Virus record (IMG/VR): IMGVR_UViG_3300043432_000237
Location: 1 to 64,000 of that record
DNA from: a virus
Lineage: Duplodnaviria > Caudoviricetes
Reading direction: 5' to 3' (one strand)
DNA length: 64,000 nucleotides
Part shown: piece by piece, positions 1 to 64,000 of the stretch
Layout: each line of letters opens with the position of its first letter
Position numbering within the stretch: the first letter of the stretch is position 1
The notes under the pieces: generated by a model
Told to the model about the DNA's origin: nothing
Databases searched by the model: none
What the model saw: only the letters and a program-made list of their open reading frames with translations
Program-made: the position numbers and the translations under genes

Positions 1-18
1 AAGCTGTGACCGACAATC

Positions 19-450
19 TCACCCGCACCGGCGGCTGAGCAGCGCTTCCACGAAGCGGGGGTTCGTGAGCGCGAAGTCTCGGTGCTGCTTGATGTGCCGA
101 ATGGCCTCCTGGGGCTGCCAGCCGCTCTGAATGAGCGTCAGCGCGCTCACCAGCCCCGACCGGTTCCGTCCCTGGGCGCAGGTCACCAGGACGCTCTGGC
201 CGCGCACCAGGCGCCTGCGCACGGCCTTGGCGCAGGCCACCGCAGCGCTCCACTCGCGCTCCGTCAGCGGGCGCGTAGGGTCGTCGGTGAGCGGGCAGCG
301 CAGCACGTCGAGCCCGACCAGGGCATGCTCCGGCGGCTGCACCTCGACCGCGGCCAGCACCAGCACCTGAAAGCCGGCCGACGTGACCGCGTGCGACGAC
401 GCCGGAGCGGCTCCCTGGTAGAGCCCGTGGCAGATGCGGGAAGCGTCCAC
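19..450 (-). CDS. Dual-specificity/tyrosine phosphatase family protein
   Basis: CX5R loop VLVTCAQGRNRSG, upstream acid loop PLTDD, C-terminal ALTNPRF. Confidence 0.85.
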   Translation of the reverse strand: MDASRICHGLYQGAAPASSHAVTSAGFQVLVLAAVEVQPPEHALVGLDVLRCPLTDDPTRPLTEREWSAAVACAKAVRRRLVRGQSVLVTCAQGRNRSGLVSALTLIQSGWQPQEAIRHIKQHRDFALTNPRFVEALLSRRCG

Positions 451-453
451 CGG

Positions 454-633
454 TCAGTACCCGCCGCTCTTGAACCAGCCCTCGCCCACCAGCTGAAAGC
501 CCGCGCCGCCGCTCACCAGGCGCTTGGCCTCGGGGCGATGACACTCCGGGCACTCGACCTCGGGAGGATCGGAGATCTTCTGCTCCTGCTCCCACTGGTG
601 GCCACAGATCTTGCACTCGTACTCGTAGGTCAC
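454..633 (-). CDS. FmdB-family zinc-ribbon protein (59 aa, missing from the ORF track)
   Basis: Hand translation MTYEYECKICGHQWEQEQKISDPPEVECPECHRPEAKRLVSGGAGFQLVGEGWFKSGGY; YEYEC..C / CPEC / F.L.G.GW pattern; GTG start overlaps the upstream stop. Confidence 0.8.
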   Translation of the reverse strand: MTYEYECKICGHQWEQEQKISDPPEVECPECHRPEAKRLVSGGAGFQLVGEGWFKSGGY

Positions 634-959
634 TTGCTTCTCTTCTTGTCGGCTCGCTCGTACTTCACCAGCGCGCTGAGGCCAGCCATCAACTTGTCCA
701 TCTTCTCACCGATCTCAGCTTGCCTGAGTTCCTCGAAAGCGTGAGCGACCTGCAGCGCTGCGCCGTACTTGCGCATGCACATGTCCATCGCTTGCTTGGA
801 GCGCTCTCGTTCTTTGCTTTGGGCACGGGCGGCGACCCACTTGATCACCGCCATCGTGCTGCCGTCTTGGCCAGCCTGGACGCTCGCATCGTAGTCCTTC
901 TGACACGCCCGACAGAGCGTTTCTCCGTAGCCGTCGCAAACGACGCACGACGGCTTCAT
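630..959 (-). CDS. Hypothetical protein with N-terminal CxxC..CxxC
   Basis: ORF coupled to both neighbours by 4-nt overlaps. Confidence 0.6.
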   Translation of the reverse strand: MKPSCVVCDGYGETLCRACQKDYDASVQAGQDGSTMAVIKWVAARAQSKERERSKQAMDMCMRKYGAALQVAHAFEELRQAEIGEKMDKLMAGLSALVKYERADKKRSK

Positions 960-3550
960 TCCGGATCTGCCCAGCTCGGCAACTCACGGCCGGAGCCACG
1001 ACCGTTGCGCTGGTAGTCTTCCAGGTCGCCCACGATCGAATCGATGAGGTCGTCGGTGAAGTCCAGGCTCTGAGCGTCGGCAGCGTCACCCGTGGCCAGC
1101 AGGCGCTCGGCAACCGCCATCTTGGCCGCCATGACGTCGCGCAGGCGATCGTCGATCGTGCCCGGAGCGTCGTAGTAGGTGATCGTGCAGCGATTGCGTT
1201 GCCCGATGCGGTGAATGCGATCTTCGGCCTGGATCATGTCGAACGGACGCCAGACGCGCTCGACCATCATCATTTCCTGAGCGCGAGTCAGCGTGAGGCC
1301 GACGCCTGCTGCCGTGATCGAGCACAGCAGCACGTCCAGGTACTCGCGCTGCTCCGGAGGGGCGGACAGAGGCAAGCCGTCCTGGAACTGGGTCTTGTTG
1401 CGCTCCTTGGTCTCGGGGCTGTCATCACCGGTGATCGTGCCGACCTTGAGCCCCGACTCGCTCAGCGTCATCTGCAACGCCGCGATGACCTCCTTGTGAT
1501 GCGCCATCACGATGAGCGGGCGATTCGTCGATCCGTGATGCTCCAGGATCTCCTGCGTGAGCGCCTCGACCTTGCCGAGCGCCGCCAGCCGACGGAGCGC
1601 GGTCAGTCGCACGATCACCTCCGACTTGCTGGCTCGGCGCGCAGCTTCCACACCGCGGCGCTGACGCACCCAATCCAGGAACTCGGCCGCGGCGGCGGTG
1701 TACTCGCGGGCCATGTCCGCCGACAGCGACACGCTCTTGCTCTGGCGCCACTTCTCCGGCAGGTCCAGCTCGTCCTTGGTCTTGCGCAGCAGGTACTGGC
1801 CGTGGATCTCCTCGCGCAGCTCGGAGAGGTTGGTTGCTCCGGTGTAGTCGGGGAAGCTCTTGCCGCGGATGCTCTTGAGCTGGTAGTCGCAGTAGTACTT
1901 CCAGAAGCTCTTCTGGTTGTTCCACTTCTTGGAGTCCACCATGTGCAAGAGCGGCCACAGCTCGTAGGGGCGGCCGTTGACCATGGGCGTGCCCGTGAGG
2001 AAGAAGCGGCGCCGAGCATTCAGCGCCAGCTTGTAGACGTTCACGGCGCGAGCAGAGCCGCCCGGGGCGCTCTGCCAGTCGCCGCGCGCGTCCTTCTTCC
2101 ACTTGATGACCAGTTCCTTGGTGTAGTGCGCTTCGTCGACGATCAGCGTGCCTACGCCGCGGCGCTGCAGCGCATCGAGGTTCTTCGCCAGACCCTCGTA
2201 GCCCAGGATGCAGACGTCGGCCTGCAGCTGCGACGCCGAAAAGGTTGCCGACTTTCCGGACAGGATCTTGTCCTCGGCCATGCGAATGCCCGCCACGGCC
2301 GTGGTCAGGTCGGGGCGCCACATGCTGACCTCGCGCGCCCAGTTCGCGCGCAGCGACGCCGGGCAGACCACGACGATGGGCGTGTCGGCTGCCACAAGCG
2401 AGCACGCAGTCTTGCCGAGGCCCATGTCGAGAGCCAGGATCCCAGAGCCGCGCTGGTCCAACCACATCACGCTCTCGCGCTGGTACGGGAACATGCGCTC
2501 GGGCACCTCGCGGTTCACGGTCGGCGGAAGCGGCGCCCGCGTCTCGACCTCGACTGCCTTCTCCTCCTGGGCAGTCGCGCGCGAGGTGGCCACCTCGGTC
2601 GTGCCGACCCAGATCGGCTCGCACCGCTTGGTCCAGATGTAGCCGTACTTGTCCAGCGACCACTGCGCGAGCGCGGGCGTCACCAGGCCCAGGCGCGTCT
2701 TGTCGTTGCTGATCCAGGACACGACCATCTCGCGACCGTCGCGCAGCGTGACGACCGAACCCTTGTCGATCACCAGGGGCTCGCGCGCCGCCTTCTCGGC
2801 CTCCTGGTCGACCGTGGCCACGTCCTCGGCAGGGCCCCGCGGAGCCGCGGCGTCTTCCGGCACGGGCAGCGGCTGCTTGGGAACCAGGAACGGCTCGCCC
2901 GACGGCATGACGCCCAGGGCTCCGCCCAGCGTGGGCACGATCGCGTTCAGGACGTGCAGCCACCGGTCGGGCGCGAAGTACAGCCGCCAGTTCGAGTGCT
3001 CTTGCACGACCCCAGCGGACTTGAGCGCGTTGATGGTCGAGTGCCAGACGCTCTTGCTGCTCAGGTAGGGCAGCTCGATCTCCCAGCGGTCACCACGGTC
3101 CGAAATCACGACGCCGAGCGGGCGTGCCTTGCCGATCTCCTTGCCGTTCTCGTCGAACTTGCGGCCCTCGATGAAGACCGCGCGCAGACCCTCGGCAGCG
3201 CCGTCGTAGCCCAGCGCCCGCGCCAGTTCCATCGCGGATCCGATGTACCAGTACGCATCCGTCGACTGCTGCTCCCAGGCCGCGCCGGCCGCGTGAATGG
3301 CCGACGACAGCGCCTTGCGCGGATCGTCCAGCTTGGGTCGCACCACCGACGCCATGTGCTCGGGCATCGTGTCCAGCGCGCGCTGCACGGCCTCCGCATC
3401 GGGTTCCGCCGTGGACTTGAACACGCCCCACTTCTTCGCGCACCACGGGCCGCAGCCGCGCTCCAGGGAGTCGGGGTCGCGCAGCGGGCGGTGGCAGTAG
3501 ACACAGTTGACTGCCAGCATCTGGGTCCCAGCTTCGCGTTCGTAGCTCAT
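956..3550 (-). CDS. SNF2/SMARCAL1-like SF2 helicase with N-terminal Zn finger (DUF6011-like)
   Basis: PYQ Q-motif, LALDMGLGKT, IVDEAH, LTGTP, AAGVGLTL, QAEDRIHRIGQ; N-terminal CVYCHRPLRDPDSLERGCGPWCAKK. Confidence 0.92.
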   Translation of the reverse strand: MSYEREAGTQMLAVNCVYCHRPLRDPDSLERGCGPWCAKKWGVFKSTAEPDAEAVQRALDTMPEHMASVVRPKLDDPRKALSSAIHAAGAAWEQQSTDAYWYIGSAMELARALGYDGAAEGLRAVFIEGRKFDENGKEIGKARPLGVVISDRGDRWEIELPYLSSKSVWHSTINALKSAGVVQEHSNWRLYFAPDRWLHVLNAIVPTLGGALGVMPSGEPFLVPKQPLPVPEDAAAPRGPAEDVATVDQEAEKAAREPLVIDKGSVVTLRDGREMVVSWISNDKTRLGLVTPALAQWSLDKYGYIWTKRCEPIWVGTTEVATSRATAQEEKAVEVETRAPLPPTVNREVPERMFPYQRESVMWLDQRGSGILALDMGLGKTACSLVAADTPIVVVCPASLRANWAREVSMWRPDLTTAVAGIRMAEDKILSGKSATFSASQLQADVCILGYEGLAKNLDALQRRGVGTLIVDEAHYTKELVIKWKKDARGDWQSAPGGSARAVNVYKLALNARRRFFLTGTPMVNGRPYELWPLLHMVDSKKWNNQKSFWKYYCDYQLKSIRGKSFPDYTGATNLSELREEIHGQYLLRKTKDELDLPEKWRQSKSVSLSADMAREYTAAAAEFLDWVRQRRGVEAARRASKSEVIVRLTALRRLAALGKVEALTQEILEHHGSTNRPLIVMAHHKEVIAALQMTLSESGLKVGTITGDDSPETKERNKTQFQDGLPLSAPPEQREYLDVLLCSITAAGVGLTLTRAQEMMMVERVWRPFDMIQAEDRIHRIGQRNRCTITYYDAPGTIDDRLRDVMAAKMAVAERLLATGDAADAQSLDFTDDLIDSIVGDLEDYQRNGRGSGRELPSWADPE

Positions 3551-4401
3551 CGGCGTGTCTTTCTCTTCTTGGGCTCACCCAGCTCGGGCGGCCAGGGCAA
3601 TTCCTGACCAGGGCGCGGCCACTTCATCCGATCCAAAATGGCATTCGCGCTGGTTCGATCTCTCCAGTGCGGAAACACGTACAGGTCTCCGCTCATCAGA
3701 CCGAAAGCGCGCCAGACGTGTGGGCGATCGATGATTTCCAACACGGCCTGCTTGGTTGGCACCTTCAGCTTGTCTCGGTAGTTGTCGCACAGGCTCTCGT
3801 AGATGTTGCCCAGCGCGGACATGTTCTGGTTGCGCACGGCCGAGTCGATGCGCGCCTGAGTGCGCGCGATCAGATCCGCGCGCTTCTGCTCCCGCTCGGC
3901 GGCCAGCTGCGTAGCGCGCTCGCGCTTCTGGCGCGCCAGCTGCTCCACCTCTTCCTCCACCGTCTTGAGAGGAAGGGGTTCCCAGGTCGCGATGTGCTTC
4001 TCCATGCGCTTGATGGCTCGGGAAGTCTCTGCGATTCGGAACTCCAGACTGTGCTTGTACTCCTCGAAGTGCCGGTACCAGTGCGGCTCGGACGGAGTGA
4101 CCTTCTCCACCTTGCGCGTTCGCCAGTTGGTGAAGACCAGCTCGGTGAGGCGCGGGAGGTTCTCGTAAGACGCTTGCAGGTAATTGAGTTGCTTGAGCAG
4201 ATCGGCGCGATAGTCTTTGGCCAGATCCGGACTGACCTCGTGCGGCTCGCGGCCGACGCCGTAGCAGTCGCCGTGGATCATTCCGTCGCCTGGCCGCTGG
4301 TAGCCGTGGTGCACCAGGTAGTTCCGCCCGCGCTCTGACTGGCACTTGTGGTATTCCTCGCAGACGGGACAGAAACCGATGTACCGAGTCGCAGTGGTCA
4401 T
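3547..4401 (-). CDS. Phage hypothetical protein with Cys/His Zn-binding N-terminus
   Basis: CPVC...LVHHGYQRPG...GDCYG; coupled to neighbours. Confidence 0.65.
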   Translation of the reverse strand: MTTATRYIGFCPVCEEYHKCQSERGRNYLVHHGYQRPGDGMIHGDCYGVGREPHEVSPDLAKDYRADLLKQLNYLQASYENLPRLTELVFTNWRTRKVEKVTPSEPHWYRHFEEYKHSLEFRIAETSRAIKRMEKHIATWEPLPLKTVEEEVEQLARQKRERATQLAAEREQKRADLIARTQARIDSAVRNQNMSALGNIYESLCDNYRDKLKVPTKQAVLEIIDRPHVWRAFGLMSGDLYVFPHWRDRTSANAILDRMKWPRPGQELPWPPELGEPKKRKTRR

Positions 4402-5510
4402 TCGATCAGCGTCTTTCCGGCGAACAGCCCCAACGCCAAACCGGCGGCGCCCCAGACCAGGGAGCCTCCAGTCGGGTATACGCCAGAGGGAACGAAATTC
4501 CCCCCTGGCCCCGGACAGCAGCGCGAGAAAGCCCCCAAGCCGGCGACGGTGTAGGGGCTTTTCTGCTCGGCGTTCCAGCGCGGGATGAGCAGCGTCTCCA
4601 GCAGCGCGCGCTGGACGTGCCAGGCCTGGAAGACGTGGTCGGCTGCCGTCGTTCCACCGTAGTCGAAATCGTACCAGTTGCCCCAGGCGCGCTTGATGAG
4701 CGGCATGGGCATCTTGGTCCAGGTCTTGGCCGGACCGGGCACGCCCTGCACCCAGGCCCCCTTGGCGGGCCCGATCGTCACCGGGAAGGCCTCCGCCGGC
4801 ACGCCGTGCACGAGCTGGCTGAAGTCGGTCTGGATGTGCCGCGGCGAGCCGTAGCCGGCCTGCTCGTACTCCGGGATCTCGGACAGGCGCTTGGCGCTCG
4901 CGTCGAACAGCGCATCAGAGCTGGCGGTGGTGTTGCCCACCATGGCCTCCAGCGTGGCCGACTGCTTGATGTTGGTGTGGGCCGTCACGAACACGGGGCC
5001 CAGGAACGGATCCGTGCTGGCCGTGCCCGTCTTCGCGCGCACCCCGGCGAGCAGCGCGCGCGCGCCGTAGTCCGCCCAGCCCGCCATGGCCTGCGGCACG
5101 AAGCCCGCGGGCGACTTCGAGATCATGAGCGCGTCCAGCAAGATCACCATGTCGACCATGCGGCGGTCGACCTCGGAGTTCAGGATGTTGCCCACGAACG
5201 TCCCGCCAGCGCTGAAACCGATCAGCGCAATCCGGCCGGGCTCGGTGCCGCGAGCACGAGACTGGATGAGCTTGCGCAGCACCGAGCCATCCGCGTCGCG
5301 ATACATGGCCGCCTCGCGCGAGAAGGGCGTGCCGCCCCAGGGCTCGCGGGGCGCGCGCTTGGTGTCGGTCGGCGCCATGTAGACGTCCGACCCAATGCCG
5401 TTGACGTCGATGACGAGGGGAGCGCTCTTGAAGCGGTCCAGCGGCTGGGCGAGGGCGCGCGGACGTGACTGCGGAGGAGTTGCGAACGCGCTGATGATGA
5501 TGTCCCGCAT
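4398..5510 (-). CDS. Alpha/beta-hydrolase with C-terminal membrane anchor
   Basis: Nucleophile elbow LIGFSAGG, ILLDA strand, candidate His in ADHVF; VAGLGA motif then hydrophobic LVWGAAGLALGLFAG. Confidence 0.7.
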   Translation of the reverse strand: MRDIIISAFATPPQSRPRALAQPLDRFKSAPLVIDVNGIGSDVYMAPTDTKRAPREPWGGTPFSREAAMYRDADGSVLRKLIQSRARGTEPGRIALIGFSAGGTFVGNILNSEVDRRMVDMVILLDALMISKSPAGFVPQAMAGWADYGARALLAGVRAKTGTASTDPFLGPVFVTAHTNIKQSATLEAMVGNTTASSDALFDASAKRLSEIPEYEQAGYGSPRHIQTDFSQLVHGVPAEAFPVTIGPAKGAWVQGVPGPAKTWTKMPMPLIKRAWGNWYDFDYGGTTAADHVFQAWHVQRALLETLLIPRWNAEQKSPYTVAGLGAFSRCCPGPGGNFVPSGVYPTGGSLVWGAAGLALGLFAGKTLIE

Positions 5511-5517
5511 GAGGCGA

Positions 5518-5547
5518 ATACTAAGCGCTCCTGACCAGAACTGACAA
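5518..5547 (-). promoter_or_regulatory. Sigma70-like promoter, probably leaderless transcript
   Basis: Minus strand TTGTCA-N18-TAGTAT-N7-ATG(5510), no Shine-Dalgarno. Confidence 0.55.
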
Positions 5548-5552
5548 AAATC

Positions 5553-6602
5553 CTAGCGCTGGCGTTTCTTGCGCGGCCTGGGTCGCCGATCGGCCAGCGC
5601 CACGACGGCGACGCTGACCAGCGCGGCCACGCCGACCAAGCCAATGGTCCACCAGATCCAGGTCGTCCGGGGCGGTGGTCCGGGCGAGACGGGTACCACG
5701 GGCTCCGGATCAGACCAGTCGGCCAGCGCGGGCGCGACCATCTGATCCTGCTCCTGCTCCCAGACTTGATGCGCGACCGCCCACTCGGTGTACCGGCGCT
5801 GCCAGTCTGCTTGCCGTTTCTCCCAAGCGGCGTGCTCCTGCTGCCAGGCGGCGTACTCGGTGTGCCACTTCGCCACCGCTGCGCGCCAGGTCTCCATTTC
5901 TGTCTTCAGGCCATCGAGCTGCTGGCGCCAGTCACTGGGAGCGTCGGTAGCGGTGGCCGGCGGCGGCAAGTTAGGGACGGACGCAAAGCGCTCTTCCTCG
6001 AACGCGGCGTGCTCGTCCAGATCGAAGCGCGAGGACGGATCCGCGTAGTGCCACCGATCGCCGATCCAGACTGTCACGACAAATCGAGTGGGCGTGTGCA
6101 GAACGAGCGCGGTGGGCAGACCCACGGCCGTGTACGCTGCGGCCAGGTGCGTTGCGCGCACGAGTGGACCTGCCAGGATGAAATCCTCGCTTTGGGCCGA
6201 CTTGAGCAGCACCTGCGCGAGCACCCGCTCCTGGGTCACGTCCTGGCCGGCCTGGCTCGCAGCTGAGAGCGACACACTGGTCCAGGTGCGCAGGCGCTCG
6301 GTGCGCGACAGGGCAGGCACCTGGCCCGCCGCGTGCTCCAGGAGTTGCAGCGGCAGCTGGCGCTCGATGGCGGACCGGTAGTAGCCGCCACCGCCACCGC
6401 CACCAAAACCGCCGGGTGAGCCGCCGCCGGACGGCGCGAAGTAGCTATTGTCGACCACCGCCAGGTTGCGGAAGGGGTTGGGGAGCGGCAGCGGATCGGT
6501 GACGTCCTCGTCTTCGTAGAAGAGACCCAAATGGGCATCGGCTAAAGGCCCGAAGCCTGCTCCCAGGTGACCACAGGCTTCGGGGTCGACAACGAGGGTC
6601 AT
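5553..6602 (-). CDS. Membrane-anchored protein: degenerate transglutaminase-like domain, Trp-heptad coiled coil, C-terminal TM and basic tail
   Basis: AVGLPTALV...VTVWIGDRWHYADPS resembles a TGase core lacking Cys/His; Trp every 7 residues; WIWWTIGLVGVAALVSVAVVALA-DRRPRPRKKRQR. Confidence 0.65.
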   Translation of the reverse strand: MTLVVDPEACGHLGAGFGPLADAHLGLFYEDEDVTDPLPLPNPFRNLAVVDNSYFAPSGGGSPGGFGGGGGGGYYRSAIERQLPLQLLEHAAGQVPALSRTERLRTWTSVSLSAASQAGQDVTQERVLAQVLLKSAQSEDFILAGPLVRATHLAAAYTAVGLPTALVLHTPTRFVVTVWIGDRWHYADPSSRFDLDEHAAFEEERFASVPNLPPPATATDAPSDWRQQLDGLKTEMETWRAAVAKWHTEYAAWQQEHAAWEKRQADWQRRYTEWAVAHQVWEQEQDQMVAPALADWSDPEPVVPVSPGPPPRTTWIWWTIGLVGVAALVSVAVVALADRRPRPRKKRQR

Positions 6603-7258
6603 AGACGCTGCTTGGTGACCGTCTTACTAGCTCCGGAGCCGGCTTCCGTCATCTGGATGTCGATGAGCGATCCGTCAGCGGGCACCCGAATGTAGGTCTT
6701 GCCGTGTTTGGCCTGGAAGGCCGGATCCAGCCCTAGCAGCTTATACATCTCGCGCAGCATGGTGACCTGCTCGATGGTGAGCTGCATATTGCCCCCTTCC
6801 AGCTCACCGAAGCTGCCCGCGGCCACGTGAGCCGCCACCGGCTCATCCCAGACGGCAGCAGCAATGTCCGGCGCGGACGGTCCCGCGCCAGTGGCGACTG
6901 CGATCAGACCGGCGCTGTTACCGATGATGAGTGAGACGTTGTTCAGATTCTGGACGTCGGAGATATTGTGGTTCGCACCGACACACTTCACGCGGTAGGG
7001 CGGTCCCACTTCCTCGAAGGTCACGGTGTACGGCGCCAAGATCTCCACCTGGCGCGCGTAGGTCTCGCCCGAGAGCGTTCTCTGTGTGGCGTGACTGTGG
7101 GTGTCGGGCATGGCCATGCCCAGCTCGCTGTCCTCCCAGTCCTTCAGCGCAAGCCGAAACGCATCCACATCCAGCTCGTAGAGCGAGCCAGAGACCGGCA
7201 ACAGATCCGCTTGTGGGACCGTAATGACGTAGGTGGCCGGATTGATGGATAGCGTCAC
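6599..7258 (-). CDS. Putative virion structural (fibre-associated) protein
   Basis: Beta-rich; DIAAAVWDEP..HVAAGSFG motif seen in phage fibre proteins; same operon as the two larger beta-rich genes. Confidence 0.55.
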   Translation of the reverse strand: MTLSINPATYVITVPQADLLPVSGSLYELDVDAFRLALKDWEDSELGMAMPDTHSHATQRTLSGETYARQVEILAPYTVTFEEVGPPYRVKCVGANHNISDVQNLNNVSLIIGNSAGLIAVATGAGPSAPDIAAAVWDEPVAAHVAAGSFGELEGGNMQLTIEQVTMLREMYKLLGLDPAFQAKHGKTYIRVPADGSLIDIQMTEAGSGASKTVTKQRL

Positions 7259-7261
7259 GAC

Positions 7262-10189
7262 TTAGTCCGGGATCAGAAGAATGGTCAGGTCGAGGCCAGA
7301 GCTGGTAATCGTACCGCTAACTGGGCTCGTCTTGTAGAGGGCACCATAACCCACGGTGGCGCGGCGCACACGACCCGTCACCGGCTGCGGGTTGGTGTAG
7401 TTGAAGCTCGTTGTCTGCAACACTCCCGAGGCATTGGTCAGCCCGGTGAGGATGTCGGTGCCCGCAGTGAGATCGCCGCCGCTGTCGGCCTCGATGAGCA
7501 CGCGGGCATTCTCGATCACGGCGCTCGTGTTGGCGTCGCGCACGGTCACCTTCACGGTCACCGAGTTGTTGACCGTCGTCGATGCTCCTGCGCCGTTGCG
7601 CACCGTGGGGGTGGAGCCACCGCCCGAAATGTTCAGCGTCACCGCGCCGCCCGAGTCGTTGTATATCGCAGCGCCGTTCGAGGTGTCCGCCCCAAACCCC
7701 GTGAACGTATTGCCCACCAGAGAGTACGTTCCCGGCGTCGTGATGCGGATTGCGTGCCCGCCTCCACCAGTGAAGGCGCAACCGCTGAAGATCGAGGGGT
7801 CTGCCACCGAGCACCAGCGGTTGCCACTGGTGACGCTCGCGACATTGATGCGGCAGTTGTCGACGTTGGTCGAGGCGTTGGTAGTAAGCGAATCGTTGGC
7901 GGCTGGCGGGGTACGGATCGCACAGTCATCCAGGGTAGCGTTGGATATGTCCAACGTGGTGTAGTCGTTGATCGTCAACCCAGAGATCGTGACTGCTCGA
8001 TTGAGCGTGATCGCGCCCGCGCCGATGACCGCGGTGCCGGAAAAGTCATAGCTCGCCGAGGTGTGGGCGCTCGCGTGCAGTCCCCATTTAAAACGGGATT
8101 GAGAAGAGATGACCGAGTTGCGGTGTTTGATGGTGTCGGAGGCCCCTGGGTAGTACAGAATGCCCACCTTGTCGTCGACCGAGTTGTAATTCACCTGCTT
8201 GGCGGTCGCCGAGTACTGGCGCGGGAACTCGACCGCAGTAGCATCCAGATCGAGGTACACCGGGTTGGTGCCTCCGTCGCCAATCTGAACGTCCTGCAGT
8301 AGCAGCATCTGCTTGGTGCCCTGCTGCAGGGCCGAGACGCGCTCCTTGCCGCCAGCGACTGCACGCACAATGCCCGCCACGTCGAGCGGCTCCGTACTGT
8401 TGCCACCCGCCACCACGGTTACGTCCATCAGCCACAGCGATCCAAATCCCATCTGTGCAGTGAGCGTTCCAATCCCGCTGGTCCAGAAGCCCACCGAGGC
8501 AATTACCGCGGTGTCCAGGGTGCCGCTGGTCGCCTTCGTGTTGCCGGCGCCGTTGTTGATCACGATCGGTATGTATGCACCCGATCCCCAGGGCACGTCG
8601 ACACCGTGTACCTGCCAGATCTTGTACCCGGTCGTGGCTCCACCGGATCCCGTATTGGAGCGCACGCCCATCCAACAGCCACGGCCCGAGGCCACGTTAG
8701 GGAAACGCTGCAGGTGCGCAGGCGTGGACGCACGAACGTGACAGAGCAGGTTTTTGGTCCCTAGGTTGAATCGGTTGCCAGCCGCCAAAACCAGCTCGGC
8801 GCCACTGACCTGTCCCGCCGTGCCCAGGTTAGTCATGCCTCCCATGGAGTGGAAGCTGTTGATTCCCACGTCCGTGATCGCCGCTACCGTGGCGTCGTTG
8901 GCCGTGTAGCTCCCGAGCGTCGTGCCATAGTTGGTGTCGGCGGTGGCCGCGAGCGCGGTGTTGCTGTTGTACGCGCTCGTGCCCGCAATAGGGTCCACGT
9001 ACGCGCACGAGTCACTGACGACGTAGCCCGGGATGATCGCGGCGCCGCCCGCGGGAGGGTTGATCTGTCCCACTCCCTTGACCGCTGCTCCCGTGACAGC
9101 CATCGAGCAATACACCGTCGCAGGCGTCGTCCCGGCCGCCTTCTGCCAAGCCCAGCCGAGCGCGTGTGACTCGGCGGCGCCGTCTGAGCCATGTATCTGG
9201 GTGACTGGGCCCTCCACGAAGGACGGCGTACCCGCCGATCCTGAGCCGCTTCCCAGGTAGAGCACCAGGGAGTTGTCGCGGTCAGTGACAATGGTGGGCA
9301 TGTTGGTGCGGGCCGCCGCGCTCTGGTTCGAGAAGTTCAAGCTGAAGCGCTGCGCGTAGAAACAGACGTCGTGACCCGACTGAGCCGACCAGGTGCCAGC
9401 CTGCGTGCTCTTGTTGCCGGCATGACCGGGTGCGCTGGCGTCGTAGCCCACCTGCACGTAGTTCGAGGCGTCGCCGCCGCTATACTCCAGCGCGATGACG
9501 TAGTTGGTGCTGGCCGTGAACTGGTACCAGGTGGCGAACACGAAGTCTTTGAGAGCGAGCGTGCCAGTCAGCGCGCTCACATCCACGTTGTCCGAGGTGG
9601 CCAGCGCCGCCCCGGTGGGAACTGAACTGGTACCGAAGGTGCCTGAGTGAGCGTAAAGCTTAGCCACCACGTTGCCCGTCGGGCTACCAACCTTCTTGAG
9701 GTAAAACTTGGCGCGCGCAAAACAGCCACGGGCGTTGGTGTTGGCCGTCGCCGCGGGCGTAGCAAAGCTCTGCGCTACGCCCGTCGTGGTGCCGTCGCCC
9801 AAGTTCTGGAGGCTGTCCTGGTTGCTCTCGGAGTACGAGGACAAGTCGGTCGTGCCTACCGGGGTGACGGTGTCCACGTCACGGACCGCCACCATCGATC
9901 CATTGTACGACTCGTTGGTGGTGGCGTGCGTCGTGGCCGCGATCGTCAGATCGGTCTCGGAGCCGCCCGAGATCTTCATGTACGCGATCAACGGCGTGGT
10001 GTTGTACCACTCCTGCAGAATCGCCCACCCCGTGGGTGGCGTGGCTGTGAACGTCGTCAGCCCTCCGGTGTCCGCCATGCAGAAGGCGATCAGTAGGTCA
10101 TTGGCCAGATTCGCGCAGACCGGTATGACGAGCCCGGCATCGGTCGTCGTAGTCTCATAGCTGAACGTGTAGTCCCGGACGGCCGGCAT
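7262..10189 (-). CDS. Large Thr/Gly/Ala-rich spike/fibre-like virion protein (beta-sandwich and beta-helix-like segments)
   Basis: 975 aa, low charge, beta-rich, C-terminal VTVKVTVRD...IENARVLI Ig/prealbumin-like segment. Confidence 0.65.
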   Translation of the reverse strand: MPAVRDYTFSYETTTTDAGLVIPVCANLANDLLIAFCMADTGGLTTFTATPPTGWAILQEWYNTTPLIAYMKISGGSETDLTIAATTHATTNESYNGSMVAVRDVDTVTPVGTTDLSSYSESNQDSLQNLGDGTTTGVAQSFATPAATANTNARGCFARAKFYLKKVGSPTGNVVAKLYAHSGTFGTSSVPTGAALATSDNVDVSALTGTLALKDFVFATWYQFTASTNYVIALEYSGGDASNYVQVGYDASAPGHAGNKSTQAGTWSAQSGHDVCFYAQRFSLNFSNQSAAARTNMPTIVTDRDNSLVLYLGSGSGSAGTPSFVEGPVTQIHGSDGAAESHALGWAWQKAAGTTPATVYCSMAVTGAAVKGVGQINPPAGGAAIIPGYVVSDSCAYVDPIAGTSAYNSNTALAATADTNYGTTLGSYTANDATVAAITDVGINSFHSMGGMTNLGTAGQVSGAELVLAAGNRFNLGTKNLLCHVRASTPAHLQRFPNVASGRGCWMGVRSNTGSGGATTGYKIWQVHGVDVPWGSGAYIPIVINNGAGNTKATSGTLDTAVIASVGFWTSGIGTLTAQMGFGSLWLMDVTVVAGGNSTEPLDVAGIVRAVAGGKERVSALQQGTKQMLLLQDVQIGDGGTNPVYLDLDATAVEFPRQYSATAKQVNYNSVDDKVGILYYPGASDTIKHRNSVISSQSRFKWGLHASAHTSASYDFSGTAVIGAGAITLNRAVTISGLTINDYTTLDISNATLDDCAIRTPPAANDSLTTNASTNVDNCRINVASVTSGNRWCSVADPSIFSGCAFTGGGGHAIRITTPGTYSLVGNTFTGFGADTSNGAAIYNDSGGAVTLNISGGGSTPTVRNGAGASTTVNNSVTVKVTVRDANTSAVIENARVLIEADSGGDLTAGTDILTGLTNASGVLQTTSFNYTNPQPVTGRVRRATVGYGALYKTSPVSGTITSSGLDLTILLIPD

Positions 10190-10197
10190 CCGGGCAC

Positions 10198-11898
10198 CTA
10201 GGCGTCACTAGTGCGCACGGCCGTCGCGGAGCCACCGGCAGATCCGAGTGCGCCTGTCGATTGAAAGGTTTTGATTGGTGTCACCCCACCGTCCCGTACG
10301 CGAATGAAGAGCGGACGATCCGAGCCCGAGTAGACGCCGGTGAAGCTCTCGGTCGCTGCCGTGGCCAGCTTGTCGATGTAGGAGCAGTAGGCATTGGCGC
10401 CGTTCGCGGCGCCGTTCGAGCTAAAGTCATGCGCCGTGATCGTGAACGTCTTGGTGCCCGAGTTGTAGGCCGAGTAAGGGTGCCGGGTGTACGCGCCGTT
10501 GGCGCGCTGGATGCGGATCGTGCCCGAGTTCGGGGTGTCCACCGGGATGGCCTCGTTCACGACGACACTGGTCACCGCGCCGCCGCTGAGCGCGCCGTTC
10601 AGGGTGAACTGATTGACCTTGATGCCTCCACCTTCCTCGGGCGCGACCAGCACGTAGTCCTCTCCCGAGACCAACCCGCCGACAGTGAACGTCACGTAGT
10701 TCGGTGCCTGTCGCAGGGTGTTCGTCAGGTCGAACACTTTGTCGTTGGCGGACAGATCGGTGGCCTCGACGCCAAACCCAAAGGCGCCGATGATGGCGCT
10801 GCCAGTACTGACGCCGCAGAACGGAAAGCTCAGGGTGCGCTCCGTCACGGTCACGTTGACCTGGCAGGTCGCACCCGACGTGCCACCCGTGATCACTTGG
10901 TTGTCGGTCGGCGGCACGCCGGTGAGCAACTGGATCCACATCTTGGTCGGGGCATTGACGTCGTTGATCGCCAGCATCTGCCCGGTGCCGCCCGACCACG
11001 ACACCGCCTCGAAAGCGCTGAAGTCCGTGACACTGGGCGTGTCCACTGTGATCTCGTGCGTGATGCCACGAAACAGCTCGCCGTTCAGTCCGTAGAGCGT
11101 CTCGGCAGTGCCGCGCCGAGTGAGGTACTTCATGCGCTCATAGAACTGGTTGATCGTGTACGTGTCCCGATTCCACTCCGAGTAGTAGAACTCGTCGGTG
11201 GTGTCGTTGTTCACGTCGATGCCGTTGTACCCCTCGCTGGTGTTCGTGATCGTGACCCAGCCGGCGACTGTGACTGACGCCGTCGCGTTGTTCAGATCGT
11301 CGGCGTAGGTAAGAGGCACCACGTTCACGCCTCGGCCGGTGCCATTGACCCGGAACTCGGAAAAGGTCTTGCCCCACTCGCGCGTCTGGAAGAGCAGCTT
11401 GCGCCCGTCGATGTCCGCCGCCGCCGTGCGCACCTTCACCATGAAGCGGTGACTAATGCCGTTCGTGGGGTCGGGGTTGATGCCCTTCAGCGCGGAGCCG
11501 TCGGGTATGCTGTTCCAGAAGTCGCTCGCTATGAGCGCTCCGGCCTGGACGATCTCAGCGTGCGCGCCAGCGTTCGCAATGATCTGCACACCGTCATAGA
11601 TGACGTCTCCATTGGTCTGAATGATCGAGCCACCGTAAACGTACTCGGCCGAGGCGTCGTCCAGGTTGTACCCGTTCAACAGCGTGATGATGGTGTCGTA
11701 TGCCTTGTCGCTCGGCGTGTCGCGCGTGATGTCCATGTAGTCATCACCCGATGACGAGGCGTCGTCAGCCAGGTCTTGAAGCCAGCGGTGCAGTTCGAGC
11801 ACGGTCACCCAGTTGGCACCAGCCGCGGTGTGGATCGGGCCGATGTACCGCACGTCCTTGTCGTTCTGAATTTCCCACTTGGTTGCGTCGAGTACCAT
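10198..11898 (-). CDS. Putative virion structural protein (beta-rich, 566 aa)
   Basis: Composition and position next to the 975-aa gene; promoter-like element upstream. Confidence 0.6.
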   Translation of the reverse strand: MVLDATKWEIQNDKDVRYIGPIHTAAGANWVTVLELHRWLQDLADDASSSGDDYMDITRDTPSDKAYDTIITLLNGYNLDDASAEYVYGGSIIQTNGDVIYDGVQIIANAGAHAEIVQAGALIASDFWNSIPDGSALKGINPDPTNGISHRFMVKVRTAAADIDGRKLLFQTREWGKTFSEFRVNGTGRGVNVVPLTYADDLNNATASVTVAGWVTITNTSEGYNGIDVNNDTTDEFYYSEWNRDTYTINQFYERMKYLTRRGTAETLYGLNGELFRGITHEITVDTPSVTDFSAFEAVSWSGGTGQMLAINDVNAPTKMWIQLLTGVPPTDNQVITGGTSGATCQVNVTVTERTLSFPFCGVSTGSAIIGAFGFGVEATDLSANDKVFDLTNTLRQAPNYVTFTVGGLVSGEDYVLVAPEEGGGIKVNQFTLNGALSGGAVTSVVVNEAIPVDTPNSGTIRIQRANGAYTRHPYSAYNSGTKTFTITAHDFSSNGAANGANAYCSYIDKLATAATESFTGVYSGSDRPLFIRVRDGGVTPIKTFQSTGALGSAGGSATAVRTSDA

Positions 11899-11955
11899 GG
11901 TGTCCAGAATCCTAGGCGCAGGGTGACCAGCCGGGCAAACTTTCCGACCACCGGA

Positions 11956-12252
11956 TCACGGTGGGGGCACCATGGCCTGCATTCTCCACAGTACGCGCAG
12001 GAGCACGATGTAGCCCGCCAGGTCGTTCCACACGTCCTCGGTGTCTTCGGGATCCATGGTCTTCAAGCGACTGAGCTTGTCGTCGATGCGCGTCAGGATC
12101 TGCTCTTCCGGGGTGCTCCGGCTGGCGATACGCAGGGGCTCCAGGGCGCTGTTGCCGTACTTGCGGTTCTTCTCCAGCAGCATGTCCCGAAGCGCCTCGC
12201 ACTCCTCGGTGATCAGCTTGGCTGCCAGTGCGATATTGTTGGGGTCGCTCAT
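11956..12252 (-). CDS. Nucleotide-modification-associated domain 1 (DUF1599-like) protein
   Basis: LLEKNRKYGNS...RIDDKLSRL...DVWNDLAGYIVL; start at MSDPNN. Confidence 0.7.
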   Translation of the reverse strand: MSDPNNIALAAKLITEECEALRDMLLEKNRKYGNSALEPLRIASRSTPEEQILTRIDDKLSRLKTMDPEDTEDVWNDLAGYIVLLRVLWRMQAMVPPP

Positions 12253-12440
12253 TTTGCTTTTCTCCGGGGCTTCGGTTTGGGTGCTCGCGGTGGCGGTGAC
12301 TCGGCCCAGAAGAGCACGGTGACTTCTAGCGCCTCGCAGCCCAGCTCGCGCATGGCCACGGCGCGCGCCGCAAACCACTCCGGCGCTTCGATGATCATGC
12401 CCCTGCCGTCTTTCTTCAGACTAGCTTTCCACAACGCCAC
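12249..12440 (-). CDS. Small hypothetical protein
   Basis: GTG start just after the upstream stop; overlaps the next start. Confidence 0.45.
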   Translation of the reverse strand: MALWKASLKKDGRGMIIEAPEWFAARAVAMRELGCEALEVTVLFWAESPPPRAPKPKPRRKAK

Positions 12441-12444
12441 CGCG

Positions 12445-12618
12445 TCACCTCTTCGGTTGACGCTTGTCGCGCAGCTCCAGCACCGCGTCAACGCCCTGGC
12501 GCACGTACTCGGCCACCGGCACCCGCGTCTCCTGGCTGAGCACCTTCAGGCGCGCGAACTGGTCCGAGCGCAGCGTGACGCCGATCTGCATCATGCGGCC
12601 CGGTCCGATCCGTTTCAT
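12445..12618 (-). CDS. Ribbon-helix-helix DNA-binding protein (57 aa, missing from the ORF track)
   Basis: Hand translation MKRIGPGRMMQIGVTLRSDQFARLKVLSQETRVPVAEYVRQGVDAVLELRDKRQPKR. Confidence 0.8.
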   Translation of the reverse strand: MKRIGPGRMMQIGVTLRSDQFARLKVLSQETRVPVAEYVRQGVDAVLELRDKRQPKR

Positions 12619-12899
12619 CGCAGCTCCTCGGGTTCCTTTGCGATCGGCGCCCGAGCCGCGCGCTCCGCACGCTGGTAGACCGCGCGCAGCTTGGTCAGAT
12701 CGGCCGGCTGCACCGACCAGTCGGCCACGCGCGGGTCCTGCTCTTCGTCCGGCACCAGGTGTCCGGTCTCTAGATCCACCTCGAAGAGGTCTCCCAGGGG
12801 CCAGCTGATCACGATGCGGCCGGCGGCGGTAAAGTCAGGGCGCAAAAAGGCGTACACGATCTTGGTGCGTCCACAGCGATGCTCGACGGTGATGTTCAT
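12615..12899 (-). CDS. Hypothetical protein
   Basis: Coupled ORF with SD. Confidence 0.55.
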   Translation of the reverse strand: MNITVEHRCGRTKIVYAFLRPDFTAAGRIVISWPLGDLFEVDLETGHLVPDEEQDPRVADWSVQPADLTKLRAVYQRAERAARAPIAKEPEELR

Positions 12900-13963
12900 G
12901 AAGTCTCCTCACTCTTCGCCAGCGCCAAAGCGCGAAGCCCAGCGCGACTCAGCCCGCTGGCCACGCCGCGCAGCATCTCGCGCTCGGCGCTGTCTTCTGG
13001 AGCGCGGCGCGCCAGCGCGCCTTCCTCTTCCGCCAGCTGCTCGGCTACACGCGCCAGTGTCTCGACGCGCCGATACTTTTTCGCCTGCAGGGCCTTCTCC
13101 AGCTCGGCGCGCACACGCTCGGCCTGCCCAGGCACGAACCGGCGCGGCTCAGCCGAGGGATCCTTGCAGCGGAACAGTTCCCAGGCGGGCACGTAGACGC
13201 AGCGACCGTGCGAAATCAGGATCCACATGTTGTTCATGTTCGGGCGCACCACGCCCCGGAAAAGCCGGCCGTGGCGGCGGCAGTACAGCGTCTCGCCACT
13301 CACGATGGCGCAGCCGTCCCGGTCCTTGCTCCCCCAAGCCCCCGTCTCCTTGGCCGAGGGCCAGCCGCTCGCGTCCCGCTCGAAGCGCCCGCCGCACTGC
13401 CAGTCGGACTCGAAGTTCCAGCGGCGGTTGAAGGCCGCGAGCGGGTCGCCTTCGTCGGTCCGTTCCTGCGCATGGCGCAGCACGGCCAAGAGATCTGCAC
13501 TCACGATGCCCTGGCGCGTGCCCTCCAACACGTAGCCGAGGGCCAGCAGTTTCTTGAGGACGTGACTCATCTCGACGGCGCACGCGAGCTGCATCGGCCG
13601 TGGCATCCGCGTGAACTTGTCAAAGTCGTATCGACCGCCGTGGCGGTTCTCGACGTTCACGTTCTGAAAGAACTCGAACTCGAACATTCGCCCCATGGTG
13701 TGCGCTGCGAACTCCAGCTGCCCCTTGCGCCCGACATAGTGCGAGCCCGCCAGGCGCGCCGCGACGCCGGGATCGCGCTGGACCCACCAGCCGCGCCGCA
13801 CGAGGTGACCCAGGACCGCGCGGAAACGCTGGAGCACGGTCTCCGTGACGCTTTCCTCCCGCGCGCCGATGTGTGTCTTGAAAAAGTTGATCGTGCCCCG
13901 CGGCTTCGGGTCCACCCGCGCGCGACCGTGGTCTACATCGCAACGCAAACTGGGCTCGGTCAT
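12896..13963 (-). CDS. Phage hypothetical protein (355 aa)
   Basis: Start MTEPSL overlapping the upstream stop; FFQNVN.EN.HGGRYDFDK motif. Confidence 0.65.
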   Translation of the reverse strand: MTEPSLRCDVDHGRARVDPKPRGTINFFKTHIGAREESVTETVLQRFRAVLGHLVRRGWWVQRDPGVAARLAGSHYVGRKGQLEFAAHTMGRMFEFEFFQNVNVENRHGGRYDFDKFTRMPRPMQLACAVEMSHVLKKLLALGYVLEGTRQGIVSADLLAVLRHAQERTDEGDPLAAFNRRWNFESDWQCGGRFERDASGWPSAKETGAWGSKDRDGCAIVSGETLYCRRHGRLFRGVVRPNMNNMWILISHGRCVYVPAWELFRCKDPSAEPRRFVPGQAERVRAELEKALQAKKYRRVETLARVAEQLAEEEGALARRAPEDSAEREMLRGVASGLSRAGLRALALAKSEETS

Positions 13964-14292
13964 GACCCAGCACCCTCCATGCCGCAGGGCGATTCGTTCT
14001 CCAGCCGCGTGAGCAGCTTCAAGCTCATAGCGGCGTACCCAGAAGCAAGACCGTACTCGGGCGCGTCGCGCAGCACGTACACCACCAACGCAAGCAGCGT
14101 GCGACCGGTGAAGATCTCCTGATCCCGCAACTCGAACTTCGCGATCTGTTCCGGAGCCCGCAGTTCCTTCAGGTGCAGGACATCTCCGATCTTGAAGCCC
14201 CGGTCGTCTGGTCGCAGCTCGAAGGTCTTGCGGCTGTGCCAGATGTTGTGGAAGCTCTTCGCGTCCGTCTTCAGTTCGTGCAGCGTGCTCAC
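13960..14292 (-). CDS. DUF3850/ASCH (PUA-like) domain protein
   Basis: HELKT...KTFELRPDDRGFKIGDVLHLKE...FTGR...YGLASGYAAMSL. Confidence 0.8.
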   Translation of the reverse strand: MSTLHELKTDAKSFHNIWHSRKTFELRPDDRGFKIGDVLHLKELRAPEQIAKFELRDQEIFTGRTLLALVVYVLRDAPEYGLASGYAAMSLKLLTRLENESPCGMEGAGS

Positions 14293-14546
14293 GTGCTCTC
14301 CTTTTCCGGCGCGATCCGATTGCGTGCAATGTCGGACTGGCGCGGCTCGTCGTAGTCCTCGTTTCCCTGCAGTCGCTGCCTGAGGATGCGCAGGCTGGCA
14401 CTCAGCCTGCCCTCCTGAAACAGCCGATCGATTTGCCAGCTCCAGCGCGCTCGCTCGCTCGCCTTCCCGCGCACGCGCCCGACGATGTATCCGACCACGA
14501 ACGCCACCTGCATTGCGGCAATCACCGCCCACGTTTCCGTCTGCAT
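14289..14546 (-). CDS. Small protein with N-terminal TM helix
   Basis: WAVIAAMQVAFVVGYIVG. Confidence 0.5.
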   Translation of the reverse strand: MQTETWAVIAAMQVAFVVGYIVGRVRGKASERARWSWQIDRLFQEGRLSASLRILRQRLQGNEDYDEPRQSDIARNRIAPEKEST

Positions 14547-14561
14547 CCCGTCGCCCCTTTC

Positions 14562-14888
14562 CTACATCAACCGATGCGCCGCGTAGCCCAGGCCCAACAG
14601 AAACAACCACATGGCCAGGTTCACGATCACGCGCGCCCAGTCTCGCTTGCTTCGCTCGAACTTCTCTTCCTCCGTCATCTCGGACGGCGCGTCGTAGCTC
14701 TCCGTGAACAGCAGTTCCCGGTGCGCCCCGCCCGTCAGTGCGCGGCACAGCAGGTCCAGCCCGAAGGCGTGCACGAACGTGATGGCCGGCACACCCAACG
14801 GCACCAGGAACCACCTCCAGAGCTGCATCACCGTCAGGGCGTGCACAGCCGTGCTGAGCCCAGAGAACCCCCAGAGCAGCGGCCTCAC
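14562..14888 (-). CDS. Small membrane protein
   Basis: LWRWFLVPLGVPAITFVHAFGL plus a C-terminal TM. Confidence 0.6.
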   Translation of the reverse strand: MRPLLWGFSGLSTAVHALTVMQLWRWFLVPLGVPAITFVHAFGLDLLCRALTGGAHRELLFTESYDAPSEMTEEEKFERSKRDWARVIVNLAMWLFLLGLGYAAHRLM

Positions 14889-15961
14889 GAGGTCACCCTC
14901 GCCACGATCGCCAAAAAGCCGTCGTCCGTCTCGATCACCAGCTGGTCCTGCGCGCGCTTGAGCTGGAAGTGAGCGTCCGCGGCGCGCACGGCGTCCAAGA
15001 GATAGCTCGGGTTCACCAGGACGTCGCAGTCACCCGCCGGCTCGACCGGGATCACGTCACGTCCCGAGCAGTCCTCGTGCGCCACGCTGACCTCCATGGT
15101 GTCGCCGCTGACCACGATGTGCAGCGGCACGTCCTGGGTGGTGCGGGCCGCCGACACCGCTTTGAGCACGTCGATCGTCAGTGGCCCAGGCGCGCGACAC
15201 ACCGGCGTCAGCTCGATGCTCTCCAGCAGGCGACGCCACGGCGGAAACTCTCCCGAGGGCAGGGAAGCGCAGATCAGCGACTGCTCGGTTTCGAGGAACA
15301 GCGTGTTGGTCTCCTTGCTGATCTGCACGCCCCCGCCCAGCAGCAGCTGGTGCGCCAGCTTGAGCACCGGCGAAGGGAAGAACAGCTCGATGTCCGGCGC
15401 CGTCCAGGGCTCACGCGAAATGGCCAACGTCGGCCCAGACAGCGCAACCGCGGCCAGTTCGTTCTCGTGCACGACGACCGACACGCCGTCCAAGAACGGC
15501 CGATCCCGGTTGGTCGAGATGGAGTGCTTCACGCGCCAGAGAGCGCGCGCCAGCTCGGGGCCCGCCACGAAGCGCTCCACGTCGCGGTTGGGCTGGCTGA
15601 GCTTGGGAAACTCGGCGCCGTTGCGCCCCGCGATCGTGTACTGCCGCTGGCCGGCGCACGCGACCACTAACCGCCAGCCCTTCTCGATCGACAGCTTTAC
15701 GTTGCCTGCAGGCATCGACGCCAGCGCCGAGCGCAAGCGCTTGAAGTGCACCGCGATGGGCGTCGGGCTCTTGACCTGCGCCTGCACCTCCGTGTCCACC
15801 GACACGATCAGGTTGGTGGCGCAGAGACGCAGCGCGTGCTCGGACGGCTGCAGCAGCACCAGCCCCGCGAACGGGTGAGCGGCGCGTTCCTCGGCGGCAG
15901 GCTCACAACGATCGAGCCCCGCCAGCAGCTCGTCGCGTTCCACAATCAACATGATGGGCAT
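14885..15961 (-). CDS. dnaN: DNA polymerase III beta sliding clamp homologue
   Basis: 358 aa; LRLCATNL, AEFPKL, ISTNRDRPFLDGV, SLPSGEFPPWRRLL, VNPSYLLDAV. Confidence 0.85.
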   Translation of the reverse strand: MPIMLIVERDELLAGLDRCEPAAEERAAHPFAGLVLLQPSEHALRLCATNLIVSVDTEVQAQVKSPTPIAVHFKRLRSALASMPAGNVKLSIEKGWRLVVACAGQRQYTIAGRNGAEFPKLSQPNRDVERFVAGPELARALWRVKHSISTNRDRPFLDGVSVVVHENELAAVALSGPTLAISREPWTAPDIELFFPSPVLKLAHQLLLGGGVQISKETNTLFLETEQSLICASLPSGEFPPWRRLLESIELTPVCRAPGPLTIDVLKAVSAARTTQDVPLHIVVSGDTMEVSVAHEDCSGRDVIPVEPAGDCDVLVNPSYLLDAVRAADAHFQLKRAQDQLVIETDDGFLAIVARVTS

Positions 15962-16008
15962 GGATGTCTGGTGCTCCTTGGGAATGGCCCAGGGTTACCA
16001 CAAGCCCG

Positions 16009-16035
16009 TTGCTAATTGCTAACACTTTGTTAGCA
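16009..16035. promoter_or_regulatory. Operator-like palindrome in the divergent promoter region
   Basis: TGCTAACA-CTT-TGTTAGCA (16017-16035) plus tandem TTGCTAA, between divergent genes. Confidence 0.65.
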
Positions 16036-16043
16036 TCGCTGAC

Positions 16044-16466
16044 ATGACCGAATTTCATGAGGATCAGGAAGTAGCGGCGAGCCTGGTGCGCGCCCAGACC
16101 CTAGCCGTCGTGCGCAAGCTCTCGAAGGGCCTGGGGCCAGCCGAGCGCGCGCGCCTGGCGGCCACGCTACTGAACACCGTGTGCTACTCGCGCCTGGAGC
16201 TGAAGGGCGACTCCGAGTGGCTGGCTGAGATGCTACGGGAGTTCTGGCAGTGGGCCAGCGACGAGCACCGGAGGACGCTGGCCAATGCAGTGTGCGAGCA
16301 GCTGATCGCGTTCGTGCGCAACGTGGACTCTGCGCAACCGTCTTACAGCGAGCGCGAGGTGATGACGGACTTCATCAAGGCGGCGGCGCGGGCGCTGCGG
16401 CAGGACATGGCGAAAGCGGCGGTGACCGCGGACACCCTGAACGCGATCAGTGGTGACAAGCCGTGA
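16044..16466 (+). CDS. Hypothetical helical protein
   Basis: First gene of the rightward unit. Confidence 0.6.
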   Translation: MTEFHEDQEVAASLVRAQTLAVVRKLSKGLGPAERARLAATLLNTVCYSRLELKGDSEWLAEMLREFWQWASDEHRRTLANAVCEQLIAFVRNVDSAQPSYSEREVMTDFIKAAARALRQDMAKAAVTADTLNAISGDKP

Positions 16467-16852
16467 TCCTGCTGGGGCGCGAGCGGGACTACCAGATCCC
16501 GGACCAGTACGTCGAGCGCACTGACGACCAGGTGGGCGTGCCCGCACTGCACCTCTGGGTGCTGGCCGAGGACGGTGACCCGCCCGGCGCGCTGGAGGGC
16601 GCACTGAGCGCGGCGCTGGATGAGCTGTTCGAGCTGGCCGGACAGGTATCTATGCAGCTCCGGCAGCAACGCGATCCGAACGCAGTACCGGACGGCCGGG
16701 TGTGCACGGAGTACGAGATTGCGCTGGTGGAGCGCTTCTGTGACATGGTGAGCGTGCGGCACCATGGTGTGGTCGAGCGCGCCTTCGGGCGCGGGCGGTT
16801 GCCGGATAGGGAGGGCGGTGGAGTGTTCGATGACGACGTCTTCCAAAACTGA
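16463..16852 (+). CDS. Hypothetical protein
   Basis: Coupled ORF. Confidence 0.5.
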   Translation: MILLGRERDYQIPDQYVERTDDQVGVPALHLWVLAEDGDPPGALEGALSAALDELFELAGQVSMQLRQQRDPNAVPDGRVCTEYEIALVERFCDMVSVRHHGVVERAFGRGRLPDREGGGVFDDDVFQN

Positions 16853-17138
16853 TTCGCAGCACCTGCTGCGCGCGGCAGGAGGCCGCTGTCAGTGCACGGG
16901 TGAGTGTGGGCACAACCACCGCTGGAGCGCCGGAGAGATCACGTTGCGCTGCGGGGCGCCGCACGGCTGCAACATCCAGCGCAAGCTCGGTCATCCCAGC
17001 TGCTGGCGCCTAGCGGGCACCGACGAGCGCCCGCTACAGTACGCCGAGCTGTACGACGAGCAGATCATGTTCGTGGAACTCGTGCCCGTGGGAGAGAAGG
17101 TCTACTGTGGATTTTGTCGACGACGACTTCCCAAGTGA
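16830..17138 (+). CDS. Zn-binding hypothetical protein (HNH-like scaffold)
   Basis: AGGRCQCTGECGHNH...RCGAPHG...YCGFCRR. Confidence 0.55.
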   Translation: MTTSSKTDSQHLLRAAGGRCQCTGECGHNHRWSAGEITLRCGAPHGCNIQRKLGHPSCWRLAGTDERPLQYAELYDEQIMFVELVPVGEKVYCGFCRRRLPK

Positions 17139-17460
17139 GCCGCACGAGGCCGACACCGACGAGCTACTGGACACGCTGACCGGTGGCGTTGTTCAGCACG
17201 TCATCACAAACGAGGCCGTGGTCACTAACAGTGGCACGTCTAGCGTGGTGATCCGGTTGCGTTTGATCGGCGGCTCTATGCGCCAGGTGCAACGGGAGCT
17301 GTGGTATCTGAAGACCGCGGCGCGCGAGCGCGGGGGTGTCTTCGTGTGTGACGTGGAACCTGAAAAGGGAACCGCATCGATCCGTGTTCGTTTGAGCTTC
17401 TGGAATGTGGACAACTTCGTGCGAGCGAGAGAGATCCTGAATTCGTTGCTGGATGGTTGA
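17107..17460 (+). CDS. Hypothetical protein
   Basis: ORF filling the operon. Confidence 0.5.
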   Translation: MDFVDDDFPSEPHEADTDELLDTLTGGVVQHVITNEAVVTNSGTSSVVIRLRLIGGSMRQVQRELWYLKTAARERGGVFVCDVEPEKGTASIRVRLSFWNVDNFVRAREILNSLLDG

Positions 17461-17493
17461 CAGACGCGCAGCGCCTTTGTTAAAGGCTTGAAC

Positions 17494-17712
17494 ATGTTTG
17501 CCACAGCCAAAACCCCTCACCGTGGCAGATCGCCACAGCCCGCTTCGGAAAAACCTCAGCAAGTTCGTGAGCGGCGATTGGTGGTCGTGCTGGACAAGTC
17601 CGATGCCAAGGACATGGAGCGCATCGCCAAGCACGAGAAGCTCTCGAAGAGCGACTGCGTCAGGCGTCTCATCCGTGACCGAGCCCGCCAGCTCCCCACG
17701 CGGGTGGGCTGA
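17494..17712 (+). CDS. CopG/RHH-type DNA-binding protein
   Basis: RLVVVLDKSDAKDMERIAKHEKLSKSDCVRRLI; TTGACA upstream at 17457. Confidence 0.7.
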   Translation: MFATAKTPHRGRSPQPASEKPQQVRERRLVVVLDKSDAKDMERIAKHEKLSKSDCVRRLIRDRARQLPTRVG

Positions 17713-17716
17713 TGCG

Positions 17717-18505
17717 ATGGGATACCCAATCGAACCACTGCTCTGGGATGACGAGAAGTTCGTGGGTCGCAGTCGGCTGGGCAAGCTGCTCTGGCTGTAC
17801 CTGCTGACCGGACGGTGTCGCAGTCGGCTGCCAGGGCTGATCGCGACCGAGGTCTTCATCGTCGCGAGACGACTACGCGAGCCGCAGGCGGAAGTCGAGC
17901 TGGAGATGTCCCGGCTGATCGAGGACGGCATGGTCGAGCTGGACGAGCCCCTGCAGCTCATCCGGGTCAAGAACGCCCCCCGCTACGCCGGCATCTGCCC
18001 GAACCCGAACATTTTGCGCTCCTGGTACCGGATCTGGAAAGAGCTGCCCAAGAGTCGCCTGAAGTACGAGCACCTGGGCATCCTGCACCAGCACTGCGTG
18101 GCCGGGGCTCACGAGCAGGTGCGGGCGGAGTGGGGCCGGTCGTTCCAGAAAGACTGGGACACTTGGAACGGTTCCCTAAACGGTTTGGTAAACGGTTCCG
18201 GTAACGGTTTACCAAACGGTTTAAACGGTTCCGGTAACGGTTCCCTAAACGGTTTGGGTAACCGTTCCTCCGATCTGGATCAGGATCAGGAACAGGATCA
18301 GGATCTGGATCCAACCGTTTCGGAAACGGTTTCGGTAACGGTTCCCGAAACCGTTTCGGCAAGACCACAGCGTTCGCACACACACACTAAAAGTTCCTCT
18401 ATTTCCCAGAGGATACCAGCAGCGCCAGCCTCTCCGGGCAGGGTGGCGACCATCGCCGAGCTGCGTCGCAACCGAAATTCCAGTCAGGTCGAAAAGAAGG
18501 GGTAG
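17717..18505 (+). CDS. Phage replication initiator (lambda O-like) containing the origin repeats
   Basis: N-terminal LWDDEKF..KLLWLYLLT..wHTH-like region; NGS/NGL and DQ repeats encoded by iterons; directly upstream of dnaC and dnaB. Confidence 0.75.
   Translation: MGYPIEPLLWDDEKFVGRSRLGKLLWLYLLTGRCRSRLPGLIATEVFIVARRLREPQAEVELEMSRLIEDGMVELDEPLQLIRVKNAPRYAGICPNPNILRSWYRIWKELPKSRLKYEHLGILHQHCVAGAHEQVRAEWGRSFQKDWDTWNGSLNGLVNGSGNGLPNGLNGSGNGSLNGLGNRSSDLDQDQEQDQDLDPTVSETVSVTVPETVSARPQRSHTHTKSSSISQRIPAAPASPGRVATIAELRRNRNSSQVEKKG
18167..18355. repeat. Putative replication origin: 13 AAC(G/C)GTT iterons plus a GATC cluster
   Basis: Heptamers at 18167,18179,18191,18203,18215,18224,18236,18248,18260 and 18313,18325,18337,18349; GATC at 18272,18278,18284,18296,18302,18308. 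Confidence 0.85.
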
Positions 18506-18508
18506 GGC

Positions 18509-19387
18509 ATGGAGCCGGTCGGAGAGGGAGACGCCGCCGACGCCCTCCGGGGCGCCCTGGCGAGCGGCCGGGCTGCGCTGGAGGTCGCCATCGAGGCGGC
18601 CGGTGGCGTCGCGGCCTGGTGGCACCAGCAGGGCCTGGGCGAGCCTCCGGCGACGCTCACGGTCGAGCAGGTGCTGGCGGACACCTGGGGCTTCTGGGAC
18701 TGGGCAGCGGAGCGCGAGCGGCTGTGCGCGCGATGCCCCCCGCATGGCGGCGCCTGCGCCGGCCCGGTCGAGCTGTTCCGGGGGCGGCGCCTGGGCCTGC
18801 ACCCGACGGGGGACCACTACGTCGCCGCCAAGTGTCCGCGCTGGGTCGAGTGGGTGCTGCGGGACTGGTTGCGCCGCTCGGGCGTCGAGCCGCGCAACGT
18901 CGGCTACTCGCTCGATGACTTTGAGACCACCGAGCAGACCTTGCTCGCGCTGGACACGTTCGTCGAAACCGTCTGCGCCAATAACGACGCCTGGCTGATC
19001 GTCTCCGGTGCACCAGGTACCGGCAAGACGCACCTGGCCGTCGGACTGCTGCGCGAGATCAAGCGCCGCCAGCGCTCGCGCGAGTGCTGGTACAGCAACA
19101 TGCTCAGCTTGCCGCGTGAGCTGAAAGACTTTTACGCGGACAAGAGCGACGCCGAAGATCCGCTGGAGCGCTTGCGCTCGACGCCGGTGCTGTTCCTGGA
19201 CAACCTGCCGACGCGGCTACCGTCTTGGTTGCACGCTGCGTTCGAGGAAGCGCTGTCGGTGCGCTGGCAGTTTCAACGCCCGACGGTCATCACTTCGCAC
19301 AACACGTTCGAGCAGGTCACCACCAGCTTGGGCGCGCTCACGGGACTGTCCACCTCAGCGGTTTCGATCACGTTGGGTGAGCCGTGA
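18509..19387 (+). CDS. dnaC: DnaC/IstB-like AAA+ helicase loader
   Basis: SGAPGTGKTHLA, VLFLDNL, RPTVITS. Confidence 0.85.
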   Translation: MEPVGEGDAADALRGALASGRAALEVAIEAAGGVAAWWHQQGLGEPPATLTVEQVLADTWGFWDWAAERERLCARCPPHGGACAGPVELFRGRRLGLHPTGDHYVAAKCPRWVEWVLRDWLRRSGVEPRNVGYSLDDFETTEQTLLALDTFVETVCANNDAWLIVSGAPGTGKTHLAVGLLREIKRRQRSRECWYSNMLSLPRELKDFYADKSDAEDPLERLRSTPVLFLDNLPTRLPSWLHAAFEEALSVRWQFQRPTVITSHNTFEQVTTSLGALTGLSTSAVSITLGEP

Positions 19388-20844
19388 CGCAACCTCACCG
19401 GCAAACGGAGCGGCCCACTGCTCAGGCGCGCGGCAACCTGATGCCGCCGCATGACCTGGATGCCGAGGGCATCGTACTCGGTCACCTGTTCGAGCATCCC
19501 GAGCAGCTGGAGAAGGTCGCTTTCCTCAAGCCCGAACACTTCTACGCGCAGGCCAACACGCTGGTGTACCGAGCCATGCTCGACCTCAGCGAACTCGGCA
19601 CCGAGGTGGATGTCGTTGCGGTCGCCACGCGCCTGCGCGCCCAGTCCGAGCTGGAGCGCGTCGGTGGCACGCCCTATTTGCACAAGCTGGCCTTCGAGCA
19701 GCCCGCGTGCGTGCGTCCCGAGCAGCACGCCATGGTCGTTTTCGAGCGATGGCGTTTGCGTCAGGTCATCGCGTACTCCCAGCAAGCGGCTGCTGTGGGA
19801 TTCCAGACCCCCGAGGATGTGCAAGCGTTCATCGAGCAGCACGAGAACGCCATCGCCGAGCTGGCCTACCAGAACCGCCGTCGTGGCTTGGAGCTGGCGG
19901 CCGACATTCTCGCCAAGCAGCTCGAAGTCATCCAGGACGCACACGAGCGCGGCGGTAGCGCCAGCGGCACAGCGACCGGCTTCAAGGATCTCGATAACCT
20001 GACCGGTGGCTGGTACGGCGGCGACCTGACCATTCTCGCGGCGCGCCCCGGCATGGGCAAGACCACGCTGGCCCTGACGTTGATCAATCACGTGGCTCGC
20101 CCGCGCGAGGAACCAGAGGACCAGGACGCTGCGGCGCTGTTCTCGCTGGAGATGCCCAGCGACCAGCTGGTGGTTCGGATTGCCTGCGCGCGCGCTGACG
20201 TGCCGTACACGGCCGTGCGCCGCAACGTGCTCACCAAGGAGCACATTCAGCGTCTGCTGGAGGCGCACGAGTACCTCAAGCGCGTGCCGCTCTGGATCGA
20301 TGACACACCCTCGCTGTCCATTGCGGAGCTGCGCGCCCGCGTGCGCAAGCTACGGCGCGAGGTCGAGCAGGGAACGTCCAAGGTGGCTGCCAAGCGCCTG
20401 GGTCTGGTGGCGATCGACTACCTGCAGCTCATGACGGGTATCCGCCAGCGCGGCGACTCGCGCGAACAAGAGGTCAGCTCCATCAGCCAGGCGCTCAAGA
20501 ACCTCGCTAAGCAAGAGGCGGTGCCCGTGCTGGCACTCAGTCAGCTCAACCGCGGCTTGGAAGCCAAGTCCGGGCGCAAGGACAAGCGCCCTCAGCTCCA
20601 CGACCTGCGCGAGTCGGGCGCCATCGAGCAGGACGCGGACAACATCTGGTTCGTGTTCCGGGAGGGCTACTACGACGACGCGAAGGACAAGAACGACACC
20701 GAAGTGATCGTGGCCAAGCAGCGCTCGGGCCCCATCGGATCCGTGTTTCTGATCATGGACGCGGCCCGCGCTCGCTTCCGCGCGAAGGTCAAAGATGGCG
20801 ACGTGGACCCAGACCAGTACGACGGCGACTACGAAGACAGGTGA
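19384..20844 (+). CDS. dnaB: Replicative DNA helicase DnaB
   Basis: PPHDLDAE, AARPGMGKT, FSLEM, IDYLQLM, LSQLNR, DLRESGAIEQDAD, KQRSGP. Confidence 0.97.
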   Translation: MTQPHRQTERPTAQARGNLMPPHDLDAEGIVLGHLFEHPEQLEKVAFLKPEHFYAQANTLVYRAMLDLSELGTEVDVVAVATRLRAQSELERVGGTPYLHKLAFEQPACVRPEQHAMVVFERWRLRQVIAYSQQAAAVGFQTPEDVQAFIEQHENAIAELAYQNRRRGLELAADILAKQLEVIQDAHERGGSASGTATGFKDLDNLTGGWYGGDLTILAARPGMGKTTLALTLINHVARPREEPEDQDAAALFSLEMPSDQLVVRIACARADVPYTAVRRNVLTKEHIQRLLEAHEYLKRVPLWIDDTPSLSIAELRARVRKLRREVEQGTSKVAAKRLGLVAIDYLQLMTGIRQRGDSREQEVSSISQALKNLAKQEAVPVLALSQLNRGLEAKSGRKDKRPQLHDLRESGAIEQDADNIWFVFREGYYDDAKDKNDTEVIVAKQRSGPIGSVFLIMDAARARFRAKVKDGDVDPDQYDGDYEDR

Positions 20845-20847
20845 GAG

Positions 20848-21015
20848 ATGTATCGGTGGCGAATGATTCATGCGGTGCTTCCTCAAAACAAGCGGGACCA
20901 GGTCGTCACTGGGTACTCGGAGGTCGACGCCAGGTCCGCGCTAGAGGCGATCGAGAAGTGGCAGTCGCTCAAGCAGCCGAGTTGGCATCTGGTTGACATG
21001 GAGGTCGCGTGCTGA
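20848..21015 (+). CDS. Small hypothetical protein (55 aa, missing from the ORF track)
   Basis: Hand-translated MYRWRMIHAVLPQNK...; fills the gap between dnaB and the SGNH gene. Confidence 0.4.
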   Translation: MYRWRMIHAVLPQNKRDQVVTGYSEVDARSALEAIEKWQSLKQPSWHLVDMEVAC

Positions 21016-21554
21016 GCCGCCGAGCGTTCCTGTTGGCCAGCTTGTCGGCTGCGGTAGTCGACGCCGCTCCGCCCCCGCGCACAGCCGTGCTGCTGCTGGG
21101 CGACTCGTTGGCCTTTCAGCTGGGGCCCCCGCTGTGGCGCCAAGCGCGCGAGGTCAAGCAGCGCGTGCACGTACGCGCGCACGGCGGCAGCAGCGCCCGC
21201 CAGTGGATCCAGCGCCGGTGGGTATCTCGGGCGGCGTCGTCGGTGCGAGCTGAGCGCGTGCTGGTCAGCCTGGGCGTGAACTGCACGCGCTCCGAGCGTC
21301 CGCGCTTGGCGCAGGACATTGCGACCATCGTCGACATCATCGCCGATCTGGGCGCTCCCACCCTGTGGCTGTTGCCGCCACCGCTGCGCTTCTCGACCGA
21401 GTACCTGGTGCAGGCCGTCAGTGAGGCCGGCGTCCCGAGCTTCGCACCAGGCCCGCTTCCGATGGAAAGCGATGGCGTGCACCCAACCTATCGCGGCCAG
21501 CAACGCTGGGCGCAGCTGCTGGTAGCTCACCTCTGGGGAAGGAACGAACAATGA
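21009..21554 (+). CDS. SGNH/GDSL hydrolase with Tat-like signal peptide
   Basis: SRRAFL signal; LLGDSL, SLGVN, DGVHP. Confidence 0.8.
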   Translation: MLSRRAFLLASLSAAVVDAAPPPRTAVLLLGDSLAFQLGPPLWRQAREVKQRVHVRAHGGSSARQWIQRRWVSRAASSVRAERVLVSLGVNCTRSERPRLAQDIATIVDIIADLGAPTLWLLPPPLRFSTEYLVQAVSEAGVPSFAPGPLPMESDGVHPTYRGQQRWAQLLVAHLWGRNEQ

Positions 21555-22135
21555 TCAAGAAACTGTTTGCTGACGAACGCACGACCACGCACAACCTGAC
21601 CTACTACGGCGTCAAGTTCTATCCGCTGGAGCCCCGCGCCAGTGACGTGTTGATCGAAGACATCGCCCATCACCTGAGCCTGCTCTGCAGGTTCACGGGC
21701 GGCATTCGCTGTCTGTACTCGGTGGCGGAGCACTCGGTGCGCGTGGCGCAGTTCGTCGCCAGCGTGCAGCCTGAGCACGCGCTGTGGGCGCTGCTGCACG
21801 ACGCTTCCGAGGCCTACACGAACGATCTCGCTCGACCGCTCAAGCACACCAAGCACCTGGCTCCGTTCCGAGACATCGAGCGCAAGATCATGCTGGCGGT
21901 GCTGGAGCGGTTCAACCTGCCCCAGGTCGAGCCGGCCATCGTGCGCGAAGTCGATCGGCGCATCTGCCTGACCGAGGCGGCGCAGCTGCGCGATCACGGC
22001 AAAGAGCACTGGGGCGCCATGATGGAGCACGCGGAGGGATGGACGCCGCTGCCCATCACGATCGATCCCTGGACTCAGGACGTGGCCAAGCGGAGATTTT
22101 TGCAAGCCTTCCAGCTCTACGGAGGTCGCCTGTGA
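21551..22135 (+). CDS. HD-domain 5'-deoxynucleotidase (YfbR/YfdR-like)
   Basis: IEDIAHHLS..CRFTG..YSVAEHSV...ALLHDASEAY.ND. Confidence 0.88.
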   Translation: MIKKLFADERTTTHNLTYYGVKFYPLEPRASDVLIEDIAHHLSLLCRFTGGIRCLYSVAEHSVRVAQFVASVQPEHALWALLHDASEAYTNDLARPLKHTKHLAPFRDIERKIMLAVLERFNLPQVEPAIVREVDRRICLTEAAQLRDHGKEHWGAMMEHAEGWTPLPITIDPWTQDVAKRRFLQAFQLYGGRL

Positions 22136-22503
22136 ACATCCGGGTGTACTTGGTGCTCTCCCCGGAGTACCCAGACCGCGTCATGGTTTCGTCGCACATG
22201 CCCAGCGCCGCACGCGCCCGAGCGTTGCGCGAGCAGGGCTGCGAGGTGCACGTGGCTGACGTGCACATCCAGACCGACATGGAAAGTCACTGGCGTCCAG
22301 CCAAGGCTTCAGTGACCAAGGTGCTGCCGGACTACCACGGCCAACGGGTGAGGGGCCCCAGGACAGCTGGCGTCGCCAGTTGCCCCAACGACCGCCAGGT
22401 GCAGGTCGAGTGGACCGACGGCTCGGTGGGTACGTTCGATCGAGATCGGTTCGAGCAGATGCTGACAAGCGGGGCACTGGTGCCCGTCGTGGAGGAGTCA
22501 TGA
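22132..22503 (+). CDS. Hypothetical protein
   Basis: GTG start with GGAGG SD. Confidence 0.5.
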   Translation: MNIRVYLVLSPEYPDRVMVSSHMPSAARARALREQGCEVHVADVHIQTDMESHWRPAKASVTKVLPDYHGQRVRGPRTAGVASCPNDRQVQVEWTDGSVGTFDRDRFEQMLTSGALVPVVEES

Positions 22504-22775
22504 AGAAGAAGGCCGTCAACCGTCGCCTGCAGGCGCAGCTCAGCAAGGCCAGCGCGAAGTGGAACTCCGCAGATCCCTATCCGCGCCACAAGCAGCCCTG
22601 GACCTCGCGCGAGGACAAGCTGCTGCTCAAGCTGATGGGCCGCACAGCTCGGCCCAAGAGCCAGGACCCAACGGAGCTGTACGACATTGCGGTGCGCGTG
22701 GGCCGCACGCCCATGGCCATCGCGAAGCGCCACCAGTTGCTTTGCCTCGCCATCAGCTACGGAGCGCCGCTGTGA
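22500..22775 (+). CDS. Small SANT/Myb-like helical protein
   Basis: PWTSREDKLLL...IAVRVGRTPMAI.KR. Confidence 0.55.
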   Translation: MKKKAVNRRLQAQLSKASAKWNSADPYPRHKQPWTSREDKLLLKLMGRTARPKSQDPTELYDIAVRVGRTPMAIAKRHQLLCLAISYGAPL

Positions 22776-23215
22776 GCGAGGTCGAGCGAACGCTGGATGC
22801 GCTGTCTGGCTACCGGACTGAGCCCTACCGATCTCCGTCTGGTCAGCGCTCGCCTCCGTTGCAAGTGGTCACCAGAACAGATTTGCAATCCGGCGAGCAC
22901 TACGACCTGCAGATTGGTCCAGTGATCGTCGCGACGTTTTACGATCTGTATTTGGCCAACGCGGTAGCTGCCGCGATCGACAGCAACCTGCCTTCCCACC
23001 CCACTTCTGTCGAGTGCGCGCTACATACGGCCGTCAAGAACTTGCTGAATGCGCAGGCCATGAAGTTCCTCCTGGTGGAGGTGCTGCGCAATGCTCGGCA
23101 GCAGTACGAGCAGCGCTCGACAGACCCTTTGGAGGGCAACATCTTCGGGTGCAGAAAGATCGCGGCGGTGCTGGCGGAAGAGCTGACCGCACTGGGACAC
23201 CAGGAGGTCCGATGA
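22772..23215 (+). CDS. Hypothetical protein
   Basis: Coupled ORF. Confidence 0.45.
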   Translation: MSEVERTLDALSGYRTEPYRSPSGQRSPPLQVVTRTDLQSGEHYDLQIGPVIVATFYDLYLANAVAAAIDSNLPSHPTSVECALHTAVKNLLNAQAMKFLLVEVLRNARQQYEQRSTDPLEGNIFGCRKIAAVLAEELTALGHQEVR

Positions 23216-23784
23216 CCACGCGCTTCTATCTCGACACGGAGTTCATCGAGGACGGCAAGACCATCGAGCTGATCTCGATTGGGATGGTCAGCTCCGAGGG
23301 TCACGAGTACTACGCGATCAATCGCGACTGCCACTTCGAGCGCGCCGACGAGTGGGTGCGCACGAACGTCCTAGCCAAGCTACCCTGGCCTTGGCCCATG
23401 GCGACCCAGCACGACTTCCGCGGGTCCGCCATGCCTGTGTTGCGCGAGCATTTGGATACGCCGCCCTGGTCGCCTCTGAGCGCCATCAAGCCTGAGCTGT
23501 TAGCGTTCATTCGGCAGCACCCGCCCCCCTACGAGTTCTGGGCGTACTTCGCGGACTACGACTGGGTGGTGTTTTGCCAGCTGTTCGGTCGCATGATCGA
23601 TCTGCCTGACGGCTTTCCGATGTTCTGCTGCGACCTCAAGCAGGAGATGAAACGTCAGGGCATTCGACGCGAAGAGCTGCCGCCCATTGCCAACGAGCAC
23701 GACGCGCTGTCGGACGCGCGCTGGGTCAAGCGCTGCTTCGAGGGCGGCGTAGGTCACGAGTGGATGAAGGGACAATCAAGATGA
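23212..23784 (+). CDS. DEDDh 3'-5' exo(ribo)nuclease (Rv2179c-like)
   Basis: FYLDTEF..LISIG..ADYDWV..EHDALSDARW. Confidence 0.85.
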   Translation: MTTRFYLDTEFIEDGKTIELISIGMVSSEGHEYYAINRDCHFERADEWVRTNVLAKLPWPWPMATQHDFRGSAMPVLREHLDTPPWSPLSAIKPELLAFIRQHPPPYEFWAYFADYDWVVFCQLFGRMIDLPDGFPMFCCDLKQEMKRQGIRREELPPIANEHDALSDARWVKRCFEGGVGHEWMKGQSR

Positions 23785-24398
23785 GACTGAACGAGCTGAG
23801 AGACACGAGCTACGAAATCGCCAAGAGCAAAGGCTGGCACGACCCGGAGTTCGACACCGCGACATTTGCGGATCGGATGGCGCTGGTGATCAGCGAGCTG
23901 GCCGAGGCGCTGGAGTCACACCGGGTCGATGCGGACTTGCTTTACTTCACCGGCGTCGCGTCCGCCGCCGTTCCGGAGACTCACGCGGCCCGCTTGGAAA
24001 TGGCGGAGCGCGGAGCGAAACCAGAGGGCACGCTCATCGAGCTAATCGACGCACTGATTCGCATCGGGGACTGCGCCGGCCGACACGAGATCGATCTAGA
24101 GGCCGAGGACGGTAACCCGCTCTTGGTGGAGCGGCTTCCCGTGCCCACCGACAACGGACCGCCCGTGCCCACGTTCGGATCCTGGATGTGCGCGGTCAGT
24201 CACTCGCTCGCGCTCGCTGCGATGTACCCCGATGACGCACCGTCTGGTCAGCGCTTCTTCCTGGTTAGCGCAACCAGGCAGATCGGTTACATGCTGCACT
24301 GGTTGGGGATCTCTGGCGACGAGGTCGTGCGCGCGATCGAGATCAAGCACGCCTACAACCGAACGCGATCGTTCCGCCACGGAGGCAAGAAGCTGTGA
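23781..24398 (+). CDS. MazG-like nucleotide pyrophosphohydrolase
   Basis: KGWH..MALVISELAEALE..ELIDALIRIGD..K.AYNRTRSFRHGGK. Confidence 0.8.
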   Translation: MRLNELRDTSYEIAKSKGWHDPEFDTATFADRMALVISELAEALESHRVDADLLYFTGVASAAVPETHAARLEMAERGAKPEGTLIELIDALIRIGDCAGRHEIDLEAEDGNPLLVERLPVPTDNGPPVPTFGSWMCAVSHSLALAAMYPDDAPSGQRFFLVSATRQIGYMLHWLGISGDEVVRAIEIKHAYNRTRSFRHGGKKL

Positions 24399-24688
24399 CG
24401 CAAGACGGGCAAGAGGAGAAGTTCAACCCAGAGGACGACCGGAACGCATCGAATGTTCTGGTGCGTGCCGGATACCTGCGCGCCATGGCGATGAAGGCTC
24501 CGGCGAAGAGCGACGACCGGCTGTTCTTGCTTCAGGCTGCGCGTTCCCTGATGGCCTACGCTGCCAGCTTGCGTGGGGTTGCTGGCAACGGGTGGGACAA
24601 CGCGCACGTTGGCGCTTTCGCTTTTCAGACCGAGGACGAGGACCCGTTGACAGACGACGAGCTGCTGGAGAAGCAGAATGCACGTTGA
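24395..24688 (+). CDS. Hypothetical protein
   Basis: Coupled ORF. Confidence 0.45.
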   Translation: MTQDGQEEKFNPEDDRNASNVLVRAGYLRAMAMKAPAKSDDRLFLLQAARSLMAYAASLRGVAGNGWDNAHVGAFAFQTEDEDPLTDDELLEKQNAR

Positions 24689-24950
24689 CGACTTCATCGA
24701 CGACTACAAGGGCGACGCCTACGCGCGCTGGATGTTCATGCACTTTCGGTTGCCGGCGACGCTACAGGTGGCGTTCCGTCCCTTCATCGCGGACCGGAAG
24801 TTGTTCTGCACGCACGGCGACCAGCGCTTCCGAGTGACCGGCGCGTCACGCCTTGGCGACGTCTGGCTCACCAGCAAGCACGATCAGGACACGGGATACG
24901 AAAAGAGGGTGGACCTGGAAGAGTGCACGGACTGGGGGCCGCAGCCCTAA
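24678..24950 (+). CDS. Phage hypothetical protein
   Basis: RVTGASRLGDVWL..GYEKRV motif. Confidence 0.6.
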   Translation: MHVDDFIDDYKGDAYARWMFMHFRLPATLQVAFRPFIADRKLFCTHGDQRFRVTGASRLGDVWLTSKHDQDTGYEKRVDLEECTDWGPQP

Positions 24951-25001
24951 GGGGCCTGGAAACTGGACTGCTCGGCAGCGGCAGACGTACTCTTGGGGCC
25001 C

Positions 25002-25139
25002 ATGAGCTACCACCTCGCTGCACGCCGCCCGATCGGCGCCGTCGACACTGGCAACGCTGTGCTGTACGTCGGCGTCGTGGCCCTGCTGGGCCTGCTCGCG
25101 CTGGCCTTCGGCGGCGGCCAGCAGCGGCGGCGCGCCTGA
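25002..25139 (+). CDS. 45-aa single-TM membrane peptide (missing from the ORF track)
   Basis: MSYHLAARRPIGAVDTGNAVLYVGVVALLGLLALAFGGGQQRRRA; same MSY start and TM-basic tail as the structural membrane proteins. Confidence 0.65.
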   Translation: MSYHLAARRPIGAVDTGNAVLYVGVVALLGLLALAFGGGQQRRRA

Positions 25140-25185
25140 GCCGAGATTTGACTCTCGACGCGACTCAGGGGTAGACCACCCTCCC

Positions 25186-25509
25186 ATGAACCTCATCCGC
25201 CTGTTCATGGTGCTGCTGGTGTCTGTCTTCTGCCTGGGCGCGTCGTGCTCCGACGTCAAGCCAGTGCTGCCGCGCGCGCTCGATGTCGCCGAGCAGCTCT
25301 GTCTGTTGCTCAGCGCTGAGCAGAAGCCCGGACTGAGTCCGCGCGAGGTCGCCGAGCAGCTCTGCAAGACCGAAGCTCAGCTCCGCCCGTTTCTGGACTA
25401 CGTGCTGCGCGCGAAGCAGCTGGGCGTGAGCACGGCCGAGCCGGCTACCACGGTGACGGTGACGGTGGTCAGCCCGGACGCGGCAGTGCTGGACGGTCCG
25501 GCAGAATGA
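25186..25509 (+). CDS. Putative lipoprotein
   Basis: Hydrophobic signal ending LGASC. Confidence 0.6.
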   Translation: MNLIRLFMVLLVSVFCLGASCSDVKPVLPRALDVAEQLCLLLSAEQKPGLSPREVAEQLCKTEAQLRPFLDYVLRAKQLGVSTAEPATTVTVTVVSPDAAVLDGPAE

Positions 25510-26285
25510 TCTCGACGCTCGTGCGCGGCGCGCTGGGGCGCCGCGGAACCGGGTACCGTTTCCCGACCTACCCGTCCGCGCGGGAGACGCCAGACTTCGC
25601 CAAGCTCGGGTTGCCCTCGCGCGAGTTGCCCGAGAGCTTCTCGTTGCGCGAGTACGTCGTGGAGGTGTTGGACCAGGGCCCGACCAATTCGTGCGTCGCC
25701 CAGGCCATCGCCCAGGCCATGCGCATCCAGCGCGCCTTCCGCGATGAGCCCGCCCCGCTCTACTCGCCGCTCTTCTTCTACTTCAACGGCCGCGCGCGCA
25801 CCGGCGACGAGCGCTTCGATGACGGCACCTACGTGGCCTCGACGTTCGACGGCATCCTCGACAAGGGGATGACCGAAGAGAAGTACTGGCCGTTCAACAG
25901 CTGGAAGGTCAACCGTCGACCCAGCTGGAACGCCTATCGCATGGCCGCCGACAGCTCGCAGATCAAGGGCTGGTACCGCGTGTACGACGACGACGCAGAC
26001 GCCTTGCTGCTCGCGATCAAGTCGGCCGTGCATGCAGGTCGTCCGGTCGTGGCGGGCTGGCGCGTGAACAAGACTTTCCTCGACGATCGCGGCCCTGCCG
26101 TCGTCGAGAATCCCAGCGGATCGATGGCCGGTGGTCACGCAATGGTCGTGACCGGCTGGGATGGCGACAACATCGAAGTGCTGTCATCGTGGAGTTCAAG
26201 ATGGAGAGACGGCGGATACGTTTTGCTCAGTCCCGACTACGCGGCGCGCTGCACCGAGGCTACGGTGCTGGACTTGCGATCCTGA
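25506..26285 (+). CDS. Papain-like cysteine peptidase (C1A family)
   Basis: DQGPTNSCVAQA, GGHAMVVTGW, SSW in place of NSW, W..GGY. Confidence 0.88.
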   Translation: MISTLVRGALGRRGTGYRFPTYPSARETPDFAKLGLPSRELPESFSLREYVVEVLDQGPTNSCVAQAIAQAMRIQRAFRDEPAPLYSPLFFYFNGRARTGDERFDDGTYVASTFDGILDKGMTEEKYWPFNSWKVNRRPSWNAYRMAADSSQIKGWYRVYDDDADALLLAIKSAVHAGRPVVAGWRVNKTFLDDRGPAVVENPSGSMAGGHAMVVTGWDGDNIEVLSSWSSRWRDGGYVLLSPDYAARCTEATVLDLRS

Positions 26286-26548
26286 TCACGCTGGGCTGCG
26301 ATCCGGCGGCGTACCCGGAGCGGCCCAGGCCCGTGGATGCTGGCACTCCAGCGGATTGCGCAGCAGCGTGCTCTCACCTGCAGCAGCTGGGCTGCGAAGA
26401 GGCCAAGCCCACCCCGAAGGGCAAGACGTGCGTGCGCGTGTGTGAGGACGTCGAGGCGAGTGGCGACGTGACGCTGATGCCTGCGTGCGTGGTCAAGATC
26501 GAGCGCTGCGAAGACATCGAGCAGTGCTCCTATGGTCGTGACCCGTGA
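26201..26548 (+). CDS. Cys-rich putative lipoprotein (start uncertain)
   Basis: LAILITLGC lipobox; CAAAC..GC..CVRVC..C..C..C. Confidence 0.5.
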   Translation: MERRRIRFAQSRLRGALHRGYGAGLAILITLGCDPAAYPERPRPVDAGTPADCAAACSHLQQLGCEEAKPTPKGKTCVRVCEDVEASGDVTLMPACVVKIERCEDIEQCSYGRDP

Positions 26549-27060
26549 TCGTGCTGGGGGTCGCACCTGGGCTGAGCGAGCTGGCGTACTCCGTCCTGGC
26601 TTGCTACCCCGATGCGGTCCTCGCAGATCCGATCGACGCTGACGTCTTGCACGGCGGGCGCGGAGGCCCGCCTGTCGGCGTAGTGCAGCTGCAGCGGCGC
26701 ACGCACGTGCATCACATGATCCTTGGGTTGATCTTCGAGCGGCACACCCCAGCGCTGGTCGTGCTGGGTCCGCCCAGCAAGCTGAAAGAGCCGCCCGAGC
26801 ACACGCAAGCCGTGCGCATGCTGCTGCGCGTGATCGCGGAGGGCATGCGAGTGCCGGTCGTCGAGCTGCCGGAGAAGGACGAGATGATCTCCGCGCTCGG
26901 CGCCGACCAGCGCAGCTGGCGCCGCACGGTGGACGAGCGGCTGCGCTCGCCGATGTCCTCGCACGACCGGCGCATCGTGCTGGCCACGGCCACGGCGATT
27001 GCTGGCCTGAACACCTTCCGCCGCCGGTCGACCTTGACGGGCGACTACCCCGCCTGTTAG
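26545..27060 (+). CDS. RuvC-like protein, catalytic residues lost
   Basis: MIVLGVAPGL (canonical ILGIDPG); RuvC-like length and layout but acidic active-site residues replaced. Confidence 0.65.
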   Translation: MIVLGVAPGLSELAYSVLACYPDAVLADPIDADVLHGGRGGPPVGVVQLQRRTHVHHMILGLIFERHTPALVVLGPPSKLKEPPEHTQAVRMLLRVIAEGMRVPVVELPEKDEMISALGADQRSWRRTVDERLRSPMSSHDRRIVLATATAIAGLNTFRRRSTLTGDYPAC

Positions 27061-27071
27061 GTCTGCGGTCG

Positions 27072-27893
27072 ATGTCCGAGGCCAGCGTTCCTGCCACGCG
27101 GGAGATGCACCCGCGGTGCCCCATCGAGAAGCTGCGCGTCTGGAAGGACCAGCCCCGCAGCAACGCTGCCGCCAGCGAAGGGCTGGACGAGCTGGCCAGC
27201 TCAATTCAGGCGACGGGCGTCATCGAGCCACTGGTGGTCCGCCGAACTGGGTTCGACGAGTTCGAGATCTTGGCCGGCGAGCGCCGCTGGCGCGCGGCCC
27301 AGCGCGCGGGGCTGCTCGAAGTGCCCATCGTGGTGCGCGAGTGCTTGACGGACGCGGACGCGCTGACGATCGCGCTCACCGAGAACACCGCACGCGAAAA
27401 CCTGAGCTTCGCCGACTTCGCGCACAGCGTGCAGCGCTTGCGAGACATGACCGGCGCCACCCTCGAAGAGGTGGGCAAGCGCATTGGCTGCTCCACGACC
27501 TACGTCTCGCAGTGCCAGGTCGTGGCGGCCATGCCCGAAGAGGTGCTGCAGCTCAACCGCGACGGGCACCTGGGCACCGCGGCTTTGCTCCACCTGCGGC
27601 ACGTCAAGACGCCGACCGCGTGCATCGAGCTGGCGCAGCGCGCCGTGCGCGAGTCGCTGCCCGTCGCCGAGGTCAAGAAGCTCGTCGATTCCGCGAAAGA
27701 AAGCCGCCGCGTGCGCCCCGGCCAGAACACACCCCGCGGGCACAAGAGCGCGGGCGTGCGCGACCTGGAGATGCGTTTCGCGCGCCGTCTGGGCTTGCGC
27801 TGCGACATCGCGCACGAGCGCAAGGGCTTCAAGCTCACCCTGGTGGGCACACTGGATCAGCTGGATCAGCTGGTCGAACAGCTGGAGATTTGA
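27072..27893 (+). CDS. parB: ParB/Spo0J family protein
   Basis: QPR..LDELASSI..GVIEPLVVR..ILAGERRWRAAQRAGL..ALTENTARENL plus HTH. Confidence 0.92.
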   Translation: MSEASVPATREMHPRCPIEKLRVWKDQPRSNAAASEGLDELASSIQATGVIEPLVVRRTGFDEFEILAGERRWRAAQRAGLLEVPIVVRECLTDADALTIALTENTARENLSFADFAHSVQRLRDMTGATLEEVGKRIGCSTTYVSQCQVVAAMPEEVLQLNRDGHLGTAALLHLRHVKTPTACIELAQRAVRESLPVAEVKKLVDSAKESRRVRPGQNTPRGHKSAGVRDLEMRFARRLGLRCDIAHERKGFKLTLVGTLDQLDQLVEQLEI

Positions 27894-27894
27894 G

Positions 27895-28368
27895 ATGTTC
27901 CTAAGCCAAGTCATCGTATGGGCTGTTTTGGTGATTTCGATCGGCTGGATCGTGCGCCTGTACGTGCTGCGCCACCAGGACCATGCCCGCATGACCGAGG
28001 CGGCCGAAGCACTCAAAGAGCTTCAGGTGTTGGTGGATAAGTCCGCGGAATTGCACGAGAAAGCGGCGAACCGCTCCAAGACGTACTACGAGGCGTGTCT
28101 GGGCGTGCAGGCCGAGCGGGACCAATGGAAGAAGCTCTATTACGCCGAGGCGATGATGCACGGCAACGCGCAGCAGCTGCTGCTCACCGAGCTGACGAAC
28201 CTGCGCACCCAGTACGTGCGCGCGACGGGAGGGAAGCAGCCGCGCGTGAGTTCGCTGGTCGACACGCTCACCCAGGAGTACGCCGGCACGCACCCGACGC
28301 CCAACCCGCCAGCGTCCTACGAGGTGCCCGAGACCAAGACGCTGGAGCCCGAGACCAAACAGGGCTAG
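27895..28368 (+). CDS. N-terminal TM plus coiled-coil protein
   Basis: MFLSQVIVWAVLVISIGWIV. Confidence 0.6.
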   Translation: MFLSQVIVWAVLVISIGWIVRLYVLRHQDHARMTEAAEALKELQVLVDKSAELHEKAANRSKTYYEACLGVQAERDQWKKLYYAEAMMHGNAQQLLLTELTNLRTQYVRATGGKQPRVSSLVDTLTQEYAGTHPTPNPPASYEVPETKTLEPETKQG

Positions 28369-28384
28369 TAGGTGGGGGAAAATT

Positions 28385-29131
28385 ATGTCCGTAGACGACC
28401 ACGACTCCGAGCTAGAGCACGAGGCGCCCTGGCGCATCGACGGCCCCACGCCTGCCCAGGAGGTCTACGAGGCCTTCCCCGAGGCGCCTGCGGCCTACGG
28501 CATCAACCCCGATGACGGCCTGCCGCAGCCGCGCGTGCCCGCCAGCATCAAGCTCGCGCGCGCAGCCCCGCTCTTGCGCGAGACGTTCGTGTGCATGGAG
28601 GACGTGCGCCGCTTCGTGATCCGCGACGACTGGGGCCGAGTGAAGTTCAGCTTCGCTCCCGAGCACGTGCGGCGGTACGAAGACGGGAAGTACCGCGTCG
28701 AGGTCACGCCGGCAGTCCCGCACGGTATGGAGGCGCTGGAGTACGTCGTCACGCGGCGTGGGTTGCAGCGGACGCGCCACATCGAGGTCGAGCCCGTGCG
28801 CCCGCAGTGCTCGCACTACGCGCGCCAGCTCGTCGACTTCCCCGACGATCCCGACTACCGCTTCGTGGTGCGGCTCTGCACGGCACGGCGCACCGACTCG
28901 GGTGAGTTCTTGTCGCTGCGGGACATGAAGATGTACGCCTGCGAGTTGCGCAACCCGCGCGCCTACCTGGTCGACGAAGACCAGCTGGTGCGCTCGGACG
29001 AGCAGCGTGTGCACGCTGCGGAGCAGCAGCGCCACGACGAGCAAGACTTCGATCCCACGCGGCGCTCGCACGAGACCATCCCGGCCTCGCCCCGCCCCAT
29101 TTTCAGTGACTCACCGGTGGACGACAGCTAA
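28385..29131 (+). CDS. Hypothetical protein with Cys motifs
   Basis: PQCSHYARQ..RLCTARR..YACELR. Confidence 0.6.
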   Translation: MSVDDHDSELEHEAPWRIDGPTPAQEVYEAFPEAPAAYGINPDDGLPQPRVPASIKLARAAPLLRETFVCMEDVRRFVIRDDWGRVKFSFAPEHVRRYEDGKYRVEVTPAVPHGMEALEYVVTRRGLQRTRHIEVEPVRPQCSHYARQLVDFPDDPDYRFVVRLCTARRTDSGEFLSLRDMKMYACELRNPRAYLVDEDQLVRSDEQRVHAAEQQRHDEQDFDPTRRSHETIPASPRPIFSDSPVDDS

Positions 29132-29142
29132 AGGAACACTTC

Positions 29143-29637
29143 ATGTCAGACGCAGACAAGGACGCACTGGATCGAGCCATTCAGTTGCGCGACGAAATCG
29201 AAGCTCACCGGGTGCGCCTGTCGGCGCTCGCCCAGAACCTGTCTCCCGAGGAAGCCGCCAAGGCGATCGTGAGCGAGGTGTGCGACACCATCATGCCGCT
29301 CTTCTCGGACTTCGCGACGGCATGCGTCGAGAACATGTCCGACGAGCGCGAGTTCCTGATGGACGAGATCGTGCCGACGCTCGACGAGTTGGCGGGTGAC
29401 GAAGGCGACGAAGAGGGCGCCTCCGACGAGTCGCAGCTGACGGTGGCGGACGCCGCGGAGTACACGGCGCTGCTCTCGCACTACCGCGCGCTGCTGCAGG
29501 CTCAGCACGACGCGATCGAGTCGGAGTCCGTGAAGGAAGAGCTGGCTGCCTGGATCGGTCGCACTGACGCTGCGACCGCGCGCACGTTGGCCATCACGAT
29601 CACGGACGAGAAAGAAGAAGAGCCCGAGGAGCCATGA
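29143..29637 (+). CDS. Acidic helical hypothetical protein
   Basis: AAGGA SD; D/E-rich. Confidence 0.6.
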   Translation: MSDADKDALDRAIQLRDEIEAHRVRLSALAQNLSPEEAAKAIVSEVCDTIMPLFSDFATACVENMSDEREFLMDEIVPTLDELAGDEGDEEGASDESQLTVADAAEYTALLSHYRALLQAQHDAIESESVKEELAAWIGRTDAATARTLAITITDEKEEEPEEP

Positions 29638-32222
29638 GCGAAGAGACCAGCTCGGCCACGCCGCCGCCGGTCAAGCCGAAGCGCAAGATGTCTCCGGAGC
29701 AGCTGGCCAACCTGGCCCGGGGACGCGAGAAGGCTGCCGCCGCTCGCGCCTCCAAGCTGGTGGCCTCGACGACGGCGCCTGGCGAAGAGCTGGACGGTCA
29801 GCGACTGGTCAAGGTCGAGCGTCAGCCGTACCAGCACGAGGCGCCTCGGAGCGAAGTCGACGACGACGCCTCGGCTGACGACGACGACGAGTTCCAGGGA
29901 CCGATCGACGACGATTCGCCGCCGGCCCGGGTGTCCTCGATCGAAGACATCCTGGCGCGCAGCAACCAGCGGCAGCGCCGGCAGCTGGACAGCAACGCGG
30001 ACAGCGCCGCGGAGACCCGTGCGGAGCGCGAGGTGGAGGAGTACACCAGTGCGCCGGCTGTACCGCCCGAGGAATCGCGCCCCGAGCGGCGCGACGCCCC
30101 CAGCATCGGCGCTGTGCAGTTTCGTGAGGGACCGCCAGACCTGTCGACCTCACAGCAGCCGCGCACGCTGGCGGATCTGACTCGTTACCTGGACACCTCG
30201 GGTAACTACGAGATCGACGTCACGCGCAAGGCACCGCGGATGTACGGCAGCGTGCCGTGCGCCGGATCCCAGCGACCGATCCGTGGCTACATGACGATGA
30301 GCGAGTTCGCGGAGCAGTACGGCGGCGGCGACTACGAGCTGATCCTGTACGGCCCGCCGCGCCGGGGCGGCATCTTCGATCCCAAGCTGGGCAAGATGCG
30401 GCCGGTGGCTCTGACTGATCCGGTGCGCGTCACCGTGCCGCACCACTACCCGCCGAACCTGGAAGCGGGCGTTCTGGACGACCTGGAAGAGGAAGAGGAA
30501 GACATGCAGCGATTTGGGCCTGGGCTGCGACGGGGGCCCGCGACGGCTGCCGACGCCAAGATCTTCGAGACCAGTCTGCAGCACGAGGAGCGCATGACGG
30601 ATCGTCAGCGTGATCGGGAGCGGGAGCTGGAGGAGCGCCTGCACTCGATGCCGGCACAGATGAAGCCCTTCATCGACTCGGTGCGTACGACCTCGGAGAA
30701 GATGGTCGACGTCGTGCGCGAAGAGTCTCAGCGTCGGGAGGAGCTGCTGCGTGAGAACGCCGAGCAGGAACGCCTGCGCGCTGAGCAGCAGGCCCGCGAG
30801 GTGCGTGGCCGTCCGACCGAGCTGGGCGCGATGGCCGACATGGTCACCAAGATGGTCAACGTGATGCGCCCTCAGGAGGGCAAGGAAGCGCACGTGATCG
30901 AGACGGCCAGTCGGGAGCGCGAGAATCTGGTCAAGCTGCACCAGGACGAGGTGCGGCGCATCACCGAGACCATGGACGCGCGCATCCGCGACGCGAACGC
31001 TCGCGCCGACGATCGCATTCGTGACATCGAGGCCCGAGCCGACCGCCGAGTGCAAGAAGCCGAGCAGCGCGCCGAGCGCTCGGTGCGCGAAGCCAAGGAC
31101 GAGGTCGCGCGGCAGATCGCGGACGTCACGCGCGTGTACGAAGCGCGCATCAAGGACGAAGAGCGCAACCACGAACGCGAGTTGCGAGCGCGTGAATCGT
31201 CCAACGAGGTGCGCGTCGAGTCCCTGCGCACGGCCTCCGAAATGCGGATCGCAGCGAAGGACGACGAGGTCAAGCGGCTGCAGGGTGAGCTGGACCGCCT
31301 GCGCCACGATCTGGCCGAGGTGAAGGATCTGCCGACGCAGGTCGAGAAGTTCAAGTCGACGGCCACCACGCTCGGCTTCGTGCAGGCCAGCGAGCAGCAC
31401 CAGGACGAGGACAAGGAGCCGCCGGACTGGAAGTCCATGGTGGGTCAGATCGGACTCAACCTGGTCAGCAACCTCCCCAACATCATCCAGAGCGCGTCGG
31501 ACAGCGTGACGCGCATGCGCGCGCAGCAACAGCAGCCCCAGCAGGTCTACAGCCAGATGCAGGGCGACGCCTACCAGACGCAGCCACGCCAGATGGCCGG
31601 CGGCGGCGTGCCGGCGTTGCGCGGCCCAGGCGGCCAGCCTTTCGTGCCGCGTCGCCTGGCGTTCGCGACCGAAGACGGCCCGGAGTACGTGGGCGGCCCG
31701 CCCATTCAGCCGCCGCCGCGCTACCCGGGTCAAGCGCCTCAGGCACCCGGTGCGCCGCCTGGCGCTCCGCCTGTTCCGCCCGCGCCCCTGCAGGGCGCTC
31801 AGCAGCCGCTGGCGCCCGCGCCCCTGCCTCCGCAGGCGCCCCTGCAGGTTGCTCCGCCCATGCCGCCGCCCCAGCCCGCGATGCAGCCGCTCCAGCCGGT
31901 CCTGCAGCAGGCGGCTCCCCCGCCGCCCGCCGCCTCGGCTGCGGTCCTGTCCTTGCCCAAGGAACAGCTCGCGCAGATCCGACTTGCGCTGGAAGGCGCG
32001 TTCGAGCAAGCCGAGTCGGTCGACGAGGTCGCGCAGAGCTTCATCCAGCAGCTCGGTGCGCCCACGATCGGTCAGGTCGTGGCGAACATCAGCGCCGAGC
32101 AGGTCATCGCGACCGTGCAGGCGCAACCCGACGGCGCCACCAGTCCGCTCGTGCGGCGAGAAGGGCAGAAGTTCGTTCGGGCGCTGTGGGAAAGCCTCAA
32201 GCAGCGCGTGGGCATGGGCTGA
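29634..32222 (+). CDS. Large (862 aa) acidic/coiled-coil/Pro-Gln-rich protein
   Basis: Long E/R coiled coil and PQ-rich linker. Confidence 0.75.
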   Translation: MSEETSSATPPPVKPKRKMSPEQLANLARGREKAAAARASKLVASTTAPGEELDGQRLVKVERQPYQHEAPRSEVDDDASADDDDEFQGPIDDDSPPARVSSIEDILARSNQRQRRQLDSNADSAAETRAEREVEEYTSAPAVPPEESRPERRDAPSIGAVQFREGPPDLSTSQQPRTLADLTRYLDTSGNYEIDVTRKAPRMYGSVPCAGSQRPIRGYMTMSEFAEQYGGGDYELILYGPPRRGGIFDPKLGKMRPVALTDPVRVTVPHHYPPNLEAGVLDDLEEEEEDMQRFGPGLRRGPATAADAKIFETSLQHEERMTDRQRDRERELEERLHSMPAQMKPFIDSVRTTSEKMVDVVREESQRREELLRENAEQERLRAEQQAREVRGRPTELGAMADMVTKMVNVMRPQEGKEAHVIETASRERENLVKLHQDEVRRITETMDARIRDANARADDRIRDIEARADRRVQEAEQRAERSVREAKDEVARQIADVTRVYEARIKDEERNHERELRARESSNEVRVESLRTASEMRIAAKDDEVKRLQGELDRLRHDLAEVKDLPTQVEKFKSTATTLGFVQASEQHQDEDKEPPDWKSMVGQIGLNLVSNLPNIIQSASDSVTRMRAQQQQPQQVYSQMQGDAYQTQPRQMAGGGVPALRGPGGQPFVPRRLAFATEDGPEYVGGPPIQPPPRYPGQAPQAPGAPPGAPPVPPAPLQGAQQPLAPAPLPPQAPLQVAPPMPPPQPAMQPLQPVLQQAAPPPPAASAAVLSLPKEQLAQIRLALEGAFEQAESVDEVAQSFIQQLGAPTIGQVVANISAEQVIATVQAQPDGATSPLVRREGQKFVRALWESLKQRVGMG

Positions 32223-32241
32223 TCAACAAGGAGCGAAAGAC

Positions 32242-32715
32242 ATGGAACAGCAACTGCATCTGGATCAACTCGCCGGCTACCTCACGCGCACCGACGCGCT
32301 GCTACAGCTGACGAAGCAGCAAGCGACTTCTCTGTCTCCCGAGACGCAGGCCGCGCTGGCTGCGCTGGAGGCCGAGCGTGCAGCGTGGCCGGAGTGGGAC
32401 ATCGGGTCGATGACGTGCAATACCGGAGCGCAGAAGCAGCTGCCCTGGGCGCTGCCCGCAACGGTGGAGGTTTCGGCTCCCACCGACAAACCCTTCCTGG
32501 TGAGCGAGGTGGACTTCGGTAATGCACCGGTCAACGTGGACGTGCGCGCCCCGGGTCAGCTCAAAGCGTTTGCCACGGGCTCGGGCGTAATCAGTTGCTG
32601 GTGCGTGTTGCCCCCAGGCGAGAAGCTCACGCTGAGGATCACGCCCCAGGTGCCGGGGGCTCAGCTCACGAGTCTGCCCGTCGTGAAAGGCTACCCTCTC
32701 GGCCGCGCCGAGTAG
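32242..32715 (+). CDS. Helix plus small beta-sandwich protein (possible minor capsid/penton single jelly roll)
   Basis: AAGGAG SD; PFLVSEV...VLPPGEKLTLRIT...VVKGY strand pattern. Confidence 0.5.
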   Translation: MEQQLHLDQLAGYLTRTDALLQLTKQQATSLSPETQAALAALEAERAAWPEWDIGSMTCNTGAQKQLPWALPATVEVSAPTDKPFLVSEVDFGNAPVNVDVRAPGQLKAFATGSGVISCWCVLPPGEKLTLRITPQVPGAQLTSLPVVKGYPLGRAE

Positions 32716-32767
32716 CACGTGTCCGAAAGTTTGGGTGGCAGAATGATGCCAGGTAACCTCCTGGGTC

Positions 32768-33382
32768 ATGTCGGCAGTTGGCCTGCGTAGGCTCTCACCC
32801 GTCCTCACGCTCCTGAACACTCCAGGTTTCGATCTGGAGGGCATCAACACTCATGAGCTGCCGGACGGAGCGATTTGCTACTGCGCAGAAACGAAGTGCG
32901 ACTTTCAGCTCGACCTGACGTCCACGGCTGCAGCAGTGGTGGGTGCGGTCGTTGTGCCGCTGTCCGGACCTGGACGCTGGAAGTCTGCAGCGCCTTCGGT
33001 GCAAGGCAGCTCGACCGTGTTCCGGCGCTCGGACTTCACTCCGCTGACGACGCCGAGCAATGTCCAGGCCACGCTGTTCTCCTTTGCCCTGGATGCCTAC
33101 CAGGACGGCACATACGACCTGGGCATCCTGGTGCAGCTGCGCAACGAGGCAACGGGTGACACGGCATCCTACCGGCGCGTGGCAACCTTCAAGGTCGTCG
33201 CAGGCGTGGTGACGCAAGTGTCGACCACCGACGCGACGTACGACAAGGTGGACGCAGCGCTGGCCGCGTGCGTGGTGACCATCGACACGAGCGGCGGCGA
33301 CGCGCGTGTGCAGGTGACCGGCTTGCTCGCGACGCCGCTGACCTGGACAGGTGGGTACGAAAGCGCGCTGACGCTCTACTAG
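32768..33382 (+). CDS. Virion appendage protein with shared N-terminal adaptor domain
   Basis: GLRRLSP..ELPDGAIC.C.ET.CD.QL...GPGRW shared with 51522..52964. Confidence 0.65.
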   Translation: MSAVGLRRLSPVLTLLNTPGFDLEGINTHELPDGAICYCAETKCDFQLDLTSTAAAVVGAVVVPLSGPGRWKSAAPSVQGSSTVFRRSDFTPLTTPSNVQATLFSFALDAYQDGTYDLGILVQLRNEATGDTASYRRVATFKVVAGVVTQVSTTDATYDKVDAALAACVVTIDTSGGDARVQVTGLLATPLTWTGGYESALTLY

Positions 33383-33392
33383 CCAGGTTCAC

Positions 33393-34694
33393 ATGCTGAG
33401 GATGTTCAACAACCTGGGCTGGTCTCCGACAGACGTCGCTGACCTCGTCTTTTGGGGTGACGCCTCCAAGGAGCTGCCCGGAGCAAGCGTGCTCTTCACA
33501 GACCGAAGCGGCAGTGGCAACCATGCTGTGGGTACCGGGACCGTGGGCACAACCGTGCAAAACGGTCTGCGCACGATGCGGTTCAACGGCACCACGGATA
33601 AGTTCGCCACACCCAACGTCGACTGGACCGCGGTCAACGCCTTCACGATCTGCACGGTGTTCAAGTCGAACAGTGTCGCCGTGGACCAAGCCATTTGCAC
33701 GAAGGGCTACAGCGGATACCCGTTTGCGTCAGAGGGGACGATGTTTTACATCGACACCTCTGTGTCTGCCGAGGTGAAGGGGGCGCAGTACAGCGCCGGC
33801 AACAACTTCAACGTCAAGGATCTGGACGCGGACAACGGACAGAGTTTTGCTGTGCGCTCGCAGCGCGTAAATCGAGCGTTGGCCGCAGCGTACCAGCAGA
33901 GCTTCACGCGCGATGGTGGCATCTGTTACGACCCGGTCACCTTTGGTGGCACCGCTGCGGCAGCCGGCCTCGGGAACAGCCCGATCTACATCGGCGTGCA
34001 CGGCAACGGGACCAACATCCCGCTCTCGGGAGACATCGCAGAGATCCTGATCTTCTCGCGTCGTCTGACCGACGACGAGCTGCGTCGGGTCGAAATGTAC
34101 TTGGGCATCAAGTGGGCGTTGCCGTACCGCTCCATCTATCCGCTCGGCAACTCCATCACGTACGGAGACGTGAACGACGGGTGGCGAGGCCCACTGATGG
34201 ACTCGAACCTGATCACGCTGGTCTCGCGAGGAAATCTCCTCGCCCCGGGCGTCTACCATCACGAAGGACACCCGGGTGCGGCGATTGCGTTCATCGACGC
34301 CAACATCACTGGCTACTGGAACTCTGCCCGAGGCAGAGAAATCCTGCTGACCATCGGCACCAATGACGCGCTTACTCCTGGTTTGCGCGCTGGCATGCTG
34401 GCTGCCTACGACACGCTGCTCAACACGATCGACGCGCTCTCGCCTGCGCCGTCGATCGTCTGGTGCGCGACGCTCACGCCCCTGGGTGACGCGCCGAGCG
34501 ACGCTGCGGTCAACACCTTCAATGCGGGTCTGCCAGCGGTGGTCGCCGGACACCCCAAGGCTCGCTACGTGGACGTAGGCTCGTGTCTGACCGTGGCTGA
34601 CCTGGCGGACTTCATCCACCCGACGCCTGCCGGATTCTTGAAGATGGGCCAGCGTTGGGCCAACGTCCTGAACGGCCTGGTCATCCCGCCCTGA
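33393..34694 (+). CDS. LamG/ConA-like lectin domain fused to an SGNH hydrolase
   Basis: WGDAS..DRSGSGNHA...SGDIAEILIFSRRL; GNSIT, IGTND, DFIHP. Confidence 0.8.
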   Translation: MLRMFNNLGWSPTDVADLVFWGDASKELPGASVLFTDRSGSGNHAVGTGTVGTTVQNGLRTMRFNGTTDKFATPNVDWTAVNAFTICTVFKSNSVAVDQAICTKGYSGYPFASEGTMFYIDTSVSAEVKGAQYSAGNNFNVKDLDADNGQSFAVRSQRVNRALAAAYQQSFTRDGGICYDPVTFGGTAAAAGLGNSPIYIGVHGNGTNIPLSGDIAEILIFSRRLTDDELRRVEMYLGIKWALPYRSIYPLGNSITYGDVNDGWRGPLMDSNLITLVSRGNLLAPGVYHHEGHPGAAIAFIDANITGYWNSARGREILLTIGTNDALTPGLRAGMLAAYDTLLNTIDALSPAPSIVWCATLTPLGDAPSDAAVNTFNAGLPAVVAGHPKARYVDVGSCLTVADLADFIHPTPAGFLKMGQRWANVLNGLVIPP

Positions 34695-34753
34695 GCGCTC
34701 ACGTGTCCGAAAACTTGAGGCGGCTGGCGCAGGACCCGTACAGTGCCAGGTGA

Positions 34754-35287
34754 ATGCAAAACCGCCTGGAGCTGTCGCCGCCAACCGTGACGCGCCCCTT
34801 CCGCGGGCCCGAGGACACCGTGCGCGAAATGGTGCGCGCGGTGCTGGGGCCGCGAGGCGAGCGCTCGATGCTGGTGCGCACGATGACCGAGCAGTGCGTG
34901 CACCTGCTGCAGGACAAGGACTACCAGAGCGAGCTAATCGCCATCCGCAACTTCGTCGCCACCAAGGGTCGTTACACCAACGACTCACTGGGCGTCGAGG
35001 TGGTGAAGGATCCGCAGCGCCAGGTGGAAGAGATCCTGGCCCGCGGTGTGACCGTCGGCGACTGCGACGACTGCGCCACGCTGATTGCCACCATGTGCCG
35101 CCAGGTGGGCCGCGAGGCCGAGTTCGTGACGGTGGGCTTCGGCTCCCCGAACACCTACTCGCACGTGTTCACGCGCGTGCGCGAGCCCAAGAGCAAACAG
35201 TGGATCGTGCTGGACACGGTGGCGGGTAGCGACGAAGCCAAGATGCTCCGTCGGGTGACGACCTGGCGAGCATGGAGGATTGACTGA
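34754..35287 (+). CDS. Transglutaminase-like (papain-fold) Cys protease
   Basis: GDCDD, YSHVF, WIVLD: Cys-His-Asp triad. Confidence 0.85.
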   Translation: MQNRLELSPPTVTRPFRGPEDTVREMVRAVLGPRGERSMLVRTMTEQCVHLLQDKDYQSELIAIRNFVATKGRYTNDSLGVEVVKDPQRQVEEILARGVTVGDCDDCATLIATMCRQVGREAEFVTVGFGSPNTYSHVFTRVREPKSKQWIVLDTVAGSDEAKMLRRVTTWRAWRID

Positions 35288-36051
35288 TGAGCTACGTTGC
35301 TGTCGGAGCCCTTACGCGCGTGTCCACCATCAACGCCCCCGCGGTACCGGTCTCGAACCCGTCGGCTGGGCAGGCCAGTAGTTTCAAGACGCGCATGACG
35401 ACGTACAGCGCACCGCCGCCGCCGCCCGCTGCCGCCCCGACCAACCAGGTCGAGTTCGGCGTGCCCATGCAGAAGACGGTGCAAGCCCCCCAGGCCACGG
35501 TGCAACAGGTAGTGCCAGTGCCCCAGGCCGTGTTGCAGCAGGCGGTTCCGGTCGCGGAAGCCTCGGTGCAAAAGGTGCCTAGTCTGCCCGTGCAGCCCAC
35601 GGTTACGCCGCCGCCCTCCAGCTGGTCGCCGCTCCAGGCGCCCGTCAAAGTCGAGGTGCCCGCGCCCGCGCCCAAGTTGTCCCCCATCAGCTTGGGCTTG
35701 CAGTACGCGCTCATTCCGCCGCCGGCCGCGCCGGCCGCGCCGGCCGCGCCGCGGGCTGCTCGTCGGCCAGCTCCGGCTCCGGCTGCGCGCCCGAGCGCAG
35801 GCAGCTGGCTGAGCCGCCCGGCCGCGCCGCTGGTGCCGCCGGCCGTGATGAGCTACCTGCCGGGCGCCAGCTGGTCAGCGGCGCCGGCTCCCGTCATCAC
35901 CAACACGCAACAGGTGACGCTGCCGCCGTCGGTGCGCGAGCCATCCGAGGCTCCTGCTGGCATGAGCAAGCGTGACTGGATGATCGCGGGGTTGATCGGA
36001 CTCGTCGCAGTGGGTGCGGCGGCCGTGTACGTGAAGCAGAAGAAAGGCTGA
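35287..36051 (+). CDS. Pro-rich tail-anchored membrane protein
   Basis: C-terminal WMIAGLIGLVAVGAAAVYV-KQKKG. Confidence 0.7.
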   Translation: MSYVAVGALTRVSTINAPAVPVSNPSAGQASSFKTRMTTYSAPPPPPAAAPTNQVEFGVPMQKTVQAPQATVQQVVPVPQAVLQQAVPVAEASVQKVPSLPVQPTVTPPPSSWSPLQAPVKVEVPAPAPKLSPISLGLQYALIPPPAAPAAPAAPRAARRPAPAPAARPSAGSWLSRPAAPLVPPAVMSYLPGASWSAAPAPVITNTQQVTLPPSVREPSEAPAGMSKRDWMIAGLIGLVAVGAAAVYVKQKKG

Positions 36052-36056
36052 GAGCA

Positions 36057-36491
36057 ATGTTGGGTCAGACAGGTTTCATGGTTCCGGGGCCGACGGCCTA
36101 CAGTCCGCCGCGCGGATTCCCCACGTGCGTGCCGGCCGATCGCAAGGCGCTCGCCGAGTACGCCTGCAAGCGCTACCAGACCGTCAAGGGACTGGGCACG
36201 GTGGCCGATCCGTACGCGGTGGCCCCCGCCTGCTACGTCGCGGCCATGCCGACCTGTGCGCCGACGCTGGTGCGCAGCTCGTTCCCGACGGCGCAGCTCA
36301 GCACGTCCGTCCTGAACGCCCTGCGGACGCCACCCGTCCTGAACACCGAGCCGCAGCCCATTCCGCCGCCCCCGGCGCCCGCTCCGTCGAGCAACAAGGC
36401 GCTGGTCGTCGGTGGCATTCTGGCCGCCGCGCTGGTCGTCGGCGGTGGCTACCTGGTCTACAAGTCCAGGAAGAAAACCGCAGCCGCCTGA
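36057..36491 (+). CDS. Tail-anchored membrane protein
   Basis: VKGLG motif; TM followed by KSRKK. Confidence 0.7.
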   Translation: MLGQTGFMVPGPTAYSPPRGFPTCVPADRKALAEYACKRYQTVKGLGTVADPYAVAPACYVAAMPTCAPTLVRSSFPTAQLSTSVLNALRTPPVLNTEPQPIPPPPAPAPSSNKALVVGGILAAALVVGGGYLVYKSRKKTAAA

Positions 36492-36495
36492 CTTT

Positions 36496-36524
36496 TTGGG
36501 TCACCCGACCCAGAGTGATAGGCT
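36496..36524 (+). promoter_or_regulatory. Sigma70-like promoter
   Basis: TTGGGT-N17-TAGGCT with TGn extension, preceded by a T-run. Confidence 0.5.
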
Positions 36525-36543
36525 GCACGAGACAGGAGACAGA

Positions 36544-37194
36544 ATGACGGCTTTCCCCAATCAGCCCATCGGTGGCCGGCTCCCGACGATGTGGGAGGTC
36601 GGCCCGAGCGACTTGCGCTACTCGTCGAGCACTGCGCCGGCCATGCAGACCCAGATCGATCGGGCGCACGGGCGTCATCTCGCCGGGACCGACGACCAGG
36701 TCCAGGACGAGGCCGCCGATCAAGGCATGGCCAAGAACGAGCTGGACTACTACGCGCAGATGGACGACGTCCAGGGCGCGGGCGTGTTCGATCCGCCGGG
36801 TAGTCATGGCAACATCCACCCCGACGCCGGGATCTTCACGGCGCGGTTCGACGTGCCGGGCTACCTCGCCCGCGAGCGCTTCAACCGCCCGAGCGAAGTC
36901 ATCGACGCCACCACGGGCCGCCCGACGATCTACGTCAACGGCGGCGCCGTGGCGATGGACGACAGCGCGCGCGTGGCGTTCATCGAGAACGATCAGTACC
37001 AGACGCCGCAGCCGGTACTGGACTCGCTGGCCGAGCACCGCATGCCGGGCCGCTCGACCGTCAACGTCCAGCAGAACCCGCAAGCCATCGGCGCCGTCTC
37101 GCAGCCGATGAGCGGGATCAAGCTGTTCGCGATCACGGCCGCTGTCGGCCTGGCCGCGGGCGCCGCCTACGCGGCGTTCCGCAAGAAGAAGTGA
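36544..37194 (+). CDS. Tail-anchored membrane protein
   Basis: GGAG SD; GAGVF and AGIF motifs; TM followed by RKKK. Confidence 0.7.
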   Translation: MTAFPNQPIGGRLPTMWEVGPSDLRYSSSTAPAMQTQIDRAHGRHLAGTDDQVQDEAADQGMAKNELDYYAQMDDVQGAGVFDPPGSHGNIHPDAGIFTARFDVPGYLARERFNRPSEVIDATTGRPTIYVNGGAVAMDDSARVAFIENDQYQTPQPVLDSLAEHRMPGRSTVNVQQNPQAIGAVSQPMSGIKLFAITAAVGLAAGAAYAAFRKKK

Positions 37195-37200
37195 GCGCCA

Positions 37201-37479
37201 ATGGACTGGGAGCAGGCAGCAGCTGGGACCGGGGACTATCACAGCTACCCGATCACGCCGGGCGTGGGCGACGTCTACAGTGACGCCGCGGTCAGCCAGG
37301 CGCGCGCCATTTGGGGTGCGCTCAGCGTCGCGGGCGCTGCTGCCAGTGCCTACCACGGCTACAAGCGCACGCAGAGCGTCGGCTGGGCGTTCGTGTGGGC
37401 GCTGTGCGGCTCGATCGCTCCGGTCGTCACCGTGCCCGTGGCCATCGCGCAGGGATTCGGCAAGCCGAAGCGAGGGTGA
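37201..37479 (+). CDS. Small two-TM membrane protein
   Basis: PGVGD; AASAYHGYKR..SVGWAFVW..IAQGFGKPK. Confidence 0.7.
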   Translation: MDWEQAAAGTGDYHSYPITPGVGDVYSDAAVSQARAIWGALSVAGAAASAYHGYKRTQSVGWAFVWALCGSIAPVVTVPVAIAQGFGKPKRG

Positions 37480-37485
37480 GCGGAG

Positions 37486-38937
37486 ATGGCGTTCTATCGG
37501 GTGCTGGTGGCAGAAAACGGTCGCATGCGCGAAGCAGGCGAGGTGCGCCTTGTGGAGCGTGCCAGCAACGCCGAGCTGGAGCGCGTGCTCGCCGACATAT
37601 CAGTCTTCGCGCCCCGGGGACAAGACCGAGTGAAGTGGACCGCAGAGGGCGCCACCATCACGGATGCGCACGGCGACCTGGTGGTACTGAAGAAGGTGGA
37701 GCGCATGAAGGCCAATGCAATGCGGATCCGTAAAGACTGTGCGCACTGTGGTCACCACATGTCGGCGCACCGGTACGACCCGGCAGTGCGCGGCGGTCCG
37801 CAACGCTGCTCTGTGCATGGGTGCCGCTGCACGGTGTTCGAGCGCGCAGCGAAGGGCGCGAGGAAAGTGAAGTTGGAGGCCAACGTGCGCAAGCAGCACT
37901 TTGCTGGGTACGACTTTTCCTCGGGTCCCGAAGGAACGGTAGTGCATCGTCCGCATGCGTCAGAGCTGCGCAGCGGCGATCGGGTCAAGTACAAGGACGT
38001 GAACCTGACCGACCAGGGCACAGTCGTATCGGCATCCGGTAAGTGGGCAGAGGTGCGTTGGGACCGATACCCGAACACTGCCACCAGAGAGTGGGCAGAC
38101 AATCTGAAAGTAGTGTCTCAGATGAACCGAAACTCACGTCACGCTCAGCTCGACTCGCGCACGCGCGAGATCGCCGAGACCGCTCCCATCCTGAACGACG
38201 GCGAGTTCGACTGGAAGGGCGAGGAGGGGCTGCTGCGCATCTGGATGGGCCAGCACGCTCCGACCTTCCTGTACTACTTCGGCAGCAGCGTCGAGGACGC
38301 TTTCGAGGAAGCGGTCGAATGGGCCGATGACCACGCTCCGGGCTTGCTGTTTATGCTGGGGCTCGAAGAGTACAAAGGAGCGGCCGAGGACGAGGGCATC
38401 GAGTGGAACGACGCCTGGCCGGACTTCGAGGACCCGGACTTCCAGCGAGTGGTCGATGCTGCCGAAGCAGACATGACTATCATCGGGCACACCACGCTCA
38501 AGAACGGCAATGCGGTACCAAGCTGGGAGTGGGGAGTCGACGAGATCCACGGCGAGGAGCGCGAGATCGTGACCGCGCGCGCCGCGCCGTACACGTACCG
38601 CATGACCTACGAGATCGTGACCCCGGAGAGCGCCGAAGATGGTGACGCCGCGGAGCGTGGGTGGGAAGTCGAGGAGCCCGCCGGACCCTTCTCACTCGAA
38701 GACCTCGTGCGGGAGGTCAACGATCACACCTGGGTCGAGTGGTCGAACAGCAACCCCACGGGCCAACGGGGCGAGTGGCTGATCAGCGAAGCGGAGCAGA
38801 ACTACTCCACCGGCGAAGACACCAGCTACCACCTGTTCATCGAACGGGTGGACGGGAAGCCGCTTTCCACGGCAGAGATCAAGGACATCAGCAAGGCGCT
38901 CGGTGTCTCGACGTTCGGCATGATGTTTCGGACCTGA
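37486..38937 (+). CDS. Modular polyprotein-like protein (Zn finger, SH3/KOW-like and acidic modules)
   Basis: CAHCGH..H..CSVHGCRC; LRSGDRVKY..GTVV..AEVRWD; modules separated by MKAN, LEAN, MNRN. Confidence 0.65.
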   Translation: MAFYRVLVAENGRMREAGEVRLVERASNAELERVLADISVFAPRGQDRVKWTAEGATITDAHGDLVVLKKVERMKANAMRIRKDCAHCGHHMSAHRYDPAVRGGPQRCSVHGCRCTVFERAAKGARKVKLEANVRKQHFAGYDFSSGPEGTVVHRPHASELRSGDRVKYKDVNLTDQGTVVSASGKWAEVRWDRYPNTATREWADNLKVVSQMNRNSRHAQLDSRTREIAETAPILNDGEFDWKGEEGLLRIWMGQHAPTFLYYFGSSVEDAFEEAVEWADDHAPGLLFMLGLEEYKGAAEDEGIEWNDAWPDFEDPDFQRVVDAAEADMTIIGHTTLKNGNAVPSWEWGVDEIHGEEREIVTARAAPYTYRMTYEIVTPESAEDGDAAERGWEVEEPAGPFSLEDLVREVNDHTWVEWSNSNPTGQRGEWLISEAEQNYSTGEDTSYHLFIERVDGKPLSTAEIKDISKALGVSTFGMMFRT

Positions 38938-38940
38938 GGA

Positions 38941-39546
38941 ATGACTATGCAGATGCCCGGCTACCCTCCTGGAGTTCCCAACCCGCTCGTGCGGCACGTG
39001 CACCCGTACCCCACGCGCTTCCATGGCACGATCTACACGCGCCCGGTGTTCGGGCTGCCGTACGTGCTCAGCCCGGGCAACGTCGCCATGCCGGGTGAGA
39101 TCGCCGGCCTGGGCGACTACAACGTGGGCCAGGGCGTGTTCCGCCCGGGCGGCTACGGCGGCGGCGTGTTCGACGGCAACCTCGCGGGACTCGGAGCCAC
39201 GGATCCGGTGGCGGCGGCCCAGACCAACCTCACCCAGCTGCAAGCCACCATTTCGGCGCTGGCGTCCCAGATGGCGTCGGTGACGCCCAACCAGGCCGCT
39301 CTGCTGGCAGAGCAGATCGCTGCGCTGCAGAAGCAGGAGACCGCGCTCAAGGCGGAGATCAAGAAGCTGCAGAGCGTGCCGAAGGTGCCCGTGTCGTTCT
39401 CGCCTCCAGTGGCCGCTCCGCCGGTGCAGACGGCGCCAGTCGAGTCGCTGATGGTGCCCAGCGACAACAAGTGGGTCATGTTCGTGGTGGGTGGCGGAAT
39501 CGCCATCGGTGCGCTGATCTACCTCAAGAAGAAGAAGAAGATCTGA
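38941..39546 (+). CDS. Tail-anchored membrane protein with short coiled coil
   Basis: IAGLGDY, LAGLGAT, GVF motifs; TM followed by KKKKK. Confidence 0.75.
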   Translation: MTMQMPGYPPGVPNPLVRHVHPYPTRFHGTIYTRPVFGLPYVLSPGNVAMPGEIAGLGDYNVGQGVFRPGGYGGGVFDGNLAGLGATDPVAAAQTNLTQLQATISALASQMASVTPNQAALLAEQIAALQKQETALKAEIKKLQSVPKVPVSFSPPVAAPPVQTAPVESLMVPSDNKWVMFVVGGGIAIGALIYLKKKKKI

Positions 39547-39980
39547 TGTACGTCTCGCTCGGAGCCGAGCTGCAGCACTTGCCACTGCCGGGACTCTCCA
39601 GCGGTGGCTCGTGCAGTATGGCGTCCAACGCCTACAGCGTGTTGACCGGTCGCGTGCAGGATGCCTTGGCCGAAGAAGGCGCCTCGCTGATCTCGGACGG
39701 CATCTGGAGCAAGCGCACCTGTGCGGGCTGGTGGCTGGTGATGGAAGAGGCGCCGACCGAGTCGGGCGTGCGCGAGCTGCTGGGCGACTACGTCCCGACG
39801 CAGTGCAAGTCCATCAGCGTGCCCGCCTGCCCGCGCCCGAGCGCGGCCGAGCTGGCGGCGGTCAAGGTCGCCAAGCCGGGCTGGCAGGCCGACATCGGCG
39901 GCAAGCCCTGGAACCTGTGGCTGGTGGGCGGCGTGGTCGCCGTGGCCGCTGCCTTGGCCTACACGCGCCGCAACAAGTAG
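39546..39980 (+). CDS. Tail-anchored protein with degenerate PG-binding-like domain
   Basis: MYVSLG start; VQDAL..DGIWSKRT; TM followed by RRNK. Confidence 0.65.
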   Translation: MYVSLGAELQHLPLPGLSSGGSCSMASNAYSVLTGRVQDALAEEGASLISDGIWSKRTCAGWWLVMEEAPTESGVRELLGDYVPTQCKSISVPACPRPSAAELAAVKVAKPGWQADIGGKPWNLWLVGGVVAVAAALAYTRRNK

Positions 39981-40029
39981 CGGTCGGGATTTTTGCAGCC
40001 GTTGGCTGCCCCGTGATGTACTCGGCCTC

Positions 40030-40671
40030 ATGAGTTTCGGAATTCTCGGAGGTCTGGGAGCAACGGGACTGGGGTCAGCTCCATACCCGGTGTGCTCCTA
40101 CTTCGGCTACGAGTGTCAGCACTGGAACGAGTACCCGCCGGACATTCAGAGCCAGATCATCGCCGCGGCGAAGCAGATCGACGCGAACCTGCAGGCGCAG
40201 TACGCGACCATCCGCAACGACGGCGGCTGCGACGCCAACGTCTCGGGTCGTCTGGCTGGCGCGCTCAAGGAGAAGCTGATCAAGTCCGGTGGTGATCCGG
40301 CCAAGATGAGCGCGGACGACTCCAGCTTCGGCCCCAAGGAGTGCGCCGAGTGGTGGAGGATCTACGACCGCGGCGTGACCATGGACGACGTGCTGGCGGT
40401 CAGCACGGCCGTGCTGGGCGGCGTGAAGGCGTCGGTCCAGACGATCTGCCAAAACAAGATCACGCTGCCGACCTGCGTGAAGCCGCCGCCGCCGCCGCCC
40501 CCCGGCGGTGGCAGCAGCAGCGGTGGCGGTGGTGGCGGAGTGATCCTGCCGCTGCCCATGCCGGCCAAGCCCAAGGTCAGCTACGCCAACCTGCTGGTGA
40601 CGGGCGGCGTGGTTGCCGCCGTCAGCGTGACGGGCTACTTCGTGGCGAAGAAGAAAGGCTGGCTCAAGTGA
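40030..40671 (+). CDS. Tail-anchored protein, paralogue of 39546..39980
   Basis: LGGLGATGLG leader; DSSFGPKECAEWW; TM followed by KKKG; promoter-like TTGCAG-N18-TGTACT upstream. Confidence 0.7.
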   Translation: MSFGILGGLGATGLGSAPYPVCSYFGYECQHWNEYPPDIQSQIIAAAKQIDANLQAQYATIRNDGGCDANVSGRLAGALKEKLIKSGGDPAKMSADDSSFGPKECAEWWRIYDRGVTMDDVLAVSTAVLGGVKASVQTICQNKITLPTCVKPPPPPPPGGGSSSGGGGGGVILPLPMPAKPKVSYANLLVTGGVVAAVSVTGYFVAKKKGWLK

Positions 40672-41039
40672 AGCGAGTCAACGTGGACGTGAGCAACTTT
40701 CGCGGCCCGCTCGATCCGGTGCCGTTCGCGGGGCTGGGTGCAGCGGCGCCCGGCTGGCCGGGTGGGCGCTCCTACTGGAACGTCTCGAACTTTCGCGCTC
40801 CCTACGACACCGGCCGGTTCAACGCGAGCCTGATGGGCCTGGGCGCGACGCAGGTGGCCGTGCCGCCGAGCGCGCTCTTGCCACCGCGCTTCCAGGAGTA
40901 CCTCGCCACGGGCGCCCCGATGCGCTCGGTCGTGGGCGCCGTGCAGCCCGCGCTCTGCCAGATCCCGCGCTGGGCCTGGGCGCTGATTGCCGCAGGCGCC
41001 GGCTACGCCGCCTATCGGGCGTTCAAGCCCAAGACCTGA
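40668..41039 (+). CDS. Tail-anchored protein with internal peptide repeat
   Basis: VSNFR.P.D...GLGA twice; C-terminal TM. Confidence 0.65.
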   Translation: MKRVNVDVSNFRGPLDPVPFAGLGAAAPGWPGGRSYWNVSNFRAPYDTGRFNASLMGLGATQVAVPPSALLPPRFQEYLATGAPMRSVVGAVQPALCQIPRWAWALIAAGAGYAAYRAFKPKT

Positions 41040-41049
41040 GAGAGCGACC

Positions 41050-41871
41050 ATGGGAAGCCTACAGGCACTTGCGTCCAAGTTCGTGATGGATCCGCCGCCG
41101 GATGACCCGGCAGGTCGGCTGCAGTTCCTTGCTCAGCATCTGCAGTACGTCGAGCAGATCATCGCGAAGCTGCCGCTGCCCGGCTACATCGCGGAGGATC
41201 AGGCGCTCCGCGACATGAACTCCGTGCGCGATCTGCTGGACAAGCTCAAGGACGTGACGGTGTCCACGGCTTTCCAGCTGCCCGGCGACGTGATGCGCAA
41301 CGTGATCCTGGGTCTCTGGCACGTCTGCAACTACGGCGTGAAGGTGCACTCTCCGGAGTGGCGCCAGCTGGCGCTGACCAACAAGGTCATGACGGCCGCC
41401 GAGCTGGAGCAGGACTACCTGGCGCGCCTGGGTGTGATGCAGGTGATCATCCGCATCCAGCAGTCGGGCGCGCTCAATCCGCTGTTCGCGAAGAAGGGTT
41501 CGATCACCTCGCTGGGTGAGCCCATCACGACCATCGCCATCGTCGCCATCGTCGCCACCGCCGTGGTGCTCGTCGCGCTGGGCTACGCGCTGATGCAGTG
41601 GACGGTGCTGTCCCTGAACAACAAGAAGATCCTGGACCGCCTGGACAAGATCTGTTTTGACTCGCAGGGGCGACCCATCGAGGCTGTCAAGGCCGACTGC
41701 GTGAAGGCCTACCAGGATGCCAACGACAAGCTCAACACGCAGGGCCCCAAGAACCCGATCGAAGACCTGGTGAAGTACGCGGCCATCGGTGGCGCCGTGT
41801 ACCTGGGCGTGCTGTTCCTGCCTGACATCGTGCGCACGCTGCGCGAGACCCGCGCTGCGTCCAAAGCCTGA
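41050..41871 (+). CDS. Two-TM membrane protein
   Basis: SLGEP followed by long hydrophobic ITTIAIVAIVATAVVLVALGYALM; second TM near the C-terminus. Confidence 0.7.
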   Translation: MGSLQALASKFVMDPPPDDPAGRLQFLAQHLQYVEQIIAKLPLPGYIAEDQALRDMNSVRDLLDKLKDVTVSTAFQLPGDVMRNVILGLWHVCNYGVKVHSPEWRQLALTNKVMTAAELEQDYLARLGVMQVIIRIQQSGALNPLFAKKGSITSLGEPITTIAIVAIVATAVVLVALGYALMQWTVLSLNNKKILDRLDKICFDSQGRPIEAVKADCVKAYQDANDKLNTQGPKNPIEDLVKYAAIGGAVYLGVLFLPDIVRTLRETRAASKA

Positions 41872-41884
41872 GGAGCATCCAGTC

Positions 41885-42223
41885 GTGATCTACTCACAGT
41901 GGAAGCCCGACACGGGGCGCTACGAGTACTACGAGTCGGCCGAGCGCTACGCGCGCGGCGACGATCTGCCGGTGCCGCGCCTGCGTGCCACCTCTCCAAT
42001 CGGTGTGCCCAGCACCGAGATCGGTCGCACGCCGACCCAGGCTCTGCGGCGCGTGGGCGAGGGCGAGCATGCCCGCGGCATGATCCTGCCGCTCAGTCGC
42101 GTGGGGCTGCTCGGCAGCACGACGCTCGACAGCATCCCGACCTGGGTGTGGGTGGGGCTGGGCGTGGCGGCGGGGTACGTCTTGTCGCGTCCCATCGCCA
42201 AGATGCTGAGGAGCGCGCTGTGA
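41885..42223 (+). CDS. Tail-anchored protein
   Basis: GAGGAG SD; YSQW.P..GRYEYYE; C-terminal TM. Confidence 0.65.
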   Translation: MIYSQWKPDTGRYEYYESAERYARGDDLPVPRLRATSPIGVPSTEIGRTPTQALRRVGEGEHARGMILPLSRVGLLGSTTLDSIPTWVWVGLGVAAGYVLSRPIAKMLRSAL

Positions 42224-42795
42224 GTCGACGCTACGTCGTCAACCGCGCCGAGTCGTTCGAGGCGGCCAAGCGCATCCGGGAGACGTTCCAGGACGCCCCC
42301 ATGCGCCGGCAGACCCCTGTGCCCTGGCAGTGGCCGAGCAGCATGCAAGAGGTGGGGATCTGCATTGGCGTCATGTACGCCTCCAACAAGTGGCAGTCCA
42401 ACCCGCGCACGCTGGTCGACTACAAGCACCTTGCCGAAGGTCCGCAGCGCCTCTACGTGCGCCGCGGTTTTCTGCGCGAGCACAAGACTCCCGAGCGCCA
42501 GCTGCGCGTCTGTGGCCCGATGGTGCCGCTCGACAAGCCGATGCCCACCGCGTTCGCGGAGCTGGCCAAGATCTTGGGCATCCAAGCCCAGCTCTATCAG
42601 GGCACCAACGAGCGCTTCGTGGTGCCCGAGGGCGACGAGCACATCTACCAGGTCAACATTCCCCGCGCGCACCTGGGGGCGGCCAAGCACCCCAAGACAG
42701 GTGAGACGTTCTTGCTGGTCTACAACGCCGACGGTGTTCACTGCATCATCTGCGGTGATGAGCTGGACGTCGAGAAGGACGGCATCGTGGGATGA
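42220..42795 (+). CDS. Hypothetical soluble protein
   Basis: GAGGAG SD; YVVN leader motif; DYKH. Confidence 0.65.
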   Translation: MSRRYVVNRAESFEAAKRIRETFQDAPMRRQTPVPWQWPSSMQEVGICIGVMYASNKWQSNPRTLVDYKHLAEGPQRLYVRRGFLREHKTPERQLRVCGPMVPLDKPMPTAFAELAKILGIQAQLYQGTNERFVVPEGDEHIYQVNIPRAHLGAAKHPKTGETFLLVYNADGVHCIICGDELDVEKDGIVG

Positions 42796-43106
42796 GCTAC
42801 GTCGTGGCCCGCCCGCAGAAGAGCCTCGGCGTCGTCCCGGGAGGACAGAACTTGTGGCTTGGACTCGCACTGTCAGTGGTCCTGCTGTACGTGTTCCGCG
42901 CGGAGCTGTTCGGTGGTGTGTCCACCGCGGGCTGGTACGTGGAGCTGTACGAGTATCCGGTGGGCCACCGGGAGCGTCGCATCAAGCTGGTGGAGGGACC
43001 GTTCGAGAGCAAGCGTGAGGCGAACGAAGTCGCGCGCGAGAACGACGACGTCTGGTATCCGCGCGTGGTCTACCGTGAGCGCGCGTACACGGAAGAGGAC
43101 TTCTGA
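42792..43106 (+). CDS. Small membrane protein
   Basis: MSY..KSLG leader, TM, GPFESK.EA domain. Confidence 0.6.
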   Translation: MSYVVARPQKSLGVVPGGQNLWLGLALSVVLLYVFRAELFGGVSTAGWYVELYEYPVGHRERRIKLVEGPFESKREANEVARENDDVWYPRVVYRERAYTEEDF

Positions 43107-44209
43107 TGGCCTACACCGCAATGAACCTGCAACCGATGGGCAAACAGATCATTGCCCGCGGCGGTTCGACCGACAGCTCCAGCATGCAGGTCTACGCACA
43201 GACGGCCGGCGCGATCGGTGGCGCCGCGATCTGCGCAGCCAGCGGTGCGGGCGCCGTGGCTGCTTCGATCTGTGCCCAGGTGGGCGGCGCAATCGTCAAG
43301 GTCATCGCGGGCAACATCGGCACCCCGGCCACGTCAGGCAACGCCTACGGCTTGTTCAATTTGTGGAAGGACGCCATGGTGCCGCAGGCGCGCATCGCCC
43401 AGGAGGGTTCGATGGCGGTGCGCGCGTACCTGACCATGCGCGATCAGCTGATCGACGAGCTGGCCCAGCAGCTGCGCCCGTTGCAGTCTGTGGAGTCAGG
43501 TAGGGCCTGGGCCGACGCTCGTCTGAGTCAGCTGGGCTTGCCGCCCGCACCCGTGTTGCCGCAGTGGGCGCCCCGTGACGACCTCTGGCAGGCCTACAAG
43601 GACAACCAGGTCTGGAGCAAGAATCCGCTCGGAGATCCTCCGACGTGGAAGTCGTCGCTGACGACGCCACTCTTCCCGACCAAGAACTACTGCACCTACG
43701 GCGAGATCTGGGGCTACCAGAGTCCGTCCATCAATCAGCTGCGCGACAAGGTCGGGCTGAGCTGCTCAGATCTGTTGTTGCTCTGGCTCTACCCGATGGG
43801 CGCTCCTGCACCGCCGGGTGAGCCGATCAACTGGGCCATGGTGGGCGCCTGGGAGCTGGCGCAGCGCTTCACGCAGCTGAGCATGATCAGTATCCCAGTG
43901 CACCAGGCGAGCGCCGTGCGCGTCGTCCGCCCCGGCGTGAAGGTGACGCAGCTGCCGTACAAGAGTCCGCAGCAGGTCGTGACGGCCACGGTGACTCCGT
44001 CGCAGCATGCCACGCTGTTGGTGCTCAACCTGCAAGAGGCCAGCGCGAAGCTCAAGCAAGAGGTCAAGGCCCGCTTGGCTTCGTCAGCTGCCGTGGCGCT
44101 CGTCCAGCTGCGCACCGAAAGTGATCGCAAGCTCACGTGGGCTGTCGCAGCTGGCGTACTGGGCGTCGGCGCTGCCGGCTACTGGTGGCACCGACGCAGC
44201 AAGCGATGA
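43106..44209 (+). CDS. Membrane protein with Gly/Ala-rich N-terminal hairpin and C-terminal anchor
   Basis: AGAIGGAAICAASGAGAVAASICAQVGG; TM followed by HRRSKR. Confidence 0.7.
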   Translation: MAYTAMNLQPMGKQIIARGGSTDSSSMQVYAQTAGAIGGAAICAASGAGAVAASICAQVGGAIVKVIAGNIGTPATSGNAYGLFNLWKDAMVPQARIAQEGSMAVRAYLTMRDQLIDELAQQLRPLQSVESGRAWADARLSQLGLPPAPVLPQWAPRDDLWQAYKDNQVWSKNPLGDPPTWKSSLTTPLFPTKNYCTYGEIWGYQSPSINQLRDKVGLSCSDLLLLWLYPMGAPAPPGEPINWAMVGAWELAQRFTQLSMISIPVHQASAVRVVRPGVKVTQLPYKSPQQVVTATVTPSQHATLLVLNLQEASAKLKQEVKARLASSAAVALVQLRTESDRKLTWAVAAGVLGVGAAGYWWHRRSKR

Positions 44210-44400
44210 ACGTCTTGCCGCCGCGTTTCCCGTACTTGGGGACCGCACAAAAAGCGAACGCCGGGCGATCACTCCCGGCGCACGCAGCGCCCCACCTGAA
44301 GCAGGCAGGTAGGACATGAACAAGATACACGACCAGTACCTCACGAACCAGGCGCAAATTAGCCTGAAAAATAGGCCTGTCGGGCACGTGTGTGAAAAAT

Positions 44401-44430
44401 TGACGAGCTGCCCGCCTCCCCGCTAGGGTG
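44401..44430 (+). promoter_or_regulatory. Sigma70-like promoter of the core/capsid operon
   Basis: A-tract then TTGACG-N18-TAGGGT in a locally AT-richer intergenic region. Confidence 0.6.
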
Positions 44431-44505
44431 CTCTTCAGTAACGGAATCCCAGGTTGGTCCGGAACCACTTGGCCTGCTCCGCGACAGCGGTGAGGTGTGC
44501 CCAAG

Positions 44506-46287
44506 ATGCCCGGAACCATCGGACGAGCGTTCAAGATCAGCAGCAAGCAGGCGAAGAGCTACGGCTACGCCCGCCCCAACCCTGGCGTGACGGCCATCGC
44601 CGCCGTCAACGGCCGCGGGTCCTACACCGCGCGCACGGCCATGACGGGTCGCAGCGCTGCCGGTCGCCTGTCGCACGCGCGCAACGCGACTCGTCGCCAG
44701 CTGAGCGCGGCCGACCGCGCCGCGTTCGCCAAGCGCATGCGCGACGCGCGCCAGCGCAAGATGACCGGCAACATGTCCCGCTCTGCGGCGGGCAAGAAGA
44801 ACATCAAGCGCGCCATCGCCACCCGTAAGGCATGGGGTCGCAGTCTGCAGCGCGGGCACCGGTATCGCGTCGGCGCCGCCGCTTACGGAAAGTCACCCGG
44901 GGCCGCCAAAAAGCTGTCTCCGGGCGTCTACACAGCAAATCGGAGGACAAGAATGCTCAGGAAAAATCGCACCACCGCACGTCGGCGGGGGCGGGTTCTC
45001 CGGAAGAGCCGCAAGGCGCGCCGGATGACCAGCAACCCGAAGGCGCGTCGCACGACTCGCCGCCGCCGGAAGAAGACCACCGCAGCCGCCGCGCCGAAGC
45101 GCCGCCGTCGGGTGAAGCGCCGCCGCAAGGCGACCGCTCGCAAGACGCCGGTGCGCCGTCGCCGCCGCCGCAAGGCCAAGGCCAGCTCGGCAACCCCGAA
45201 GCGTCGCCGTCGGGTGAAGCGCAAGAGCCGCAAGGCGAGCGCTCGCAAGTCGCCGGTGCGTCGTCGTCGTCGCCGCAAGGCCAAGGCCAGCTCGGCCGCG
45301 CCGAAGCGTCGCCGCCGCGTGAAGCGCCGCAAGGGTCGCAAGGCGAAGGCCATGTCGCCCAACCGTCGCCGCCGGGTGAAGCACCGCCGCAACCGTCGCC
45401 GGTCCGGCCGTCGCCTGGGGATGTTCCGCCGCAATCAGGGCTTCATGACCACCCTCAAGGAGGGCGCGAAGGTCGGCCTGATCGTGTTCGCGGGCGTCGC
45501 GGCCCACAAGGCCGCCACCAAGCTCCTGACCGAGCTGGTGCTGGACAAGTTCCTCGGCGCCGCTGCCACCCCGGCCACCCCGCCGGCTCCGGCCGCGGTT
45601 TCGGGACTCGAAGTCCTGCAGCCCTACAAGAAGATCATCGCGGGCATCGCGGTTGCCGGTCTCGGCAGCTTCGCAGCCAACGCCGTGATCAAGGACCAAG
45701 AGACCAAGAAGTACGCCATCGCCGGCATGTGGGGCTCGCTCCTGCACACCGTCATCGTGGACCTCTTGGCCGCCTTCGGTGGAGCCACCGGTGGCAAGGT
45801 TGCGCAGTACCTGTCGGGCTACGACGACAGCACCGCGTACTCCCTCGGCGCTTCGATCATGCCGATGTACCGCCCCGTGGGCGAGTACTTCGATCAGGGC
45901 ATGGGCGAGTACTTCGAGGGCGCCACGGCCGGTCTCGGCAACTACGGCATGAACGGCGACATCTACCAGGCGCAAGCCGGGTACGGCGCCATGCCGGACT
46001 CGAACTCGGGCCACATCGATCCGTCCAGCGACCTCGACCGCGAGCTGACCCTCGCGGAAGCGGCAGCGGGCGTCGGTGCTCTGCCGTCGTACGAAGCAGC
46101 CGCCGGTCTCGGCGACTTCATCGGCAACGGCCACAAGGCGATCGGGTCGCGTTCCACCTGGATCCCGGGTGAGACGAACCCCGGCACCTGGGCACCGGTG
46201 ACCAGCGTCAGCCGCGGCCAGGCCGCGACGGCCATGGTCCCGGCCGGCATCCTGCAGACCGGTGGAGGCTCGGGCGTCTTCGGCTGA
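44506..46287 (+). CDS. Protamine-like Arg/Lys-rich core protein fused to hydrophobic helices and a motif-rich acidic tail
   Basis: GAGGTG SD; about 300-aa basic region with PKRRRRVK repeats; about three hydrophobic helices; tail with repeated GLG/GMG/GVG. Confidence 0.8.
   Translation: MPGTIGRAFKISSKQAKSYGYARPNPGVTAIAAVNGRGSYTARTAMTGRSAAGRLSHARNATRRQLSAADRAAFAKRMRDARQRKMTGNMSRSAAGKKNIKRAIATRKAWGRSLQRGHRYRVGAAAYGKSPGAAKKLSPGVYTANRRTRMLRKNRTTARRRGRVLRKSRKARRMTSNPKARRTTRRRRKKTTAAAAPKRRRRVKRRRKATARKTPVRRRRRRKAKASSATPKRRRRVKRKSRKASARKSPVRRRRRRKAKASSAAPKRRRRVKRRKGRKAKAMSPNRRRRVKHRRNRRRSGRRLGMFRRNQGFMTTLKEGAKVGLIVFAGVAAHKAATKLLTELVLDKFLGAAATPATPPAPAAVSGLEVLQPYKKIIAGIAVAGLGSFAANAVIKDQETKKYAIAGMWGSLLHTVIVDLLAAFGGATGGKVAQYLSGYDDSTAYSLGASIMPMYRPVGEYFDQGMGEYFEGATAGLGNYGMNGDIYQAQAGYGAMPDSNSGHIDPSSDLDRELTLAEAAAGVGALPSYEAAAGLGDFIGNGHKAIGSRSTWIPGETNPGTWAPVTSVSRGQAATAMVPAGILQTGGGSGVFG
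45094..45400 (+). repeat. Tandem 102-105-nt coding repeat (Arg clusters)
   Basis: PKRRRRVK units begin at 45094, 45196 and 45301. Confidence 0.8.
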
Positions 46288-46340
46288 GCCACACGGGCGA
46301 TGAGCTGAGCGCTTCGTCGGCGCGCAGCGAGGCCCCACGA

Positions 46341-46380
46341 CGAGCCCGGGAGGGTGCGGAAAACCGCATCCCCGGGCTCG
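46341..46380 (+). other. Strong RNA hairpin upstream of the major capsid candidate
   Basis: CGAGCCCGGG/CCCGGGCTCG outer stem, GGTGCGG-AAAA-CCGCATC inner stem. Confidence 0.7.
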
Positions 46381-46468
46381 ACGTGTCGAAAGAGGACGAG
46401 AGGAACCACGCCTCTCAAAAAATGGTGCTCGCGCTTTGCGGGCAGTAGTCCTCAGGAGAACAAGGACC

Positions 46469-47221
46469 ATGGCAAAAGTAGTTTCCATTCGCGAGCGCGT
46501 TCACCAGCCCTTCTACGACACCCTCGTCCGCACGGCGGGTCTCACGGCCGGTGCGCTCACCGACAACACCTCCCTCTTCACCAGCAACGGTGCACGCACC
46601 GAGGCGACGACCAACCTGATCAACGGCGCCACGCTGCCCTCCGATCAGAGCCACGTCGTGCTCGCGCTCCGCGTCTTCACCTGGTACCGCAACCCGCGCC
46701 TGCGCGTGGCCGGTGCCGGTGCCGGCGAGATCGCGCAGAACGGTGACTACAACTTGCTGGCCCCCTGGCTCGCGGGCGGCGCGGCCGTCGGCCAGGCCCC
46801 CGGTCAGGTGCAGGACGTGTACCGCCTGCACTGGCAGACCGAGGAGCAGCTGCACTGGTCGTTCGGGACCGGGCTCAAGAACTCGATCGACAACATGCCG
46901 ACCTGGTACTTCCCGGCGGGCGGCGGCATCTCGGGCGACATGGGTGGGACGACCGACCTCATCCACTGGCAGAACTCGGGCTACGACGGGCACGCCGGCA
47001 TCCTGCGGCTCGCTCGCGCCGTCCTGATTCCGCCTCGCCAGAACATCCTGTGCCAGGCCAAGGTCTTCGCCCTCCCGAACGCGGGTCAGGCGGTCACCTT
47101 CGGCACGACCCAGGGTGCGCGCGACATGCTCAACCTCCGCGACAACCTGAACGCCATCGACGCGATCGGGAAGTGCGTGATGTTCTGCTTCGACGGCCTC
47201 TTCTCGCGCGACGTTCAGTGA
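46469..47221 (+). CDS. Putative major capsid protein (single jelly roll), 250 aa
   Basis: Strong SD, flanking hairpins, strongly biased codons; QPFYDT..SLF..TNL..GATLP..HVVLALRV...LIPPRQNI...VMFCFDG beta pattern; follows the core-protein gene. Confidence 0.6.
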   Translation: MAKVVSIRERVHQPFYDTLVRTAGLTAGALTDNTSLFTSNGARTEATTNLINGATLPSDQSHVVLALRVFTWYRNPRLRVAGAGAGEIAQNGDYNLLAPWLAGGAAVGQAPGQVQDVYRLHWQTEEQLHWSFGTGLKNSIDNMPTWYFPAGGGISGDMGGTTDLIHWQNSGYDGHAGILRLARAVLIPPRQNILCQAKVFALPNAGQAVTFGTTQGARDMLNLRDNLNAIDAIGKCVMFCFDGLFSRDVQ

Positions 47222-47230
47222 TCCCACACG

Positions 47231-47264
47231 CGCCGGTGGGGGTCCTCTCCGGCCCCCTCCGGCG
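47231..47264 (+). terminator. GC-rich hairpin after the capsid gene (weak U-tract)
   Basis: CGCCGG.GGGGG...CCCCC.CCGGCG. Confidence 0.5.
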
Positions 47265-47291
47265 TTCGTCTGCTCCCGAAGAGCGTGGCAC

Positions 47292-47360
47292 GAGCGGCGC
47301 CGCGCTGGCAGCCCAAGCCGCTACGGGATCTGGTTCGCCAGGTCTCGTAGCGGCCCGCTC
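47292..47360 (+). other. Structured intergenic RNA element with UUCG tetraloop
   Basis: GCCGCTACGGGATCTGG-TTCG-CCAGGTCTCGTAGCGGC (47317-47354), enclosed by GAGCGG/CCGCTC. Confidence 0.65.
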
Positions 47361-47414
47361 AGACCCTTTGATCCTCAACTCCCAGCCCTCGCCTGAGCGA
47401 GCACGGGGTTTCCC

Positions 47415-48365
47415 ATGAACGTCAATCAGCAGCTCTTGAACCAGCTCAACGCCGCGGCGCAGAACGCCCGCGTCGCATTCGAGCGCGCCGCCCGCGCCGA
47501 ACAGCAGGGCCAGGCCTTGTACGCCCAGGCATCGCAGCTCGCCGGTGAGCTGGAGGCCATGAAGCGCGTCGTCGCCAACCTCGAAGTCTCGCGCTCCGGC
47601 GCTCCGGCTTCCATCCAGCGGGTGGAGAACATCCCGGGCCGACGCATCCCGTTCGATGCACTGGTCGACATCGCCATCGGTGACTCGGTGCAGTCGGTGC
47701 AGCAGGGCTCGATCACCATCTCGCAGGAAGGCCCGTTCGTGGGCGTCAGCCGCGTGATGGCGCTGCTCAGCACGTTCGAGTTCCAGTACCGCGATCCGGT
47801 CTCGGGCGCCGCCAGCGCCTTCCAGGGTCGCTCCTACGGCCGCTACCGTCCCGCGCACAGCGCCTGGGACCTGAACGACAGCATGGTCTCGCCGCAGGTC
47901 TCGCAGGCCGTGGGCTTCCCCGGCACCGGCGCGCCGCACGTGACCAGCCCCGGCACGGCGTCCAGCTTCCGCTCGATGGAGGGCGACTTCCGCATCATCG
48001 TCGAGAACGCCGGCTCCAGCTTCCCGCGCTCGAACCAGGAGGTCCCCTCGGCGTTCTGGTCGCGCGCCATCAACGAGCCCTTCGAGCTGGGCGCGCTCGA
48101 CGTCTTCGAGCGTGGCGAGGTCATCGTCTTCAAGGTGCTGCCGCTGCACCCGAACAACCCGAGCTACGGCAACCTGAGCGCGTTCGGCGCGCCCAACGCC
48201 AGCTTCCCGTTCGTGACGGCCGGCTTCGATGCCGTCGAGGGCGTCAACGACCAGAACGACGCGAACGCCTCCACGACCGATCCCGTGACGCGCCTGGCGA
48301 ACGCCATCGTCACGATCGGCTACCACGGCTACCGCATCATCCAGCAGCCGGGTCTGCCGGGCTGA
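47415..48365 (+). CDS. Putative second capsid protein (N-terminal coiled coil plus jelly roll)
   Basis: GSITISQEGPFVGV...DVFERGEVIVFKV...VTIGYHGYRI. Confidence 0.55.
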   Translation: MNVNQQLLNQLNAAAQNARVAFERAARAEQQGQALYAQASQLAGELEAMKRVVANLEVSRSGAPASIQRVENIPGRRIPFDALVDIAIGDSVQSVQQGSITISQEGPFVGVSRVMALLSTFEFQYRDPVSGAASAFQGRSYGRYRPAHSAWDLNDSMVSPQVSQAVGFPGTGAPHVTSPGTASSFRSMEGDFRIIVENAGSSFPRSNQEVPSAFWSRAINEPFELGALDVFERGEVIVFKVLPLHPNNPSYGNLSAFGAPNASFPFVTAGFDAVEGVNDQNDANASTTDPVTRLANAIVTIGYHGYRIIQQPGLPG

Positions 48366-48382
48366 GGCGTGCCGACCGAGAG

Positions 48383-48415
48383 GGTCACCGGAGGGATTGC
48401 GAGCCTCCGGTGGCC
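48383..48415 (+). terminator. Hairpin between capsid-like genes
   Basis: GGTCACCGGAGG-N9-CCTCCGGTGGCC followed by ATTTC. Confidence 0.55.
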
Positions 48416-48436
48416 ATTTCGAGGTAGGCTCACACC

Positions 48437-49312
48437 ATGACGGACTACCGCAACCAGCTGTCGTCAGCCTTCCAGCTCCCGAGCATGGGTCATGTGCCGC
48501 GCGACGCCGGAGGCCCGCTCGGTCCCGGTGGTGGAGCGCACCCTGCGCCGAGCGCTCAGGCTGCGCCGCACCCGGAGCCCGCGCCGGACTTCGTGCGCAC
48601 GGTCGCAGCCGGCGGCGCGCTGCCCGAGCTGTTGCTGCACCCGACCTTCCTGCCCTTCGAGAACTTGTTCCGGCGGCTGCCGGAGGAGGCGATGTTCAAC
48701 GCCTCGCCCGACCGCCCCTACAAGTTCGAGCTGGGCGCGTTCGAGGTCCCCAAGAACCAGGCGCTCCTGCTCGCCGACTTTCGGTTCGCGCTGCATCGCT
48801 TGAGCGGCGCCGCCGCCTCCGACACGGTGCCGATGGAGCCCGAGCGGCTGAGCATGCTGCTGGCGTTCGATCTCACGATCGCCAACAACCGCAAGGCGCA
48901 GCTGCGCATGGAGATCGATCCGGTCACCATCCAGGCACAGAAGGAAGCCTTCCAGAGCCAGGTGTCGGGCGGCACGATCTTCCCCGGCGCGCGCACGGGC
49001 GGCTCTGCGCTCAGCCCGGCCAACAACCTGCAGTACGCGCTCTCGCGCTTCGCGCAGTCGGTGGTGCCGGGTGGCCTGGGCCTCTCGGGCTTGCCGAACC
49101 GCCCGCGCCGCCTGGGCGCCGAAGACTTGCCCTTCACGATGGTCGCCGTCGAGACCCAGCGCGTCCAAGCGAGCTGCGTGGTCTTCCGGCCCATCCCCAT
49201 CCCGATCGCGTTCTTCCAGTGCGACATTTCGGGAGTGCTGATGAGCATGAACACGATGCGCGCGCTCTTCGATGCAGTGAAACCTGCCGTCGAGCGTGGA
49301 GGCATCCGATGA
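48437..49312 (+). CDS. Putative third capsid-like jelly-roll protein
   Basis: FELGAFEVPKNQALLL...FTMVAVETQRVQASC...FFQCDISGVL. Confidence 0.55.
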   Translation: MTDYRNQLSSAFQLPSMGHVPRDAGGPLGPGGGAHPAPSAQAAPHPEPAPDFVRTVAAGGALPELLLHPTFLPFENLFRRLPEEAMFNASPDRPYKFELGAFEVPKNQALLLADFRFALHRLSGAAASDTVPMEPERLSMLLAFDLTIANNRKAQLRMEIDPVTIQAQKEAFQSQVSGGTIFPGARTGGSALSPANNLQYALSRFAQSVVPGGLGLSGLPNRPRRLGAEDLPFTMVAVETQRVQASCVVFRPIPIPIAFFQCDISGVLMSMNTMRALFDAVKPAVERGGIR

Positions 49313-49430
49313 CTTGGGAAAGCGACCGGCCCATGGAGCCCGCGAGCGTTGCAGCGGATCGGACAACTGCTGCAGCGAGCACGAGCCTTCCGGCTTGGGC
49401 CGGTCGTTTCTCCATTCGTGAGGTGAGCTG

Positions 49431-50180
49431 ATGGCCCTGGGAGCATATTTCCGAGCAGTCGAGAGTCAGCCGATCCCGGAGCCGCAGCTGGACGGGCTGG
49501 GCTCGCAGGATCAGTTCGCGGTCGAGGCGTTGCAGGAGCTGCTGGAGGCACAGGGTATCCGGCCTGCGGCGGCGATGGCGCCCTGGGGCATCCAGGAGGG
49601 CAGCGTCGACTGGCAAGCCGAGCACCCGGACCACAGCCTGCTGCTGTATCCGATCAGCGATGGCCTGCTGACGCAGGTCGAGAAGTCGACCTTCGGCATG
49701 CCCGTGCCGGCCGTCGCGATCTTGACCACCACGCCCGTCGTGCTGGCCAAGGCGCGCGAGGCCTACGACGATACGCCGTACCGCTTTCACGCCGTCGAGG
49801 GCGTCTACCGCCTGGACGACAAGAAGCCGGTGCCGACGATCTACTTCCTCTACTGGGGTCACTACCGCGAGCCCAACGACAGCGGAGGTGGCCGCTCGGC
49901 GCTGCAGAGCGTCGCGTCCATGCTCGGCGGCTCGCTCGTCTTCCCGTTGCAGCTGCCGCGCACCGGCCAGGAGCGCCAGCACCCGTCGGTGACCTTCCAG
50001 CTCGCCCTGGCGGCGCAGCTGAGCGGCCAGCCGGCGGCAGCGCTGCCGCCGACGGCGGTGCCCAGCGCGCTGGCACCCAGTGCCGCCCCGGCGCCTAGCG
50101 CGGCCTGGTGGCTGCTCCCGGTGGTCGGCGGGCTGGCCGCCTATGGCGGCTACCGCTGGTGGAAAGGACGCAAGAGCTGA
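49431..50180 (+). CDS. Tail-anchored membrane protein
   Basis: MALGAY, LDGLGS; TM followed by RWWKGRKS. Confidence 0.7.
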   Translation: MALGAYFRAVESQPIPEPQLDGLGSQDQFAVEALQELLEAQGIRPAAAMAPWGIQEGSVDWQAEHPDHSLLLYPISDGLLTQVEKSTFGMPVPAVAILTTTPVVLAKAREAYDDTPYRFHAVEGVYRLDDKKPVPTIYFLYWGHYREPNDSGGGRSALQSVASMLGGSLVFPLQLPRTGQERQHPSVTFQLALAAQLSGQPAAALPPTAVPSALAPSAAPAPSAAWWLLPVVGGLAAYGGYRWWKGRKS

Positions 50181-50329
50181 TGGCCAAGATCGTTGCTATC
50201 TCGGGCACCGAGCCCCAACCCAACCAGGCGGCACTCATGAGCGCAGCAGCACTCGGATGGACGGTCGTGCTCGGCGTGACCTTCTACATCTTCTGGAGCA
50301 CGGCCAAGCCGGCCCGCAAGCGGAGGTAG
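50180..50329 (+). CDS. Small tail-anchored peptide
   Basis: TM followed by KPARKRR. Confidence 0.6.
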   Translation: MAKIVAISGTEPQPNQAALMSAAALGWTVVLGVTFYIFWSTAKPARKRR

Positions 50330-50332
50330 ATC

Positions 50333-50548
50333 ATGATCTCGCTCACCGATCTGGGAACCGTGGCCGACGTCGCCCAACAGGTCGAGGCCAACCCCTTCAT
50401 GCTGGCGGGCCGTCTGATCGGCCTGAGCGGTGACGAGCAGAAGGCGGGCGTGCCGATGTGGGCGTGGGTCTCGCTGGCGTTCGTGGGCGGAGCAGTCGCG
50501 ACGCTGAAGTACGGTCCGCAGATCCGCGCCAAGCTCAAGCAGCTCTGA
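50333..50548 (+). CDS. Small membrane protein
   Basis: GGAGG SD; TDLGT; C-terminal TM. Confidence 0.65.
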   Translation: MISLTDLGTVADVAQQVEANPFMLAGRLIGLSGDEQKAGVPMWAWVSLAFVGGAVATLKYGPQIRAKLKQL

Positions 50549-50600
50549 TTTTTGGAGGTCGAGCAGACCTTTGATAGCGTCGGACCTGGAGCCACTCAAC

Positions 50601-50942
50601 ATGTACCAGCCAACCAGCAAAGCAGACGGGATCTTCTCACACGGTGTGGGTCCGAGCTACGCCTACGGCGCGCAGCGAACGGCGCACGCAGACGGCTCGC
50701 TCGGCGAGTACGCCTACGGCGCGCGCACCTCTTCGTTCGCGGACGGATCACTGGGTGGCTGCAGCAGCTGCTCGGGCATGGGCGCCCTGACGCCCGAGCT
50801 GGCGACCAAGGTGTTGTCCGCGATGCAGCCGCAGTTGCCCGCTGCACCGCCGATGTCACCGGTGGTGCGTGGTCTGCTCATCGGCGGCGGCGTGCTGGTC
50901 GTGGCCGCCATCGGCTACGCCGTGATGAAGAAGAAGGGATGA
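50601..50942 (+). CDS. Tail-anchored protein with duplicated YAYGA..ADGSLG motif
   Basis: GGAG SD; upstream TTGGAG-N17-TAGCGT; TM followed by MKKKG. Confidence 0.7.
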   Translation: MYQPTSKADGIFSHGVGPSYAYGAQRTAHADGSLGEYAYGARTSSFADGSLGGCSSCSGMGALTPELATKVLSAMQPQLPAAPPMSPVVRGLLIGGGVLVVAAIGYAVMKKKG

Positions 50943-50946
50943 GGTC

Positions 50947-51216
50947 ATGGCGCTAACGAATAGGTGCCTGAGCGGTCTCGGCGCGGCGTTCATCGAGATG
51001 CCCCGCGCCCGCCTCGGGTTCCGCGCGGGCGGCGTGTTCTCGCCGCGCGCTTCGGCCGCCGAGTACAAGCCGAGCCTGGGTGAAGTGCAGGCCGTGACGG
51101 AAAGCGCCAGCTCGATCGAACAGCGCCAGGAGAAGCAGAAGCTGCTGCTGGTGACGAGCCTGGCCAGCCTGGCCGTCGGCGCCGCCATCACCTACGCTGT
51201 GATGAAGAAGAGCTGA
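50947..51216 (+). CDS. Small tail-anchored protein
   Basis: LSGLGA, GGVF, SLGE; TM followed by MKKS. Confidence 0.7.
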   Translation: MALTNRCLSGLGAAFIEMPRARLGFRAGGVFSPRASAAEYKPSLGEVQAVTESASSIEQRQEKQKLLLVTSLASLAVGAAITYAVMKKS

Positions 51217-51221
51217 CCGCC

Positions 51222-51515
51222 ATGCAAGACGGTATCTTTCTCTCGTCTCCCACGCGGGGAACGCTGCCCACGTCGCGCAACGCGCTCATTGTGGCTCAGC
51301 GGCCGACTTCGCTGGGCCGAGTCAACTCGGCCGGCGTGGCCCTCACGTTCGGTGTGTTCGGTTTGGTGCTGGCCGGAGGAGCCTACGGGGGCTACCAGCT
51401 GGGTAGGCGTTACAAGCATCCCCTGGTGGGCGCCGCCGCGGGTGCTGCCGTCGCGTACGTCCCCGCCTGGATGGCGGGTGCTGTCACTGCGCTTCTCACG
51501 ATGGGCAGCGTGTGA
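51222..51515 (+). CDS. Small multi-TM protein
   Basis: DGIF, TSLG, glycine-zipper-like TMs. Confidence 0.65.
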   Translation: MQDGIFLSSPTRGTLPTSRNALIVAQRPTSLGRVNSAGVALTFGVFGLVLAGGAYGGYQLGRRYKHPLVGAAAGAAVAYVPAWMAGAVTALLTMGSV

Positions 51516-51521
51516 GGATCC

Positions 51522-52964
51522 ATGCAAGACGCTGGAATCGGGCTCCGCCGACTCTCCCCTCGCGACACCCTGGCCGGCGATCCGGGCGGGAGCATAACCG
51601 GCGTCAGCACCTACGAGCTGCCCGACGGAGCGATCTGTTGGTGTGTCGAAACGCAGTGCGACTACCAGTTGCACAAGAGTTCCACGACAGCGGCTGACGG
51701 AGTCTACGTCGTGGCGCCGGCCGCTGGCCCTGGTCGCTGGTTTCAACTGGCAGTGGGGAACAACGTGCTGGTGCAGCCGAGCTGGTACGTCAACGCGGTC
51801 ACTGGTTCAGACGCCAACGACGGCACGACGGCGCTGACCCCGCTGCTCACGTTGGCGGAGCTGTACCGTCGAACGGTGGGCAAAGTGTTCGCCGTGAACG
51901 CTACGGTGTACCTGAGTGGTGACTTCAGCGCAGAGGCACTGGTGCTGGACGCCTGCGTCGCGCCGGGGGTGCAGGTCACGGTGCGCGGTGAAGTCCGACA
52001 GGACGGCAGTTACTCTGTCGGGGCGTATACCGCGTACAACGGTGCAACGAGCACTCCGGCGGTAGTGAGCGACGGCGGAGCGACCGCATACGCTGGCGAC
52101 GTGGGCAAGATCGCGCGGATGACTTCGGGAGCGGCAATCAACTGCTCTGCTCCGATCATGAAGGCGACGGCCGCTGGAGCGTTCCGACCTGGACACTTCC
52201 AGTCGGTGGACTACGTGACGATGGCTCCGGGCGTCGGCGACACCTACGTGGTCGAGGAACTGCTCACCAAGGTAGGGACCATCCAAACGCGCATGAGCGG
52301 CAGCGGTGGAGACTACTCGGTCTATGCCCCGCGCCTGCTCGTGCGGGACCTGGATGTGTACCCGCCGGCAAACACGCCTCAAGACCTGTCGTTCAACGCA
52401 GGCGACGCGAGCGGAGCGGGCACCTTGCTCTACCGCGTGCGTCTGTCCGGTGGCGCCCTGGGCAATGTGTGGCTGACCGGTAGCGGGGTCCAGCTGCTCT
52501 GCACGTACTCCAAAGCCGATTGCTATCTCACCGTCGCCGGTTCAGCGCTCTACTGCTGGGGCTTCGTGGCGATGGGCGGGCTGCAGGTCAACAACAGCAT
52601 CTTGAATGTCCCCTTTGACATGATGCTGGTACAGGGTCACGCGGTTTACTTCTACGGAGGCCAAGTCGCCGCAGTCGCAGGCATCGGGTTCCTGGACATC
52701 GGAGCCGGCGACGGTGCCGGGCTGATCGTCAGCACCGGAGCCAACGTCGAGGCATCCGCCGGGACGTCGTACCTCTGGAGCAACGGAAACCTGTGCGCGT
52801 ACGGTATCCGAGTAGGAGCAGGATCGATGGTCACCTACGGAGTGAAGCCGACGGCCACCGGCGTCACGAACGACACGCTAGTCGGCGGGACCGCCAAGGC
52901 CTATGCCGCGATCCCCTACTTCGAGGCCGCCAACGGCGCGGGCATCGTGGTCTACCAGGGATAG
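51522..52964 (+). CDS. Spike/receptor-binding protein: shared adaptor plus beta-helix-like domain
   Basis: Adaptor shared with 32768..33382; WYVNAVTGSDANDG...PLLTL motif typical of the start of pectin-lyase-like folds. Confidence 0.7.
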   Translation: MQDAGIGLRRLSPRDTLAGDPGGSITGVSTYELPDGAICWCVETQCDYQLHKSSTTAADGVYVVAPAAGPGRWFQLAVGNNVLVQPSWYVNAVTGSDANDGTTALTPLLTLAELYRRTVGKVFAVNATVYLSGDFSAEALVLDACVAPGVQVTVRGEVRQDGSYSVGAYTAYNGATSTPAVVSDGGATAYAGDVGKIARMTSGAAINCSAPIMKATAAGAFRPGHFQSVDYVTMAPGVGDTYVVEELLTKVGTIQTRMSGSGGDYSVYAPRLLVRDLDVYPPANTPQDLSFNAGDASGAGTLLYRVRLSGGALGNVWLTGSGVQLLCTYSKADCYLTVAGSALYCWGFVAMGGLQVNNSILNVPFDMMLVQGHAVYFYGGQVAAVAGIGFLDIGAGDGAGLIVSTGANVEASAGTSYLWSNGNLCAYGIRVGAGSMVTYGVKPTATGVTNDTLVGGTAKAYAAIPYFEAANGAGIVVYQG

Positions 52965-53019
52965 AGCAGCCACCGAACCCTTGGCAGCGCCAGGCGCCCA
53001 GTGATAAGTCACCAGGCAG

Positions 53020-53610
53020 ATGGCCAATGAGCTGTTCGAGGCGCTGAGCAAGGTTGCGTTCTCCCTGCAGGGCTTGCCGCGCGGCTCACTGGGTGGCCCG
53101 GTCTGGGAAGAGCTGAAGCCCTGGCTGGAGAAGTTGATGTCACACGCGGCGCCCAAGTGGTTGCCGCGCCTGAGCTTCGCGTTCCCCTGCCAGGTGGCTG
53201 TGCATCGACAGGGCGTGCCCATTGGGCCCTGTCCGCACCGGGCCATCGCGAGCTGCGACGTCTGCGGTGGCGCCTGCTGCCTGCACCACGCGCGCATCGA
53301 CCAGCTGGGCGACGCCATCTGCTACCCGTGCGTGGCGCGCGCTGTGGCGGCACACCGTGGCGGCGGCGCACCTCCGGCGCCCCCTCCGCGCAGCAAGGCA
53401 GAAGAGCTGCGCTGGGCCCGCAAGCTGCTCAAGGTCAAGCCGGAGGACGACTGGGAGACCATCCGCGCGGCGCACCGGCGCGAGAGCGGAAAAACCCACC
53501 CGGACCGGCAGCGCACCGACAAGGCCAAGGCCAAGGCCACCGAGCGCTTCAAGCTGGTGCAGCAGGCGTTCGAGGTGCTCAAGCTCGAACACGGCCCCAA
53601 GACGGGCTGA
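53020..53610 (+). CDS. B-box-like Zn finger plus C-terminal J-domain
   Basis: CDVCGGACCLHH..CYPC; ARKLL.V..IRAAHR..THPDR..FKLVQQAFEVL. Confidence 0.85.
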   Translation: MANELFEALSKVAFSLQGLPRGSLGGPVWEELKPWLEKLMSHAAPKWLPRLSFAFPCQVAVHRQGVPIGPCPHRAIASCDVCGGACCLHHARIDQLGDAICYPCVARAVAAHRGGGAPPAPPPRSKAEELRWARKLLKVKPEDDWETIRAAHRRESGKTHPDRQRTDKAKAKATERFKLVQQAFEVLKLEHGPKTG

Positions 53611-53658
53611 CGTTCAGGTTTTTGGTCGATGGCCGAGCCGGGTGGTAGCCTGACCTCC

Positions 53659-53868
53659 ATGAGCTACGGATCGCTGGGTGAGAGCTACGCCATCACGCTG
53701 CCGGTGGTGGGGCACACCTCCATGGAGCTGCCGGTCCAGAAAATCACGCACGACGCCATGAGCTACGCGCTGGAGGATCTCAAGCTCCGCGTCAAGGCGA
53801 AGCTGCCGGTCGTGATCGGTGTCGGTCTGCTCGGCGTGGCCGGCTATCTCGTGATCAAGAGGATGTGA
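53659..53868 (+). CDS. Small tail-anchored protein (leaderless)
   Basis: TTGGTC-N18-TAGCCT-N7-ATG; MSYGSLGE; TM followed by KR. Confidence 0.65.
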   Translation: MSYGSLGESYAITLPVVGHTSMELPVQKITHDAMSYALEDLKLRVKAKLPVVIGVGLLGVAGYLVIKRM

Positions 53869-54194
53869 TGAGCTACGTGAACACCAGCAGGCCGTACTAC
53901 GAGCAGTTCCAGATCGACACGCCCCTCGAAGAGGGCACGATGGGCTGGTCGCGCGCTCCCTGGCCCGGGTGGGGTCAGAACGCCAACCTGATCGGTCCCA
54001 AGCAGATCGCGGTCGGCTCCAGCCCTGACGGACTCGGTGCGTACTACCGGAACCAGGAGAACCGCGCGATCGGCCAGGACGCTGGCTCGGGCGGTGGTGC
54101 GCTGGTGGTCGTGATGTTCGCGTGCGCGGTGGTCGGCGGGCTGGTGCTGCTCGGCAGCATGCGCGAGATCGGCAAGCAGCCGCGTCGTCGGTGA
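53868..54194 (+). CDS. Small tail-anchored protein
   Basis: MSY start, DGLGAY, AIGQD; TM followed by KQPRRR. Confidence 0.65.
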   Translation: MSYVNTSRPYYEQFQIDTPLEEGTMGWSRAPWPGWGQNANLIGPKQIAVGSSPDGLGAYYRNQENRAIGQDAGSGGGALVVVMFACAVVGGLVLLGSMREIGKQPRRR

Positions 54195-54198
54195 GATC

Positions 54199-54570
54199 GT
54201 GATCGCGCCGCTGACCGATCCGTGGTTCGAGGCGGAGTTCTACGGGCAGGCCACGCAGTACAGCTACCGCTTGCAGGGAGCGAGCATCGAGGGCGCGCAG
54301 GGACTCTTTCTGTGGTGTCCCTGTGGCTACGGCCAGGCGCAGTACCCGCTGTCCGGGCCTCGTCCCCATGGCCTGCTGGTGCCCTTCGCCAACCCTCGCA
54401 ACGCCCCCGCGTTGCCGGCCGAGCATGGACCAGTCGGTCACTCAGGAGAGCATCCGCGCTGGACGATGGCCGGGTCCGGGCTCGCAGATTTGACGCTTGC
54501 GCCGTCAGTAGACGTCGGCGCGCCGCAGTCCTGCTGGCACGGATTCATCCGCAACGGAGAAGTCAGTTGA
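54199..54570 (+). CDS. Cys/His Zn-binding protein (DUF6527-like)
   Basis: WCPCG...LTLAPSV...CWHGFIRNGEV. Confidence 0.55.
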   Translation: MIAPLTDPWFEAEFYGQATQYSYRLQGASIEGAQGLFLWCPCGYGQAQYPLSGPRPHGLLVPFANPRNAPALPAEHGPVGHSGEHPRWTMAGSGLADLTLAPSVDVGAPQSCWHGFIRNGEVS

Positions 54571-54605
54571 CAGCTCTGCTAGCGCGGTGCTAGCCATCAG
54601 CGAAC
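54567..54605 (+). promoter_or_regulatory. Promoter with GCTAGC operator repeats, copy 1
   Basis: TTGACAGC-N3-GCTAGCGCG-N-TGCTAGC; ATG 39 nt after the start of TTGACA. Confidence 0.75.
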
Positions 54606-55220
54606 ATGTCCGAGGGAAACAAGCTGATCCCGCCCGTTGCGCCGATGGGCTGGGTCAAGGGTGGCACTCCGACGAGCGCGCACGAGCGCCAGATCGCCAA
54701 GCAGGATTTCGACGCCGAGCAGCGCAGGAAGTTGCTCGATGCGCAGGTCGGGGCGACGCAGACCGGCAAGCTGCCGGATGCTTTGCGCGCTCCGGGCATG
54801 GACGGCGGCCCCGGCGTCGCGCGCATGAACAGTCTGCGCCTGGGCGGGCGCGACCACGCGGCCATCGTGCTGGGTGTGCGCCACCCGAAGGACAACCAGA
54901 TCCTGGACTGGATCACCTGTGAGCTGAGCGCCGAGCCGAAGCCGGACGGCACGCAGGAGCTGGTCCTGGTCCTGGCGTGCGTGCGCTGCATCAAGACGCT
55001 GGGCAAGCACAGTCAGCGCTCGCAGATGACCATTCGCCAGAGCAACCGCATGTTCTGGTTGGACCAGCGTCGAGCCGGCGAGATCTGGGTCAACCCGAAA
55101 GACAAGAACGAGGTCTACACGCTGGCGGGCACCATCACGACCAACGACTGGATCACCTGCCCCAATGAGGGGTGCGGGTGGAGATTCAAGATCGACGACA
55201 GCATCGTGAGGTGTGACTGA
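54606..55220 (+). CDS. Hypothetical Zn-binding protein
   Basis: CVRC and CP..GC motifs. Confidence 0.6.
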   Translation: MSEGNKLIPPVAPMGWVKGGTPTSAHERQIAKQDFDAEQRRKLLDAQVGATQTGKLPDALRAPGMDGGPGVARMNSLRLGGRDHAAIVLGVRHPKDNQILDWITCELSAEPKPDGTQELVLVLACVRCIKTLGKHSQRSQMTIRQSNRMFWLDQRRAGEIWVNPKDKNEVYTLAGTITTNDWITCPNEGCGWRFKIDDSIVRCD

Positions 55221-55534
55221 TGGGACAGGATCGCCGCCGCCGCCGCTTGGCGGCCAAGGGACACTTGAAGCTCTTGCGCGGAGGCGTGGAGCCCGCCCCG
55301 GTAGGGGCGCCGCTGTCTAGTGCTCCGGACCGCTTGGGTCAGGCCGTGCTGGTGCTGATTCAGAAGATGCGCACGATGCCGGAGCGCTGTGATCCCGCGG
55401 CCGAGGTCAAGGTGTTGCTGCAGGTTGCAGCCAAGCTGGCCGAGCAGCTGGGAGCTGACGCCGATCAGTTTGCGGCGGTCGCCCAGCACGAGTTCGTGGA
55501 GTACCTGTCGCAGCCGTCCAAGCCAGGAGCCTGA
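55220..55534 (+). CDS. Hypothetical protein
   Basis: Coupled ORF. Confidence 0.5.
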   Translation: MGQDRRRRRLAAKGHLKLLRGGVEPAPVGAPLSSAPDRLGQAVLVLIQKMRTMPERCDPAAEVKVLLQVAAKLAEQLGADADQFAAVAQHEFVEYLSQPSKPGA

Positions 55535-55535
55535 G

Positions 55536-56876
55536 GTGGAAGAGTTCACGGAGCCTCCGACTCCGACCGCCGAGTCGCTGCGCGAGGTGGTCTTCGCTTC
55601 TGGTACTGCCGCCGAGCATGCGTTCGGGGTGCTCTACCAGGGCGAGCACGAGACGCTGTGGGACGGTACGGGCGTGGCGGTGCGCTTGCACGCGCGCGCA
55701 CTGGCCTCGACGGGGCTACCGCTGCTGCTCAAGAGCTTCAGCAACGTCGTGATCAACGAGAACGGCATTGCGGAGCCGCTGCACGTCGTCGGCCTGGATC
55801 CCAAGCTGCAAGAGCAGGTCGGCGCGCTGCGCAACAGCTCGATCGCCACGCTGGTGCCGCTCATCAAGCACCTGGTCGTCCGTGACGCCGATCACCTGCG
55901 CAACGTGATCTACCCCAAGGGCGTCGTGGCCGCGGACATGGATCAGCTCATGCAGATGCGTGAGTCGGTGGCCCGGGCGACGATCCTCTACACGGTCTGG
56001 GAGCGTGAGAAGATCGATCCTGCCATCGCCAAGCACCTCGCGCGCGTGGCCGAGTGCTGGGTGCCATGCGAGGACAACGCGGCCATGTTGCGCCGGGCCG
56101 GTGTGCAGCGCGTGCACGTGGTGCCGCACCCCTACGACCCCGCCGATCCGTTGTGCACCTTCCGCGCGACGCGCCGCCCGCTGGCGCAGCGGCGCTTCTA
56201 CTCCATCGGGGCCTGGCAACCCCGCAAGGGCTATGATCGGCTCCTGGGCGCCTTCCTGCTCGCGTTCCGGCCGGGGGACGATGTGCACCTGACGCTGAAG
56301 ATCAGCGGCGGCCAGTGGCCCAGCTACGAGCCGCCGGAGGCCGCACTGGGGCGCTGGCTGCAGGACAAGCGCGTCGTGCAGCGCGGCTGGACGTACGACA
56401 GCCTGCAAGGCTACCTGCGGGTCGCCACCGCACGCCTGCCGCAGCCGGTCATCCAGCGCATGCACTACGAGAACAACATCTACGTGAGCAGCTCGCACGG
56501 CGAGGCCTGGTGCTTGCCGGCGTTCGACGCCAAGCTCGCGGGCAATCGCCTCGTGCACGTTCCATTCGGGGGGACGAAGGACTTCGCTGGTCCGGGGGAT
56601 GTGGCGGTGCCGATGCGCCCCGGGCCGGTGCACCCGAGCTACCGGTGGGAAGCGGATGCGACCTGGGCGGACTACGAGGTCGAGGAATTGGCGGCGGCGT
56701 TGCAGACAGCGGAAGCCCCGACGACGTACGAGTTGCCGCCAGGTTTCGAGCAGCGGTTCCAGCTTGGCCACGTGGGCCAGCAGATGGCCGAGCGCGTGCT
56801 GGCCGTTGTGACCGCGACGCAGATCCGGCTGGCCGAGGCCTATCTGCGGAGCCAAGTGCGTCCGTGGTTGCCATGA
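55536..56876 (+). CDS. GT-B (GT4-like) glycosyltransferase
   Basis: YTVWE, WVPC..N, FYSIG.WQPRKG...L, YVSSSHGEAWCLPAFDA. Confidence 0.85.
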   Translation: MEEFTEPPTPTAESLREVVFASGTAAEHAFGVLYQGEHETLWDGTGVAVRLHARALASTGLPLLLKSFSNVVINENGIAEPLHVVGLDPKLQEQVGALRNSSIATLVPLIKHLVVRDADHLRNVIYPKGVVAADMDQLMQMRESVARATILYTVWEREKIDPAIAKHLARVAECWVPCEDNAAMLRRAGVQRVHVVPHPYDPADPLCTFRATRRPLAQRRFYSIGAWQPRKGYDRLLGAFLLAFRPGDDVHLTLKISGGQWPSYEPPEAALGRWLQDKRVVQRGWTYDSLQGYLRVATARLPQPVIQRMHYENNIYVSSSHGEAWCLPAFDAKLAGNRLVHVPFGGTKDFAGPGDVAVPMRPGPVHPSYRWEADATWADYEVEELAAALQTAEAPTTYELPPGFEQRFQLGHVGQQMAERVLAVVTATQIRLAEAYLRSQVRPWLP

Positions 56877-57073
56877 AGACCTGTTGCTGGTGCTCTGGGG
56901 TGAGTGCGCGACCGCTCGACGTGGACGGCGAGCACTACCATGCGCGCTGTCTGCGCGAGTGGCGAGCGCTGGCGCGCACGCTGCGCGCCAGGGCCGGGCA
57001 CAGCACGCAGTTGCACGACAGCCTGGAGGTCGTGCCACCGCAGATCCATTCCAGCGTGGGAGTGCTGCCATGA
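56873..57073 (+). CDS. Small Cys/His protein
   Basis: MKTCCWC...YHARC; coupled on both sides. Confidence 0.4.
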   Translation: MKTCCWCSGVSARPLDVDGEHYHARCLREWRALARTLRARAGHSTQLHDSLEVVPPQIHSSVGVLP

Positions 57074-58149
57074 GTCAAGCCCGGTTGTATGGTCGCGTGC
57101 TGGGCAACGGCTCGCACGTGCAGGTGACGCGCGGCTTCCAGCAAGCCCTGAGCGCTGCGGGCCTGCTGGCGGGTCAGGTGCACCTGGATCTGGACGAGGT
57201 GGACGAGGTGCCGCCTGGAGCGAGCGCGCCCGTGGCGGTGTTCACGGGGCCGCTCAACATGGTGGCGGCCATGCGGCGCAACGCCGACCACCGCGAGCGC
57301 TGGACGCTGGTGGCCCCGAACAGCGACAAGAGCCCGCCGCGCCTGCTGGCTACCGTGGTGGAGCACTCCACCCGCATCCTGACCCCGAGTGACTGGGGCA
57401 CGCGCGTGGTCCAGGCGCAGCTCACGGAGCTGGGGTTGAGCTGTCCCGTTTCGACCGCTCCGCACGGCATCGCCCCGGAGCTGCGAGTGCACCCCGAGGC
57501 GCGCGCGACGATGGAGCGGAGCTACCAGGAGGGCGCCTTCAAGGTGCTGCACTTCTCGACCAGTGATCGCCAGCGCAAGGGCACGCGCGAGCTGCTGCAG
57601 GCCTGGCAGGAGCTGGCGCCGGTGCTGGGAGACCGCGCACACCTGATCTTGGTGCTGGATCCTCTGGCGGAAAGCGCACTGAGAGCCTGGTGTGTGGACG
57701 AAGATGCGCAGCGCCTGATCCTGCACCCGCAGGTCAGCTTGCTCACTCGACTGGATTGTTCCCCCGCGGACATGGCCCGCGTGCTCTCGTCGGTGCACGT
57801 GGTCTGTCAACCCTCACGGGGAGAAGGTTTCGGACTGGTGCCGCTCGAAGCGCGCGCCTGTGGCGTGCCGGTAGTCATGACCGACTGCACCGGGCACAGT
57901 CAGCACACGCACATTGGGGATCCGGGCGTGCTGGTGGTGCCGACGTACGACCCCGCCCCCATCGACGACTGGGAGGGCGCACGCGCCCCTGCGCTGCGCG
58001 TGCCCGATCTGATCGAGTTTTTGGCCGGTGCGCACGCGCTCTGGCCGTCCCTGAATGCCTCCGCGCGCGCCGCCGCGCCGGAGATTCAGTCCTGGTGGAG
58101 CTGGCCCGAACAGCTGAGAGGAGTGCTAGATGCCATCCGAGAAACCTGA
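57070..58149 (+). CDS. GT-B (GT4-like) glycosyltransferase
   Basis: RQRKG, QPSRGEGFGLVPLEARACGVPVV. Confidence 0.9.
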   Translation: MSQARLYGRVLGNGSHVQVTRGFQQALSAAGLLAGQVHLDLDEVDEVPPGASAPVAVFTGPLNMVAAMRRNADHRERWTLVAPNSDKSPPRLLATVVEHSTRILTPSDWGTRVVQAQLTELGLSCPVSTAPHGIAPELRVHPEARATMERSYQEGAFKVLHFSTSDRQRKGTRELLQAWQELAPVLGDRAHLILVLDPLAESALRAWCVDEDAQRLILHPQVSLLTRLDCSPADMARVLSSVHVVCQPSRGEGFGLVPLEARACGVPVVMTDCTGHSQHTHIGDPGVLVVPTYDPAPIDDWEGARAPALRVPDLIEFLAGAHALWPSLNASARAAAPEIQSWWSWPEQLRGVLDAIRET

Positions 58150-58639
58150 GGGCGCGTCGGGAAATCTTCCGGGCCCGTGTCGATCGCTAACGGCTCCCGA
58201 GATCGTTCGCATCATCAACGGTATGTTGTTCTTCCTGTGTGGAGCCGTCTCGGGCACTCGGCTTCAGGCTCGGCTACCTGCGTTCAGCGATGAAGAGCTG
58301 GCCGAGGTCGTGCAGCAGTCTCTGCTGGGCATCGAGGCCTACTACCAGACGCCGATCTCCACGGCTGCGGAGCTGGAGCGCACGGCGCGCGGGGTGCGTA
58401 GCAACCCCTTCGTGGCCATGGTCATGACCCCAATCGAAAGTTTGCTCAAGTCCAGCGCGCTGCTGTTTCCTGCGCCGGTCGTGCAAGAAGCGCTGAGCTG
58501 GTGGGTGACCTCACCCAACGGCCGCGAGCGCATCCGCCTGATCGCCGAATTCACAAAGAAAGAGTTCGAGGCGCACGCCGACTTTTTCGATCAGCTGCTC
58601 AAGCAAGCCACCGCACCAGGAGAACCAGATGGACAGTGA
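58130..58639 (+). CDS. Hypothetical protein
   Basis: ORF with SD. Confidence 0.5.
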   Translation: MPSEKPEGASGNLPGPCRSLTAPEIVRIINGMLFFLCGAVSGTRLQARLPAFSDEELAEVVQQSLLGIEAYYQTPISTAAELERTARGVRSNPFVAMVMTPIESLLKSSALLFPAPVVQEALSWWVTSPNGRERIRLIAEFTKKEFEAHADFFDQLLKQATAPGEPDGQ

Positions 58640-59108
58640 CAACAAGAAATCAGATCCCGCCGCCGCCGCCGCTTCAACGCTGGCCGTGCCCGAGAAGAAC
58701 AACGGTCTCGGTCACGCAACGGAGGGTGTGTTGCCGCCGCCGCTGGCGCCTGGGGTGGAGCGGCTGCAGCGCTACTTCAACAAGCCGGTGGCCGTGCAGC
58801 TCAGGCGCCCGCTGATCATTCTGGACTACGCCGGTGAGGCACAGATCGGCGATCAGCGGTTCGGGTTGCTGGGCCCCGCCATGATGACCGAGGGCGGCAA
58901 GGAGTCCGCCGTGGGCTCGCACTTCCTGCTGCCGACCGTGTTCCTGAACCCGTCTCCGAATGGCTGTGACCTGGTGGCGTGGATCCAGATGCCCGCGACC
59001 GGGGCAATGGTCGAGGTACTGATCGATCCCGCGGACGTGGAGTTCGTGACGTTCGTGGCCCGCATGCCGACGCCTCCCTCTCCGCTGGTGATGCCCAGGC
59101 AGAACTGA
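58629..59108 (+). CDS. Hypothetical protein
   Basis: AGGAG SD. Confidence 0.55.
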   Translation: MDSDNKKSDPAAAAASTLAVPEKNNGLGHATEGVLPPPLAPGVERLQRYFNKPVAVQLRRPLIILDYAGEAQIGDQRFGLLGPAMMTEGGKESAVGSHFLLPTVFLNPSPNGCDLVAWIQMPATGAMVEVLIDPADVEFVTFVARMPTPPSPLVMPRQN

Positions 59109-59788
59109 TGCCCAGTCCGCTGGAAACGCGCTTCCGGCGGTGGCTGATCGACAAGCTCAAGGTCACGCGCTGGGCCTCGTCGGAAACGGTCAACGCCGAG
59201 CTGGCGCGGCGCCTGGGCGTGCAGCTAGAGGTGCTACTGGCCGCCCAGGCCGAGCTGGACCAGGAGAACCGCGCCGCCGGCCGCCCCCTGACTCAGCTCG
59301 GCCGCCCGACCATCGCCAGCTCGCCCGCCGCGCGCAAGGCTCAGCTGACCCTGCAGCTGCCGCAGGTGGTCTACGCGCGCTGGACCACCGCGGCCCGCGA
59401 CCGAAACCTGAGCCGCGCTTCCCTGCTCCGCAGCGCCGTGCACACCTTCCTGCTGCAGCCCGAGCCTCCCTATCACCCGCCGACCAGCGGGTGGGTGATC
59501 GATGGCGTGCTGCAACCGCTGCCCTGGGAGCCCGAGAAGGCCATCAAGGGCAAGGGGTGGTGGCCGTACTGGGTGAACGCCTCGGTGACCCGGGGCGCCA
59601 AGGAAGCGCTCACGCGCCGCGCTCGCGCGACGGGCTGCAGCGAGTTCGCGTTGCTCCGGTCCATCATGCTGGACGTGATGTCGGGCCAGTTGCAGCACGT
59701 GATCTACTTGACGTCGCACACGGGGATGTGGGACGACCCTGACAAGTACCTGACGATGGAGCCAGCAGCATGGACACGGAAGACCTGA
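59108..59788 (+). CDS. Putative tandem RHH DNA-binding protein
   Basis: LTLQLP..ARDRNLSRASLLRSAV and VNASVT..ARATGCSEFALLRSIM. Confidence 0.55.
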   Translation: MPSPLETRFRRWLIDKLKVTRWASSETVNAELARRLGVQLEVLLAAQAELDQENRAAGRPLTQLGRPTIASSPAARKAQLTLQLPQVVYARWTTAARDRNLSRASLLRSAVHTFLLQPEPPYHPPTSGWVIDGVLQPLPWEPEKAIKGKGWWPYWVNASVTRGAKEALTRRARATGCSEFALLRSIMLDVMSGQLQHVIYLTSHTGMWDDPDKYLTMEPAAWTRKT

Positions 59789-59943
59789 AGGAAGCCCTCG
59801 CTGAAGCCTGTGAGAACGGTCTGGATGGTCTCGACGAATGCGAGATCACCAAGAAGGGTGTCGTGCTCACCTTCATGACCGGCGCGCAGTTTCGGTTGGT
59901 CGTCGAGGATCTGAGCGAAGACGAAGACGACGACGAGGACTGA
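59770..59943 (+). CDS. Small acidic protein (57 aa, missing from the ORF track)
   Basis: MDTEDLKEAL...KGVVLTFMTGAQFRLVVEDLSEDEDDDED. Confidence 0.5.
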   Translation: MDTEDLKEALAEACENGLDGLDECEITKKGVVLTFMTGAQFRLVVEDLSEDEDDDED

Positions 59944-59947
59944 GCGG

Positions 59948-60175
59948 TCAACGCGGAGGCGGGTCGAGGCGCATCAGACGAGCCTTGCGATTGCGCCAGA
60001 ACCTCCAGACGTTCCGGGCGTCCATCCCGAACATGCGCTTGCCGATCGGCGCTCCCCCGACCACCTTGCCGTCGTGGACCGCCAGACAGAAGACAAGCCA
60101 CTGGCCGGTCTCCCCCTGCACCTCGATGCGCATCCAAGGCAGCTCGTGCAGGGGCGGAACGTCAGCCATGCCCAA
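59948..60175 (-). CDS. Small hypothetical protein
   Basis: DGKVVGGAPIGK motif; the only plausible minus-strand gene in the right arm. Confidence 0.45.
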   Translation of the reverse strand: MGMADVPPLHELPWMRIEVQGETGQWLVFCLAVHDGKVVGGAPIGKRMFGMDARNVWRFWRNRKARLMRLDPPPR

Positions 60176-60211
60176 GCACGTAGCACCCCTGGCGCTCGTT
60201 CCGCAAGCGGG

Positions 60212-60250
60212 TTGACAGCGAAGCTAGCGCGATGCTAGCGTCGCTAGCGC
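60212..60250 (+). promoter_or_regulatory. Promoter with GCTAGC operator repeats, copy 2
   Basis: TTGACAGCgaaGCTAGCGCGaTGCTAGCgtcGCTAGCgc-ATG, same spacing as copy 1. Confidence 0.75.
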
Positions 60251-60487
60251 ATGGCCAAGAAACTGCTGTTCGACATCAAGGATCTCACCCGGCTGGTGGT
60301 GGCCGGCGTAGTGGAAGAGTACGCCTGCTCGGGCACCGAGGTCTCGGTGCGCTGGATCGTCGAGCCCGGAGCGATCAGCTGCATCGTCCTGGTAGGCGGC
60401 GCTGCCGAAGAGCACGAGGAGTTCCACAACGAGCCAGCTCGCGCGGACACCGTCAAGACCACGATCCCGATGGAACTGAAGTCATGA
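60251..60487 (+). CDS. Hypothetical protein
   Basis: Follows the promoter; coupled to the MTase gene. Confidence 0.55.
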   Translation: MAKKLLFDIKDLTRLVVAGVVEEYACSGTEVSVRWIVEPGAISCIVLVGGAAEEHEEFHNEPARADTVKTTIPMELKS

Positions 60488-61074
60488 ACTCCAAGCATTT
60501 GTCCAAGACCGCAGAGCAGTACACGCCGCTCTGGCTGGTGGAGAAGGGGCGCGAAGTGCTGGGCGGCACGATCGATCTCGATCCTGCCTCGACGGCCGAA
60601 GTGAACTACGACGGAGTCTGCGCGCGGAAGTTCTTCACCAAGCGCGACGACGGCTTGAAACAGGACTGGGGTACCAGTCGCCGCCCCAGCACCGTGTTCG
60701 TGAACCCTCCCGGGGGACAGTTCAGTCCACGTCAGGCCAAGCAGATCGGCACGCGCAGCAAACAGGTGGCCTTCTGGGTCAAGCTCATGGATGAGGTGCA
60801 CGCAGGGCATGTGCACCGCGCGATGTTCCTGAGCTTCAGCGTCGAGCTGTTGCAGTCGTGCCAGCGCGCGTTGCCGTCGGAGCCGGGCTGGTACCCATTG
60901 GACTTTTCGTGGTGCATTCCTGCTCAGCGCATCAAGTTCGAGAAGATCAAGCGCGGGCAGCGCATAGTCGGCAAGCAGCCGAGTCACGCCAACATCCTGA
61001 TCTTTCCAGGCTGCAACCTGAGCGAGGTGCGGCGCGTGTTCGGGGATGTGGGGCGCTGCGGCAGGGGCGGGTGA
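60484..61074 (+). CDS. Phage DNA N6-adenine methyltransferase
   Basis: EQYTP..IDLDPAS..DDGL.QDW..VFVNPPGG. Confidence 0.8.
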   Translation: MNSKHLSKTAEQYTPLWLVEKGREVLGGTIDLDPASTAEVNYDGVCARKFFTKRDDGLKQDWGTSRRPSTVFVNPPGGQFSPRQAKQIGTRSKQVAFWVKLMDEVHAGHVHRAMFLSFSVELLQSCQRALPSEPGWYPLDFSWCIPAQRIKFEKIKRGQRIVGKQPSHANILIFPGCNLSEVRRVFGDVGRCGRGG

Positions 61075-61469
61075 TGAGCGCGATAGGCATTGGCTCGAAG
61101 CTCTGGAGGTTCGACCAGAACCGGCGCTTCTACGCGCCACCGGAGAACAAGGGGGGCTTCGGCAAGCTCATCTGGCGTGAGCACTGGGTCCCCATGGTGG
61201 TGTGCGGGGAGACGCGGGTGTCCTGGCTAGTCGGGTACGCGCCCAGCGCGATCAATCGCCACCGAACGCCGTCCGTCACGCACAAGCTGCCGAAGGCGGA
61301 GTTCCGAAACGGTGGGTGCCCCAGGGACTGGGCGCTCTCAGAAGAGCATCTGGACGAGCTGGCGTGGGCTGAAGAAAACCGGTGTCGGCTGTCCGATCTG
61401 GTGCAGCGCTGTAACGACCCCAAGGTGCTGCGCGCGGTAGATGAGGTGTTGCGTGGAGGTGCACGGTGA
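61074..61469 (+). CDS. Phage hypothetical protein
   Basis: W.FD.NRR.Y...GETRVSW motif. Confidence 0.6.
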   Translation: MSAIGIGSKLWRFDQNRRFYAPPENKGGFGKLIWREHWVPMVVCGETRVSWLVGYAPSAINRHRTPSVTHKLPKAEFRNGGCPRDWALSEEHLDELAWAEENRCRLSDLVQRCNDPKVLRAVDEVLRGGAR

Positions 61470-62119
61470 CAGTGCTGTTTACAGCTGCGGAGCTGCGAGC
61501 AATGCGGAAGGCCTTCGTGGTGCAGGACGACGGCGGCGAGGGTCACGGCGACGTCGTGTTTGCGCGCAACGCGATGGAGGCCCGCCGCATCGGCGCTGCC
61601 GACCTGGACACCGACGAAACTGCGCTGACTGTTTGCCGCGCACCCGAGTTCGATGCGTGCGCGAGCATGGAAGCAGTGCGTGCGGAGCAGCTGGATCGAG
61701 GCTGGTGGTTCACGTGTGGGCACTGCGAAAGGCATGTTGATCAGGATGGCACCCGATACGTCGGCGAAGCTGACTACGAATATCCGTTCGATCCGGTCAT
61801 CCGGGGCAGAGACGTGTACTGTGACGGGTGGTGCGCGGGCGCGGAAGCGGTAGCGCACGTCGAACGACGGATTCAAAAGTGGACCGTGGTCGAGGCGGCG
61901 ATGGAGAAGTTCCCGGGTGCCGTGATCTGCGACGTGTCAGCGAACACCTATCACATGACCCGCAGGAACGAGATCGTACCCACGGTGCGGTTTCAGGTGC
62001 CGCCCAGGTACCACGCGACGTTTACTTGGCAGCTCGGGGACGAGACGCTGCTGATGAACGAATGCGTGCTGGAGGAGTGGAACGAGTACAGGGTGCTGAG
62101 GCAGGAGAAGCGGACATGA
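61466..62119 (+). CDS. Phage hypothetical protein
   Basis: VVFA..A.EARR.GA..CRAPEFD..GWWFTCGHC. Confidence 0.6.
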   Translation: MTVLFTAAELRAMRKAFVVQDDGGEGHGDVVFARNAMEARRIGAADLDTDETALTVCRAPEFDACASMEAVRAEQLDRGWWFTCGHCERHVDQDGTRYVGEADYEYPFDPVIRGRDVYCDGWCAGAEAVAHVERRIQKWTVVEAAMEKFPGAVICDVSANTYHMTRRNEIVPTVRFQVPPRYHATFTWQLGDETLLMNECVLEEWNEYRVLRQEKRT

Positions 62120-62439
62120 GGCTCGACAAGGTCATCGAGGCGTTACGCCCGTTTGTGGATGAGGGCTACCCGCATGTCGTCTCCAACGCTGACAAGCTGC
62201 GCGCTGCGGGCATCGTGCGCGAATACGACCGGCTCCCGCGTGCGAAAAACTACGACGCAGGCGCCGCGCAGCCAACGACTGTGGTTCTGGGGACCAATGG
62301 GCGTCACGTCGTGCTCCAGTCTTCCGGCAACGAAGAGGTCGAGCCGAGCTACATCGTCTGGTCGCCTGCTCAGGCCAGAGAGATTGCTGAGCACCTGCTG
62401 CGACTGGCGGCGCACTTGGAGGAAGGAACAAGGGTATGA
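62116..62439 (+). CDS. Hypothetical protein
   Basis: Coupled ORF. Confidence 0.5.
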   Translation: MRLDKVIEALRPFVDEGYPHVVSNADKLRAAGIVREYDRLPRAKNYDAGAAQPTTVVLGTNGRHVVLQSSGNEEVEPSYIVWSPAQAREIAEHLLRLAAHLEEGTRV

Positions 62440-63038
62440 CCGAGCTGGAGTCTCCGGAAGAGTTCGCCAGTGCGCTGGCTGCTAGCATGGATGTGCTGGG
62501 AGGCGGAGTGTGGTCACCTTCGGTCAGCGCCACCCGAGAAACCATCGAGCTGATTCTTACTCGGGACGCAGCGCTGGCGACCAGGCGAACTGCGCTCGAT
62601 GAGGCTGCTGAGGAAATCGCGCACCTCTGCGGGTGCTCGACGTGGGACTACCCGGCCCAGTTAGTACGGTGGGTGGCCGACCTCAAGGCCGAGCGCGACG
62701 TGCTGCGCTCTGAGCTGTCTGGCGCCGCTCGCGCGCTCGAACAGGCCGATGCGTGGATCGGCGGGTTTGCAGGTCACGTGCGATCTGCGCGCGCCGCGCT
62801 GGCGTTTGGCACTCAACCCAGTAGCGGTGTGAATGATGCCGACGTTCGCTTTCTCGCCGAAGCCATCTCCGCCCGCGATTCCACCATCCGCGCGGCGGTG
62901 CTCGAAGAGGCGGCGCGCACCTGTTCCGACCTGTCCCGCAACGCCTACCGGCACGCGCCGGACATCACCGCCGAGACAGCCGCGCATGAGTGCGCCGACG
63001 CCATCCGCGCCCTCGCCACGAAAGGACCGACCCGATGA
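62436..63038 (+). CDS. Phage hypothetical protein
   Basis: RAAVLEEAAR..CADAIRAL motif common in phage accessory genes. Confidence 0.55.
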   Translation: MTELESPEEFASALAASMDVLGGGVWSPSVSATRETIELILTRDAALATRRTALDEAAEEIAHLCGCSTWDYPAQLVRWVADLKAERDVLRSELSGAARALEQADAWIGGFAGHVRSARAALAFGTQPSSGVNDADVRFLAEAISARDSTIRAAVLEEAARTCSDLSRNAYRHAPDITAETAAHECADAIRALATKGPTR

Positions 63039-63658
63039 CCGACACCGACGACGTGATTCGTGAGGTGCGGAGGCTGGACGCGGAGGCAACGAGTGGGCCG
63101 TGGTTCTACAACAGCTACTCCACCGTGTTCTCCGAGCCGGCCTCTGAGGCGTACGAAGCGCTCGTCCAGGCCATCCCCGACGACGCGCCGGACGAGGCGT
63201 GGGAGGCCCTGCCCGCTGGCTACGTCGCGTCGGTCCCCGTCGTTGGCGGCGACACGGCTACTGCGGAGGGGTCAAAAGACGCCGCACTGATAGCCCACTT
63301 CCGCACCGCCGCCCCCCTGCTCGCGGCCGAGGTAGAGCGGCTGAGGGCGGAGAATGCGGCACGTCGCGAGGAGCTGCGCCTCGCCCAGTGTCCGAACCCG
63401 CGCGACCCGGAGTACGCCGGCCACTGTGAGACGTGCTCGGGGCTGTCCGTCGCGCGCACGCGGAGGCTTGCGGAACTGGAGGCTGAGAATGCGGAGCTGC
63501 GGGAGGCGTTGGTCGTCGCCGAGCAATCGCTGGGCTGGTGGGCGTCATCGAGCCACGCGAAGCGGTTCGTGTGGGACGGGCGCGAGCAAGACCCAAACGG
63601 CACGCACCACGCACTGGTAGTCGCCCGCGCAGCGCTCGCGAAGGGAGGCGGCAAGTGA
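63035..63658 (+). CDS. Ead/Ea22-like phage protein
   Basis: ATSGPW...DAALIAHFRTAAPLLAAEVERLRAE. Confidence 0.6.
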   Translation: MTDTDDVIREVRRLDAEATSGPWFYNSYSTVFSEPASEAYEALVQAIPDDAPDEAWEALPAGYVASVPVVGGDTATAEGSKDAALIAHFRTAAPLLAAEVERLRAENAARREELRLAQCPNPRDPEYAGHCETCSGLSVARTRRLAELEAENAELREALVVAEQSLGWWASSSHAKRFVWDGREQDPNGTHHALVVARAALAKGGGK

Positions 63659-64000
63659 GTGAACTGAAGTTGGCGACGGGAACCGATGGCAAGTTGTGTC
63701 TGATGGCGAGCGTTCCAGGTGTCGCAGCGATGTTCGGTCTAGATGACCTGGTCCAGTGCCTCAAGGCCAACCCCGAGGCGTGCGCGGAGGTGTGGGACGC
63801 GCTGTGCGAGACGGAATGCGCCGGGCTCGTGTCGCGCCGCTGGTACGTGGGGGAGCAGACCGCGCGCAAAGAAGCCGAAGCCCGCGCAGAGAAGTTCGCC
63901 GCAGAGCGCGAGGAGAAGCCCGCGCAGGGAAGGCGGGAGGACGAACGCGAGAGAGGGGAGCCCGCTCTGACTTGCCGTGCATGTGGCAAGCCTCTCGTGG
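63655..64000 (+). CDS. Hypothetical protein, truncated by the window end
   Basis: GTG start overlapping the previous stop; frame open to the end. Confidence 0.45.
   Translation, partial: MSELKLATGTDGKLCLMASVPGVAAMFGLDDLVQCLKANPEACAEVWDALCETECAGLVSRRWYVGEQTARKEAEARAEKFAAEREEKPAQGRREDERERGEPALTCRACGKPLV

Follow-up and report, generated by a model that had tools for sequence, protein, structure and literature searches.

A conserved polycationic protein with a predicted membrane anchor, encoded beside a candidate jelly-roll capsid gene in a 125-kb freshwater virus

In the phages studied so far compaction is mechanical: a terminase or a PRD1-type ATPase pumps naked DNA into a preformed shell. Condensation by proteins is regarded as a trait of eukaryotic viruses and of a few archaeal ones. 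In adenovirus the Arg/Ala-rich polycations pVII, V and pre-mu (pX) condense a dsDNA genome within an icosahedral virion of the jelly-roll lineage, and in the microvirus phiX174 protein J combines a basic, DNA-binding N-terminus with a hydrophobic C-terminus that tethers the genome inside the capsid. We know of no studied phage that packs its DNA against an internal membrane by means of a protein such as the one described here and, to our knowledge, loading a genome by condensation and closing the shell around it has been established or suggested elsewhere only in a 20-kb archaeal virus, in PM2 and in adenovirus-like eukaryotic viruses.

The archaeal virus, SPV1 (Portogloboviridae), has a single-jelly-roll shell of VP4 and VP10, an inner lipid layer and circular dsDNA wound with VP1, and no packaging ATPase figures among the functions assigned in its ICTV profile (PMC8459092). 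PM2 (Corticoviridae) infects bacteria and has an internal membrane and a circular genome, whose DNA is thought to be enclosed as membrane and shell form; in current thinking its transmembrane proteins P3 and P6 register the capsomers, and a patch of virus-specific membrane contacts the DNA during particle formation (PMC6356626). The ascovirus protein P64, a cationic virion protein of 64 kDa and pI 12.2 with a basic domain, has been shown to condense viral dsDNA of 100-200 kb (PMC6163548). For adenovirus, a precursor idea and a debate on concurrent packaging run parallel to the case considered below (PMC12090768, PMC10081844).

Here we analyse a gene from the circular 125-kb genome of an uncultured freshwater bacterial virus (IMG/VR record IMGVR_UViG_3300043432_000237), using as our window positions 1 to 64,000 of that record. 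No account of this virus lineage or of the protein was found in the open-access literature.

The polybasic gene product and its family

The gene and the parts of its product are as follows.

44506..46287, + strand: focal gene, polycationic membrane protein of 593 aa (ORF, codon-position GC, homologues, alignment)
44506..44850, + strand: conserved N-terminal domain, residues 1-115, with the motif GRAFKIS..GYGY..NPGVTAIAAxNGRGSY (alignment; AlphaFold2 pLDDT 60-80)
44851..45435, + strand: polybasic low-complexity region, residues 116-310 (composition, alignment, motif counts)
45088..45374, + strand: tandem repeat of 35 aa (period 105 nt, 2.4-2.7 copies)
45469..45777, + strand: three hydrophobic helices, residues 322-342, 372-394 and 398-424, likely membrane anchor (hydropathy; AlphaFold2 pLDDT 75-87)
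45793..46284, + strand: conserved acidic Gly/Ala/Tyr-rich tail, residues 430-593, with GLGEYF-type motifs and a ...VPAGILQTGGGxGVFG end (alignment; predicted disordered)

The longest frame opens at a GTG at 44497 and ends at 46287, with an alternative ATG at 44506; because homologues share the first residues of the ATG form, 44506 is the likely start. GC content by codon position (0.63, 0.60 and 0.86 at first, second and third positions) resembles that of the neighbouring genes and, together with conservation of the frame across homologues, rules out a non-coding artefact of a GC-rich repeat. A total of 28 homologues were found, with E values from 6e-98 to 1e-36, all confined to metagenomic virus contigs of about 110-180 kb, and look-ups in the ESM Atlas gave matches to viral clusters only. 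At E <= 0.01 the full protein had no match among the Pfam-A and PHROG families, those of protamines and adenovirus core proteins included, and residues 1-120 had no PDB sequence match at E <= 10.

Residues 1-300 are 40% Arg and Lys (28% and 12%, respectively) and 1% Asp and Glu, for a net charge of +118, so that the basic half shows the extreme Arg/Lys content, near lack of acidic residues and low complexity of the protamine-like class; no other large protein of the 125-kb genome is strongly basic. Within the N-terminal domain residues 51-113 are predicted to be helical. The repeats further on match one another at 82-84% of positions, and the polybasic region contains six SPKK-like motifs of the form [STA]P[KVN]RRRR, where 0.3 would be expected, before it ends with an invariant FRRN (nt 45424-45435) whose Asn, N310, is the same in 21 aligned sequences.

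Whether the basic region is kept among relatives had been named in the initial annotation as a point on which its reading could fail. Every homologue with readable DNA carries the basic half, with net charges of +115 to +165 across the seven related loci read as DNA, and on this point the reading stands. Three 'short' homologues that seemed to lack it are two truncated gene calls and one gene cut by a contig end; in a further two, known as gene calls, the stretch upstream is uncalled or called in antisense. Gene callers often miss or truncate the gene, and the family is under-represented in protein databases as a result. Both the length of the basic half and its repeat units vary freely between lineages while charge is kept, which is typical of charge-driven nucleic-acid binding.

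Beyond the basic half, hydropathy cores lie at about 322-342, 376-396 and 403-425, and the AlphaFold2 model places helices at 311-350, 372-394 and 398-424. Helices 1 and 3 are of moderate hydrophobicity (KD 1.4-1.6), leaving the number of true membrane crossings uncertain, at one to three. The tail carries a net charge of -10, ends in GGGSGVFG and contains three G[LM]G sites and an AGVG, at positions that are invariant across the family. ORF, composition, hydropathy and structure prediction therefore agree with the layout given in the initial annotation, namely about 300 N-terminal residues dominated by Arg and Lys with repeats of 34-35 aa, about three hydrophobic helices and an acidic tail ending in GSGVFG; the xGLG-type sites that it listed in the tail do exist, but 'many' overstates their number.

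The jelly-roll neighbour, the surrounding block and packaging genes

Four further features surround the focal gene.

46469..47221, + strand: 250-aa predicted jelly-roll protein, candidate capsid protein, the most conserved of the block (71-80% identity to relatives)
47415..48365, + strand: 316-aa conserved syntenic protein
48437..49312, + strand: 291-aa conserved syntenic protein
35287..54194, + strand: block around the focal gene with about 13 membrane proteins, each tail-anchored and ending in a basic stub of +2 to +5 that follows its C-terminal TM helix

In seven related loci the focal gene lies directly upstream of the same 250-aa gene. Among the three genes that follow the focal one, fold prediction covered the 250-aa protein, whose AlphaFold2 model is a jelly roll (pLDDT 79.8, pTM 0.81). 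Its best matches in the PDB and BFVD are mainly viral capsid proteins, with SPV1 at the top (6oj0, Foldseek E 0.018; VIA Z 8.1, rmsd 3.7 over 136 aa), followed by P23-77 VP17 (Z 7.0), HHIV-2 and HCIV-1, all viruses that contain a membrane. The scores are moderate, since models with no clear match typically reach a best Z near 8. The best fold match in BFVD is a viral protein of 211 aa (E 7e-4). We regard the 250-aa protein as a candidate single-jelly-roll capsid protein with middling fold scores; the initial annotation, in placing the focal gene immediately upstream of the capsid gene, had the position right and is in keeping with the predicted capsid-like fold, while the capsid role itself is that of a candidate only.

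The 250-, 316- and 291-aa families show no relation to one another by hhalign (probability <= 1%), so that they are not recognisable as three capsid paralogues, a common fold still being possible. All three shell candidates are close to neutral, with net charges of +4, -6 and +1. The basic stubs of the tail-anchored proteins suggest, from sequence, one cationic membrane face, and such a set of proteins would fit an internal virion membrane. Their N-terminal parts have a G-L-G-[EDNA]-[YF] motif in common with the focal tail. Complex prediction of tail residues 430-593 with the 250- and 316-aa proteins scored 0.00 and gives no verdict. Kinship with SSIP-1 was also considered, and no sequence relation was detectable: HMMs of locus families A1 and A2 had no match in JN880423, and hhalign of family A2 against SSIP-1 gp44, gp45 and gp46 gave probabilities below 1%.

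Searches of this genome gave no Terminase_6N, Pox_A32 or FtsK match at E <= 1 and no HK97 (Phage_capsid) match, bearing in mind that Pfam and PHROG models could miss a motor gene or an HK97-type gene if it were divergent. A Walker A motif occurs in only three of its proteins: DnaB, a MoxR-like ATPase and a DnaC-like loader. Terminase and A32 matches were likewise absent from three relatives, among them a 179-kb record that has direct terminal repeats. The genome therefore shares with Portogloboviridae the lack of a packaging ATPase, as far as searches that could miss a divergent motor can tell, and the HK97-fold capsid and terminase of Caudoviricetes were not found in profile searches. About 18 proteins from the window and 4 from outside it had no head, packaging or tail PHROG match, with one exception: the protein at 112995-114260 matches a tailed-phage 'virion structural protein' (phrog_1645), and this counts against a tailless reading. 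ParB, a clamp and an integrase are encoded in addition to DnaB and the DnaC-like loader, and the replication genes point to a bacterial host. A scan of 185,579 reference genomes with patterns from locus families A3 and A1 found no relative from which a host could be assigned (family A2 has no stretch conserved enough for such a scan), and no match was found among INPHARED phages by megablast of 40-60 kb or by tblastn of the 316- and 250-aa proteins.

Asn motifs, candidate proteases and the precursor idea

In the initial annotation the protein was a precursor, later cut into protamine-like peptides. The G[LM]G sites, at residues 388-537, lie in the hydrophobic region and acidic tail, outside the basic half, and cuts there could not give protamine-like peptides. 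Nor are basic peptides in the focal protein bounded by (M/I/L)XGX-G sites, as they would be in adenovirus-type processing. Among the ORFs scanned there is no adenain-type (clan CE) protease, the only candidates being the following two.

25506..26285, + strand: protein resembling cysteine proteases of the papain family (C1), catalytic Cys and His motifs present, candidate processing enzyme
34754..35287, + strand: transglutaminase-core-like protein that has the Cys, His and Asp, heading the block, candidate protease or cross-linker

A different motif does mark the basic regions. Across the family 128 of their 211 Asn residues have L/M/F/Y/I/V/W at position -3, compared with 27.8 +/- 4.7 in shuffled sequences, these counts not being independent because the sequences are related and internally repeated; R or K mostly occupies position -2. 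Elsewhere in the proteome hydrophobic-x-x-Asn is not enriched (268 occurrences against 245 expected), which makes the motif specific to the focal protein and rules out a proteome-wide phi-x-x-N cleavage code. A cysteine protease of the virus might then cut the membrane-inserted precursor at these sites, including the invariant FRRN just ahead of helix 1, and so free protamine-like peptides, by analogy with the adenovirus protease acting on pVII and pre-mu. We consider this unlikely. The excess of the motif, its restriction to one protein and the invariance of N310 speak for it, as do the two encoded proteins with candidate catalytic residues; papain-type (family C1) enzymes favour hydrophobic residues at P2 and tolerate Arg at P1. 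However, the excess comes from related, internally repeated sequences, the motif might just as well mark units of DNA binding or helix caps, the gene for the papain-like protein is 19 kb away and outside the structural block, and the xGLG sites that the initial annotation named are absent from the basic half.

Proposed role and comparison with known systems

The reading we favour, with a probability only a little above even, is that the focal protein belongs to the virion core and condenses the genome on the inner membrane while the particle co-assembles without a motor. The virus would be a large, tailless, membrane-containing bacterial virus with this protein as a structural component of its core. 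The 300-residue polycationic half would bind the circular 125-kb genome through charge and through SPKK-like minor-groove motifs, neutralising and condensing it, while the three hydrophobic helices would fix that domain to the viral membrane. The disordered conserved tail may lie on the other side of the membrane or on its surface where, along with the tail-anchored proteins' N-terminal parts that carry G-L-G-[EDNA]-[YF], it could contact either the jelly-roll shell or a factor for assembly or processing. With no packaging ATPase found, the DNA would probably be enclosed as membrane and shell form around a condensed nucleoprotein and not be pumped into a preformed shell, much as has been proposed for PM2 and SPV1. 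The condensation-assisted co-assembly put forward in the initial annotation fits the missing motor genes of this genome and the missing terminase and A32 matches of three relatives, and its interpretation as a whole is partly supported, by the conserved basic half, the synteny and the lack of a detectable motor; its cleavage step lacks such support.

Placing the basic half at the inside of the viral membrane, as the initial annotation did, meets with a topological difficulty. A domain of charge +118 is unable to cross a membrane and so remains on the cytoplasmic face of the one it inserts into, and when PRD1 assembles, that face comes to point at the capsid and not at the DNA (PMC6356626). The core-protein model consequently needs a PM2-like or open-sheet route. 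The same geometry, by the positive-inside rule, would favour a linker between membrane and shell or a membrane-shaping scaffold, in which the basic half binds anionic lipid heads or an acidic inner capsid surface instead of DNA and the protein recruits, bends or sizes the viral membrane (PMC6356626). Its membrane anchor and constant position next to the shell gene are in keeping with such a role, yet the near-neutral shell candidates offer no acidic partner for the basic half, the charge of +115 to +165, together with the SPKK-like motifs and freely varying length, far exceeds what lipid binding needs, and a motor-less 125-kb genome would still need a condensing agent when no other basic protein is encoded. 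We think this quite improbable.

There is a similarly small chance, in our estimate one in the region of a tenth, that the protein is non-structural and stays unpackaged, a host-membrane protein that anchors replicating viral DNA at the assembly site or compacts the host nucleoid. The presence of ParB, DnaB, the clamp and the DnaC-like loader does imply that the element handles its own DNA; the gene, however, sits within a conserved, structural-looking block, adjoins the jelly-roll gene in every relative and is away from the replication genes, and its strongly conserved tail has a short motif in common with the tail-anchored proteins of that block. That the element is not a virus at all, but a plasmid or vesicle-forming element in which the protein has some other membrane-associated nucleic-acid function, seems to us scarcely credible. 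No hallmark virus gene was found by sequence, and ParB and an integrase are present, but the best PDB and BFVD matches of the jelly-roll model are mainly viral capsid proteins, no conjugation genes occur among the proteins scanned, and the relatives' contigs cluster at 110-180 kb with terminal repeats.

The core-protein reading can be extended, though we find the extension doubtful, to a lineage of 110-180-kb bacterial viruses without a packaging motor, in which a membrane-anchored protein of charge +115 to +165 condenses the genome, a jelly-roll shell closes around the core, and hydrophobic-x-x-Asn serves as a new maturation cleavage code that releases DNA-bound peptides from their anchor. 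If the core-protein reading is correct, a conserved, membrane-fixed polycation would represent a second, chromatin-like solution to packing DNA in bacteria, the size range of tailless membrane-containing phages would grow several-fold, and the unsettled question of concurrent versus sequential packaging would gain a tractable bacterial model.

The known systems each resemble this one in part. Protein J is under 40 aa and belongs to a membrane-free ssDNA virus, whereas the focal protein has 593 aa and a predicted membrane anchor. The adenovirus core proteins are small and soluble, without an anchor, and have no sequence relation to the focal protein (no Pfam match); adenovirus moreover has a eukaryotic host, and no counterpart of its packaging ATPase or of its clan CE protease was found in this genome. 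PM2, with its 10-kb genome, double-jelly-roll capsid protein and lack of a polycationic protein, is unlike this virus, and compaction of its DNA is attributed to supercoiling where here we propose a polycation. P64 is like the focal protein in size (64 kDa) and in a similar two-part design; it comes from an insect virus, has its basic domain at the C-terminus where the focal basic half is N-terminal, and is described in its abstract with no mention of a membrane anchor such as that predicted for the focal protein (PMC6163548). SPV1 is a 20-kb archaeal virus, compared with 125 kb and a bacterial host here, its DNA-coating protein forms filaments and, unlike the focal protein, is not described as membrane-anchored or polybasic, and the likeness of its capsid protein to the 250-aa protein is one of moderate fold similarity (Z 8.1) with no sequence similarity detected. 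Its capsid protein is nevertheless the best structural match of the 250-aa protein, and the SPV1 virion plan matches the one that we infer here from genes alone.

Architecture and conservation of the polybasic protein

The longest ORF at the focal locus spans 44497-46287 on the plus strand (596 aa), and a start at the ATG at 44506 yields a protein of 593 aa whose initial residues agree in the alignment with the starts of its homologues. Its GC fractions at codon positions 1, 2 and 3 (0.63/0.60/0.86) are like those of neighbouring genes, and the antisense and off-frame ORFs that overlap it were set aside as an expected by-product of a repeat of 66-68% GC. The intergenic stretch before the gene (44210-44505, ∼300 bp) is unusually long and poorer in GC, and it contains a TTGACG-like box and, upstream of the ATG, a ribosome-binding-like GGTGAGG site; judged from these sequence features, the gene may begin its own transcription unit.

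As the initial annotation had described, the first 300 residues are dominated by Arg and Lys (40%, with 1% Asp+Glu; net charge +118) and contain repeats of 34-35 residues, for which Tandem Repeats Finder gives a 105-nt (35-aa) unit at 45088-45374 in 2.4-2.7 copies with 82-84% matches. Six SPKK-like [STA]P[KVN]RRRR motifs are found in this half against 0.3 expected, and no other large protein encoded in the genome is strongly basic. The three hydrophobic helices noted previously are recovered both from hydropathy (cores at ∼322-342, 376-396 and 403-425) and from AlphaFold2 (311-350, 372-394 and 398-424; pLDDT 75-87). The 164-residue tail is indeed acidic (net charge -10) and ends in GGGSGVFG, although the "many" xGLG sites ascribed to it was generous, the protein having three G[LM]G sites and one AGVG; the tail is predicted to be disordered (AlphaFold2 pLDDT ∼35).

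Residues 300-593 have 28 homologues (E 6e-98 to 1e-36, 327-788 aa), none with a name or a Pfam domain. The C-terminal 290 residues of the family align well (identity 37-59%) and include the conserved blocks DGTAARLSAMYGLG, one to four GLGEYF units, NHIDPSSDLDRELTIAEAAAGVG and STWIPG...WAG...VPAGILQTxGGQGVFG, and GRAFKIS..GYGY..NPGVTAIAAINGRGSY is a motif common to the N-termini of the long homologues. The basic region that separates this motif from the C-terminal part is 150-500 residues long and always 28-51% Arg+Lys; it is unalignable across lineages and its repeat units differ. The N-terminal domain of the full-length protein has a net charge of +115 to +165 in each of the seven related loci with DNA, and the basic half is therefore a constant of the family, one that public gene calls often miss. 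Homologues of 327-350 aa were considered as evidence against a basic half and rejected, since those that could be checked are partial gene calls or contig-end cuts: P0022 is the C-terminal portion of a 701-aa ORF (L008:6882-8987), P0020 a portion of a 662-aa ORF (L011:1996-3984), and P0003 ends at a contig edge. For P0016 and P0028, judged from gene calls, the 1-1.4 kb upstream are either uncalled or called antisense. With the gene cut to its last ∼330 residues at the L008 and L011 loci, and a spurious antisense ORF called across the basic repeat in the window (44133-46488, minus strand), both the length and the frequency of the family are understated in protein databases.

Gene order and the candidate shell protein

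The gene immediately upstream of the 250-aa protein's homologue (46469-47221 in the window) is a focal homologue in the related loci L001, L002, L003, L008, L009, L010, L011 and L012, in the last with one insertion between, a single HNH-like endonuclease gene (L012:1072-1920); the pairing with a capsid candidate proposed initially thus recurs in every locus examined. The 250-aa gene is the most conserved of the block (identity 71-80% in L001-L003). Homologues of 47415-48365 (316 aa) come next and then, where the locus reaches that far, those of 48437-49312 (291 aa); profile-profile comparison finds no mutual similarity among the three adjacent proteins. L009, a relative of the whole block, is the 109-kb contig JBINOA010003492.1 of NCBI assembly GCA_043956695.1 (thousands of contigs), which could provide a clue to host or habitat.

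The 250-aa protein, with 93 homologues in 1.84 billion representatives, is modelled by AlphaFold2 from a 35-sequence alignment as a beta-sandwich (pLDDT 79.8, pTM 0.81). Foldseek returns no PDB match to this model at E < 0.001; SPV1 capsid chains rank highest (E 0.018, probability 0.98), and nearly every entry in its PDB list is a viral jelly-roll capsid protein, including those of SGIV, P23-77 (VP16/VP17), SH1, HHIV-2 and PBCV-1. The VIA search, which is independent of Foldseek, places SPV1 (6oj0) first (Z 8.1, rmsd 3.7, 136 aa), P23-77 VP17 second (Z 7.0) and HHIV-2 and HCIV-1 at Z 6.1-6.5, scores that are moderate in that Z 7-8 is frequent as a best score. One match was obtained in BFVD, to an unnamed 211-aa viral protein (E 7e-4). 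Because the two methods agree, despite moderate scores, the best available reading of the model is a single-jelly-roll shell protein as in membrane-containing viruses.

From 35287 to 54194 on the plus strand ∼13 proteins have one TM helix, at the C-terminal end, and immediately after it a stub of net charge +2 to +5 (KQKKG, KKKKKI, RRNK and MKKKG, for example), suggesting that one membrane face would be uniformly cationic. Of the nine occurrences of the motif [GSA][LMVI]G[EDNA][YF] in the 125-kb proteome, eight fall in the block 38941-54194, and the focal tail (45793-46284) accounts for three; G[LM]G is found 14 times in the block vs 5.6 ± 2.2 expected, with no enrichment elsewhere (15 vs 18.1). 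Given this concentration, the shell or a processing enzyme may be a common partner of the focal tail and of the N-terminal portions of the tail-anchored proteins, and the five-residue motif may be a docking or processing signal.

Genome content and possible processing

The IMG/VR record whose first half is the window comes from a freshwater metagenome and is 125,036 bp long; its first ∼128 bases recur at its end (1-128 and 124909-125036; IMG/VR class 'direct terminal repeats'), so that the genome is most likely ∼124.9 kb and circular, circularly permuted or terminally redundant. Pfam matches include DnaB, a DnaC/IstB-like loader, beta clamp, ParB and SNF2 helicase for replication and DNA handling, as well as a tyrosine integrase, sugar-modifying enzymes, glycosyltransferases and, together with a PHROGs match, the following:

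25506-26285, +, papain C1-like protein, Gln/Cys and His motifs kept (Pfam and catalytic residues)
34754-35287, +, transglutaminase-core protein, Cys/His/Asp kept (Pfam and catalytic residues)
53020-53610, +, J-domain (DnaJ) protein inside the structural-looking block, also in L009 and L010 (Pfam)
112995-114260 of the genome (L006:8995-10260), -, phrog_1645 protein, outside the window (PHROGs)

The papain C1-like and transglutaminase-core proteins are candidate maturation enzymes, and no signal peptide is obvious by eye in either; the J-domain protein may recruit host Hsp70 for assembly. Profile searches of this genome gave no match to Terminase_6N, Pox_A32, FtsK or HK97 Phage_capsid at E ≤ 1, Walker A motifs occur only in DnaB, the loader and a MoxR-like ATPase paired with a VWA protein, and neither terminase nor A32 was found in three related records, including a 179-kb genome with terminal repeats. 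Among the block proteins searched, none matches PHROGs. Apart from the 421-aa protein matching phrog_1645 ('virion structural protein', E 4.5e-95), which shares 35-39% identity with proteins of Puniceispirillum phage HMO-2011 and T4-like cyanophages, no link to tailed phages was seen in the genome.

The xGLG sites noted initially cannot release basic peptides, since none of them falls within the basic half. Another signal is seen when the basic regions are compared across 15 family members: 128 of 211 Asn residues have L, M, F, Y, I, V or W at -3 (phi-x-x-N, phi being hydrophobic), compared with 27.8 ± 4.7 in shuffles, none of 2,000 reaching 128, although these statistics overstate independence as the sequences are related and repetitive. 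A further 24 Asn have His at -3, R or K dominates at -2, and there is no enrichment of phi-x-x-N in the remaining proteome of this genome. N310, in FRRN ∼10 residues before helix 1, and N483 in the tail are invariant in the alignment. In at least 90% of aligned sequences the residue after N483 is Pro; in the window protein it is Gly. The motif may be a protease site, at which a papain-type enzyme would be expected to take phi as P2 and R as P1, given the specificity typical of family C1; it may instead mark Asn-dependent self-cleavage or the boundary of structural units, and we think it unlikely that the focal protein is actually processed.

Proposed role and comparison with known systems

Our best reading, to which we assign a little better than an even chance and which rests wholly on computation, is a membrane-anchored, DNA-condensing core protein encoded beside a jelly-roll shell gene. 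Such a protein would be a three-part adaptor, in which the cationic half serves as counter-ion of the genome, the helices tether that half to a membrane and the tail folds upon binding a partner, as suggested by a tail that is strongly conserved yet disordered alone. By arithmetic rather than measurement, the ∼250,000 phosphate charges of a 124.9-kb genome would be neutralised fully by ∼2,100 copies and to a quarter by ∼500. With no motor detected, the DNA would probably become enclosed in the course of assembly, a route that has been put forward for PM2 (PMC6356626) and that the nucleoprotein core of SPV1 implies (PMC8459092).

The difficulty lies in the topology. A domain of charge +118 cannot cross a bilayer and so would stay on the cytoplasmic face of the membrane entered; by the positive-inside rule the basic stubs of the tail-anchored proteins would be on the same face, thus giving one strongly cationic face. 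In the PRD1 route the cytoplasmic membrane face ends up capsid-facing (PMC6356626), and DNA on the cationic face would require a membrane closing around cytoplasmic DNA, through a PM2-like route or open sheets. It is chiefly this that keeps our confidence in a DNA-condensing core protein so restrained, and it favours both a protein that binds lipid or shell and one that is a non-structural tether. The initial interpretation has partial support; two elements of it, cleavage into protamine-like peptides and placement on the 'inner face' of the viral membrane, are hypotheses.

The focal protein matches no curated family model searched and is undescribed in the open-access literature searched; the finding is of high interest, its basis entirely computational. 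Such homology tests as were run gave negative results, and no sequence relation to phage SSIP-1 was detected. In function it would resemble adenovirus pVII/V/mu, ascovirus P64 and SPV1 VP1, the latter two compared by description only, and, in miniature, microvirus protein J; P64 is a 64-kDa cationic protein with demonstrated DNA condensation (PMC6163548). New relative to these systems would be that a very large polycation is fused with both a membrane anchor and a conserved tail, that it occurs in a bacterial virus, and that the genomes concerned, of 110-180 kb, have no recognisable motor.
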